Shown: positions 1 through 35,422 of the stretch, piece after piece | How positions within the stretch are numbered: the first letter of the stretch is position 1 | Layout: every line of letters begins with the position of its first letter | NCBI GenBank assembly: GCA_048615135.1 | Contig: JBMCMJ010000001.1 | Coordinates: forward strand, 1-35,422 | Length of the DNA stretch: 35,422 nucleotides | Reading direction: 5' to 3' | DNA from: Pseudomonadota bacterium | GTDB lineage: Bacteria > Pseudomonadota > Alphaproteobacteria > Geminicoccales > Geminicoccaceae | The notes under the pieces: model-generated | Databases searched by the model: none | Told to the model about the DNA's origin: nothing | Seen by the model: the letters and a program-made list of their open reading frames with translations, nothing else | Position numbers and translations under genes: made by a program

Positions 1-564
1 GAACGTGAGCGGCAGGATGCCGACGCCGGTCGTCCAGAGGAACGTCCACCAGCTCACGCGGGTGAGCCCGGCGGCGTAGTTGACCAGATTGAACGCGATC
101 ACCGGGACGAAGCGGCTGACGAGGAGCGTCGCCGCACCTTGATCGCGGGTCCAGTCGTCGAGGGCGGTGCGGTACCGCGCCGCCAGCAGCCGTTCGACCG
201 CGGCGCGTCCGAGATGACGCGCCAAGCCGAAGGAAAGCGCCGCCCCGAGCATCGCACCCGTCCACACCAGCACCGTACCGAGAACGGGCCCGAAAGCGGC
301 GCCCGCGCAAAGCGCCACGATCTCGGCCGGGAAGGGCACAAAGCAGTGGATGACCATCAGGACCACGATGGCCGCTGGACCCCACGGCCCGAGCTCGTCG
401 ATCCGGCCCCTCAGAAGGGTTCCGTCGATGTCGCCGCTGTCGAGGGTGATCGCCAGCAAACTGCCGACGAGGGCCAGCGCGATCAGCCCCGCCGCGGCGA
501 AGATTTGCGGGACGTCGAGCCGCGACCTTCCTGGCCCGAGGCCACCCGGTGAATCGTGGTCCAT
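1..564 (-). CDS. TVP38/TMEM64 (SNARE-associated, DedA superfamily) membrane protein; C-terminus runs off the window
   Basis: Not in the ORF track because no stop lies in the window. My translation of the reverse strand from ATG (562-564): MDHDSPGGLGPGRSRLDVPQIFAAAGLIALALVGSLLAI...HCFVPFPAEIVALCAGAAFGP..LSFGLARHLGR..LVSRFVPVIAFNLVNYAAGLT. This is the typical VTT-domain pattern and is paralogous to 32633..33370. Confidence 0.8.
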   Translation of the reverse strand, partial: MDHDSPGGLGPGRSRLDVPQIFAAAGLIALALVGSLLAITLDSGDIDGTLLRGRIDELGPWGPAAIVVLMVIHCFVPFPAEIVALCAGAAFGPVLGTVLVWTGAMLGAALSFGLARHLGRAAVERLLAARYRTALDDWTRDQGAATLLVSRFVPVIAFNLVNYAAGLTRVSWWTFLWTTGVGILPLTF

Positions 565-746
565 CGCGTCAGGCTAGGGCTTGATGCGCCGCACGCGGAA
601 GCTGGCGATGCACCCCCACCGACAGGCATCGGGACGCCGTTGCCTCGCTGCGGTCACCGGCCTCTTCACGGCGTCCTCACCGGAACGTGCCTGGACCGTC
701 GGCCGGCATCGGCGATCATGCGGGCCAGACAAGTACGGAGGGCGCC

Positions 747-1337
747 ATGACCCAGGCTTACCGGATGCACCTGCCACCGACCACGCTCGACGGGGCTGAT
801 GCGGACCAGCGGCGCGTCCTGGAGCGAGCCCGAGAGCGGCTCGGCTTCGTGCCCAACATGTACGCCAACATGGTGGCCTCGCCCGGCCTGCTCGAGACCT
901 ACATGGACGGCTACGAGCGCTTCCGGGCCGATTCGGGGTTCACGGCCGGCGAACAGGAGGTGGTGTTCTTGACGATCAGCCGGATCAACGGCTGCACCTA
1001 TTGCATGGCGGCGCATTCGATGCTGGCAACGAAAGTCGCCAAGTTGCCGTCGACGGAGATCGAGGCCCTGCGCACGGGTGGCGAACTCGCCGATCCCAAG
1101 CTGCGCGCCCTCGCGACATTCACGGAAGGCGTGGTCGAGAGCCGGGGCCGCCCCTCCACCCAGTCGACCAACGCCTTTCTGGCGGCCGGTTTCGGCGAAC
1201 GGCACGTGCTCGAGATCGTCCTCGCCCTCGCGGTCAAGACGCTCAGCAACTACGCCAACCATCTGTTCGAACCGGCCTTGGACGACCCCTTCGCGCCGTT
1301 CGCGTGGAACCCTTCGACTGTCCGCGACGCGGCCTAG
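747..1337 (+). CDS. AhpD-like / carboxymuconolactone decarboxylase (CMD) family protein with CxxC
   Basis: ORF 687..1337. Internal start MTQAYR at 747 preceded by GGAG (737-740). Motif RINGCTYCMAAH is typical of the CMD/alkylhydroperoxidase AhpD core. Confidence 0.8.
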   Translation: MTQAYRMHLPPTTLDGADADQRRVLERARERLGFVPNMYANMVASPGLLETYMDGYERFRADSGFTAGEQEVVFLTISRINGCTYCMAAHSMLATKVAKLPSTEIEALRTGGELADPKLRALATFTEGVVESRGRPSTQSTNAFLAAGFGERHVLEIVLALAVKTLSNYANHLFEPALDDPFAPFAWNPSTVRDAA

Positions 1338-1382
1338 GGCAGGCCCGCCACGCGGCAATCGAGACCCGATCGGAGCCCGGCC

Positions 1383-2168
1383 ATGAACAAGCTCGACAAG
1401 GTGCGTGATCCGGCGCACGTCGCGCTGTCGGTGCGGACCATGACCGTGGCCGACGTGCGCGACGCCCTGCGGCTCGGCCTCGCCGATTTCATGGCCATTC
1501 CGACGCACGGCGTGCTGTTCGGGCTGTTCTACGCGATTGCCGGCCTGTTGCTCGTGACCGTGGTCGTCGAGCGCGCGCTGTTGCCCTTGATCGTGCCGCT
1601 GGTCGGTGGCTTCGCCCTGCTCGGGCCCTTCGCCTCGGTCGGCTTCTACGCGCTCAGCAAGCGCCGCGACTCGGGTGCGGAGACGCGGTGGTGGCACATG
1701 TTGGAGGGCTACCGCACGGCGGCGGCCGGATCGCTGCTCGGCCTCGGGCTCGTGCTGGCGGCGATCTTCCTCCTCTGGATGGTGGTCGCCGCCGGGTTAA
1801 CGGATTTGCTGCTGGGGCCCCTGCCCACAGCGATCCCGGCCGCGCTCGGCGTGCTCTTCGCCAGCACCGAGGGCTGGACACTGATGTTGGTGGGTGGCGT
1901 CGTCGGCCTCGGCTTCGCGCTATTCGTCTTTGCCATTTCCGTGGTGGCGTTTCCGTTGATCCTCGACCGGGAGATCGATGCGATCACCGCCGCAAACACG
2001 TCCATCCGGGCGGTACGTCTGAACCCCGGCCCGATGGTCGCGTGGGCGCTGATCGTCGCCGTCCTGCTCGGCTTCGGCGCGCTGCCGGTTCTGCTGGGTC
2101 TACCGGTCGTGCTGCCGGTGCTGGGCCACGCCACGTGGCATCTCTACCGCAAGGTGATGCCGGACTGA
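1383..2168 (+). CDS. Polytopic inner-membrane protein, DUF2189-like
   Basis: 261-aa ORF with 5-6 hydrophobic helices. The N-terminal pattern V.TMTVADVRDALRLGLADF resembles DUF2189 proteins. Family assignment is from memory only. Confidence 0.6.
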   Translation: MNKLDKVRDPAHVALSVRTMTVADVRDALRLGLADFMAIPTHGVLFGLFYAIAGLLLVTVVVERALLPLIVPLVGGFALLGPFASVGFYALSKRRDSGAETRWWHMLEGYRTAAAGSLLGLGLVLAAIFLLWMVVAAGLTDLLLGPLPTAIPAALGVLFASTEGWTLMLVGGVVGLGFALFVFAISVVAFPLILDREIDAITAANTSIRAVRLNPGPMVAWALIVAVLLGFGALPVLLGLPVVLPVLGHATWHLYRKVMPD

Positions 2169-2193
2169 CAACCGAAGCTGCAAAGGCCAACCC

Positions 2194-2670
2194 ATGACAT
2201 CTGCTCTCGCCGTCCTTCGGGCCGCCGTCTTCCTGTCGCTGCTGGTCATCGCCCCGGCGCAGGCTTTGCAACCGCTGCCCGGCTGGGAGATCCGCGAGAC
2301 GCCGCACGACTACCCCACCCTGGTGACGCGCGTCGAAGCCGCCATCGAGGCGAGCCCGCTCGCCCTGGTGACGCGGGCGAGTGCCACCGTCGGGGCGCGG
2401 GCAATCGGTCGCGAAATCCCGGGCAACATGGTGATCGGGGTGTTCGCCCCGCCCTTCGCGGTGCGCATGCTGGAGGCGAGCGTGCAGGCCGGCATCGAGG
2501 CGCCGCTCCGGCTCTACGTGACCGAAAACGAGGACGGCACCGCGACCTTGAGCTGGCGCACCGCCAGCCACGTTTTTGCCCCCTACGACGACGGCGGCTC
2601 TGCCCTCGACGAGTTGGCGGTCGAACTGGACGGCCTGCTCCTGGCGATCGGTCGAGCGGCGATCGACTAG
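2194..2670 (+). CDS. Exported DUF302-domain protein
   Basis: Signal peptide MTSALAVLRAAVFLSLLVIAPAQA. The body (ASPLALVTRA...GNMVIGVFAPPFAVRMLE...LRLYVTENEDGTATLSW) matches the DUF302 pattern. Confidence 0.7.
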   Translation: MTSALAVLRAAVFLSLLVIAPAQALQPLPGWEIRETPHDYPTLVTRVEAAIEASPLALVTRASATVGARAIGREIPGNMVIGVFAPPFAVRMLEASVQAGIEAPLRLYVTENEDGTATLSWRTASHVFAPYDDGGSALDELAVELDGLLLAIGRAAID

Positions 2671-2782
2671 GCGGAGCGTGCCTCGTCTCGCGCTCCGCGG
2701 GGAGGCCGCATCCCCATCCGCATCGCACCCGTGACCGCCCGCACGAAGCGGAGTGGTGAGAACCCCAACGAAGGAGGACGAC

Positions 2783-3214
2783 ATGCGTCACACCCTCGCC
2801 ATTACGGCCCTCGCTGCCGCGGCAGCACTTGCAGGCACGTCCCTGGCGCAGAACCTCGATCCGGCCCTCGTCACCCAGCCGGCCGACGTCCGCCTGCACC
2901 AGGCACCGGCGGCCGAGCTGGAGGAAATGGGGGCCCAACTGTTCGCCGATCCGAGCCTCGGCGCGACCGGTGCGTCCTGCGCCACCTGCCACGAAGGCTT
3001 CCAGAACTATCGCGGCACCTTCGCCGAGCCCTATCCGCATTTCGTGCGGATGGGCCGTGACATGGCGGGAATGGACGAGGTGAAGGCGGCCGAGATGGTC
3101 CAGCTCTGCATGGTGGTGCCGATGGGGGCCGACCCCCTGCCCTGGGACAGCGTCGAGCTGGCCGCACTCACGGCTTATGTCGAGGCGGAACGCGCGCGCT
3201 TCGCCGCCCGCTGA
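2783..3214 (+). CDS. Periplasmic mono-haem c-type cytochrome
   Basis: Start MRHTLAITALAAAAALAG preceded by GAAGGAGGA (2770-2778). Has a signal peptide and the haem-binding motif CATCH. Confidence 0.75.
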   Translation: MRHTLAITALAAAAALAGTSLAQNLDPALVTQPADVRLHQAPAAELEEMGAQLFADPSLGATGASCATCHEGFQNYRGTFAEPYPHFVRMGRDMAGMDEVKAAEMVQLCMVVPMGADPLPWDSVELAALTAYVEAERARFAAR

Positions 3215-3235
3215 GCCGAGCCCGGACGAAGGCCG

Positions 3236-3976
3236 ATGATGCAGGAAGCGGCGCGGGTCTGGGAGGTCGTCCTGGCAGGCGGCCTCCTGCATCTCGGCTT
3301 CGCGACGGTGGCGCTCGCCTATCTCTTTCGCGACATGCTCCATCTGCGGGTCGTGGCCGCCCTTGGCTACGCGCTCTTTCTCGCCCATACGCTGCCGCAG
3401 GGTTCCGCCGAAGCGCTCGTCGCCGGTGGCTGGTACGTCGCCTTCCTGCTGGTCAATCTCGGCCACGCCCTGATGCTGGCCTATCAACGTCGCTGCGACA
3501 GCCTGACCGCGGAGGAACGCCGGCTCACGGCCACCGCCCTCGCCAGTCTCGACGTCGGTGCCGCGCGCCGAATGATGCGGCGCGGCACGTGGCTCGATCT
3601 GGCGCCGGGAACCCGGCTGACGCAGCGGGGCGAACGGGGAACCCGGCTCTACGCCCTCCTTCGGGGGCGGGTCGACGTCGAGATCGACGGCGTTGCCGTG
3701 GCCGAGGCGGGGCCCGGCGAATTCGTCGGCGAGATCGGCTTTCTGGCGAACGGTCCGGCCACGGCGACCGCAACGGCGGCGGGACCGGTCCGTGCCCTGG
3801 TGTGGGATCGGGACGAGCTGGAGCGGGCGATACGCCGTTCCCCGGAACTCCATGCGACCGTCCATGCCGCCTTCGGCAGCGATCTCGCCCGCAAGGTCGC
3901 CACGCAGTCGCTCCGACCCCGAGCGGGCCTCCCCGACTCTCGACCCGCGGAAGCGGAACGCGCCGAGTCCGCCTGA
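3236..3976 (+). CDS. Membrane-anchored cyclic-nucleotide-binding domain protein
   Basis: About 90 N-terminal hydrophobic residues (3 helices), then a cNMP-binding beta-barrel pattern (LYALLRGRVDVEIDGVAVAEAGPGEFVGEIGFL...ATATA). Confidence 0.7.
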   Translation: MMQEAARVWEVVLAGGLLHLGFATVALAYLFRDMLHLRVVAALGYALFLAHTLPQGSAEALVAGGWYVAFLLVNLGHALMLAYQRRCDSLTAEERRLTATALASLDVGAARRMMRRGTWLDLAPGTRLTQRGERGTRLYALLRGRVDVEIDGVAVAEAGPGEFVGEIGFLANGPATATATAAGPVRALVWDRDELERAIRRSPELHATVHAAFGSDLARKVATQSLRPRAGLPDSRPAEAERAESA

Positions 3977-4019
3977 TCGCGCGGCGTCGCGATCGAGGAG
4001 GCGGCCGCGCGATACGGAC

Positions 4020-4055
4020 AAAAAAACGCGGACACCTTCGGGTGCCCGCGCTTTT
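4020..4055. terminator. Bidirectional intrinsic terminator between convergent genes
   Basis: A7 run (4020-4026). Stem CGCGGACACC (4027-4036), UUCG-type tetraloop TTCG (4037-4040), stem GGTGCCCGCG (4041-4050; 9 of 10 pairs). T4 run (4052-4055). Confidence 0.7.
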
Positions 4056-4078
4056 CGACGTCGACCGGGTGGCAGGCG

Positions 4079-4360
4079 TCAGCCGCCCTCGGCTTCACCC
4101 TCCGCCTCGGCCTCGCCTTCTCCCTCCGCTTCGGCCTCGGCCTCACCCTCGGCTTCCGCTTCGGCTTCTCCTTCGGCCTCGGCCTCACCCTCGGCTTCGG
4201 CTTCCGCCTGGGCCAACACGATGGTCTCGTCCGCATTAGCGGCCATCGCCGCCGGAACCGGGTTCGCCGCGACCGCCGCCACCATGAAGGGGGCGGAGTA
4301 AAGCAGGCCGCGCGACACCGATGCCAGCAACGAACGCCGCCGCTGCTCCAACTCGGACAT
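4079..4360 (-). CDS. Small (93 aa) twin-arginine-signal-like protein with a C-terminal strictly alternating (Ala/Gly)-Glu repeat tail (copy 1)
   Basis: Start at 4360 preceded by GGGAGGA. Sequence: MSELEQRRRSLLASVSRGLLYSAPFMVAAVAANPVPAAMA/ANADETIVLAQ + (A/G-E)x20 + GG. RRxLLA, a hydrophobic region and AMA give a Tat/Sec-type signal. The leader is conserved with 16535..16783 despite many synonymous codon differences. Confidence 0.75.
   Translation of the reverse strand: MSELEQRRRSLLASVSRGLLYSAPFMVAAVAANPVPAAMAANADETIVLAQAEAEAEGEAEAEGEAEAEAEGEAEAEAEGEGEAEAEGEAEGG
4082..4207 (-). repeat. Coding low-complexity repeat GAR-GCN/GGN (units GEAEAE / GEAEAEAE)
   Basis: The plus strand reads gcctcggcttc-type 6-nt periodic repeats. 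Translation on the minus strand is AEAEAEGEAEAEGEAEAEAEGEAEAEAEGEGEAEAEGEAEGG. Confidence 0.9.
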
Positions 4361-4436
4361 GATGGTCCTCCCTCGTGTCGTGGATCGACACCCCACACTA
4401 AGCGGAGCCCCGGTCCGAGGTAACCTCGAGCCCGCT

Positions 4437-4495
4437 CACGATCGCGTCAGTCCGGGGCATGGTCCCGTGCCGGCTTTGGGCCCTGCACCTATGCT
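4437..4495. promoter_or_regulatory. Conserved two-box module in the divergent intergenic region (CACGATCGCGTCA, 37 nt, ACCTATGCT)
   Basis: The 13-mer (4437-4449) and 9-mer (4487-4495) recur with identical 37-nt spacing at 16864-16876 and 16914-16922, upstream of the paralogous small gene. The intervening sequence is not conserved. Confidence 0.4.
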
Positions 4496-4536
4496 GTGTC
4501 CGTGCATGACGGCCCGAGGCCCGAGGGGAGAGCTCC

Positions 4537-6918
4537 ATGACCGAGGCACCAACGACCGCCAAGCGGCGCTACTGGCTCGGCGGCAACCGCCACGACGCCC
4601 AGGACCGCTTCTTCCGCGAAGCCCTCGATCCCGCACTCTGGGAGCCGGGCGACGCGACGGCATGGGAGGCCTGCTGGTACACCGGCATGCCGAAGGCCGA
4701 GGCATTCGAGGCGCTCGACGGCCGGAAGTGGGCGAACCACATCCCCGGCAACAACGCCCTCACGGTGAAGAGCCGGCTGGCCGCCACCCTGGCCGCCACC
4801 CGCGATCGGTTGCTGGCCGACGAAGGGCCGGACGGTGAAGGGCCGCAGCGCATGGGCTTCTTTCCCGAAACCTTCGCCATGCCCCGGCACTATCACGCCT
4901 TCCAGGCGGCGGCCCTGGCCGAGCCGGAGGCGCGGTGGATCCTCAAGCCCAAGAACGCCTCCAAGGGCCGCGACATCCGGCTGGTCGAGGATCCGGCGAC
5001 CGTGCCGACCGGTGATCGCTGGATGGTGCAGCGCTATCTGCACGAACCGCACACCATTCGCGGGCACAAATACGTGCTGCGGCTCTACGTCCTGATCACG
5101 TCGGTCGAGCCGCTACGCGTCTATCTCTACCACGAGGGCTTCGCCAAGCTCGCCTCCGAGCCCTACGACCTGAACGACCCCTCGAACGTGTTCAGCCACC
5201 TGACCAACCCCGACATCAACGAGACCAACACGGCGGTCGCCTCGCCCGTGGTGTTCATCCCGTTCCGCGACTATCGCGCCTGGCTGCGCGACCAGGGCCA
5301 CGACGATGCGGCGCTGTTCGAGCGGGTCCACGATCTCGTGACGCTCACCGCGATCGCCGCCCGCGAGCCGCTCCGCCAACGCCTCGCCGAGGTCCAAGCC
5401 GACACGAGCGGCTGCTACGAACTGCTCGGCATCGACTGCCTGATCGACGCGCGGCTGAAGCCTTGGATCATGGAGTGCAACCTGAACCCGTCGCTCGACG
5501 TCTGTGCCGCACCCGAGGATGGCGGCGAGGTCGAGTTCGCCATCAAGCGCCAGCTCGTGCACGACCTCGTGGCGATGCTCGGATTGAACCAACCGCAGCC
5601 GGCGCATCCCGGCCTGGAGGGTGAGGCCCGGCTCGTCGCCGAGGCGGCGGCGGAGCTGGCCCATGCCGGCGGCTGGCAGCGGCTCTTGCCACACCCCGAA
5701 CCGGAGCGCCACCTGCCGTTCTTCACGGCCCCCCGGCTCGCCGACGTCGTCCTCGCCGATGCCGTCGCCGGGCGGCGGGTGCATCTGCCGACCTTTTGCC
5801 GGCACCGCGCGGCCGAGATCGTCGAGCCCGACCACCTGGCGCTCTACGCCGAGGACGAGGGCGTGCTCTATCACCCGAACCCGACCGCGACGTGGCTCTG
5901 GCTGCACGCGACGGCCGGGCTCGATCCCGACGATCTCGCCGAGCGGCTGGCGGCCGAACGGGGTGCCGGCGACGCCGCCACCCGCCGGGCGGTGCGCGCC
6001 GAGGTCTGGGCGCAATTGGCCGACTGGGCTGCCGCCGGCCTGATTCGGCAGACGCGCGGAACGGAGGTGCCGGCGCACGCGGCTGCACCTCGCCCGGCTC
6101 CGATCGAGACGACGCTGCACGTGGGCCTGGGCGATGCGACGGTCAGTCTGGGTCTGCGAAGCGCGCCCGTCGTCGCGCGTCTCGATGGCCTCTGGGCGCG
6201 CGCGTCCGTTGGCGCGGAGCCGGTGACGCACCTGGAGGTGATCGAGACCCGCCGCGGCTACGGCCTCGTCCAGGCCGGGCGGTCGATCGCCGACGACTTG
6301 GCGTTGGCGGAGGTGGCGCCGGCCATCGTCGCGGCCCTTCTGTCGACGGCAGCCCCCCACGGCACCCTCACCGGCGCGGTCCTCTGCCCGCCCTCCGCAA
6401 GCACGGGAATTCTCGTTGCCCCCGGCCCCGTCGAGGCGAGCGACGCTCCGGCGTTCGCCCTGGCCAGAGCCCTGAAGGCGGAACTTTCGGGCGGGCTCCG
6501 CCTGGACGCATTGCCGACCGACCCTTGCCGGCCCCTGGGGCTGCCCGCTCGGGTGCCGCTCGGTCACGCCGGGGTGCGTCACCGTCACCGTTGGCCCGAT
6601 GGCCGAGAGGCGGGGCTCGTGCCGACGCGGCCGGCGCCTGCGCTGCCCATCGCTGCGGTGCTCGTGCCGACGACGGACCTCGCGGCCGACGACGCTTCGC
6701 TCGTCCCGCTCTCACCGGCGCGCACCCTTGCGGCCCTCTTGCCCGGCTTGCGCGGGGCCGAGGGAGGCCGGCCGAGTGCCGCCGACGTCAGCCGGCTCCA
6801 CGCTTGGCTGGAGAGCCGGCCGGGCTTCGCCGTGCCCGCGGACCGGCCCGCGGCCGTGGCGGCGGCGCTCCACCTCTGGCTGCGTCGGGAGCCGACCGGG
6901 GAGAAGCTCGCCGGCTGA
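4537..6918 (+). CDS. Tubulin-tyrosine-ligase-like (TTL/TTLL family ATP-grasp) enzyme fused to a PqqD-like peptide-recognition segment and a P-loop-less HprK-like C-terminal segment
   Basis: ATG 4537 preceded by GGGGAGAG. Ordered TTL hallmarks: WANHIPGNNALTVKSRL, RWILKPKNASKGRDIRL, WMVQRYLHEP, HKYVLRLYVLITS, LRVYLYHEGFAKLA, FSHLTNPDIN, CYELLGIDCLIDARLKPWIMECNLNPSL. The C-terminal half is described under findings. Confidence 0.8.
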   Translation: MTEAPTTAKRRYWLGGNRHDAQDRFFREALDPALWEPGDATAWEACWYTGMPKAEAFEALDGRKWANHIPGNNALTVKSRLAATLAATRDRLLADEGPDGEGPQRMGFFPETFAMPRHYHAFQAAALAEPEARWILKPKNASKGRDIRLVEDPATVPTGDRWMVQRYLHEPHTIRGHKYVLRLYVLITSVEPLRVYLYHEGFAKLASEPYDLNDPSNVFSHLTNPDINETNTAVASPVVFIPFRDYRAWLRDQGHDDAALFERVHDLVTLTAIAAREPLRQRLAEVQADTSGCYELLGIDCLIDARLKPWIMECNLNPSLDVCAAPEDGGEVEFAIKRQLVHDLVAMLGLNQPQPAHPGLEGEARLVAEAAAELAHAGGWQRLLPHPEPERHLPFFTAPRLADVVLADAVAGRRVHLPTFCRHRAAEIVEPDHLALYAEDEGVLYHPNPTATWLWLHATAGLDPDDLAERLAAERGAGDAATRRAVRAEVWAQLADWAAAGLIRQTRGTEVPAHAAAPRPAPIETTLHVGLGDATVSLGLRSAPVVARLDGLWARASVGAEPVTHLEVIETRRGYGLVQAGRSIADDLALAEVAPAIVAALLSTAAPHGTLTGAVLCPPSASTGILVAPGPVEASDAPAFALARALKAELSGGLRLDALPTDPCRPLGLPARVPLGHAGVRHRHRWPDGREAGLVPTRPAPALPIAAVLVPTTDLAADDASLVPLSPARTLAALLPGLRGAEGGRPSAADVSRLHAWLESRPGFAVPADRPAAVAAALHLWLRREPTGEKLAG

Positions 6919-7059
6919 CGCGCCGGTCGCGGAGCGGTGATCGCCCGTGGGCCGATCGTCAGTGGGACATCCGGCGCGGCGCCGTACCCTCGGTGGTGTC
7001 CGGTCGCGGTACCCAAGCTCGCGTCGGCCGCTGCACCAACGAATGTCCGGAGAGCCACC

Positions 7060-7584
7060 ATGTCCTCGATCCGTCTCACCCGCCGCGGCGCCCTCGGGCT
7101 CGCCTCGGCGATCACCGTGCTCGCCACCGTGCCCGCCTTCGCGGATACCGCCACGCCGCACAACGTCGACGCGGCCGGACTGATGCTGCGCGGCTACGAC
7201 CCGGTCGCCTATTTCACCCTCGGCACGCCGACACCCGGCTCAACCGACATCACCGCCGAGCACGACGGGGCCACCTACCGCTTCGCCTCGAACGAGCACC
7301 GCGAGCTGTTCCTGGCCGACCCTGCCGCCTACGCGCCGGCCTATGGCGGATACTGCGCGCTCGGCGCGGCGATGGGGCGCAAGTTCGACGGCGATCCGGA
7401 GCTCTGGGCGGTGGTCGACGGGCGGCTGTTCGTCAACGTCAACGCCGGCGCCCAGCGGCGCTGGCAGTCCAACCCGGAAGGCTTCGTCACGACGGCCGAC
7501 CACAACTGGCCGCTGATCGAGGGGCTGGGCGACGGCACGCTCGAGACCAGCCCGCCCGCAGGGTTGCGCGTCGGCGCCAACTGA
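7060..7584 (+). CDS. Exported YHS-domain protein (Tat-like signal)
   Basis: Internal start MSSIRLTRRGALGLASAITVLATVPAFA. Pattern GYDPVAYF...ATYRFASNEHRELFLADPAAYAPAYGGYCA is typical of the YHS-domain family. Confidence 0.7.
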   Translation: MSSIRLTRRGALGLASAITVLATVPAFADTATPHNVDAAGLMLRGYDPVAYFTLGTPTPGSTDITAEHDGATYRFASNEHRELFLADPAAYAPAYGGYCALGAAMGRKFDGDPELWAVVDGRLFVNVNAGAQRRWQSNPEGFVTTADHNWPLIEGLGDGTLETSPPAGLRVGAN

Positions 7585-7611
7585 GCGCCCGCCGCGCAAC
7601 CGCCGCACGCT

Positions 7612-7651
7612 CGACGATCCTCGGCCCGGACGACGGGGGCGGGGATCGTCG
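7612..7651. repeat. Inverted repeat / hairpin downstream of the YHS gene
   Basis: CGACGATCC (7612-7620) and GGATCGTCG (7643-7651) are exact reverse complements with a 22-nt spacer. There is no T-tract, so terminator function is uncertain. Confidence 0.3.
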
Positions 7652-7771
7652 GGACGGTGGTGGCGCAGCCGGTCCTCGCCTCGGCGTGCCCGTCGCGCAC
7701 GGATTGGTGACTTGGCCGCGCACACCGGCCGATCGCATGATGGCCCCGGAGGACAGGGGACGAGGCGTGCG

Positions 7772-8305
7772 ATGAGCCAGGTGGTGCAGACGAACACGGA
7801 CGAGGTCGACCGGCTGCTCGCGCGCGTGGCCGCGCTGTTCGACGGTATCGTGCCGAACCTCTATCGCGTGCTGGCGCGCAATCCGGTGACGCTCCGCGCC
7901 TTCGTCGACCTCGAGACGGCGCTCGACACAGCCCCGGTCCTCGGCAACGGCGCGCACGCCCTGATCGCGCTGGAGGTCGCGGTGCGCGCGGGCTGCCGCT
8001 ATTGCGAGGGCGTGTTCGTCAAGGAGGCCGCCGCCGCCGGCATCGCCAAGGCCAGCGTCGATGCGGTGCGCCGTGGTGGACAACCGGCCGTGCCGGCCGA
8101 CGCGGTCGTGGTCGAGGCGACCCGCCGCCTGATCGAGAGCGACGGCCGGCTCGGCCACCTGGAGCGGGCGCGGTTCCGCGAGGCCGGCATCGGCCAGGCG
8201 GAGCTGCTGGAAATGCTCACGGTGATCGCGACCTACAGCCTGGCGACGCGCGCCAACAACCTGGCGCGTACCCGCATCGATCCGGAATACCGCCTCGACC
8301 CTTGA
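7772..8305 (+). CDS. AhpD-like / CMD family protein with CxxC
   Basis: Internal start MSQVVQTN. Motif VRAGCRYCEGV in a CMD-like helical context. Confidence 0.7.
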   Translation: MSQVVQTNTDEVDRLLARVAALFDGIVPNLYRVLARNPVTLRAFVDLETALDTAPVLGNGAHALIALEVAVRAGCRYCEGVFVKEAAAAGIAKASVDAVRRGGQPAVPADAVVVEATRRLIESDGRLGHLERARFREAGIGQAELLEMLTVIATYSLATRANNLARTRIDPEYRLDP

Positions 8306-8317
8306 GCTGCCCGATCC

Positions 8318-8869
8318 TCAGTCGCGGGGAGCGGTGGCTTCGTCGAGCCTGCGGACCAGCGCCGCGTAGCCGTCGCGGGCGAGCATCCGGCCGGCCGCGG
8401 CCGTGGCGTGCGGATCGCTCGGATAGCCCAGGGCTTCGACCCAACGGTTCATGAGGGCGAAAAAGCCCGTGACCAGGGCCGCGTGGTGCAGCGCGGTCTC
8501 GTCCCAGCCGGCGTCGAGCACGGCGCTGCGGTCGGCATCGGTGATCGTGGCTGGTGCCCGCGTCAGCTTGTCGACGAAGGCGAGCACCGGGGCCAGCCGC
8601 GAAGGCGGCTCGGTTTCGCCGGCAAGGCCCGCGAGGGCGGCCTCGTCCAGCCCCAGACCGAGCGCCGCAGCACGATGGGCGTCGCGGCAGAAGTCGCAAC
8701 CATTGGCGATCGAGACGCGGACGGCGATGGCCTCGCGCTCGGCGGCGGTGAAGGGCGACGGTCCGCGCATGACCGCCTCGGCGAAGTCGTGCAGCGGCCG
8801 GGCAATGGCGGGATGCGCCCGAAAGGCATCCATCAGAGAGCGCGTGCGGATCGGCGCGGACGACGTCAT
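8318..8869 (-). CDS. CMD family peroxidase-related protein with CxxC
   Basis: ATG 8869 preceded by AGGAGGA. Motifs ERE.I...VS..NGCDFCRDAH and a C-terminal FFALMNRW pattern are typical of the peroxidase-related CMD subgroup. Confidence 0.8.
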   Translation of the reverse strand: MTSSAPIRTRSLMDAFRAHPAIARPLHDFAEAVMRGPSPFTAAEREAIAVRVSIANGCDFCRDAHRAAALGLGLDEAALAGLAGETEPPSRLAPVLAFVDKLTRAPATITDADRSAVLDAGWDETALHHAALVTGFFALMNRWVEALGYPSDPHATAAAGRMLARDGYAALVRRLDEATAPRD

Positions 8870-8969
8870 CGGCGTTCCTCCTGCAGGTGGCGCAGCGGGC
8901 CCAGGCTAGCCACGCCCCCTTCGCCGACGAACACACACCGCCGCGATCGCCCGACACGTCGCCGTGAGG

Positions 8970-10007
8970 TCAGGATCCGGGGGGGAGGTGCAGGCGAAAC
9001 ACCGTGCCCTCGGGACCGGAGTGGACGAGGACGAGATCGCCGCCGTGATTGCGTGCGAGTTCGTGGGCGATGGCGAGGCCGAGGCCCGTGCCCTTGACCG
9101 GCTTGCTTGCCGGGGCCTCGTCGAACAGATGCGTGCGGACGGCCTCGGGCAGGCCCGGCCCGTCGTCGGCGATGTCGACCGTGACGCCGTCGGCGCCAGC
9201 CGAGCCGGCGATGCGGACCACCTGGGCGCCCGCTTCGCCGGCGTTGCGGGCGAGATTGAGCAGCAGGCGGTAGATCTGGTCGAAGTCGGCGTCGAGCGGG
9301 ACGGGCGCCTCGCTCGCGTCCGTCACCGGCGATCGGCCGTTCGCGTCGACCGGCAGGCTCGCCGCCACCTCGCTCACCACGTCGGCCAACAAGAAGCGTT
9401 CCTTCGTCGGCGGGGGCGGGTCGGCCCGTCCCAGCCGCAGCGTCGCCCGGCACATCTCGACCGCACGCTCGACCGAGCGGACGACGGTGTCGGCACCGCG
9501 ACGCACGGCGGCGTCCGGATGGAGCATAAGCCGGTCGGCGGCGAGCTGGCTGGTCGTGAGGGTGTTGCGCAGGTCGTGCATCAGCCGGCGCAACGATTGG
9601 CCGAGGGCGGCATCGGCGGCGGGGCGCCGATCGCGCACCAGCGTGAGGACGCAGTCGCGTTCGCCGAGCCGCACCTGCGTCGCGCGGATCTCGGCCGGGA
9701 CGTAGGTGCCGGCGCGCGTCCGGCAGGAGAGGTCGTCCGCCGCCCAACGGCCGTGCGCCCGGACATGCGCCAGGAACGCTTCGACCTTCGGGATCTCGTG
9801 CGGATGGATGTCGCTCGGGCCGAGCGCCCTGATGTCGTCGGCGGTGTAACCCAGGAGATCCAGGGCGGCGCGGTTGACGCCGAGGAAGCGGCCGCTCCCC
9901 ACCTCGATGAGGAAGGCCGGATCGTACAGCTGATCGAACAGGCGGACGATGCCCGGCTCGTCGGGTTCGACAGCGAAAAATCCCGGCTCGACCATGACCG
10001 GCGACAT
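8970..10007 (-). CDS. Cytoplasmic PAS-domain sensor histidine kinase
   Basis: PAS-like N-terminus (FLGVNRAALDLLGYTADDI). H-box LMHDLRNTL, N-box LLNLARNAGEA, G1 DDGPGLP, G2 GTGLGLAIA. No response regulator is present in the window. Confidence 0.85.
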   Translation of the reverse strand: MSPVMVEPGFFAVEPDEPGIVRLFDQLYDPAFLIEVGSGRFLGVNRAALDLLGYTADDIRALGPSDIHPHEIPKVEAFLAHVRAHGRWAADDLSCRTRAGTYVPAEIRATQVRLGERDCVLTLVRDRRPAADAALGQSLRRLMHDLRNTLTTSQLAADRLMLHPDAAVRRGADTVVRSVERAVEMCRATLRLGRADPPPPTKERFLLADVVSEVAASLPVDANGRSPVTDASEAPVPLDADFDQIYRLLLNLARNAGEAGAQVVRIAGSAGADGVTVDIADDGPGLPEAVRTHLFDEAPASKPVKGTGLGLAIAHELARNHGGDLVLVHSGPEGTVFRLHLPPGS

Positions 10008-10159
10008 AACACCCCACGCCGTCCTTGGCCAACCGGCCGGTTCGGTTCTCGCGCCCGTTCACGCCCCGGCGAGCTGTAGCTCCCGTTACGAGGCCTCCGA
10101 ACCCGGCCGTGCCACGCTTCGCCGGCATCGTATCGACCACGCAGACGGAGAACCCGAAC

Positions 10160-10381
10160 ATGCCGCACGATCTCGACCACCGGGAGGGTAAGCCCGCACC
10201 GCACGGCCGTCTCGCGGCGCAGCTCTTGGGCCCGATCCGACTGCGCACCTGTGACGGCATCCCGTGGAGCCCCGAGCGCGAGGCCGCGGCGGGCGCCGCG
10301 CAGGCCCGGCTCTGGGAACTGGTCGGGACGGCCGTGCGGGAGCGTCGGCGGCGGACCACCGACGAAGCCGGTACCGGCTAG
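10160..10381 (+). CDS. Hypothetical small protein (73 aa)
   Basis: ATG 10160 lies 9 nt after GGAG (10147-10150). Third-codon positions are very G/C-rich, consistent with coding in this genome. No recognisable family. Confidence 0.3.
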   Translation: MPHDLDHREGKPAPHGRLAAQLLGPIRLRTCDGIPWSPEREAAAGAAQARLWELVGTAVRERRRRTTDEAGTG

Positions 10382-11913
10382 CCGCCGCGCGCTTCGATCC
10401 AGCGCAGGATGAGGAAGTTGTCGGGGCGCTGCCGGACGGTGAAGTGGTCGCGCACGGCCCAGACGAGCGGTTGGACGTGCATCGGCACGTAGGCGATCTC
10501 CGCCTGCATGAGGGCGTGCACTTCGTCGATCATCGCCTGACGTTCGGCTTCGTCCAGTTCGCGCTGGATGCGCGGCAGGAGTTCGTCGATCCGCGCGTTC
10601 GAGAAGCCGCCGAAGTTCCAGCTGCCGAGACCCCGTTCGGGGGCGGGGGTGTGGAGGAGGAAGCGGATCGGGTGTTCGGCGTCGAAGGTGCCGGGCGACC
10701 AGCCGAGCAGGTACATGTCGAAGTCGCCGGCCCTGAGTTCGTCCCAATAGAGGCTGACCGGTACGGCATCGAGCGTCGCTTCGATGCCGATTTGTTGCAG
10801 CATGCCGACCGCCGCCGTGCAGATCGCCTCGTCGTTGATGTAGCGGTCGTTGGGGCAGCGGAGGTTCAGCTCGAACCCGTTGGCGTAGCCCGCCTCGGCC
10901 AGCAGTTCGCGGGCGCGGTCGCGGTCGACCTCCAGGCGGACGTCGTCGGCCGGATCGTAGGCGTTGACGCCGGGGCCGATCAGCAGCCCGGCCGGGCGGG
11001 CCTGGCCGCGCATGATCCGCTCGACGATGGCCTCGGCGTCGAGCGTCCGGTAGATGGCCTCGCGCACCCGGCGATCCGCCAGCGGCCCGTCGCTTCGATG
11101 GTCGAAACCGAAGAAGATGACCCGGCTCTCGACGCCCGACAGTACGTCGATGCCCGCGGTGGCCTGGAGCCGCGGTACGTCCTGTAAGGGCACCGGCTCG
11201 ATCAGGTCGACCGCGCCCGAGAGCAGGGCAGCGACCCGCGTCGAATCGCTGCCGAGCGGGCGAAACACCGCCGTCTCGATGTCGGGCGTTCCGCCCCACC
11301 AGCCGTCGAAGCGGGCGAGTTCGGTGGCGACGTCCGGGGTGCGGTCGACCAGCCGGTAGGCCCCGGTGCCGTTGGCGCGGAAGGTGGCGGCACTCTGAGC
11401 GTCGCGCGAGGGCTCGAGCGCGCCGTTCGCCTCGGCCCAGCCGCGGTCCATGATCAGCCAGTTGGCGATGCCGCTCGCAAAGAGCGGGTCGGGCTGGCGG
11501 GTGATGAACTCGACCGTGAACGGATCGGGCGCGCGGACGTCTTCGACGGTGACGAACCACGAGCGGACATCCGAGCCTTCGCGGCTCGCGCGCTCGTAGG
11601 AGAAGAGCACGTCGTCGGCGTCGAAGGCCGACCCGTCGTGGAAGGTCACGCCCTCGCGCAGCCGAAAGCGCCACCCCTCGGTGCCGATCGGTTCCCAGGA
11701 CGTCGCCAGCGAGGGCTCGAGGGACATGTCCGGGGCGCGACGGACCAACCCTTCGTAGACATTGTTGAGGAAACCTAGCACCGGCGTGGTGGCCGCGGCA
11801 TGCGGATCCATCGTGCTGGGCTCGCCCTGGGTCGACCAGGTGAAGTCGACAGCGTCCGCCGGCGACGCCAGCCCCATGAGGGTGGCGAAAACGCCTCGAC
11901 CGAATGTCCGCAT
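10378..11913 (-). CDS. ABC transporter substrate-binding protein, family 5 (peptide/nickel/opine type)
   Basis: Internal start MRTFGRGVFATLMGLASPADA (signal peptide) preceded by GGGGGGA. The body (STMDPH...NVYEGLVRR...SWE...RFRLREGVTFHDGS.FDADDV) is typical of SBP_bac_5. Confidence 0.85.
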   Translation of the reverse strand: MRTFGRGVFATLMGLASPADAVDFTWSTQGEPSTMDPHAAATTPVLGFLNNVYEGLVRRAPDMSLEPSLATSWEPIGTEGWRFRLREGVTFHDGSAFDADDVLFSYERASREGSDVRSWFVTVEDVRAPDPFTVEFITRQPDPLFASGIANWLIMDRGWAEANGALEPSRDAQSAATFRANGTGAYRLVDRTPDVATELARFDGWWGGTPDIETAVFRPLGSDSTRVAALLSGAVDLIEPVPLQDVPRLQATAGIDVLSGVESRVIFFGFDHRSDGPLADRRVREAIYRTLDAEAIVERIMRGQARPAGLLIGPGVNAYDPADDVRLEVDRDRARELLAEAGYANGFELNLRCPNDRYINDEAICTAAVGMLQQIGIEATLDAVPVSLYWDELRAGDFDMYLLGWSPGTFDAEHPIRFLLHTPAPERGLGSWNFGGFSNARIDELLPRIQRELDEAERQAMIDEVHALMQAEIAYVPMHVQPLVWAVRDHFTVRQRPDNFLILRWIEARGG

Positions 11914-12057
11914 GCAACGTCCCCCCTGGCTTCGTCGATGCGAACGAGGCTCGGCTTCCGGGTGGCCCACGTCAAATCGCGGATGCGTGACCCGCAAGGC
12001 AGCGGCCAGGCCGTCCGGAGCCGAGCGCCGAGATGTCGAGCGGTCGTTTCGGCGGCG

Positions 12058-12234
12058 TCACCCGAGCAGACGGAACGCGGCTGCGACGAGCATCAGCCAG
12101 AGCAGCGTCGAGAGGAAGCCCGCGACAGCCGCCGTCAGCCACGGCGGCCAGCGCGGTTCCGCTCCACGCCCAGGGGAAGCGGCAGGGGCATGGTACGGTG
12201 CGATCGGCGGGATGATCGTCGTGCGTGCGCTCAT
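12058..12234 (-). CDS. Hypothetical small single-pass membrane protein (58 aa)
   Basis: Start MSARTTIIPP preceded by GGAGGAGGAGGA. C-terminal helix WLTAAVAGFLSTLLWLMLVAAAF. No family recognised. Confidence 0.4.
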   Translation of the reverse strand: MSARTTIIPPIAPYHAPAASPGRGAEPRWPPWLTAAVAGFLSTLLWLMLVAAAFRLLG

Positions 12235-12480
12235 CTCGTCCTCCTCCTCCGGGAGATCGCTCTCCGATGGCGACCCACCGCCGACTCTGGCAAGGAACGC
12301 CGGGTTGCGCCGTAGCGAAGGCCGCATCGCGCAGAGCCGTGATCAGTCGTGAGGCGGCGCCCTTGGGAAGATCCGGAAACATTCGGCGCCGCGGAGCCGG
12401 AGTGGGCGGAGGCTCCCGCGCACGGGACCGTGTTCGGGATTGAGTGGCCCGAATGTCCGCTCGAGCATCATCATCGTCGC

Positions 12481-14442
12481 ATGAACGAGGTCGCCACCAT
12501 GCCAGCCCCTTCGGCCGTGACGAACCGCTACCGCCCGATCGCCGACTACGCCGCGATCGGCGACTGTCACGGTGCCGCGTTGATTGCCGGCGATGCGCGG
12601 ATCGACTGGTGCTGTTTTCGCCGGTTCGACGCCGCACCGGTGTTCTGCCGCCTGCTCGACGATGCGCGCGGCGGCTTCTGGTCGATGGCGCCACGCGCAC
12701 CGGTCGAGGCCGAACGCGGCTATCGCCCCGACACCAACATCCACGAGACGGTCTTCACCACCGCGACGGGCCGCGTCCGCGTCGTCGACTTCATGCCGCT
12801 CGGCCGCAAGGACGGTGCGGGCGCGCACGACTACGTCTCGATCCGAACACCGCACTGGCTCGTCCGGCGCGTCGAGGCGCTCGACGGCGAGGTCGAGATG
12901 GCGACCCACTACCGTCCGAGTGCCGGCTTCGAGCGGCTTTCCGTGCCCTTGCGCCGCGAAGGCTCGGCCGTGACCGGCGAGGACGTGCCGGCCCTGTTCG
13001 CCAGCGTCGAGTTGACGGTCCAGGCGGACGGTGCCCACGGACGCTTCCGGCTGCGGGCGGGCGAGAGCGCCCTGTTCGTGCTGGCGGCGACCCACGTCAC
13101 CGGTCAAACGCCCCTCGAGCGCGTGCACGCGCTCGAGGCGGTCACCGAGGCGTTCTGGCGCGAGTGGATCGCCTATTGCCGCTATCGCGGCCCCCACGCG
13201 GCACGGGTGCGCCGGAGTGCCTTGGCGCTGAAGCTCATGACCCATGCCCCGAGCGGCGCGCTGGCCGCCGCCCTCACGACGTCGTTGCCGGAAGCCCTCG
13301 GCGGCGAGCGGAACTGGGACTACCGCTACAGCTGGCTGCGCGATTCGTGCTTCACGCTCTACGCCCTGGCGGTGCTCGGCTATGGCGGCGAGGCGCGCGC
13401 CTATGTCGACTATCTGGGTCGGTGCATGCGGGCGACGCTGCCGCGGCTGCAGATCATGTACGGCCTCGACGGCGAGACCGCGCTCGACGAGCAGGAATGG
13501 CCCGAACTCGACGGCTACGCGTCGAGCCGGCCGGTGCGCACCGGCAACGGCGCCTACGATCAGCGCCAACTCGACGTCTACGGCCAGGTGCTCGACCTCG
13601 CCCTGCTCTACGAACGCCTCGGCGGGCGGCTCGGCCGCCAGGAGCGGCGGCTGCTCGCCACGCTCGCGGAAGAGGTCGCGCGGTCGTGGGAGGAACCCGA
13701 CCAGGGCCTCTGGGAGATGCGCGGCCCGCCCGCCCACCACGTCCACGGCAAGCTGATGGCCTGGGTCGCGGCAGATCGGGCCGCAGTGCTCGGCCTCGGC
13801 GACGCGGCGCGTTGGCGGGCCCTCGCCGACCGGATCCGTGACCAGATTCTGGAGCGGGGCCGCCTCGGCGGCACGCTGGCCCTGCAGCAGGCCTACGAGC
13901 GCGCACAACCCGACGCGGCGACGTTGCTGGCCGTGGCGGTCGGCTTTCCCCTCGACGATGCGACGCTGCGGGCGACCATCGAGGCGGTCGAGCGTGACCT
14001 CGTCACCGACGATCTCGTGCACCGCTATCGGACCGAGGACGGCCTCGACGGCGACGAGGGGGCGTTCGTCGCCTGCAGCTTCTGGCTGGTCGATGCCTAC
14101 CTGGCCGCCGGCCGCGGCGACGACGCCCGGCGGCTGTTCGACCAGCTTTGCGAACGCGCGGGCCCACTCGGCCTGCTCGCCGAGGAGATCGAACCGCATA
14201 CGGGGGCGTTTCTCGGCAACACGCCCCAGGCCTTCAGCCACTTGGCCCTGGCGGGTTCGGCGGTGAACCTGGAACTGCATCGCCGCTTCGGCGTCGCCGG
14301 CGTGCGCGGCACCTATGCCGATCGCGCCGCCCGCGCCGTGGGCCACGTGTTCGGCTGGCGGGCGATCTGGGCGGCGATGCGCGCCTGCGGGCGGGCGGGC
14401 CGGCTGACGAGCTCGCGGGCCTCGGTCCTGCTGTGGCCATGA
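12481..14442 (+). CDS. Glycoside hydrolase family 15 (glucoamylase/trehalase-like) protein
   Basis: PIADYAAIGDCHGAALIAGDARIDWCCFRRFD, GGERNWDYRYSWLRDS and FVACSFWLVDAY are classic GH15 motifs. The start is uncertain (12481 or 12499; the track ORF opens at 12349). Confidence 0.85.
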   Translation: MNEVATMPAPSAVTNRYRPIADYAAIGDCHGAALIAGDARIDWCCFRRFDAAPVFCRLLDDARGGFWSMAPRAPVEAERGYRPDTNIHETVFTTATGRVRVVDFMPLGRKDGAGAHDYVSIRTPHWLVRRVEALDGEVEMATHYRPSAGFERLSVPLRREGSAVTGEDVPALFASVELTVQADGAHGRFRLRAGESALFVLAATHVTGQTPLERVHALEAVTEAFWREWIAYCRYRGPHAARVRRSALALKLMTHAPSGALAAALTTSLPEALGGERNWDYRYSWLRDSCFTLYALAVLGYGGEARAYVDYLGRCMRATLPRLQIMYGLDGETALDEQEWPELDGYASSRPVRTGNGAYDQRQLDVYGQVLDLALLYERLGGRLGRQERRLLATLAEEVARSWEEPDQGLWEMRGPPAHHVHGKLMAWVAADRAAVLGLGDAARWRALADRIRDQILERGRLGGTLALQQAYERAQPDAATLLAVAVGFPLDDATLRATIEAVERDLVTDDLVHRYRTEDGLDGDEGAFVACSFWLVDAYLAAGRGDDARRLFDQLCERAGPLGLLAEEIEPHTGAFLGNTPQAFSHLALAGSAVNLELHRRFGVAGVRGTYADRAARAVGHVFGWRAIWAAMRACGRAGRLTSSRASVLLWP

Positions 14443-15140
14443 CGCAAACCCCGGACGAAGCCGGCGCGCTCGGCCGCATCGACATTCTCGAAGGGCTCGA
14501 GCCGGCCGTGCTGGCCTCGTTGGCTGCGGGCTGTCGCTGGCGCCGACACGCACCGGGCGCCGTGCTGATCGCCCAGGACGAACTGGGTGCCGACGTGTTC
14601 TTCCTGGTCGAGGGAACGGCGCGGGTACTCGACACTGGTCCGGACGGCCGCGAAGTCACCTACAGCGTGGTGGACGCGGGTGCGGTGCTGGGCGAACTCG
14701 CCGCCCTCGATGGCGGCGGCCGTTCCGCCAGCGTCGTCGCCACGACCGTCTGCCGGACGGCCCAGATCCAGGCCAAGGCCTTCCGGGAACTGCTGTTGGC
14801 CCATCCCGAAGTGGCACTCGCTCTTCTGAAGCGGCTCGCCCGCGCCCTGCGCTTCGCCGACCTCCAGATCACCGAGTTGGCGACGATGGGGGCGGTGCAG
14901 CGCATCGCCCGGCATCTGCTCCGCCTGCCGGCGCGAGGCGAGGACACCGCCTTCGTCATCGACCCGTTGCCGACCCAGGAGAGCAACGCCTCGGCGACCG
15001 GCACCACGCGCGAGACCGTCGGACGGATCATGGTGCAGCTGCGCCAAGCCGGCGTGGTCGCCCGCCAGGGACGGTCCCTTCGCGTGCCGCTTCCGGCCAA
15101 GCTGCGCGCGCTGGCGGAGCTGGACGAGCCGGGCGCATAA
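14439..15140 (+). CDS. Crp/Fnr family transcriptional regulator
   Basis: Start MTQTPDEAG overlaps the GH15 stop (ATGA at 14439-14442). Has a cNMP-binding domain (FFLVEGTARV...GELAALDGGGRSASVVA) and a C-terminal HTH (TRETVGRIMVQLRQAG). Confidence 0.85.
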   Translation: MTQTPDEAGALGRIDILEGLEPAVLASLAAGCRWRRHAPGAVLIAQDELGADVFFLVEGTARVLDTGPDGREVTYSVVDAGAVLGELAALDGGGRSASVVATTVCRTAQIQAKAFRELLLAHPEVALALLKRLARALRFADLQITELATMGAVQRIARHLLRLPARGEDTAFVIDPLPTQESNASATGTTRETVGRIMVQLRQAGVVARQGRSLRVPLPAKLRALAELDEPGA

Positions 15141-15164
15141 CCCCGCCGTGACCTCTCGGCCGGC

Positions 15165-16340
15165 CTATCCGACCTCGGCCGGCTCGTTGCGGAGGCCGAA
15201 ACGCGGCCGCAGGCGGACGCCGAGCCAAGCGCCCACGAGGGCCGCCGCCAGCCAGAGCCAGCCGTGCAGGCTGCCGCTCATCGTGCCGCCGAGAAAGGCG
15301 CCGATGTTGCAGCCATAGGCGAGCCTGGCGCCGTAGCCCATCAAGAGCCCGCCAAGCACGGCGGCCAGGGCGTGCCGCCAGGGGACGACCAGCGGGGGGT
15401 CGAAGCGACCGGCGAGGGACGAAGCGATCAACGCGCCGAGGATGACCCCGATATTCGTCACCGAGGTCGTGTTCTGCAGCGGACTGGCGTCGAGCGCCCC
15501 GCGCGCCCAGGCGGCGCTCCAGAACGGCACGCCCGAAAGGTCGCCGCCCAGGGCCTCGAAGAGCTGACCGCCCCAGAGCGCGAAGGCGAAGGTCACACCC
15601 CAGGGCTGGCCGGAGAGCCAGAAGACCGCGACCGCCAGCACGGCGAGCGCGCCCGCGGCCGCGAAGGGCGGCCACGGCCCGCGGAGGATGTCGCCCGTGG
15701 GGCTCGGGGCCGGCACCGGACGACGTTCGAGCCGGATGACGAGCACCGCCACCCCGCCGAGGATCGAGGCTTGCGCGAGCCAACCGCCGAGGATGCCGAA
15801 CTCGACGACGAGGCTGACTGCCGGCAGTTGCGGCAGCGTGCGCCACAGATGCAGGTGGAAGGTCGCCGCCAGCGAGCCGACGACGAACGCGGCGAGGGTC
15901 AGCAGCATCTTCGTGCTGCCGCCGCCGAGCGTGAAGAGCGTGCCGGACCCGCAGCCATTGGCGAGTTGCATGCCGACGCCGAAGAGAAAGGCGCCGACGA
16001 CCAGCTCCAGGGCCAAGGGCGCGACGGCACCACCGGCGGTGAACCCCGGCAACCAGCCGCCGATGAGCGGAAAGAAGGCGAGCGTGCCCAGCGCGACGAT
16101 CGCGAGTTGGATACGCACGCCCCTGCCCTCGCGATTCAGCAGCCACCGGCGCCAATAGGCAGTGAAGCCCAGCGCACCGTGGTAGAGCACCACGCCGAGG
16201 CCGGCGGCGACCAGCATGAGCAGCGCCTGCCGGGGCGCCACCGTCGCCCCGGTGATCGCCAGGAACAGGGCGAGCGCCGCGGTGCCGACGAGCATGGGTA
16301 GCGGTTGGACGGGGCGTCCCGGCTCGATCCTAGCGGCCAT
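15165..16340 (-). CDS. YeeE/YedE family sulfur-compound (thiosulfate-type) transporter
   Basis: Polytopic membrane protein with the two conserved Cys motifs QLANGCGSGTLF and ARLAYGCNIGAF. The start codon is uncertain. Confidence 0.85.
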   Translation of the reverse strand: MAARIEPGRPVQPLPMLVGTAALALFLAITGATVAPRQALLMLVAAGLGVVLYHGALGFTAYWRRWLLNREGRGVRIQLAIVALGTLAFFPLIGGWLPGFTAGGAVAPLALELVVGAFLFGVGMQLANGCGSGTLFTLGGGSTKMLLTLAAFVVGSLAATFHLHLWRTLPQLPAVSLVVEFGILGGWLAQASILGGVAVLVIRLERRPVPAPSPTGDILRGPWPPFAAAGALAVLAVAVFWLSGQPWGVTFAFALWGGQLFEALGGDLSGVPFWSAAWARGALDASPLQNTTSVTNIGVILGALIASSLAGRFDPPLVVPWRHALAAVLGGLLMGYGARLAYGCNIGAFLGGTMSGSLHGWLWLAAALVGAWLGVRLRPRFGLRNEPAEVG

Positions 16341-16534
16341 GGCGCGCTCGGTTCACCATGGAAGCAACGGCGCGGGAGCCGTGCCGACCCGTCGGCGGTC
16401 GAGGGTCGCTTGGCGGATCGTCCCACCGCATGTTGTGATCGACATGAGGGCTGGGAAAGAGGAACAGCCGGACGCCCGCGTTTATCGGGACCGACATGAT
16501 CGACAAACCCTGTCCTTCTGCCGACTGTTTGCCG

Positions 16535-16783
16535 TCAGCGCGCCGCTTCGCCCTCGGCCTCCGCCTCGCCCTCCGCTTCGGCTTCCGCTTCACCCTCGGC
16601 CTCTGCCTCGCCTTCGGCCTCCGCCTCGGCTTCGGCGACGCTGCCGGTGCGGTCGATCCCGCCGGTAGTCGCCGCGGGCGTACATCCGGCGGCGACCACC
16701 GCCAGCATCAGGGGCGCCGCGTACAATAGCCCGCGTGACACCGTCGCCAGCAGCTGCCGCCTGTTCTGCTCGATCTCCGACAT
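16535..16783 (-). CDS. Small (82 aa) twin-arginine-signal-like lipoprotein with a C-terminal (Ala/Gly)-Glu repeat tail (copy 2)
   Basis: Start at 16783 preceded by GGGAGGGA. Sequence: MSEIEQNRRQLLATVSRGLLYAAPLMLAVVAAG/CTPAATTGGIDRTGSV + (A/G-E)x15 + AAR. 24 of 32 leader residues are identical to copy 1. Lipobox-like VAAGC (Cys codon 16682-16684). Confidence 0.75.
   Translation of the reverse strand: MSEIEQNRRQLLATVSRGLLYAAPLMLAVVAAGCTPAATTGGIDRTGSVAEAEAEAEGEAEAEGEAEAEAEGEAEAEGEAAR
16547..16636 (-). repeat. Coding low-complexity repeat GAR-GCN/GGN (units GEAEAE / GEAEAEAE)
   Basis: Minus-strand translation is AEAEAEAEGEAEAEGEAEAEAEGEAEAEGE. Same unit structure as 4082..4207. Confidence 0.9.
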
Positions 16784-16863
16784 GATCCGGTCCCTCCCCA
16801 CTGTGGATGGTTGGTTGGTCATCGTTAGACCGAGCTCGGGAAAGCCAGAAGCCAACGGCGCAT

Positions 16864-16922
16864 CACGATCGCGTCAACCGTCACTAGCGGCGGTCGTTGA
16901 GAGATGTCGGCGGACCTATGCT
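16864..16922. promoter_or_regulatory. Second copy of the conserved two-box module (CACGATCGCGTCA, 37 nt, ACCTATGCT)
   Basis: 13-mer at 16864-16876 and 9-mer at 16914-16922. Spacing is identical to 4437..4495. The module sits 81 nt from the small-gene ATG, against 77 nt at locus 1. Confidence 0.4.
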
Positions 16923-16985
16923 CGGGCTGCCGAATTTGCCTTGCTCGATTTCGGTTTCGGCTCTTTCGACGCGAAAGTGAACGAC

Positions 16986-18440
16986 ATGGCGAGAGACGAA
17001 CGTGGCCTCCGTCTGACCACCTGCAGCGAGTGTGCGGCGCGCGCGTTCGACGATGCGGTGGCGTGCAGTCTCGAATACCGGCTGCGGATCGGTTCGGTGG
17101 TCGGGAGGATGCTGGATGCCGACCCGGACTTCGTCATGGGCCGGGTGCTGGTCGGCTATCTGATGATCGGCCGCGCCACGCCCGCGGGCGTGCAGGAAGC
17201 CCGCGCGGCGTTGGTCGCTGCCGAAGCGTGTGCGGGCGATCACCTGACCCGCCGCGAACACATGCACGTCGCGGCCCTGGCGGCCCTGGTGGCGGGCGAG
17301 CGGCAGCGTGCCTGCCGCATCTGGGAGGAGATCCTGACCGAGCACCCGCGCGACCTGCTCGCGCTGCGGCGGGTCCACCTCGAGAGCTTCTGGCTCGGCG
17401 AGCAGCGGCGGATGCGCGACGTGGTGATGCGCGCGCTGCCGGCCTGGGACGCGGCCGTGCCGCGCTTCGGCGACGTGCTCGGCATGGCCGCCTTCGGCCA
17501 CGAGGAGTTGGGCGACTACGCCACCGCCGAACGGCTCGGCCGGCAGGCCGTCGCGCTCAATCCCGAGGACATGTGGTCGATCCACGCCGTGGCCCACGTC
17601 CTCGAGATGCAGGGCCGCCACGACGAGGGGCTCGGCTGGCTCGACTTCGCCCCCGATCGCTGGGCCGACCGGGCGGCCATGCGCACGCATCTCTGGTGGC
17701 ACAAGGCCCTCTTTCACTTCGAGCGGGGCGAGCTGGACGCGGCCCTCGACCTCTACGACCGGAGCGTCGATCCGGGCCCGGAGATGTTCTACATCGACAT
17801 GCACAACTGCGCCTCGCTGCTCGCCCGGATCGAACTGCTGGGTGGCGACGTCGGCGACCGCTGGGCGAGCCTCGCCGAGCGTGCGGCCCTTTGGGTCGAT
17901 AACCACGAGATGGCCTTCACCGACGTCCACACCATCGTGCCGCTGGCCCGCACCCGACGGCCGGAGGCGACCGAGCATCTGGCCTCGCTCCGGCGGGCGG
18001 CCGCGGCTCCGGGTGAGGCGGCGCGGCGGCTCAAGGAGCACGTCTTGCCGGTGAGCCACGCGATCAACGCCTTCTATGCCGGTGACTACCGCAACGCGAT
18101 CGACCTGCTCCTTCCGCTCGAGGACGACCTCGTGCCCCTCGGCGGCAGCCATGCCCAGCGCGACCTGTTCCATCTGATCCTGTTGGAGAGTGCGCTCCGC
18201 GCCGGCCGCTTCGATCTCGCCCGAGCGCTTGCCGCTGAGCGGGTGATGCTGCGCGAGCACAGCCACGGCAGCTGGCTCAAATTCGCCGAAGCGCTCGAAG
18301 GCCTCGGTGATCACGCGGCCGCACGGCATGCACGCAACAGCGCGGGACCTCGTGGCCATGCCCGATCACGCCCGATGCGCACCCGCCAGCACGCCCGGAT
18401 CGACGAGATGACGATGCCGATCGCGGCGGCGAACGATTAG
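16986..18440 (+). CDS. TTC38-like tetratricopeptide-repeat family protein
   Basis: Internal start MARDERGL. An all-helical TPR-like protein whose pattern (DPDFVMGRVL...HVAALAALVAGE...EILTEHPRDLLALR...WSIHAVAHVLEMQGR..G..WL) matches bacterial TTC38 homologues. Confidence 0.7.
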   Translation: MARDERGLRLTTCSECAARAFDDAVACSLEYRLRIGSVVGRMLDADPDFVMGRVLVGYLMIGRATPAGVQEARAALVAAEACAGDHLTRREHMHVAALAALVAGERQRACRIWEEILTEHPRDLLALRRVHLESFWLGEQRRMRDVVMRALPAWDAAVPRFGDVLGMAAFGHEELGDYATAERLGRQAVALNPEDMWSIHAVAHVLEMQGRHDEGLGWLDFAPDRWADRAAMRTHLWWHKALFHFERGELDAALDLYDRSVDPGPEMFYIDMHNCASLLARIELLGGDVGDRWASLAERAALWVDNHEMAFTDVHTIVPLARTRRPEATEHLASLRRAAAAPGEAARRLKEHVLPVSHAINAFYAGDYRNAIDLLLPLEDDLVPLGGSHAQRDLFHLILLESALRAGRFDLARALAAERVMLREHSHGSWLKFAEALEGLGDHAAARHARNSAGPRGHARSRPMRTRQHARIDEMTMPIAAAND

Positions 18441-18546
18441 GCGAAGACGCCGATTCCGTTGCCGCCACGGCGCTCCGGCGACATGCCGCGCGACCGACCG
18501 GCTGCGGGCTGGTTCGCTCGCGCCACCACGGACCTTGCGAGGAGGC

Positions 18547-18846
18547 TCAGGCCCGCACATAGGCCCAGCCCTCCGCTTGCAAACGAGCGAGTTCGTTAAC
18601 CGCCGACGTCACCGTGCGGATGCCGGGAGGCGGTGCCAAGCCTTGCCGGTCGAGGGTCATGCGGCAAAGCCGGAGATGGCCGTCGGTGCCGGGATCCGGT
18701 CGGGCGAGCGCCGCGCCGACCGCCTCGGCGTTGACGACGAGCAGGATTTCGGCGTCCGGTGCCGCCTCGCGGAGGTTCGCGAGGTTGCGCCGCGCACGCC
18801 CCAGCGCCGCCGGGGTCGGGGCGTGCAGAACGACCCTGAGCGTCAC
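18547..18846 (-). CDS. DsrE/DsrF-like (COG1416-type) small protein
   Basis: GTG start overlaps the ATPase stop (GTGA at 18843-18846). Sequence VTLRVVLHAPTPAALGRARRNLANL....AEILLVVNAEAV....LRLCRMTL......SAVNELARLQAEGWAYVRA fits the DsrE-related pattern. Assignment is from memory. Confidence 0.55.
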   Translation of the reverse strand: MTLRVVLHAPTPAALGRARRNLANLREAAPDAEILLVVNAEAVGAALARPDPGTDGHLRLCRMTLDRQGLAPPPGIRTVTSAVNELARLQAEGWAYVRA

Positions 18847-19604
18847 GTCTCGCCGCCTTCCGCGAACGACGCCGCCAGATCCGCCCTGACCCGGTCGGCG
18901 GCGGCACGCGTGGCGGGAGCATCGCGACGGTGCCCGGGGCCGACCTCGACGGGGTAGGTCTGCAGGATCCGCGCCGGCGAGCCGCCGAGCAGGACGACGC
19001 GATCGCCCAGATAGGCCGCCTCGTCGATGTCGTGGGTGACGAACAGGACGGAGGTGCCGGTTTCCTGCCTTATCCGCACGAGTTCGTCCTGAAGCCGCGC
19101 GCGGGTGATCGCATCGAGCGCCCCGAACGGCTCGTCCATCAGCAGAACGTCGGGCGCGACGGCCAGGGCGCGGGCGATGCCGACACGCTGCCGTTGTCCG
19201 CCCGAAAGCTCGTGTGGCCAGCGCTCGGCCAGATCGGCGAGGCGGACGAGGGCCAGTGCATCGGCCACGCGCCGCTCCCGCGCGGCCCGCGAAGCCACGA
19301 GACCCTCCAGACCGAGGGCGACGTTGGCGGCGACCCGGCGCCACGGCAGCAGGCGAGCCTCCTGGAAGACCATGGCGATGCCGCGGCGGTCGGTGGCAGC
19401 GGGCAGCCGGCGCTCGACGCGTCCCGCCGAAGGGGGCACCAGGCCGGCGACGATCCGCAGGAGGCTCGACTTGCCGGCCCCCGACGCGCCGACCAGGGTG
19501 ACGAACTCGCCTTCGCCGACGACGAGGTCGATGCCGGCGAAGATCGGACCGTTGCCACCCGGAAACGCGAGGGCGACGTCGTCGAGCGCGATCACCGCTG
19601 CCAT
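18843..19604 (-). CDS. ABC transporter ATP-binding protein (NitT/TauT nitrate/sulfonate/taurine family)
   Basis: Walker A GASGAGKSS, signature LSGGQRQRV, Walker B LLMDEPF. Internal start MAAVIALDDV. Confidence 0.9.
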   Translation of the reverse strand: MAAVIALDDVALAFPGGNGPIFAGIDLVVGEGEFVTLVGASGAGKSSLLRIVAGLVPPSAGRVERRLPAATDRRGIAMVFQEARLLPWRRVAANVALGLEGLVASRAARERRVADALALVRLADLAERWPHELSGGQRQRVGIARALAVAPDVLLMDEPFGALDAITRARLQDELVRIRQETGTSVLFVTHDIDEAAYLGDRVVLLGGSPARILQTYPVEVGPGHRRDAPATRAAADRVRADLAASFAEGGET

Positions 19605-20341
19605 CGGAGCACCCGCTTCTGCGCGGCGACGAAGGCCATGTCGCTGAGCCCGTAGAGCAGCGCGATCGTCAGCATGTAGACGAGCACCACGTCGGTCGCG
19701 AGCAATCCCGCGGCCTCCATCATGCGCTGGCCGATGCCGGTGATGCCGAACAACTCGGCGGCGACGACCGTCATCCATCCCTGACCCAGGCCGGCACGCA
19801 GACCCGAGAGCAGCCCCGGCATGGCACCCGGCAGGATCACCTTGAGGAGCCGGGCACGGAGCGAGCGGTGGCCGAACGCGTGGGCAAGCTCGATGAGGTC
19901 CGGATCGACCGCGCGGACGGCCGCGTGGGCGGTGAAGTAGTTGATCCAGAAGATGCCGATCGCGATGATGAAGGCGGCCGCCGTTTCACTCACGCCGAAC
20001 CAGATGATGGCGAAGGGGATCCAGGCGAGCGGCGGGATCGGCCGCAGCATGCGGGCGACCCAAGCCTGGGCCGCGTCGAAATTCGGAAAGAGCGCCACCG
20101 CAATGCCGACCACCACGCCCAGCACCGAGCCGGCGACGAGTCCGACGAGGTAATGACGGAGGCTCGCGAGCACCATCTCGTGCCAGAAGCCCAGTTCGAT
20201 CTCCGCGACGAGTGTCGCCGGCACCGCACTCGGCGGCGGCAGCAGCGAGGAGGCGACGAGGCCACTCGCCGCGACCAATTGCCAGAGGGCCAGGAATCCC
20301 GCGAGCCCGGAAGCGGCGGCGACGTGCCGGCGGTCGATCAT
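19592..20341 (-). CDS. ABC transporter permease (NitT/TauT family)
   Basis: Start MIDRRHVAAASGLAGFLALWQL overlaps the SBP stop (ATGA at 20338-20341). Has the BPD-transporter EAA-type loop (ELAHAFG.S....L.KVILP.A.P). Confidence 0.85.
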   Translation of the reverse strand: MIDRRHVAAASGLAGFLALWQLVAASGLVASSLLPPPSAVPATLVAEIELGFWHEMVLASLRHYLVGLVAGSVLGVVVGIAVALFPNFDAAQAWVARMLRPIPPLAWIPFAIIWFGVSETAAAFIIAIGIFWINYFTAHAAVRAVDPDLIELAHAFGHRSLRARLLKVILPGAMPGLLSGLRAGLGQGWMTVVAAELFGITGIGQRMMEAAGLLATDVVLVYMLTIALLYGLSDMAFVAAQKRVLRWQR

Positions 20342-21366
20342 CGGACCGCCGTGGCCGCCTCGTAGAAGCGCGGCTCGAACAGGTCCGCCAAGGGGACGGG
20401 CCGCGGCAGGGTGCCAAGTTCGCGAGCGAAGTCGTGCATGGTTGCGGTTGCCGCCACGATCGTGCGCGGGTCGGCGACGAACCGGCCATAGGAAGAGCCG
20501 AGCGCGTCTTCGATGGTCTGCAAGGGAATCAGGCCCTGGCCGATCGCCGTGTGGACGTGGCGGGCAGCACGTCTCGGCTCCGTGTTCAGGAGTTCGGTCG
20601 CACGTTGGTGCAAAGCGACGAGCTTCGCCACCACCTCCGGCCGTTCCGCGACCAGATCTTCGCGCACGGCGACGACGGCGCCGGGCTGGTCGGGCAGCAT
20701 CTCCCCACCGGCCGCGACGACATGGGCGTCGTCCAGCCGGCTTTGGATGATGGTCACGATCGGCTCCAGGATCGAGGCAGCGTCCACCGAGCGTGCCAGC
20801 ATGGCCTGCTGGACCTTGTCGGCGCCCATCCCCTTGATGTCGACGTCCTCGGGATCGATCCCTGCCACCTCTGTGAGCCAGTAGCGGAGAACGGTGTCGG
20901 GTACCGAACCGCGCGGCAGGCTGGCGATGGCGGGCTCGCGGCCGGTTTCCTCGGCAAAGGCGCGCACACCGGCCGCCGGGCTTTCGGCATCGCGCATGAT
21001 TTCCGCGAACCGGCCGCGTGCAACGAGGGCGATCTGCTCCACGACGTTCGCCGCCACGACCTTGATCGGCACGCCGTTCGCCCGGGCGACCATCGCCGGG
21101 CCGATCCCGAAATACATGACGTCGAAGCGGCCGGAGGCGATCGCCTGGACGATGGCCGGCCCCGACGAAAACCTGGTGAGTTCGAGGTCGAGCCCGGCCT
21201 CTTCGGTCCACCCCTCGCCCTGCATCACGAACAGCTGCGCCATCGGCAGGATCGGGATGTAGGCGACTTCCAACCGCTCCTGGGCGGTCGCCCGTCCACC
21301 GCCGAGCAGCGCAAGCATCGCCACCAGGAGCCCCGTCGTCAGCAGGTTGATCGTTGATCGCGGCAT
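20338..21366 (-). CDS. ABC transporter substrate-binding protein (NMT1/SsuA/TauA-like)
   Basis: Start MPRSTINLLTTGLLVAMLALLGGG (signal peptide) preceded by AGGAGG. Body: LEVAYIPILPMAQLFV...GRFDVMYFGIGPAMVA. Confidence 0.8.
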   Translation of the reverse strand: MPRSTINLLTTGLLVAMLALLGGGRATAQERLEVAYIPILPMAQLFVMQGEGWTEEAGLDLELTRFSSGPAIVQAIASGRFDVMYFGIGPAMVARANGVPIKVVAANVVEQIALVARGRFAEIMRDAESPAAGVRAFAEETGREPAIASLPRGSVPDTVLRYWLTEVAGIDPEDVDIKGMGADKVQQAMLARSVDAASILEPIVTIIQSRLDDAHVVAAGGEMLPDQPGAVVAVREDLVAERPEVVAKLVALHQRATELLNTEPRRAARHVHTAIGQGLIPLQTIEDALGSSYGRFVADPRTIVAATATMHDFARELGTLPRPVPLADLFEPRFYEAATAVR

Positions 21367-21420
21367 GTGGCGCCTCCTGGAGAATTCCTGGCCCCGAACG
21401 GTAGACCGAAAACTGCACGC

Positions 21421-21465
21421 TTCAATGTAGTAAAATTTTAATATCATCTAAGTAGTGTTAAATAC
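21421..21465 (-). promoter_or_regulatory. AT-rich island upstream of the ABC operon; candidate sigma70-type promoter/operator
   Basis: It is the only strongly AT-rich patch I noticed in the window. On the minus strand: TTAACA (21461-21456), 15 nt, TAAAAT (21440-21435). Contains the perfect palindrome TAAAATTTTA (21431-21440). Lies about 60-100 nt upstream of the ATG at 21366. Confidence 0.35.
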
Positions 21466-21778
21466 GCCGCTTCCGTCTACCGAAAATCGTGCACAACCGC
21501 CCGATTCCGCGATTTTTCGACGAGCAGCCCTCGCGACATCGTGATTTCGGCCCCGGATAAACCTCATCGACCCGGCCAGGACCGCAGGCGTGATGCTCCG
21601 CGAGGCGATCGACAACGACCGCACGAGGATGGGCAAGGAGCATCTTCCCCGCAGCAGGCCGTCCAACCGCAGGCGGCGGATGGGCGCCGGCCGAAGGCGG
21701 CCTTGCTCGACATCGGATCGAGATCGCCGTCCGGATCGCGCGCCTGTCCCGAGCCGCGGTCGACTTCGGCGAAGCGCG

Positions 21779-22387
21779 TCAGCTTCCCGCTCGGGGCACG
21801 CCGCGACTACCGGAACTCGAGACAGGCCTCACCTGTTCGCCGCGGGTAGTCACACCGAGGCCCAGAACGGTCCGGTTGGCGTACGCGAAATAGGCCACGA
21901 CCTGGTTGAGCTCCAGGATCGCACCGTCGTCGAGCCCGGCTTCGCGGAGCGTGTCCACGGCGCTGCGGTGAACCTCGGCCGGAGTCCGGGTCAGGCGCTT
22001 GGCGTAACGCATCATCGCCAGCGACGCTCCGGCCAGGGCATCCTCCGGCCGATCGGCGACGAGCGCCGCCTCGATCACCGCCGCCCGGGCTTCGTCGACC
22101 AGTGCCCGGCGCATGCCGCGGGCATGGTGGGCGACGCAGTAGGTACAGCCGTTGAGGGCGCTGACGTACACGCCGACCGCCTCCAGGAGCCAAGCCGGCG
22201 TGCGGTTGTCCGGGTGGTGCAGCACGGCGCGGTAGAGCGCCAGATGGCCGTCCAGCGTGTGGGGGCGCAGACCGTGGACCTGGATGACGTTGTCCACCGT
22301 GCCGTCGGCGCCGCGGACGCGCTCGTAGAGCCGGCGCAGCCGCCCCTCCGCCAGCTGCGGAACGATCGTGTCGATCCAGCTCATCAC
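21779..22387 (-). CDS. CMD family peroxidase-related protein with CxxC
   Basis: WIDTI...AEGRLRRLYERV....G.VDNVIQVHGLRPHTL, ALNGCTYCVAHH and ELNQVVAYFAYANR are characteristic of the peroxidase-related CMD subgroup. Confidence 0.85.
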   Translation of the reverse strand: MMSWIDTIVPQLAEGRLRRLYERVRGADGTVDNVIQVHGLRPHTLDGHLALYRAVLHHPDNRTPAWLLEAVGVYVSALNGCTYCVAHHARGMRRALVDEARAAVIEAALVADRPEDALAGASLAMMRYAKRLTRTPAEVHRSAVDTLREAGLDDGAILELNQVVAYFAYANRTVLGLGVTTRGEQVRPVSSSGSRGVPRAGS

Positions 22388-22531
22388 GCAGCCCGCCCGA
22401 TCGCGTCCGCACGCCGGCTCGTGCTCACCGACCCGTTCATGACACTTCCCCCCACCCTCCCGAAGCGCTGCGCGTCCACCAGCCGGGACGATGCGGTCGC
22501 CTCGTCGGAGGCCGGCGAGCCGAGGAAGCCC

Positions 22532-23557
22532 TCACAGAAACCGCCGCAGATCGAGCGAGCTCTCCCGGCCGACCCGCTCCGCCCCGTCGGCGAGCCACGC
22601 CTCCGCGCGGCGCCGCCCGAGCGCGAACAGCCAGCGGAGGAAGTGGCGATCGGCATTGAGCTTGGAGGACACGTTCAGCGTCGCGAGTTCGCGCTCCGCC
22701 TCGATGGCGTGCATGTTGAGCCGCTTGTAGCGCCCGCGGTCGAGGTGCCCCTCGTCGATCAGGCGGGTGACGAAGGCGATGGTCCTGAGTTCGCGCATCA
22801 ACGAGCTGTTGAAGCTGACCTCGTTGACCCGATCCATGATTTCGGGCGCGCGCCTCGGCACCTCGTCGATGTCGACCGGGTTGATCTGCACGAGCAGGAT
22901 GTCGGCCGCCGCCGTGTCGTAGATCAGGGGAAAAATCGGCGGATTGCCCATATAGCCGCCGTCCCAATACGCCTCGCCGTCGATCTCGACCGCCCGGAAC
23001 AAAAACGGCAGGCAAGCCGAGGCCAGGACGGCGTCGGCACCGATCTCGCGGCCCTGGAACACCTTGATCTTGCAGGTCTTGACGTTGGTCGCGCAGAGAA
23101 AGAGGCGGACCACGCGGCGCTCGCACTGCTCGCCGAGCCACTCGAAATCGACGACCTCGCGCAGGAGGTCCGCCAGCGGGTTCAGCCCGAGCGGATTGAA
23201 CTCGTAGGGCGACATCGTCCGGCTGAGGGCGTCGAAGGCGATCCAGCTCGGCGAGAAATCCATGTTGCCGACGCTGAGCCAGCGGTCGAGGGGTGTCGGC
23301 TGCAACGGCGACAGGCTCGCGGCAGCCGCGACCCGCTCCCAGAAGGTGGCGAGCGCTTCCCGCGCGCCGTCGTTGCCGCCGCGGGCGAGGCCGTAGGCCA
23401 GCACCGCCGCGTTCATCGCCCCGGCGCTCGTTCCCGAGATGCCCTCGATCGCGAACCGGCCGTCCTCCAGCAATCGGTCGAGCACGCCCCAGGTGAAGGC
23501 GCCATGGGCACCGCCACCTTGGAGCGCCAAGTTGAGCGGTTGGCCCTGCGCGGTCAT
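22532..23557 (-). CDS. Patatin-like phospholipase family protein
   Basis: Oxyanion motif LQGGGAHGAF, nucleophile elbow GTSAG, later catalytic Asp context WDGGY. The ATG overlaps the upstream bdhA stop (ATGA at 23554-23557). Confidence 0.9.
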   Translation of the reverse strand: MTAQGQPLNLALQGGGAHGAFTWGVLDRLLEDGRFAIEGISGTSAGAMNAAVLAYGLARGGNDGAREALATFWERVAAAASLSPLQPTPLDRWLSVGNMDFSPSWIAFDALSRTMSPYEFNPLGLNPLADLLREVVDFEWLGEQCERRVVRLFLCATNVKTCKIKVFQGREIGADAVLASACLPFLFRAVEIDGEAYWDGGYMGNPPIFPLIYDTAAADILLVQINPVDIDEVPRRAPEIMDRVNEVSFNSSLMRELRTIAFVTRLIDEGHLDRGRYKRLNMHAIEAERELATLNVSSKLNADRHFLRWLFALGRRRAEAWLADGAERVGRESSLDLRRFL

Positions 23558-24336
23558 TGCGCGGTCCAGCCGCCGTCCATCGCGAACGCCTGCCCACGGA
23601 TTTCGGCGGCGGCGCCCGAGCAGAGAAAGACGGCCAGATCATCGAGCTGCTCGGGCGTGACGAAGCGCCCGCTCGGCTGCTTCTCGGCGAGCAGCGAACC
23701 CGCTTCGGCCTCGAAGCTCGTGCCCTTCTCCTCGGCTCTCGCCCGGATCTGCGTCTCCACGAGCGGTGTGAGCACCCAGCCCGGGCAGATGGCGTTGCAG
23801 GTCACGCCGGTCCGGGCGCTCTCCAGGGCCACCACCTTGGTGAGCCCGATCACGGCATGCTTGGCCGCGACGTAGGCCGCCTTCTCGGCGCTCGCGACGA
23901 GGCCGTGCACCGAGGCGATGTTGATGATCCGGCCCCAGCCGCGCTCGTACATCGAAGGGATCGCCGCCTTGATCCCGTGGAATACGGCCGATTGGTTGAT
24001 CGCGATGATCGCGTCCCACTTGGCGTCGGGAAACGCCTCGATCCGTGCCGTGTGCTGGATGCCGGCGTTGTTGACCAGAATATCGAGCCGGCCGAAGATC
24101 GCCATGGTCGTCGCGACCAGTTCGCGCACGCCCGCCGCGGTGGCGAGATCGGCTCCACAATAGTCGACGCGAACGCCATGATCGTCCGCGATCTTGTGCC
24201 GGACGTGCTCGATCTCCGCCGGATCGCCGAAGCCGTTGAGCATGATGTCGGCCCCCGCGGCGGCGAGGCGGTGGGCAACGCCGAGCCCGATCCCGCTCGT
24301 GGACCCGGTGATCAGCGCGACATGGTCTCGAAGCAT
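23554..24336 (-). CDS. bdhA: 3-hydroxybutyrate dehydrogenase (SDR family)
   Basis: Start MLRDHVALITGSTSGIGLG preceded by GGGAG. NNAG, YVAAKH and a C-terminal DGGWTAQ. The 260-aa length is typical of BdhA. Confidence 0.85.
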   Translation of the reverse strand: MLRDHVALITGSTSGIGLGVAHRLAAAGADIMLNGFGDPAEIEHVRHKIADDHGVRVDYCGADLATAAGVRELVATTMAIFGRLDILVNNAGIQHTARIEAFPDAKWDAIIAINQSAVFHGIKAAIPSMYERGWGRIINIASVHGLVASAEKAAYVAAKHAVIGLTKVVALESARTGVTCNAICPGWVLTPLVETQIRARAEEKGTSFEAEAGSLLAEKQPSGRFVTPEQLDDLAVFLCSGAAAEIRGQAFAMDGGWTAQ

Positions 24337-24575
24337 GAGGACTCCCGTCGATAAGGACTGGTTCATCACGGTGCCGCGCTCTCGCAGCCGATAGCGCTCA
24401 CCGCAACGCACGAACGCGTGTGCCCTCGGATCACCTGCACGGCCGGGAACGATGGCTCCCGGTCGTTCACGAATCGAGGACCGGTAGCGGAGGCTACGGC
24501 GCAGCGAAGTCCTCTCGGGCGATCGTTCGCGAACCGATCCACGTGTGCTGTGGATGCAGCTGAGGAGCGATCCCG

Positions 24576-24914
24576 ATGCCGATCCATCCCACCGCCGCCG
24601 TCGCTCTCGGAATGCTCGGCGCCGCCACCGTTCCGGGACTCGCCGTCACGCCCGCCAGGGCCGAAGCCCCGCCGGTTTGCGCACCGCGTGCGGCGTGGGT
24701 GCAGGCCCTGCAGGAGCGGCTCGCGCAGGAGCCGATGGCGATGGCGGTCAGCCGAGGCGGCCGGTTGCTCGAAGTCTTCGCGTCGACCGACGGCGCCACC
24801 TGGACCGCACTCGTCACCGCGCCGACCGGGATGAGTTGTTTCGTTGCCGCCGGCGAGCACTGGTCGACGCGCGGTCCGAACCGGACGCCGAACCCGCCCG
24901 ACATCGCGTCCTGA
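24576..24914 (+). CDS. Hypothetical exported protein (112 aa, two Cys)
   Basis: GAGGAG lies 8 nt upstream of the ATG. Signal peptide MPIHPTAAVALGMLGAATVPGLAVTPARA. No family recognised. Confidence 0.5.
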   Translation: MPIHPTAAVALGMLGAATVPGLAVTPARAEAPPVCAPRAAWVQALQERLAQEPMAMAVSRGGRLLEVFASTDGATWTALVTAPTGMSCFVAAGEHWSTRGPNRTPNPPDIAS

Positions 24915-24963
24915 ATGCCGCCCTCGCACCGCCCCCGCCGGGGGCGGACGAGCCGAGACACCT

Positions 24964-25983
24964 TCACGTTTCGAGACGGCGCAGCCAGTCCGCCAACCCC
25001 TGGCCGATCAGCTGCGGGTGCTCCTCCTGGAGGTAGTGCGTCCCCACGCCGAGAAACCGGACCTCCAGGTTGGGAACGGTCCGCGTGATTTCCTCGACGA
25101 CCGGTGCCGTGAAGAGCATGCCCGGTTCGGCGTGGAAGAGCAGCTTCGGCAGGGGGCTCGCCCGCAGCCATGCACCGTTCGCCTCCACTTCGGCCGTGGC
25201 GAAGGCCGGCTCGCCCGCGATGGGGATTTCCCGCGGCCACTGCAGGACGGGTGCTCGGCTCTCGGGCGTCGGGAACGGCGCGCGATAGGCGTCCATCTCC
25301 GCTTCGGTCATGTCGCGGAGCACGCCCATCTCGGGCAGGACGACCTCGACGAACCAATTTTGCTCGAGCACCAAATCCTCGCCCGCGGACGAGCGCAGCG
25401 TGCGGAAGAACTCGGCCATGTCCGGCGGCATGGCCTCGTAGCCGGGGGCCGGCAGCACCGGCGGCACGATCGCCTCCATGAAGGCGAGCCCCGCCACGTT
25501 GTCCGGGTTCAGGCGGGCGTAGCGCATGCCGAGCGCCGAGCCCCAGTCGTGGACGACGAGGATGATGTCCTCCAGGCCGAGCGCCTCGACGAAGCCGTCG
25601 AGGTAGCGGGCGTGATCCTCGAAGGTGTAGCCGATGTCGGGCTTGTCGCTGTCGCCCATGCCGATCAGGTCCGCTGCCACCGCGCGATAACCGTCGGTGA
25701 CGTAGGGGAGGACGTTGCGCCAGAGATAGGACGAGGTCGGGTTGCCGTGGAGGAACAGGATCGGCTGACCTTGGCCCTCGTCGACATAGGCGATGCGGCT
25801 GCCTTCGACCTCGATGTGGGCCTTCTCGTAGGGGAACGCCGCGGAGATCGGCAGGCCGTAGGGCGCTACCGGCTCCTCGCCCGCCGCCGCCAGGGGGAGC
25901 GCAAGGCTCGCGCAGAGCGCAAGGGCGCCGGCCGACCACCGACGGTCCCCGCCGGGCATCCGCGCGTGTTCCGTGAAGACCAT
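24964..25983 (-). CDS. Haloalkane dehalogenase-type alpha/beta hydrolase with an N-terminal signal-like sequence
   Basis: Start MVFTEH preceded by GGGAGGAG. FLHGNPTSSYLWRNV and the nucleophile motif VVHDWGSALG. N-terminus DRRWSAGALALCASLALPLAAAG. Confidence 0.85.
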   Translation of the reverse strand: MVFTEHARMPGGDRRWSAGALALCASLALPLAAAGEEPVAPYGLPISAAFPYEKAHIEVEGSRIAYVDEGQGQPILFLHGNPTSSYLWRNVLPYVTDGYRAVAADLIGMGDSDKPDIGYTFEDHARYLDGFVEALGLEDIILVVHDWGSALGMRYARLNPDNVAGLAFMEAIVPPVLPAPGYEAMPPDMAEFFRTLRSSAGEDLVLEQNWFVEVVLPEMGVLRDMTEAEMDAYRAPFPTPESRAPVLQWPREIPIAGEPAFATAEVEANGAWLRASPLPKLLFHAEPGMLFTAPVVEEITRTVPNLEVRFLGVGTHYLQEEHPQLIGQGLADWLRRLET

Positions 25984-26162
25984 GACGTCTCTCCTCCCGT
26001 CGTTGCGTCGCTCGCTCGCGAGCATCGCAAGTCGATGCGAGCCGACCAAGGCCCCCGCACCGTCCTTTGGTGCCGGCGAGGGCGCTGCGCACGGAACCGT
26101 GAAGCAACCGCCACGCTCCCGCGGCCGTTGGCCCCTCGATCGAACCTGACGGGAGAGCGATC

Positions 26163-27149
26163 ATGGGCGAAGAGACAACCGGCTTCGGCATCGTCGGGCT
26201 CGGGCGCATGGGGGGCGGCATCGCCAAACAGGCACGGTCGCGCTCCGTGCGCGTGGTGGCCACGGCGCGCGGCGGCGTCCCCGAAGAGCTTCTGCACGCG
26301 GGCGTCATCGACGCGGGCGGGCTCGAAGGCTTCCGCGATCACCTCGAGCGGCCGCGGATCGTCTGCGTCTGGGTGCCGGCGGGACCCGTGGTCGACGACA
26401 TCCTGGATGCCCTGGCCGATGCGCTCGAGCCGGGCGACATCGTGGTCGATGGCGGCAACTCCTATTGGGGCGACAGCCGTCGCCGACACGCGCGGCTCGC
26501 CGAGAAGGACATCCGGTTCGTCGACGTGGGCATTTCGGGCGGTGTCGCCGGGGCCGAGGCGGGGGCCTGCATGATGGTGGGCGGCGAAGCGGAGGCGCTG
26601 GCCCGCGTCAGGCCGATCCTCCGGCCCTTCTGCGTCGAGGGCGGCTACGTCGAGGCGGGCCCGCCGGGGGCCGGGCACTTCACCAAGCTGGTCCACAACG
26701 GCATCGAGTTCGGCATGCTCCAGGCGATCGCCGAGGGCGTCGACCTGCTCGAACACTACGACCAGGATCTGCCCGTCGCCGAGGTGCTGCGCTGCTGGCG
26801 CCACGGCTCGGTGATCCGCTCGTGGCTGGTCGATTTGATGGAGCAGGCCTACCGCGAGGAAGGCGGCCTCGACGACGTGCCCGGCTACGTCGAGGACACG
26901 GGCGAGGTGAACTGGCTGGTGGCGGACGCCCTGCAGATGGAGCGGCCGACGCCGGTGATCGCCCAGGCCGTCCAGCAACTGTTCGTCTCGCGCGACGAGG
27001 GCCGCGACGGGGCGCGCGCCATCGCGATGATGCGCAAGGGCTTCGGCGGGCATCCCTACGGACCGGACGAGCACGTGGCACGAGAGCGCCGCGAGGGCCG
27101 GGTCGGTCCGATCTGGCGGTCCGATCACCGGGCGCTCACGGATCGTTGA
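26163..27149 (+). CDS. gnd: 6-phosphogluconate dehydrogenase (decarboxylating), short Gnd-like form
   Basis: NAD(P) fold GIVGLGRMGGGIA, DGGNSYW, GISGGVAGAEAGACMMVGG, GAGHFTKLVHNGIEFG, HGSVIRSWL. Confidence 0.8.
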   Translation: MGEETTGFGIVGLGRMGGGIAKQARSRSVRVVATARGGVPEELLHAGVIDAGGLEGFRDHLERPRIVCVWVPAGPVVDDILDALADALEPGDIVVDGGNSYWGDSRRRHARLAEKDIRFVDVGISGGVAGAEAGACMMVGGEAEALARVRPILRPFCVEGGYVEAGPPGAGHFTKLVHNGIEFGMLQAIAEGVDLLEHYDQDLPVAEVLRCWRHGSVIRSWLVDLMEQAYREEGGLDDVPGYVEDTGEVNWLVADALQMERPTPVIAQAVQQLFVSRDEGRDGARAIAMMRKGFGGHPYGPDEHVARERREGRVGPIWRSDHRALTDR

Positions 27150-27273
27150 GGCCCGGCCGACGGAACTCCCGCGGACCGCCTGCGTAAAACCCACAAGAAG
27201 GCGACCCGCCGACGGGACGAGGCCTGCAGGGCCTCGCCTCGTCTCCAAACATGATCGCCGAGGAGGATGAGCG

Positions 27274-28653
27274 ATGACCGAACGGTTCGACGCCCTCGTC
27301 ATCGGCGCCGGCCAAGCCGGCCCGGCGCTCGCGGCCCGATTGGCCGGTGCCGGGCGATCGGTCGCCGTGGTGGAGCGGCGCCACATGGGCGGCACCTGCG
27401 TCAATACCGGCTGCACGCCGACCAAGGCCTGGGTCGCGAGTGCCCGGGCGGCGCACGTGGCCCGCCGATGCGGCGCGCTCGGCGTCGAGGTCGGCGGTCC
27501 GGTGCGGGTCGACCTGGCCGCGGTCAAGCGGCGCAAGGACGAGCTCGTCCTGCAGTCGCGCCACGGGCTCCGCGATGGGCTCGAAGGCCTCGACGGCTGC
27601 ACGGTCATCGACGGCCACGCGCGTTTCACCGATGCCAAGACCGTCGACGTCGACGGCCGCATGCTCCAGGCCGAGCAGGTCTTCGTGAATACGGGCGCTC
27701 GGCCGGCCATCCCCGACTGGCCGGGGCTGGATGCCGTGCCCTACCTCACGAACGAGACGATCCTCGAGCTCGAGGAGGTGCCCGAGCATCTGGTGATCGT
27801 CGGCGGCAGCTATGTCGGGCTCGAGTTCGCGCAGATGTTCCGCCGCTTCGGCAGTGCGGTGAGCGTCGTCGAGCGCGGACCCGACATCATCCGCCGGGAG
27901 GATGCCGACGTCATCGCCGCCATCCGCCAGCTCTTCGAAGAGGAAGGCATCCAGGTCCATACGGGTGCCGAATGCCTCGCCGTCGAGGGTAGGGCCGGCG
28001 CTGTCGCCGTGCGCGCGCGCACGGGCGACGGCGACCGCCGTATCGAGGGCTCGCACCTGCTCGTCGCCGTCGGCCGCCGCCCGAACGGCGACGACCTCGG
28101 CTTGGCGGCGGCCGGCATCGCCACCGACGATCGCGGCCGCATCGAGGTCGACGACCGGCTGGAGACGAACGTGCCCGGCGTCTTCGCCCTCGGCGACGTC
28201 AACGGCAAGGGCGCCTTCACCCACACCGCCTACGACGACCACGCGATCGTCGCGGCCAACCTGCTCGACGGCGGCGACCGCAAGGTCAGCGACCGCATCC
28301 TCGCCTATGCGCTGTTCATCGACCCGCCGCTGGGCCGGGTCGGCCCGACCAAGACGCAGGTGCGCGAGGCCGGGACCCGGGCCCTGGTCGGGACGCTGCC
28401 GATGGCGCGCGTCGGCCGGGCGCGCGAACGCGGCGAGACCACGGGCTTCATGAAGGTGCTGGTCGATGCCGAGAGCGAGCGCATCCTGGGGGCTTCGATC
28501 TTCGGCATCGAGGGCGACGAGGTCGTCCACGCGTTGCTCGACGCGATGTACGCGGGCACCTCCTACAGGACCCTGCGCGACGCCGTGCACATCCACCCCA
28601 CCGTCAGCGAACTCGTGCCGACGCTGCTCGGCGGTCTGCAGGCACTCGATTGA
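27274..28653 (+). CDS. FAD-dependent pyridine nucleotide-disulfide oxidoreductase (MerA/RclA/Lpd-like class I)
   Basis: FAD fold DALVIGAGQAG, redox-active disulfide GGTCVNTGCTPTK, second Rossmann VIVGGSYVGLEFA, and a C-terminal dimerisation-domain HIHPTVSE. Confidence 0.85.
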   Translation: MTERFDALVIGAGQAGPALAARLAGAGRSVAVVERRHMGGTCVNTGCTPTKAWVASARAAHVARRCGALGVEVGGPVRVDLAAVKRRKDELVLQSRHGLRDGLEGLDGCTVIDGHARFTDAKTVDVDGRMLQAEQVFVNTGARPAIPDWPGLDAVPYLTNETILELEEVPEHLVIVGGSYVGLEFAQMFRRFGSAVSVVERGPDIIRREDADVIAAIRQLFEEEGIQVHTGAECLAVEGRAGAVAVRARTGDGDRRIEGSHLLVAVGRRPNGDDLGLAAAGIATDDRGRIEVDDRLETNVPGVFALGDVNGKGAFTHTAYDDHAIVAANLLDGGDRKVSDRILAYALFIDPPLGRVGPTKTQVREAGTRALVGTLPMARVGRARERGETTGFMKVLVDAESERILGASIFGIEGDEVVHALLDAMYAGTSYRTLRDAVHIHPTVSELVPTLLGGLQALD

Positions 28654-28669
28654 CCGAGGGAGACGACCC

Positions 28670-29665
28670 ATGACCCGAACCGAACGGCGTGGGCTGCGCG
28701 TCGTCGTCACCGGTGCGTCCGCGGGCGTCGGCCGGGCGACGGCGCTCCGGCTCGCCGACGACGGCGCGCGCGTGGCCCTGATCGCCCGCGACCGCGAAGC
28801 CCTCGAGGACACGGCCCGGGACGTCGCGGCGAAGGGCGGCGAGGCCTTGGTTCTCCCCTGCGACGTCGCCGAGGCCGAAGCGGTTTTTCGCGCGGCCGAT
28901 GCTGCGGTGGAGGCCTGGGGCGGCATCGACGTCTGGATCAACGACGCGATGGTGACGTTGTTCTCCCAGGTCCGGGATCTGACGCCGGACGAGGTGCGCC
29001 GCGTCACCGACGTCTGCTACCTGGGCTCGGTGCACGGCACGCTCGCCGCGCTCCGCCACATGCAAGCGCAGGATCGCGGCGTCATCGTCCAGGTCGGCTC
29101 GGCCCTCGCCTATCGCGCCATCCCGCTGCAGGCCGCCTACTGCGCCGCCAAGCACGCGATACGCGGCTTCGTCGATGCGCTCCGGGTCGAACTGCGTCAC
29201 GAAGGCAGCGCCATCCGCGTGACGAGCGTGCACCTGCCCGGCGTGAACACCCCGCAGTTCGCCTGGGCGCGCTCGCGCTTCGCCCGCAATCCCCGCCCCG
29301 CCGGCGGCGGCATCATCGAGCCGGAGGCTGCGGCCGAAGCGATCCTGCGGGCCATCGACCGGCCGCATCGCGAGCTCTGGGTCGATCTGCAGACCGTCGT
29401 GGTCATCCTCGGCAACATGCTGGCGCCGTCACTCGCCGATCGCTTCCTCGCCCGCACCGCGGTCGAGGGTCAGTTGGGCGAGCACGAGGTCCCTCCCGAT
29501 CGTCCGGGCAACCTCGAGGAGCCCGTTGCCGCGCATGCCACCCGCGGCGCCTTCTCCAACGAGGCGAAGGCCACGGCGCCCAGCTTCGACGGCGTTCGCA
29601 CCGTCGCCGGCACGGCCATCGCCGTGATCGCGCTCGCCCTCGGCTTGGGTTGGACACTGGGCTGA
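28670..29665 (+). CDS. SDR family oxidoreductase with a C-terminal membrane anchor
   Basis: Internal start MTRTERRGLRVVVTGASAGVGRA preceded by GAGGGAG. Active-site YCAAKH. Terminal hydrophobic helix TAIAVIALALGLGW. Confidence 0.8.
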   Translation: MTRTERRGLRVVVTGASAGVGRATALRLADDGARVALIARDREALEDTARDVAAKGGEALVLPCDVAEAEAVFRAADAAVEAWGGIDVWINDAMVTLFSQVRDLTPDEVRRVTDVCYLGSVHGTLAALRHMQAQDRGVIVQVGSALAYRAIPLQAAYCAAKHAIRGFVDALRVELRHEGSAIRVTSVHLPGVNTPQFAWARSRFARNPRPAGGGIIEPEAAAEAILRAIDRPHRELWVDLQTVVVILGNMLAPSLADRFLARTAVEGQLGEHEVPPDRPGNLEEPVAAHATRGAFSNEAKATAPSFDGVRTVAGTAIAVIALALGLGWTLG

Positions 29666-29714
29666 CGTCGTCGCGACCGCAGCCTGCAACCCAGCACCGA
29701 AGGCGGCGGACGCC

Positions 29715-30230
29715 TCAAAACAGCCGGTCGAGCGGCAGGCTGACGGTGAGGAGCACCGATTCGGTTCCGGGATTGGCGTCGTGAATGCCGGCGTTCGAGA
29801 GGTGCGTCACGTACAGGCCGACCCTTGCACCGTTGTCGAACCGGTAGGACAGCTCGCTGCCGACGACGAACTGGAAGACACCACCCAGATCCTTGCCGTC
29901 GCCGGATGCGTAGCCGCCGATCCCGCCCATGGGCGTGAACACCACGCGCCGTCCGAGGCGAAGATCGGCGTAGAGTCCGCCATAGCCGAAAACGCCGCCG
30001 TCGCCGTTGACGAGGATGCCCGCGAGCGGGGCAAGGCCGCCGAACCCTTTGCCGCCGAGACCCTCGCCGAAGCCGAACCCGGATCGGTACTCGACGCGCG
30101 CTTCGCCCGAGGCGTCCGAAAACTCGTTTCCATCGAAGACGCCGAGCCCGAGAACCCAACGATCTTCCGCCGCACCGGCGGATGCGGCTCGGAGGAGCGC
30201 AAAGGCGACGAGAGCAAGGATCGGGCGCAT
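29715..30230 (-). CDS. PagL-like acyloxyacyl hydrolase / lipid A deacylase family outer-membrane protein
   Basis: Internal start MRPILALVAFALLRAASAGAAE (signal peptide). Gly-rich beta-barrel sequence, catalytic-type motif THLSNAG, ending in ...LLTVSLPLDRLF. Confidence 0.7.
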   Translation of the reverse strand: MRPILALVAFALLRAASAGAAEDRWVLGLGVFDGNEFSDASGEARVEYRSGFGFGEGLGGKGFGGLAPLAGILVNGDGGVFGYGGLYADLRLGRRVVFTPMGGIGGYASGDGKDLGGVFQFVVGSELSYRFDNGARVGLYVTHLSNAGIHDANPGTESVLLTVSLPLDRLF

Positions 30231-30456
30231 GGCGTCACCTCTTCCGGATCGGTGTTCATCCCGGAACGCCCCCTGTGGCCGCATCGTTGCGGTGCTCGCA
30301 TGGACGTGAGCGTGGCGCGCGGACGCGGGCATGGCCGACTTCGCGACGGCCGGAGTGCAGCGACGAGCGGTGATACGCCTCGGCGATGGCGCCGCCCACT
30401 GCCACCACGTCGCTGCGATGCCCGCACCACGGGTCGGAACCGACACGAACGGCCGT

Positions 30457-31875
30457 TCAACCGAGCTTCGCGAGCCAGCCGACCAGCCGTTTGACGCCCG
30501 GGCTGAACAACCGCGGCGCATAGAATGCCGATGCCGCCTTCTTGTTGACTTCGGCCAGCGTCGGATACGGCATGACGGCGGAGGTCAGGGCTCGCAGGCG
30601 GGTGTTCGTGCTCATCATCACGATCCAGGGGGCCAACAGCTCGCCCGCATGAGCACCGGCGATGGCAACGCCTTTGATGCGCCCCTTGCGGTCGGCCGCG
30701 AGCTTCAAGAGCCCTTCCGTGCGTCGCTCGGCCCGCGCGCGATCGTTGTCGCCGAAGGGCACGCGGACGAACTCGACGCCCTCCGCGTCGGCTGCCTCCT
30801 CCGGAGGGGTGCCGACACTGGCGAGTTCCGGGTCGGTGTAGGTCACGGCCGGCAGCACGACGGCAACCTTGGCCGGCAGGCGGAAGAGGGCGTTTTGCAC
30901 GACGACGCTGGCGTGATGGCCGGCGACGTGGGTGAACTGCGGCCCGCCGGTGACGTCGCCGACGGCGAAGACGCGGCGATTCGACGTCCGGAGCCGGCGA
31001 TCGACGGTGATGCCGGTTCGGTCATGGGCGATCGCCGCCTTGTCCAGGTCGAGGTCCTCGACGTTCGGCCGGCGGCCGGTGGCGACGAGCAGGTGACTGC
31101 CGTCCACCGCCTGGTGTCCGGTGTCGGTCTCGAACTGGACACGGATACCGCGCCCGCTCCGCGCCACGGCGGTCACCTTCGCCTGCTCGTGGATTGCGGT
31201 GCCGTCGGCCAGCAGCGCCGTGCGCACGATCGCGACGAGTTCGCGGTCGTCGCGCGGCAACAGCGTCTGTGCCTCGAGCAGCGTGACGTCGGAGCCGAGC
31301 CGACGGTGCGCTTGGGCGAGCTCGCAACCGATCGGCCCGCCGCCGATGACGAGCAGGTGCCGGGGCAACTCGGTGAGATCCCAGATCGTCTCGTTGGTGA
31401 GATAGCCCGTCTCCGCCAGGCCCGAAATCGGCGGGATGGCCGGACGGCTGCCGGTGGCCACGACGAAGCGCCGCGCGCGGATGCGAACGCCGCCGGCCTC
31501 GACCGTGTCGGGATCGGTGAAGCGGGCATGGCTTCGCAGGACCGTGACACCCAGGGCCTCGAAGCGCTCCTGGCTGTCGTGCGGGGCGATGCCCGCGATC
31601 ACGTCGCGCACGTGCGCGCGCACGGCGCTGGCGTCGATGTGCGGCGCACCGATGGGCCGGACACCCATGGCTTCGCCGTTCGCCGCGGCGTGCGCGGCGT
31701 GTGCTGCTGCGAGCAGCGACTTCGAAGGCACGCAGCCGACGTTGAGGCAGTCGCCGCCCATTTCCGCGCGCTCGACCAGTACGGTCTCGGCGCCGAGTTG
31801 CGCCGCGCCGGCGGCGACCGACAGCCCGCCCGAGCCGCCGCCGATGACGCAGATATCGGCTTTGATCTCACGCAT
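30457..31875 (-). CDS. FAD-dependent pyridine nucleotide-disulfide oxidoreductase (dihydrolipoyl dehydrogenase/mercuric reductase-like)
   Basis: Start MREIKADICVIGGGSGG preceded by GGAGAG. Redox disulfide GGDCLNVGCVPSK and second Rossmann LVIGGGPIGCELA. Confidence 0.85.
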   Translation of the reverse strand: MREIKADICVIGGGSGGLSVAAGAAQLGAETVLVERAEMGGDCLNVGCVPSKSLLAAAHAAHAAANGEAMGVRPIGAPHIDASAVRAHVRDVIAGIAPHDSQERFEALGVTVLRSHARFTDPDTVEAGGVRIRARRFVVATGSRPAIPPISGLAETGYLTNETIWDLTELPRHLLVIGGGPIGCELAQAHRRLGSDVTLLEAQTLLPRDDRELVAIVRTALLADGTAIHEQAKVTAVARSGRGIRVQFETDTGHQAVDGSHLLVATGRRPNVEDLDLDKAAIAHDRTGITVDRRLRTSNRRVFAVGDVTGGPQFTHVAGHHASVVVQNALFRLPAKVAVVLPAVTYTDPELASVGTPPEEAADAEGVEFVRVPFGDNDRARAERRTEGLLKLAADRKGRIKGVAIAGAHAGELLAPWIVMMSTNTRLRALTSAVMPYPTLAEVNKKAASAFYAPRLFSPGVKRLVGWLAKLG

Positions 31876-32632
31876 GAAGGAACTCTCCGAGCTGCTCGCG
31901 ATCAAGACTTAGGGGAGGCCCTGCCGCCTGGAAAAGACACGCTGGCGTGACGGCGTCGTGAACCGCGGCTTGGCTGCTCCGATCGGAACATGTGGGCGCC
32001 GACGCGAGGGGGTGGCCTCGCGGCGCATGCCGTCAGCTTCCTCGTAGGCGTCGACACCGGGACCGTCGCCCCGCCCGGCCCGCACACGCGGGTGTGTTCG
32101 GGGTTGAGTGGTCGGCGCTCCCCGGTCGTGGTCCTATGCGCCGCATGAAGGATTTCGTGCGCACCCGGGCACACGCTATCGGGCAATCACCGGGTCCGAG
32201 CCCGTCGTCCACGTCCTGTCGCTCGGCGTCCGCGACGGCGCCCGGCCCGACGACCATGTGTCGACACGAGTGCCGCACCGGTTCGACCAGCACGGCGAAG
32301 GGGTCGCGGGCGAGCGTCGGGTTCGGGCGGTTCGCGGTTGCCTTTCGGCGGCGGGGAACGGCCGTCGCCCGCGACGGCTTGCCCATGGCCTTCGTGAGCA
32401 CCGACCGCAGGCCGCCCGACGACCATGTGGACCTCGGCCCCCGCTACGCAGTGGCACCGAAACCGATGATTTTTCCGCTGCCGAGCGCACCGGCGATGGG
32501 TCGCTTCGGTCGTCGAATGCGCACCGGCGACGGTCACCGTGGTTTTCCGATCGAGAGCGTGCGCCATGCGCGACGATGGGCGGCATCCGACACGTCGTGC
32601 GATATCCTCTCCGGCGAAACCGAGGAGATCCG

Positions 32633-33370
32633 ATGACGACGGAACGACCTTTGGCCGCGACGCCGCCACCGCGTCCTTGGTGGCACCGCCTCTTGCCCCT
32701 GCTCGCCTTGGCGGCGCTCGTCATCGCCATCTTCGCGAGCGGGCTCGACCGCTACCTGTCGTTCGAGACACTGAGCCGCCATTACGAGGCGCTGCAGAGT
32801 TGGGCCGACACGCGGCCGGTCAGCGCGCCGCTCGTCTTCGGCCTCGTCTACGCCGCAGCGGTCGCAGCCTCGGTGCCGGGCGCCACGATCCTCACGCTCA
32901 CGGGCGGGCTGCTGTTCGGCCTCGGCCTGGGCATCCCCGTCGTTACGACGGCCGCGACCCTCGGCGCCAGCGTTGTCTTCCTGGTCGCCAAGACCGCGCT
33001 CGGTGATCCACTGCGCCGGCACATCGATGGCCGCATGGCGCGCATGGAGCAAGGCTTCCGCGACGACGCCATGAGCTACCTCCTCGTGCTTCGCCTGATC
33101 CCACTGTTTCCGTTCTGGCTGGTCAATCTGGTTCCCGCGTTCCTCGGCGTGCCGCTTCGCACCTACGCGCTTGCCACGTTCCTGGGGATCCTGCCCGGCA
33201 CGGCCGTCTACGTCAGCGTCGGTAACGGCATCGGTGTGGTGCTGGAGCAGGGTGACCGACCCGATCTCGGCCTCGTTTTCCGTCCCGAGATCCTCGGCCC
33301 GCTCATCGGCCTCGCTCTCCTGGCGCTCTTGCCCGTCGGCTACAAGCGATGGCGCCGACGCCGCGGCTGA
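32633..33370 (+). CDS. TVP38/TMEM64 (SNARE-associated, DedA superfamily) membrane protein
   Basis: Internal start MTTERPLA preceded by GAGGAG. VTT-domain pattern LRLIPLFPFWLVNLVPAFLGV and polytopic hydrophobicity. Confidence 0.85.
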   Translation: MTTERPLAATPPPRPWWHRLLPLLALAALVIAIFASGLDRYLSFETLSRHYEALQSWADTRPVSAPLVFGLVYAAAVAASVPGATILTLTGGLLFGLGLGIPVVTTAATLGASVVFLVAKTALGDPLRRHIDGRMARMEQGFRDDAMSYLLVLRLIPLFPFWLVNLVPAFLGVPLRTYALATFLGILPGTAVYVSVGNGIGVVLEQGDRPDLGLVFRPEILGPLIGLALLALLPVGYKRWRRRRG

Positions 33371-33427
33371 TCCCACGCGGTCTCGGAGACAGGTGAGCGC
33401 CGTAGCCGGCATGCCCGTCATGCCGGT

Positions 33428-34846
33428 TCACGGCCGAACACTGGTGCCCGTGCCGAGAACGAGGAGGTCTTGAGGCTCCTCCAGCCCGGAGACGCGGCGA
33501 TCGGTGCGACACGCGAAGCCCGCCGCAGCCCAGCCCTGGCGTGCGGCGCGTGCGGCGGTCGCAGCCGTCGTGACCACGGCGGCGGCTTCGACCTTGGCAT
33601 GCTTCTCCAACTTTGCCGCCACGTTCACGGGCGTGCCGAGCACCGTGTACTCCAGACGCGTCTCGTGACCGACGGGTCCTACCAGTACCGGCCCGCTGAC
33701 GACGGCGATGCCGACCTCGAAGGTGACGAGACCCGCACGGGCGCGCCCGAGGCGCCAGCTTCGAGCCTGCCCGGCGATTCGTTCGGCGGCGCGCAGCGCT
33801 TGCGCGGCATCGGCCTCGCTCGGCGCCAAGGCACCGAAGCTCGCCAGCACACCGTCGCCCAGGTACTTGTCGATGCTGCCCTGCTCGCCGTGCACGAGGG
33901 GGACCACGAGGTCGTGCCACTCCGTCAATGCCGCCATCGTCTCGCTCGGGTCGAGTCCCTCGGTGCGGTTGGTGAAAGCGCGCAGGTCGGCCACCAGGAT
34001 CGTGGCCTCGCGAACCACGCCCTGGCCCGGGACGTCGATGCTCTCGCCGTCGCGGATGCGGCGTGCCACTTCGGGGGCGAGGTAGCGCGACAGCGCGCTT
34101 GCCGCCTGCTCCTCGGCGACCGACGACACCAACAGACGGCGCGCGCGATGGACCGCGAGCGCAAGGACGAGCGTGGTCGCGACGATCGATACGATCTTGT
34201 CGAGCTCGGCACCGACCAGCAGCGCGTGGGAGGTCACATAGGTGACGAAGTCGTGCGTGATCGGCGGCGGGTCGACGAAGCCCGCGTAGGCGACCAACGC
34301 CAACCACCCCAAGGCCGCGGCACCGCCGGTGAGCAGGACGAGTTCGGCCTCCAGGCGCAGCGCCCGAAGTGCGATGAGAATGAAGACGTACATCAGGGTC
34401 GGCGCCTTGAGATAGAGCGCCGGCGGTGCCTGATACTGCAGATGAAAGCTCCAGATCGTGAGCATGAGCACGACGATGTCGATGACGATGGAAAGCCGCA
34501 CGAAGCCACGCCCCAACCGGCGCTTCAGCGCGAGCCGCAAACGCACGGCGGTGAAGCCGGCATAGGCCGCGAGCGTCCAAGGAACGGGCGCGAAAGGGAC
34601 GGTATCGGGAAAGGCCTTCGGCGAGAGCGCGTAGAGGACCGCGAAGCCGACGATGGCGAGGCTCTGGACCAGGCAGACGAGCACCTCGCTGTCGGCATCC
34701 TGGCGGCCGATCGCATGGCGCACGTGCCCCGGCAAGGGCGGCCGAAGGTTGGCACCCAGGACAAAAGTCGAGAGATGACGAAGTCGCCGCAGCAGGCGCG
34801 GGGAGTTCCGAGGGATCGACCGATGGTGCCCCGGAGCCGCGCCCAC
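33428..34846 (-). CDS. Membrane-bound class III adenylate/guanylate cyclase
   Basis: About 6 N-terminal TM helices, then the cyclase catalytic domain: ATILVADLRAFT, IDKYLGDGVLASFG, YTVLGTPVNVAAKLE. The start codon is uncertain. Confidence 0.85.
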   Translation of the reverse strand: MGAAPGHHRSIPRNSPRLLRRLRHLSTFVLGANLRPPLPGHVRHAIGRQDADSEVLVCLVQSLAIVGFAVLYALSPKAFPDTVPFAPVPWTLAAYAGFTAVRLRLALKRRLGRGFVRLSIVIDIVVLMLTIWSFHLQYQAPPALYLKAPTLMYVFILIALRALRLEAELVLLTGGAAALGWLALVAYAGFVDPPPITHDFVTYVTSHALLVGAELDKIVSIVATTLVLALAVHRARRLLVSSVAEEQAASALSRYLAPEVARRIRDGESIDVPGQGVVREATILVADLRAFTNRTEGLDPSETMAALTEWHDLVVPLVHGEQGSIDKYLGDGVLASFGALAPSEADAAQALRAAERIAGQARSWRLGRARAGLVTFEVGIAVVSGPVLVGPVGHETRLEYTVLGTPVNVAAKLEKHAKVEAAAVVTTAATAARAARQGWAAAGFACRTDRRVSGLEEPQDLLVLGTGTSVRP

Positions 34847-34855
34847 GGCCGACGA

Positions 34856-35362
34856 TCAGATACGGCGCGGCGGCCGGTCGCCGTCGCGCATCAGCGAAGT
34901 GACGAGATGGTCGAGGGAGAGCTTGCCGGGACCGAGAACCAGAACGGCGAACAGGGTGACCGCCCACCACATGTGCTGGCTGAACCAAGCGTCGGGGAAG
35001 ACGAAGAACTGGATGACCGCGGTCATCACCAGCATGCCAAGGGCGCCGAACCGGGTCGCCAGCCCAAGGACCAGCATGATCGGCAGCACGTGCTCGGCGA
35101 TGGCGGTAAGATGCGCCGTCAGCACCGGAAACGGCATGCCGAACTCATGCTCGAACAGAAAGGGCTGGCTGGGTTGCAGGGCAAAGATGTTCCAGCCCTC
35201 GACCTTGGTTCGCCCCGAGCGCCAGAAGACGAGGGCGACGGGCAATCGCAGGGCGAGAAGCGCCACCGGGGTCAGCCAAGCGGTGAGCGCATCGACAAGG
35301 TCCTGCAGCATGGCCAAGCGGCTCCGCCAGCCCTCGTCGCCGCGGTGAGAGAATTCCGACAT
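34856..35362 (-). CDS. DoxX family membrane protein
   Basis: LLALRLPVALVFWRSGRTKV, IAEHVLPIMLVLGLATR and four hydrophobic helices. The start could be 35362 (MSEFSH) or the ATG at the window edge (35422). Confidence 0.75.
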   Translation of the reverse strand: MSEFSHRGDEGWRSRLAMLQDLVDALTAWLTPVALLALRLPVALVFWRSGRTKVEGWNIFALQPSQPFLFEHEFGMPFPVLTAHLTAIAEHVLPIMLVLGLATRFGALGMLVMTAVIQFFVFPDAWFSQHMWWAVTLFAVLVLGPGKLSLDHLVTSLMRDGDRPPRRI

Positions 35363-35422
35363 CGACCGAAGCTCCAGAACGGTGTTGGGAATGCGACGTG
35401 GAGCGCGGCCGAGCGTCCGCAT

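Follow-up and report, generated by a model that had tools for sequence, protein, structure and literature searches.

The window analyzed here, the whole 35,422-nt stretch of contig JBMCMJ010000001.1 (Geminicoccaceae), encodes at 4537..6918 (+) a 793-residue protein (ORF GC3 0.89) in which a TTL-like ligase is fused to a RiPP recognition element (RRE) and a PEP carboxykinase (PEPCK)-like pseudo-kinase domain. Residues 1-400 (4537..5736, +) form a TTL/TTLL-type ATP-grasp ligase domain, matched by Pfam PF03133 over residues 66-322 (E 2.7e-53; 181.6 bits, cut-off 20.1). Its nearest solved structures are TTLL6 (E 2.1e-36) and TTLL7 (E 1.5e-32), over a span of about 330 residues; TTL proper gives weaker matches (E 1e-8 to 1e-10 only). 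The TTLL hallmark motifs WILKPKN, VQRYL, HLTNP, and ECNLNPS are all found in the domain; K137, E313, and N315 are invariant, the last motif conforms to ECNLxPS, and the domain has a mean identity of 58% to homologues. TTLL6 and TTLL7 are tubulin polyglutamylases, whose substrates are the acidic C-terminal tails of tubulin.

The same architecture recurs in at least 438 homologues, each about 800 residues long, from halophilic Alpha- and Gammaproteobacteria. The word-indexed homologue search required the full-length query, the C-terminal half alone returning a single partial match. Hundreds of entries in the family carry the database names “amylase” or “tubulin polyglutamylase TTLL5,” and the final 290 residues have no annotation in Pfam or NCBIfam.

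A divergent gene at 4079..4360 (-), preceded by a GGAGG Shine-Dalgarno sequence 6 nt upstream of its ATG, encodes a 93-residue partner protein, the proposed substrate of the ligase. Downstream of it is an intrinsic-terminator-like hairpin (4021..4056, -; -34.2 kcal/mol, z -4.54), with a 16-bp stem whose core is GC-rich and a U run after it; this was found by RNA folding, a consensus terminator scan having detected nothing near the small gene. The protein has a conserved N-terminal motif, a hydrophobic stretch, and an acidic (EA/EG)n tail. In related small proteins the general layout is LLxxLSRGxxYxxPx(L/M), then a hydrophobic stretch, then a tail of the (GEAE)n type; Glu makes up 44% of the tail, Gly 27%, and Ala 22%, and a few tails end in Gly-Tyr. 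A second paralogue of 82 residues, found by motif scan at 16535..16783 (-), combines a LLxxVSRGLLYxAPLM motif with a lipobox-like VAAGC and an (AEAEGE)n tail.

In addition to the present window, about 72 of 81 related loci in Alpha- and Gammaproteobacteria have a small ORF of this kind adjoining the ligase gene, while nine have no partner ORF; in Alkalilimnicola, a DoxX gene sits between the two. The invariance of the motif Tyr and Pro is partly by construction, since the scan required both (the Tyr is replaced by Cys, Phe, or His in three loci, L003, L046, and L076), but L-10, L-9, L-6, and R/K-4, numbered relative to the Tyr, are conserved though not required by it. The original prediction of an adjacent small protein with a conserved N-terminal segment is borne out both by the motif and by this linkage.

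The N-terminus of the small protein combines a basic n-region with some 20 hydrophobic residues in a stretch and either an AxA site or a lipobox, a composition that looks like a Sec/Tat or lipoprotein export signal. A Tat signal was rejected as a general rule because KRQ, REQ, RQQ, and RHT variants occur in place of a conserved twin Arg. In the Robiginitomaculum/Parvularculaceae clade, the small protein has a CxxCH cytochrome c domain at its C-terminal end. What had been called a leader peptide carries a conserved motif, but it is built like an export signal and, in this one clade, belongs to a protein with a cytochrome c domain. The system thus resembles the modification of an exported protein more than it does a classical RiPP natural-product pathway. 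Among the features by which RiPP clusters are recognized, a precursor-like ORF and an RRE-bearing enzyme are both present in the window, while no dedicated protease or transporter is conserved near the ligase gene in the neighborhoods of related loci.

Genes shared by these neighborhoods have redox, sulfur, or metal associations (DUF302, DinB_2, CMD, DoxX, YHS, and a SoxA/TsdA-like cytochrome c). Together with the resemblance to an export signal, this would suit an explanation in which the small acidic protein is not a substrate at all: the RRE would act as a holdase or targeting chaperone for export signals, or bind some other peptide, the TTL domain would have a different target or make a free peptide, and the two genes would be adjacent through shared physiology. 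This seems quite unlikely, given that the pair is closely linked in two proteobacterial classes and in both orientations, that the tail composition mimics the tubulin tails modified by TTLL enzymes, and that conservation of the motif preceding the hydrophobic stretch far exceeds that of ordinary signal peptides. If the small protein is the substrate, its export signal would give a cytoplasmic enzyme only a brief period to act on it, and branched side chains might hinder its Sec export.

Residues 425-503 (5809..6045, +) are confirmed as a genuine PqqD-type RRE, with three strands followed by three helices in a winged-helix fold like that of the lasso B1 proteins. The two peptides on which the original prediction was based both occur in the translation of 4537..6918 (+) at the positions it gave: RHRAAEIVEP...AAGLIRQ, the PqqD-like segment, is residues 422-506, and PHGTLTGAVLCPPSASTGILVAPGPVEASDAPAFALARAL is residues 607-646. 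PF05402 matches the isolated 87-residue segment (27.5 bits, E 4.1e-6, cut-off 23.4; model positions 4-67 of 67) and falls slightly under its cut-off in the full-length protein (22.0 bits); PqqD was matched in 57 of 58 full-length homologues, with a top E of 9.8e-9. NCBIfam matches to the RRE were weak, and only to the lasso PqqD and HPr-rel-A-system PqqD models. The AlphaFold2 model has the order strand-strand-strand-helix-helix-helix over residues 425-499 (E4-8, E13-17, E22-24, H28-38, H43-53, and H59-78 in segment numbering), with pLDDT about 90-97. Compared with known RRE folds by Foldseek, it matched leader-bound structures of the leader-binding proteins of lasso peptide systems, TbiB1 (5v1u; rmsd 1.8 A, with TM 0.83 on target length) and TfuB1 (6jx3_B). 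Any RRE would be expected to resemble TbiB1, and the likeness is not proof that an identical motif is read. The PqqD-like segment originally proposed is thus upheld by the Pfam match, by its recurrence in homologues, and by the predicted fold. It is followed by a variable Pro/Ala-rich linker with indels (residues 504-524; 6046..6108, +; pLDDT 63-74; 19% identity to homologues).

Beyond the linker, residues 525-785 (6109..6891, +) are predicted computationally to adopt the two-lobed fold of the PEP-carboxykinase/HprK superfamily, with no nucleotide-binding motifs. The AlphaFold2 model of this domain has a pLDDT of 90.3 and a pTM of 0.86. In a Foldseek search of the PDB, the 50 matches listed were exclusively PEP carboxykinases (best E 2.6e-5, probability 1.00), with TM 0.45-0.57 on query length and alignments of 324-374 columns for a query of 288 residues; HprK structures are in the library searched, yet none was among these 50. 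ECOD places HprK and the PEPCK catalytic domain in one topology group, and the β(-1)-β1-loop-α1-β2 element defined for HprK, with a Walker B Asp at the β2 tip (PMC7758060), agrees with the strand-strand-loop-helix-strand order predicted for residues 610-655.

Sequence searches did not reproduce this relationship. Pfam and NCBIfam had nothing at E<=10 for residues 508-793. The profile comparison with PF07475 and other HprK-related models gave no match for the C-terminal domain, the HprK-type families PF07475, TIGR04352, and TIGR04355 having no profile match to the query; HprK and PEPCK families likewise matched none of 58 full-length members and none of 29 C-domain members, and PF01293 was matched in none of the 58. 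Phmmer and profile searches of PDB sequences with the C-domain returned nothing significant, the profile matches reaching only E~0.4. When a 119-member family profile was compared by hhalign with five HprK kinase domains, the best local alignment was the originally proposed pairing of GILVAPGPVEASDAPAFALA, but it was not significant (P 0.47, probability 0.1%); the HprK profile used was narrow, because the homologue search seeded with B. subtilis HprK gave close Bacillus-type HprKs only, a set to which four PDB HprK sequences were added. Comparison of the family profile with E. coli PckA gave P 0.58. In an exhaustive phmmer search of 1.84 billion representatives, the C-domain region was found essentially only in this architecture or its fragments, and no relative of the C-domain that stood by itself or had a P-loop was detected; two entries (P0121 and P0143) may be separate proteins made up of the RRE and the C-domain.

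The proposed likeness to HprK therefore holds at the level of fold, through the PEPCK match and the ECOD grouping, and fails at the level of sequence: “HprK-like” is not demonstrable by sequence, and the fold match is to a two-lobed PEP carboxykinase. “PEPCK/HprK-superfamily pseudo-kinase domain” is the accurate label. The lack of any significant match for residues 508-793 in all libraries searched might also be read as a sign that the resemblances are due to chance, with the C-terminal half no more than an extension that is unrelated or disordered. This is scarcely credible for a region in which both domain models have pLDDT of about 90 and Foldseek probabilities of 1.00, PqqD recurs in all but one of the 58 homologues, and the architecture is kept in hundreds of proteins.

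The missing P-loop was described in the original prediction as destroyed. In the AlphaFold2 model, the expected Walker A place is occupied by a strand-loop-helix, GILV-APGPVEASD-APAFALARAL (residues 624-646; 6406..6474, +), with the strand at about 624-627, a loop of nine residues, and the helix at 637-646; the same residues were paired with the Walker A segments of HprK and of RuvBL1 in two weak, non-significant alignments. Walker A itself (G....GK[ST]) occurs in none of the 119 family members. In 107 of the 119 the equivalent loop has 9-10 residues; it is rich in Asp, Ala, and Gly, and ends in Asp (Asp636) in 85 of the 119; the β2-tip Asp (position 657) is not conserved, being present in just 38. 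The absence of Walker A is real, but since it is family-wide, with no P-loop-bearing relative in the exhaustive phmmer search, “destroyed,” in the sense of a recent loss, needs correcting. Lacking both Walker A and a conserved β2-tip Asp, the domain cannot work as a P-loop kinase, and the models support the view that what comes after the RRE is a P-loop-kinase-shaped domain without a P-loop. Among the folded parts of the protein, this domain is also the least conserved (27% identity to homologues, vs. 58% for the ligase). Its near-invariant positions, which include R548, G574-Y575, and G668-L669-P670, are almost all Gly, Leu, or Pro, with R548 and Y575 as exceptions. Such low conservation and such a set of residues are as expected for a scaffold.

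Two other roles can be considered for this domain. It might still be an enzyme, a kinase, phosphorylase, or PEP-utilizing activity binding nucleotide without a classical P-loop, which would make the protein a bifunctional ligase-kinase; the PEPCK-like fold would be compatible with this, as would the weak match between the RRE and the PqqD model of the HPr-rel-A system and the occurrence of HprK-type kinases with PqqD proteins in phosphorylated lasso-peptide clusters (PMC10368454). This is very unlikely, however, for a domain that has an acidic residue at the place of the Walker A Lys and Ser/Thr, has no invariant Lys/His/Asp cluster, and has neither Walker A in any of the 119 members, nor a conserved β2 Asp, nor much sequence conservation overall.

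The other role is in oligomerization or allostery, with an HprK/P-like hexamer, or metabolite sensing in the nucleotide cleft, and the RRE alone recognizing the substrate. Members of the HprK/P family do oligomerize through their kinase-fold domain, the loop is of fixed length with its Asp usually kept, and the near-invariant R548, G574-Y575, and G668-L669-P670 could mark a ligand site. Set against these points, Asp636 is kept in only 85 of the 119 members, overall identity is low, and the near-invariant positions, one Arg and one Tyr aside, hold Gly, Leu, or Pro; we consider this role unlikely. A non-catalytic scaffold remains the preferred reading of the domain.

Several known systems resemble parts of this one. 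The RRE shares the β3-α3 winged helix of the lasso B1 proteins (TbiB1, 5v1u/5v1v; TfuB1, 6jx3) with TM 0.76-0.84 and rmsd 1.6-2.9 A, and the Y-x-x-P-x-(L/M) that follows conserved Leu residues in the small protein resembles the YxxPxL motif documented for lasso leaders (PMC10368454). Unlike lasso B1, however, the RRE lies within an enzyme of 800 residues, flanked by an ATP-grasp ligase and a pseudo-kinase domain; a B2 protease and a C cyclase are both missing; and the putative bound segment is part of an apparent export signal, with a long acidic repeat or a cytochrome c protein in place of a “core.”

HprK and the HprK-related kinases (those of phosphorylated lasso peptides and of the TIGRFAMs “HPr-rel-A system”) fall into one ECOD topology group with the fold of the C-domain, and share with it the strand-strand-loop-helix-strand order and an association with PqqD, but the C-domain has no HMM match to them, no Walker A, and no conserved β2 Asp, and solved HprKs, unlike two-lobed PEPCKs, are absent from the 50 Foldseek matches listed. 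ATP-dependent PEP carboxykinase (e.g., E. coli PckA) is, among those 50, the sole structural match, over nearly the whole 288-residue domain, and the likeness covers both the N-terminal β-rich lobe and the nucleotide-binding-type lobe. The C-domain is nonetheless about half the size, with 8-12% identity, TM of about 0.5, and rmsd of 6-11 A, and lacks the kinase-1a P-loop, a PF01293 match, and any hhalign signal; it is a pseudo-enzyme relative of PEPCK, not a PEPCK.

The eukaryotic TTLL6 and TTLL7 are alike in the ligase domain (E 1e-32 to 1e-36), and the Glu/Gly/Ala composition of the proposed tail resembles that of tubulin tails. TTLLs recognize microtubules via cationic microtubule-binding domains, whereas here recognition would fall to an RRE reading a distant N-terminal motif, in a bacterial host and with a substrate that is probably exported. 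Graspetide (microviridin) ligases, RimK, and PEARLs offer a more general likeness, as ATP- or aminoacyl-dependent ligases acting in a leader-guided manner on a ribosomal peptide encoded nearby. The bonds formed by graspetide ligases are intramolecular esters or amides, and PEARLs, which have a LanB-like fold, draw on aminoacyl-tRNA; to our knowledge, neither graspetide ligases nor RimK use a PqqD RRE, and all three lack both a TTLL-type domain and a PEPCK-like pseudo-kinase.

Taken together, residues ~425-785 are probably a non-catalytic substrate-recruitment module on a predicted active TTLL-type ATP-grasp ligase. Most likely, we infer, the C-terminal half docks the adjacent small protein for modification of its acidic tail by the ligase. 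The RRE would bind the conserved N-terminal motif, much as the YxxPxL of a lasso leader is bound, and the dead kinase-like domain would be a rigid spacer or scaffold, although it may alternatively provide a second peptide-binding surface or an oligomerization unit. The tethered acidic tail, similar to a tubulin C-terminal tail, would then be offered to the TTLL-like active site for ATP-dependent ligation of amino acids, most likely glutamylation of Glu side chains. Docking and modification would probably be cytoplasmic, prior to export of the small protein to the periplasm.

More tentatively, and with the balance somewhat against it, the halophilic and alkaliphilic Proteobacteria may possess a tubulin-code-like system, in which a TTLL-type polyglutamylase with an RRE reading an export-signal motif, and a fossil PEPCK/HprK-type scaffold, decorates Glu-Gly-Ala tails before export; it would have borrowed the logic of RiPP leaders, and would perhaps be near the bacterial ancestor of the eukaryotic tubulin glutamylases. 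Literature searches found no description of such a system; Iyer et al. (2009), who treat TTL-like amidoligases of bacteria, may already mention it.

If the proposed recruitment is correct, this would be the first case known to us of a PqqD-type RRE directing a TTL/TTLL-family ligase, and a clear example of a P-loop kinase fold reused as a non-catalytic scaffold in peptide modification. It would also provide a bacterial TTLL homologue with a genetically linked, tubulin-tail-like candidate substrate, making the bacterial origin and ancestral substrate recognition of the tubulin polyglutamylases directly testable. The apparent overlap of leader and export signal suggests, in addition, a cytoplasmic modification checkpoint for exported proteins.

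The region under study comprises residues 422-793 of the 793-residue product of the ligase gene (4537..6918, forward strand), in a window with a G+C content of about 70%; the ORF has a GC3 of 0.89 and the codon-position G+C pattern of a genuine gene. Both peptides quoted in the original prediction are present letter for letter in its translation (residues 422-506 and 607-646). A full-length search yielded at least 438 homologues, nearly all of 790-850 residues and aligned across 95-100% of the query, the closest (79% identity) being from an alphaproteobacterial MAG from the Great Salt Lake. The proteins come from halophilic and alkaliphilic members of the Gamma- and Alphaproteobacteria, among them Halomonas and its relatives, Marinobacter, Alkalilimnicola, Aquisalimonas, Ectothiorhodospiraceae, Robiginitomaculum, Parvularculaceae, and Geminicoccaceae. 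Names given to the homologues in databases include “tubulin polyglutamylase TTLL5,” “PqqD family peptide modification chaperone,” and “amylase”; the last, carried by many family members in both NCBI and UniRef records, is supported by no domain and looks like a propagated misannotation. Mean identity of the homologues to the query is 58% over the ligase (residues 1-400), 44% over the PqqD segment (425-503), 19% over the linker (504-524), and 27% over the last domain (525-785).

The Pfam TTL model (PF03133) matches residues 66-322 (E 2.7e-53). Against PDB sequences, the ligase half comes closest to two polyglutamylases, TTLL6 (E 2.1e-36) and TTLL7 (E 1.5e-32), with TTL proper a far weaker match (E 1e-8 to 1e-10). 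Since the TTL hallmark motifs are invariant or nearly invariant throughout the family, the ligase domain looks catalytically intact.

The PqqD-like segment that had been proposed to follow the ligase is confirmed by several results. PF05402 is matched over positions 4-67 of its 67, scoring 27.5 bits on the isolated piece and 22.0 bits on the full-length protein (cut-off 23.4), and is also matched by 57 of 58 homologues (best E 9.8e-9); NCBIfam gives weak matches only, to a lasso-peptide PqqD model and an “HPr-rel-A system” PqqD model. The AlphaFold2 model obtained for residues 422-793 from a 119-sequence alignment (mean pLDDT 90.6) has three strands and then three helices at residues 425-499. 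In Foldseek, this part aligns with TbiB1 (5v1u/5v1v; TM as high as 0.84 on target length and rmsd 1.6-2.9 Å) and also with 6jx3_B, both of them lasso leader-binding proteins with crystal structures that include their leaders, and sharing this fold. Residues 425-503 are thus an RRE (RiPP recognition element) by sequence and fold alike, and a bona fide PqqD-family member. Two database proteins, P0121 (374 aa) and P0143 (378 aa), have a Met right at the RRE start and consist of the RRE and the PEP carboxykinase (PEPCK)-like domain only; they may be stand-alone proteins of this kind, or may result from genes that are frameshifted or split. Truncated ligase genes clearly account for other short matches (P0125, P0150).

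The last domain (the C-domain) had been read as an HprK-like segment, which does not stand by sequence and stands broadly by fold. Residues 508-793 have no match at E<=10 in Pfam or NCBIfam, and neither HprK nor PEPCK families are matched by any of 58 full-length and 29 C-domain family members. A phmmer search of PDB sequences found no match for the C-domain, and the family profile found nothing there better than E~0.4, aligning the family consensus “avlvapadeaaddalAlalaralg” to the Walker A segment of RuvBL1. When the 119-member family profile was compared by hhalign with five genuine HprK kinase domains, the top local alignment was the very pairing proposed earlier, GILVAPGPVEASDAPAFALA with the HprK segment, at P 0.47 and a probability of 0.1%; the by-eye alignment is therefore, in itself, not evidence. 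E. coli PckA gave nothing with the same profile.

Structure gives a different picture. A separate model of residues 506-793 (pLDDT 90.3, pTM 0.86) was compared with the PDB by Foldseek, and all 50 matches listed were PEP carboxykinases (best E 2.6e-5, probability 1.00; TM 0.45-0.57 on query length), in alignments of 324-374 columns that take in essentially the entire C-domain; the two-domain model (residues 422-793) gave the same outcome. Solved HprK structures are absent from the 50 matches listed, though present in the library searched. The ECOD topology group holding PEPCK has just three families, HprK among them, and HprK stands out by having one more antiparallel strand, upstream of β1, and a Walker B Asp at the β2 tip (PMC7758060). 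The predicted elements here (strand 610-617, strand 624-627, loop 628-636, helix 637-646, strand 649-655) come in an order that would fit the HprK β(-1)-β1-loop-α1-β2 unit. On these models, the safe label is a PEPCK/HprK-superfamily fold, which probably resembles a two-lobed PEPCK in miniature more closely than it does HprK.

The destroyed P-loop of the original prediction proves to be a property of the whole family: G....GK[ST] occurs nowhere in any member (0/119). On sequence grounds the C-domain is not a P-loop kinase, and the loss is ancestral to the family. Its β1-α1 loop is of P-loop-like length (9-10 residues) in 107 of the 119 members, has a high content of Asp, Ala, and Gly, and has Asp as its last residue in 85; an Asp at the β2 tip is found in only 38, and the near-invariant residues (R548, G574, Y575, L590, L601, G668-L669-P670, L754) are mostly structural. 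Among 1.84 billion representatives searched exhaustively with phmmer, the region was essentially confined to the same architecture or its fragments, with P0121 and P0143 possibly being stand-alone RRE and C-domain. Compared with HprK and PEPCK, the C-domain lacks every sequence and motif feature by which their members are recognized, and it should be named a pseudo-enzyme of the PEPCK/HprK fold group.

The proposed substrate, or partner, is encoded divergently from the ligase gene by a small ORF (4079..4360, reverse strand) preceded by a GGAGG Shine-Dalgarno sequence; its 93 residues comprise MSELEQRRRSLLASVSRGLLYSAPFMVAAVAANPVPAAMAANADETIVLAQ, then (EA/EG) repeats, with EGG at the end. About 20 nt beyond its stop lies a strong hairpin (4021..4056, reverse strand; -34.2 kcal/mol, z -4.54) whose GC-rich core sits between an A-run and a U-run, likely a bidirectional intrinsic terminator; it was not reported by a consensus terminator scan. 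Of 81 related loci collected by a genome-collection scan and contig look-ups, about 72 have an equivalent ORF next to the ligase gene; it is either downstream in the same orientation or upstream and divergent. The tails are 44% Glu, 27% Gly, and 22% Ala. Most of them end in -EG, and Halomonas variants end in -GN. A minority (loci L001 9245..9556, L038 9114..9437, L046, L063, L067, and L076) end in Gly-Tyr (GGY, SGY, DGY, AGY, GSY, GTY), resembling tyrosinated alpha-tubulin.

Aligned on a Tyr, the partners have the consensus d..rr.LL..LsRg..YtaP.la.Va.gaaf.a.a. While Tyr and Pro were demanded by the motif scan, Leu at -10 (49/54), -9 (48/54), and -6 (48/54) and Arg/Lys at -4 (53/54) were not, and are nonetheless strongly conserved; Tyr is exchanged for Cys, Phe, or His in three loci (L003, L046, L076). 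The portion of the lasso leader that B1 RREs read is YxxPxL. The partners' Y-x-x-P-x-(L/M) matches this pattern, which lasso-peptide leaders carry (PMC10368454). Directly ahead of the acidic repeats, the partners have another short conserved element, in which three or four hydrophobic residues precede an Ala (PLMLAEA, YMMLAAGE, IVVAEAE, VLMVAEGE; ETIVLAQAEAE in 4079..4360); it may be either a processing site or a ligase-proximal element for recognition.

The partner “leader” also looks like an export signal, with the conserved basic motif followed by some 20 residues of hydrophobic sequence and a site of the Ala-x-Ala type. As the twin Arg is not conserved, a strict Tat signal is unlikely. A second small-protein paralogue in the window (16535..16783, reverse strand; 82 residues), some 10 kb away from the ligase gene, has an LLxxVSRGLLYxAPLM motif, (AEAEGE)n repeats, and a lipobox-like VAAGC, the last also found in the L004 partner; it adjoins a polytopic membrane protein (15165..16340, reverse strand) with GCGSG and GCN motifs, putatively YeeE/YedE-like. 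In the Robiginitomaculum/Parvularculaceae clade, partners of 234-271 residues (L009 4974..5774, L025 4875..5648, L049 4850..5665, L052 2759..3463, all reverse strand) have the usual N-terminal motif, Glu/Ala/Gly repeats with His and Lys interspersed, and a terminal SoxA/TsdA-type cytochrome c domain with CxxCH (PF21342, 37-40 bits), which implies that their repeats would be periplasmic. The ligase is ATP-dependent and has no signal sequence; any modification of the partner must therefore precede export, and, if the enzyme does modify it, the RRE would be reading part of an export signal. Recurrent neighbors of the pair (window 2194..2670, 6937..7584, and 7712..8305; also L001, L084, and L085) include DUF302, DinB_2, CMD/AhpD-like, DoxX, and YHS-domain proteins, an ECF sigma factor with a zf-HC2 anti-sigma factor, DsrE/rhodanese, and SoxA/TsdA-like cytochrome c, a set that points to a setting of sulfur, redox, or metal stress.

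The scheme we favor is that the RRE would dock the conserved N-terminal motif of the partner, with the PEPCK-like pseudo-kinase domain acting as a rigid scaffold or spacer, possibly offering a second binding or oligomerization surface; the TTLL-type active site would then ligate amino acids to the tethered acidic tail, Glu onto Glu side chains being most plausible, and the modified partner would be exported afterwards. Here the identities of the domains, the lack of kinase motifs, and the conserved pairing of the genes are shown by computation, and the binding, the chemistry, and the order of events are inferred from them. Taken whole, this sequence of events seems to us somewhat more likely than not. 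Its rivals are that the last domain is regulatory or serves oligomerization, that the small protein is not the substrate, and that the last domain retains residual enzymatic activity. The module would work as in RRE-guided RiPP enzymes. The neighborhoods examined have no dedicated protease or transporter with the pair, and the candidate substrate is in some cases an entire cytochrome c protein; for these reasons the system is better seen as leader-guided protein modification than as a natural-product cluster. Our literature search found neither the TTL-RRE fusion nor acidic-repeat partners described (Iyer et al., 2009, possibly relevant, lay outside it), and the passages of the RRE-Finder paper reached by term search mention neither. 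The pair provides a candidate cognate substrate, and a candidate recognition mechanism, for a bacterial TTLL homologue.

Follow-up and report, generated by a model that had tools for sequence, protein, structure and literature searches.

Eukaryotic TTLLs act on disordered Glu-rich repeats with Gly/Ala spacers. The Glu-Gly repeats of RPGR-ORF15, for example, are substrates of TTLL5 and are recognized through a separate docking element (PMC13052805), namely, the RPGR basic domain. A bacterial origin of TTL domains was argued by Iyer et al. (2009), as cited in PMC3495828. Among bacterial ATP-grasp enzymes, RimK adds Glu to the Glu-rich tail of S6 and thereby extends the C-terminus of one cytoplasmic protein, and the ligases of graspetides, including microviridins, belong to another ATP-grasp clade and introduce intramolecular lactone or lactam bonds at the Glu/Asp side chains of leader-bearing ribosomal precursors. 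In actinobacterial lasso peptides, the leader binds the RRE of the B1 protein through a YxxPxL motif (PMC6784204). No bacterial system that combines TTL and PqqD domains was found in the literature searched, and no curated family was found for the small-protein system described below.

In this work, we analyzed a window of 35,422 nucleotides (contig JBMCMJ010000001.1 of the Geminicoccaceae assembly GCA_048615135.1), which encodes two small paralogous proteins and an enzyme that may act on both.
16535 to 16783 (stop codon included), minus strand: copy 2, a putative pre-lipoprotein of 82 residues with an acidic GEAE-type repeat tail, from the ORF and its translation
4079 to 4360, minus strand: copy 1, the paralogue of 93 residues with a signal-peptidase-I-type site (AMA/A), from the ORF and the leader HMM
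4537 to 6918, plus strand: a 793-residue enzyme with a TTLL-type ATP-grasp domain, an RRE, and a C-terminal domain, from Pfam, PDB, AF2, and Foldseek comparisons

The enzyme shares with eukaryotic TTLLs a TTL-family ATP-grasp domain closest to TTLL6 and TTLL7, and the small proteins likewise offer disordered Glu-rich repeats with G/A spacers. As in the RPGR/TTLL5 pair, the recognition element is proposed to lie apart from the modified repeat. However, docking would depend on a RiPP-type RRE rather than on a microtubule-binding or cofactor-interaction domain, and the bacterial substrates carry export signals and are predicted to end outside the cytoplasm. The RRE fold and the leader motif YxxPx[L/M] resemble those of lasso systems, but here the lasso cyclase and B2 protease are absent, the RRE is fused to a TTL ligase, and the leader would also serve as a signal peptide. 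In contrast to graspetides, the ligase domain is of the TTL type, whose reaction is the addition of free amino acids, and the core consists of a long repeat of low complexity. The predicted export of the products also differs from the RimK/S6 case; furthermore, the cytochrome c fusions described below have an internal repeat, such that side-chain branching would be required, unlike in RimK.

We favor, with some confidence, the reading that copy 2 is an expressed pre-lipoprotein gene and that its product is one of two substrates of an RRE-guided TTLL-type ligase before being exported and lipidated. A single cytoplasmic ligase (4537-6918) would modify both copy 2 and the soluble copy 1. Its RRE would bind the conserved leader (LLxxVSRGLLYxxPxM) of the newly made precursor, and its ATP-grasp domain would ligate amino acids, most likely Glu, onto the gamma-carboxyls of the repeat glutamates, much as eukaryotic TTLLs modify tubulin tails and the Glu-Gly repeats of RPGR. 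The same leader would then direct export, more likely by Sec than by Tat. Signal peptidase I would cut copy 1 at AMA/A, which would set it free in the periplasm. As suggested by the conserved lipobox, diacylglycerylation of copy 2 at Cys34 would be followed by cleavage by signal peptidase II, such that the polyanion stays tethered to a membrane; this mature form would consist of a short Thr/Pro/Gly tether followed by a Glu-Ala(-Gly) repeat.

The enzyme has a TTL-family ATP-grasp fold with intact ATP/Mg residues. Three domains were delimited: ATP-grasp (approximately residues 20-350), a PqqD/lasso-B1-type RRE (approximately 415-505), and a PEPCK/HprK-like domain (approximately 520-785). In Pfam, the TTL domain was matched at 2.7e-53 and PqqD at 2e-4, the latter with 22.0 bits, just under the cut-off of 23.4; PqqD was matched in 23 of 28 homologues. 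The closest PDB sequences are the glutamylases TTLL6 and TTLL7 (E-values of 1e-36 to 1e-32; 7e-36 for the TTLL6/7 matches of the window enzyme), followed by weaker matches to the glycylase TTLL3 (3e-11) and to TTL (2e-9). The AF2 model (pLDDT 88) aligned with TTLL6 at a TM of 0.8 in Foldseek. The RRE aligned with the lasso B1 proteins TbiB1 (0.83) and 6jx3 at TM values of 0.82-0.85, both of which were solved with bound leader peptides, and the C-terminal domain matched PEPCK at 8e-5. With these PqqD and TbiB1 matches, the RRE-bearing modifying enzyme expected of a RiPP system is present. Residues K137, D300, E313, and N315 of the ATP-grasp domain are invariant in the 28 homologues. Wild-type TTLL6 (Q, H) and the engineered TTLL6 in the PDB (R, I) differ at two positions, which are occupied by R and L in the family consensus and by K and L in the window enzyme. 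By analogy with its closest relatives, Glu would be the most likely amino acid to be ligated, although sequence is not a confident guide to specificity. In annotations, this enzyme is widely mislabelled as “amylase.”

Copy 2 is a real gene under purifying selection and a true paralogue of copy 1. Its ATG is at 16783 and its TGA at 16535-16537 on the minus strand, and the product is MSEIEQNRRQLLATVSRGLLYAAPLMLAVVAAGCTPAATTGGIDRTGSVAEAEAEAEGEAEAEGEAEAEAEGEAEAEGEAAR.
16792 to 16797, minus strand: a Shine-Dalgarno sequence (GGAGGG) 8 nt upstream of the copy 2 ATG, from sequence inspection
Copy 1 has a Shine-Dalgarno sequence (GGGAGG) at a similar distance. Our recount of the leaders gave the same values as the initial annotation, namely, 24 of 32 residues identical, with different codons at exactly the twelve identical residues listed there. 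Nucleotide identity between the two leaders is 22, 29, and 18 of 32 at codon positions 1, 2, and 3, respectively. By NG86, the dN/dS values of the leader are 0.31/1.09 in the comparison with copy 1 and 0.19/1.48 in that with the orthologue from a Geminicoccaceae MAG (locus L002), such that the ratio is 0.13-0.28 over both comparisons. GC content by codon position in the copy 2 leader (0.68/0.47/0.88) is the coding signature of this 70% GC genome. Copy 2 was also predicted as a gene, with an identical 82-residue protein, on two further contigs from the same population, but these are at least 99.8% identical in DNA and therefore do not provide independent evidence. A consensus scan for promoters and terminators around copy 2 found none, and searches of both small proteins against Pfam and NCBIfam returned only low-complexity noise.

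High-GC DNA has long ORFs in every frame and the repeat is of low complexity, so one could read copy 2 as a simple GC-rich repeat that is open in frame by chance. We give this reading practically no credence. Twenty-six repeat residues are identical between the copies (AEAEAE-GEAEAE-GEAEAEAE-GEAEAE), which bears out the common unit order reported previously, and their codons differ at 15 third positions but at no first or second position. The leader ratio well below 1, the GC content of 0.88 at third positions, the Shine-Dalgarno sequence, one orthologue, and more than 100 homologues refute it further, and the earlier view that copy 2 is a real, selected coding sequence is upheld. At the DNA level, the repeat is imperfect (72-75% matches); together with the differences confined to third positions, this indicates that the repeat is kept at the protein level and not by slippage.

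The copy 2 protein can be divided into the following parts.
16685 to 16783, minus strand: leader/signal peptide, residues 1-33, with an n-region containing R8, R9, and R17, the motif LLxxVSRGLLY, and a hydrophobic stretch L19-A32, from column conservation in the family
16706 to 16723, minus strand: YxxPx[L/M] motif (Y21-A-A-P24-L-M26), a putative RRE docking site, from the family alignment
16682 to 16693, minus strand: lipobox A31-A32-G33-C34, from sequence inspection and the L002 orthologue
16637 to 16681, minus strand: Thr/Pro/Gly-rich linker, residues 35-49 (TPAATTGGIDRTGSV), unconserved relative to copy 1 and the orthologue
16538 to 16636, minus strand: acidic repeat tail, residues 50-82, (EA)n broken by G, the proposed modification site, from sequence inspection

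The repeat tail contains 15 Glu in 33 residues, and acidic residues make up 16 of the 49 residues of the mature part. The linkers of the two copies have only 5 of approximately 17 positions in common, in agreement with the difference noted before.

Leader-plus-repeat proteins form a family that is distributed among halophilic or alkaliphilic bacteria. We defined the family by the leader profile [KR]xxLLxxLS[RK]GLxYxxPx[LM] followed by a hydrophobic stretch, a C-terminal or internal Glu-X repeat with Gly/Ala spacers, and an adjacent TTL-RRE gene. Copy 2 has both the leader profile and the C-terminal Glu-X repeat with such spacers. Copy 1 adjoins the TTL-RRE gene, and copy 2 is 9.6 kb away from it. 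With a leader HMM, we recovered 119 members, spread over 77 of 83 sources. Nearly all lie next to a protein of approximately 800 residues with a TTLL6-like glutamylase domain, an RRE of the lasso-B1 type, and a C-terminal PEPCK/HprK-like domain; copy 2 scored 52.9 bits and copy 1 54.5 bits. By motif, leader-plus-repeat ORFs were found at 59 of 80 TTL loci, usually directly downstream of the TTL gene or divergent from it. A word-indexed protein search with the copy 2 leader found none, the family being scarce in the index or filtered from it, and a 31-sequence leader profile gave 14 matches in such a search, all labelled “hypothetical protein” and many partial. In an exhaustive HMM search of 1.84 billion representatives with a profile of the two copies, the only real matches were two proteins of locus L002; the four other matches were repeats of unrelated proteins. 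A metagenome scan with the leader pattern recovered two loci and no new lipobox member. The possibility raised in the initial annotation that the leader lacks homologues elsewhere thus did not hold: they are plentiful by HMM, with close ones limited to two among the 1.84 billion. The suggestion that one TTL-like enzyme serves both copies also fits the family, in which several substrates per enzyme are the rule: 37 of the 77 sources have at least two leader-bearing proteins beside one TTL gene.

These acidic proteins may instead be exported, as periplasmic or lipid-anchored forms, and stay unmodified; the TTL-RRE enzyme would then act on another substrate, and the leader would be conserved because a dedicated factor for export or assembly needs it. 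Halophiles commonly have acidic proteins, the repeats could be cation-binding or solubility modules used with cytochrome c, and export is the sole step with direct support (cytochrome c fusions and the lipobox). Nevertheless, we regard this explanation as improbable, given that a small gene adjoins the enzyme gene in both Alpha- and Gammaproteobacteria, the RRE is nearest to leader-bound lasso B1 structures and the leader has the matching YxxPx[L/M], and Glu-rich repeats are the canonical TTLL substrate.

The initial annotation had treated a RiPP leader and a signal-peptide paralogue as alternatives. The evidence argues for both roles at once, and the either/or framing was not retained. For export, the support comes from 36 members in which leader and repeat are fused to a periplasmic SoxA/TsdA-type (CxxCH) cytochrome c domain; since leader and repeat precede the cytochrome there, the leader must act as an export signal. 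AxA-type cleavage sites are conserved over the family. For recognition, the enzyme has an RRE, and the leader has a near-invariant YxxPx[L/M]. Among 114 aligned members, Pro is present in all 114, Tyr in 83, and L/M in 100; by strict matching, 70 of 119 members have the motif, and in Marinobacter cytochrome fusions Val replaces the Tyr of YxxPxM. We infer from this motif only that the leader may bind the RRE.

The short precursor, the conserved leader, and the RRE-bearing ATP-grasp enzyme are also compatible with a classical RiPP, in which the leader guides modification, a dedicated protease removes it, and the core is secreted, with the hydrophobic stretch and the Cys being incidental; ATP-grasp RiPPs (graspetides) exist. 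This pathway seems quite improbable. In the 36 fusion proteins, a haem-binding cytochrome c domain follows the leader and repeat, and the leader ends in AxA or a lipobox, like signal peptides. Furthermore, neither a conserved leader peptidase nor an ABC/PCAT exporter was found in the TTL neighborhoods examined, which implies general signal peptidases instead, and in the window no protease, exporter, or eraser gene was found near either copy.

Under the preferred reading, in which the modified precursors are exported by their own leader, the route is more likely Sec than Tat. Compared with the twin-arginine consensus (S/T)RRxFLK, the RR region is N-R-R-Q-L-L-A in copy 2 and R-R-R-S-L-L-A in copy 1. 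Tat takes substrates completed in the cytoplasm, and cytoplasmic branching could make the substrate unfit for Sec, in which case the RR motifs of the window would be functional; both window copies and Halomonas members have RRxLL, a hydrophobic stretch, and a long acidic n-region. However, we consider Tat export unlikely, and a Tat route across the family, as implied by the tests proposed earlier, was not borne out. The second Arg is present in just approximately 45 of 109 members, with KR, RQ, RK, or KQ in those from Marinobacter, Ectothiorhodospiraceae, and Robiginitomaculum, and neither copy matched the TAT_signal profiles PF10518 and TIGR01409 (Pfam at E-values up to 10, NCBIfam up to 1). 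In addition, the h-region of copy 2 is strongly hydrophobic, with a hydropathy peak of 2.3 over AAPLMLAVVAA, and the fusions carry a c-type cytochrome, a kind of protein that normally leaves the cytoplasm through Sec and matures thereafter.

For the cleavage sites, we confirmed VAAG/C34 in copy 2 and AMA/A in copy 1. A lipobox is present in only two of the 119 members, copy 2 and its single orthologue from a Geminicoccaceae MAG (P0121, L002 904-1164). The orthologue keeps AAGC with TGC for TGT, a synonymous codon change, and its flanking linker has diverged around the Cys; the lipobox Cys proposed earlier is thus conserved in the sole orthologue found. Residues V30-A31-A32-G33-C34 match the relaxed lipobox pattern (PROSITE PS51257) and depart from the strict pattern [LVI][ASTVI][GAS]C, which has L/V/I at -3, where copy 2 has Ala. 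P24-G33 contains no charged residues, and the Cys at position 34 lies within the range of 15-35. The PROSITE lipoprotein rule requires a basic residue within the first seven residues; the first basic residues of copy 2 are R8 and R9, with none in residues 1-7. Like bacterial lipoproteins processed by Lgt and LspA, copy 2 has a basic n-region, an h-region of 14 residues, A-A-G-C with Cys34, a Thr/Pro/Gly tether after the Cys, and conservation of this Cys in the orthologue. It differs from them by Ala rather than the usual Leu at -3, by a signal peptide with a family-specific conserved sequence, and by a mature part of merely 49 residues that is mostly acidic repeat. Judged from these features, copy 2 is probably the lipid-anchored version.

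Copy 2 had been described as unlinked to the first copy. The distance to copy 1 is 12.2 kb and that to the TTL gene 9.6 kb, such that the copies lie in one neighborhood and are only loosely unlinked; the term was overstated, given an L002 orthologue at 1.5 kb from the TTL gene, a common upstream element, and a YeeE neighbor. Copy 1 is divergent from the TTL gene and is followed by a hairpin and a T-run. The intergenic and neighboring features are as follows.
16861 to 16876, minus strand: upstream element of copy 2, TGACGCGATCGTGATG, located between this gene and the divergent TPR gene at 78-93 nt from the ATG
4434 to 4449, minus strand: upstream element of copy 1, TGACGCGATCGTGAGC, located between this gene and the TTL gene at 74-89 nt from the ATG
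16986 to 18440, plus strand: TPR protein, the divergent neighbor of copy 2, from weak TPR matches in Pfam
15165 to 16340, minus strand: YeeE/YedE sulphur-transport protein (Pfam Sulf_transp, 1.4e-62)
2753 to 3214, plus strand: SoxA/TsdA-type mono-haem cytochrome c with an ordinary signal peptide (Pfam PF21342, 9.8e-10)
2194 to 2670, plus strand: DUF302 protein, a recurrent cluster neighbor with homologues in 13 loci
687 to 1337, plus strand: CMD/AhpD-like protein, a recurrent cluster neighbor with homologues in 23 loci

The upstream element common to the two copies is 14-16 nt (TGACGCGATCGTGA), and its core also precedes the two small L002 genes and the small L001 gene; it is thus based on five sequences, which come from three related genomes. 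When the window was scanned for Rfam families and tRNAs, none was found, which indicates that the element is not a known RNA. Copies 1 and 2 are probably co-regulated through it. The pairing of copy 2 with the TPR gene is kept in L002, where a TPR homologue (70-85% identical) is divergent from the lipobox orthologue. The YeeE gene is 195 nt 3' of copy 2 on the same strand; six other loci have a YeeE homologue at less than 10 kb from the TTL gene, and in L006 YeeE is in one gene string with two small family genes.

Homologues of the window cytochrome c were found in 40-58 loci, and elsewhere they have the family leader and a GEAE repeat at the N-terminus. Electrostatic docking of the acidic tail on this cytochrome was also considered and rejected: by hand count, the mature cytochrome has approximately 17 acidic and 8 basic residues. 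Genes that recur near the TTL gene encode DinB-like (48 loci), Peptidase_C92 (27), rhodanese (24), and AhpD-like (23) proteins. With such neighbors, the small proteins could be pearlin-like scaffold peptides, to which the ligase appends an amino acid that DinB-like, AhpD-like, and rhodanese proteins convert before the C92 amidase frees a small molecule. We find this very improbable, since the repeat is extracytoplasmic, to judge from the export signal, lipobox, and cytochrome c fusions, and the DinB-like, rhodanese, and C92 amidase genes are absent from the window, where the ECF sigma and DUF3179 genes of other loci were not found either. Returning to the exported polyanions that we favor, the neighbors (His/Cys-type cytochrome c, YeeE, DoxX, DUF302, rhodanese, and AhpD-like) and the halophilic or alkaliphilic hosts point to a possible periplasmic sulphur or redox function with a tunable, cation-binding polyanion.

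As a broader and more tentative proposal, which we hold with less than even confidence, these patterns may reflect a bacterial “glutamylation code.” An RRE-guided TTLL-type ligase would seize the signal peptides of nascent secretory proteins and add amino-acid branches to their Glu-Ala/Gly repeats in the cytoplasm before export, yielding polyanions that are free (copy 1), lipid-anchored (copy 2), or part of a His/Cys cytochrome c. A single sequence would combine the roles of RiPP leader and signal peptide, to which copy 2 adds that of a lipobox, and the enzyme family would represent the prokaryotic stock of the eukaryotic tubulin-modifying TTLLs. If true, this would provide a natural bacterial TTLL with genetically defined, tubulin-tail-like substrates, and the presence of the system in culturable Halomonas and Marinobacter makes the origin of glutamylases and the minimal substrate rules directly testable. 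RiPP research would gain an RRE in fusion with a TTL-type ligase, as well as a leader with a second role as signal peptide of the Sec or lipoprotein type, which would couple modification to export. With the lipobox paralogue, one enzyme is predicted to supply soluble and membrane-tethered forms of the same polyanion. For annotation, the leader profile would recover a hidden family: the small genes have been missed or called “hypothetical,” and their repeats often end contigs.

Copy 2, the small protein of this window with a leader and a Glu-Ala repeat tail, is a real gene and almost certainly a true member of a wider leader-plus-repeat family. It is considered here together with its paralogue and with an enzyme that combines a tubulin-tyrosine-ligase-type (TTL) ATP-grasp domain with a RiPP leader-binding domain (RRE):

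16535-16783, (-): copy 2, ORF of 82 aa
4079-4360, (-): copy 1, paralogue of copy 2, ORF of 93 aa
4537-6918, (+): TTL-RRE enzyme with three domains, ORF of 793 aa, divergent from copy 1

The initial annotation had counted 24/32 identical N-terminal residues between the copies, with different codons at 12 of these 24, and our recount returned exactly these numbers and the same twelve residues. It had also noted a common unit order in the tails; across the 26 aligned repeat residues (AEAEAE-GEAEAE-GEAEAEAE-GEAEAE), codon differences number 0, 0, and 15 at positions 1, 2, and 3, respectively. The repeat DNA is imperfect (just 72-75% regular), and the repeat is therefore maintained at the protein level. 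Leader comparison by NG86 yields a dN/dS of 0.31/1.09 with copy 1 and 0.19/1.48 with the orthologue in L002 (a locus from a Geminicoccaceae MAG), the leader GC3 of 0.88 resembles that of genuine genes in this 70% GC window, and a GGAGGG lies 8 nt 5' of the ATG. Together with the codon pattern, these features bear out the earlier reading of a selected coding sequence. The 26 residues in the copy 2 tail (16538-16636) are identical to those in the copy 1 tail (4082-4210) and differ from the tail of the L002 orthologue (1060-1161), a pattern that could stem from ancient gene conversion or from a constraint on the register of the repeat. A second assembly from the same population (GCA_048616995.1, L084 2450-3122) agrees with the window at 99.8% as far as position 14688 and then runs into a different gene (FGE-sulfatase-like), through either misassembly or rearrangement in a strain.

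The leader homologue search proposed in the initial annotation was carried out on 80 genome loci fetched around enzyme homologues. By motif, 66 ORFs with a leader plus an acidic repeat were recovered from 59 sources, window included (57 loci and the two window copies), and a leader HMM extended the family to 119 members in 77/83 sources. These small genes usually lie directly downstream of the enzyme gene or divergent from it, and 37 of the 77 sources have two or three. In the family column alignment, the leader is conserved far above a generic signal peptide. Its conserved order is a basic residue (108/109 members), followed by L-L, x-x-L, S/A, R/K, G/Q/N, L, and x, then Tyr (83 members), x-x-P (Pro in 114/114), x, and L/M (100 members), and next approximately 12 hydrophobic residues and A-x-A. 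No curated family in Pfam or NCBIfam covers these proteins, which are named "hypothetical protein" and often "partial" in databases (e.g., P0127, P0129, and P0137). Contigs commonly stop within the GEAE repeat (L012 3839-4066, L019 12501-12758, and L029 6048-6233); short-read assemblies break at the repeat, and this partly explains the under-annotation. Some tails end in -GY, -SY, or -TY (L034 13114-13437, L042 12514-12852, L064 12874-13242, and an L074 ORF ending at 12826), recalling the terminal Tyr of alpha-tubulin. The His/Lys inserts in Robiginitomaculum repeats (GEAEHHAKGEAE) may point to metal binding.

The TTL domain of the enzyme (Pfam TTL, 2.7e-53) has the glutamylases TTLL6 (E 7e-36) and TTLL7 (5e-32) as its nearest solved relatives by sequence, and PDB matches to TTLL11, the glycylase TTLL3 (3e-11), and TTL (2e-9) are much weaker. 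An AlphaFold model (pLDDT 88, pTM 0.86) matches TTLL6 at TM 0.8, and the ATP-grasp residues are invariant among 28 homologues. In the PDB, wild-type TTLL6 reads SGCQGRGI and EVNHSPS, and "engineered TTLL6" reads SGARGRGI and EVNISPS; the residues at the two altered positions are R and L in the consensus of the bacterial family and K and L in the window enzyme. These two residues are said to switch TTLL6 from elongation to branch initiation, a result attributed to Mahalingan et al. 2020 that serves here as a lead only. The RRE (aa ~415-505) is modeled as a beta-beta-beta-alpha-alpha-alpha unit; Pfam PqqD scores just under threshold in the window enzyme and is positive in 23/28 homologues (best E 1e-8). 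Modeled separately, the C-terminal half (pLDDT 83) matches lasso B1 proteins (TbiB1, 5v1v and 5v1u; 6jx3) at TM 0.82-0.85, all of them solved with leader peptides bound. This match agrees with the YxxPx[L/M] of the leader, as a YxxPxL-type segment binds actinobacterial lasso leaders to the B1 RRE (PMC6784204). In Foldseek, the remainder (aa ~520-785) resembles the PEPCK/HprK fold (E 8e-5, low TM), and no obvious Walker A was seen in it when the sequence was read by eye. More than 438 full-length homologues (40-57% identity) occur in Halomonas and relatives, Marinobacter, Alkalilimnicola, Aquisalimonas, other Ectothiorhodospiraceae, Robiginitomaculum, Pararhodobacter, and Geminicoccaceae. Their names include "PqqD family peptide modification chaperone," "tubulin polyglutamylase TTLL5," and "amylase," the last on many homologues for no visible reason.

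The leader and GEAE-type repeat precede a CxxCH SoxA/TsdA-type mono-haem cytochrome c domain in 36 of the 119 members (L017 3744-4382, L018 9121-9825, L020 9013-9729, L050 9080-9808, L076 14830-15498, and 31 others). Maturation of c-type cytochromes takes place outside the cytoplasm; therefore, the leader must be an export signal and the repeat periplasmic. The route is probably Sec, given the cytochrome c cargo, a twin arginine in just ~45/109 members, and the lack of matches between the small proteins and the TAT signal profile HMMs of Pfam and NCBIfam. The Cys of the VQ[LIV]CM motif is conserved in the fused cytochromes and may be a distal haem ligand. In the window lineage, separate proteins carry the acidic module and the cytochrome, and the latter lacks the repeat and has an ordinary signal peptide:

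2753-3214: cytochrome homologue

This fusion/fission pattern suggests that the two modules work together.

Only two of the 119 members carry a Cys immediately following the hydrophobic stretch, namely, copy 2 (AVVAAG-C34-TPAATT) and P0121 (VVVAAG-C34-APATID), the L002 orthologue, whose host encodes an enzyme 57% identical to that of the window. Between them, AAGC is kept, with TGT and TGC as Cys codons, and the linker has diverged. The lipobox Cys proposed in the initial annotation gains from its preservation in P0121. The site agrees with the relaxed lipobox rule, although position -3 is Ala and positions 1-7 contain no basic residue, and the prediction is therefore a good rather than a textbook one. 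This leader variant has few close relatives: when a two-copy leader profile was run exhaustively against 1.84 billion representative proteins, the top match was P0121 (E 7e-14), and the L002 copy-1-like protein was the second and last true match.

We propose that the RRE would bind the leader via YxxPxM and that the TTL domain would add amino acids, most likely Glu, onto repeat glutamates. Because the repeat is internal in the cytochrome fusions, such addition must be side-chain branching, and, with an enzyme that requires ATP and lacks a signal peptide, modification of any kind would have to occur before export. The modified protein would then leave the cytoplasm, probably by Sec, the fusions demonstrating export itself for the family; copy 1 would be cut by signal peptidase I, and copy 2 lipidated and cut by signal peptidase II. 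The complete sequence of docking, ligation, export, and cleavage or lipidation appears somewhat more likely than not. It combines known kinds of process (RRE-guided ATP-grasp modification, TTLL glutamylation, and lipoproteins); what would be unusual is a single leader acting as RiPP-type leader, signal peptide, and lipobox. The closest eukaryotic parallel is the Glu-Gly repeats of RPGR-ORF15 with TTLL5, where docking uses a basic domain apart from the repeat (PMC13052805). A bacterial origin of TTL domains has been argued by Aravind and colleagues (cited in PMC3495828). The literature searched contained no description of a bacterial system that joins TTL and RRE, or of substrates for one.

The observations of the initial annotation are confirmed and its interpretation holds in part; "unlinked" was an overstatement. 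In L002, the lipobox gene lies 1.5 kb from the enzyme gene and, like copy 2 in the window, is divergent from a TPR gene (the two TPR proteins share 70-85% identity). YeeE lies 195 nt downstream of copy 2 on the same strand, and six other loci have a YeeE homologue no more than 10 kb from the enzyme gene; L006 has the enzyme and, divergently, small gene - DoxX - small gene - DUF302 - YeeE. Both window copies also have an upstream element of the form TGACGCGATCGTGA(G/T)(C/G), without other window matches at up to two mismatches:

16986-18440: TPR protein, divergent neighbor of copy 2
4434-4449, (-): element TGACGCGATCGTGAGC, 74-89 nt 5' of the copy 1 ATG
16861-16876, (-): element TGACGCGATCGTGATG, 78-93 nt 5' of the copy 2 ATG

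Its core, T-R-ACG-Y-S-ATCGTGA, is also present 5' of both L002 small genes (~795-815 (+) and ~2610-2630 (-)) and the L001 small gene (~2195-2215 (-)), L001 being from a second related MAG. The shared element, seen in three related genomes, may be a promoter or operator and suggests that copies 1 and 2 are co-regulated.

Genes recurring near the TTL gene are:

58 loci: SoxA/TsdA-type cytochrome c
48 loci: DinB-like
39 loci: ECF sigma factor
27 loci: Peptidase_C92 (YaeF/YiiX permuted papain-like amidase), e.g., L014 17849-18604
24 loci: rhodanese
23 loci: AhpD-like
23 loci: DUF3179
13 loci: DUF302
6 loci: YeeE
L006: DoxX

Peptidase_C92, absent from the window, is a candidate eraser of the added residues. 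We speculate that these neighbors reflect periplasmic sulphur/redox chemistry in halophiles/alkaliphiles with a cation-binding polyanion. Other neighbors in the window are:

687-1337, 7712-8305, 8318-8869, and 21779-22387: four CMD/AhpD-like paralogues
6937-7584: YHS-domain protein directly 3' of the TTL gene (NCBIfam "YHS domain-containing (seleno)protein," E 1e-40)
12349-14442, (+): GH15 glucoamylase/trehalase-like gene between the TTL gene and copy 2

An ORF separating the two small genes of L002 (~1734-2000 (+)) ends with GNFPRAFSHLALIG, a putatively GH15-like motif, and may be a gene remnant.
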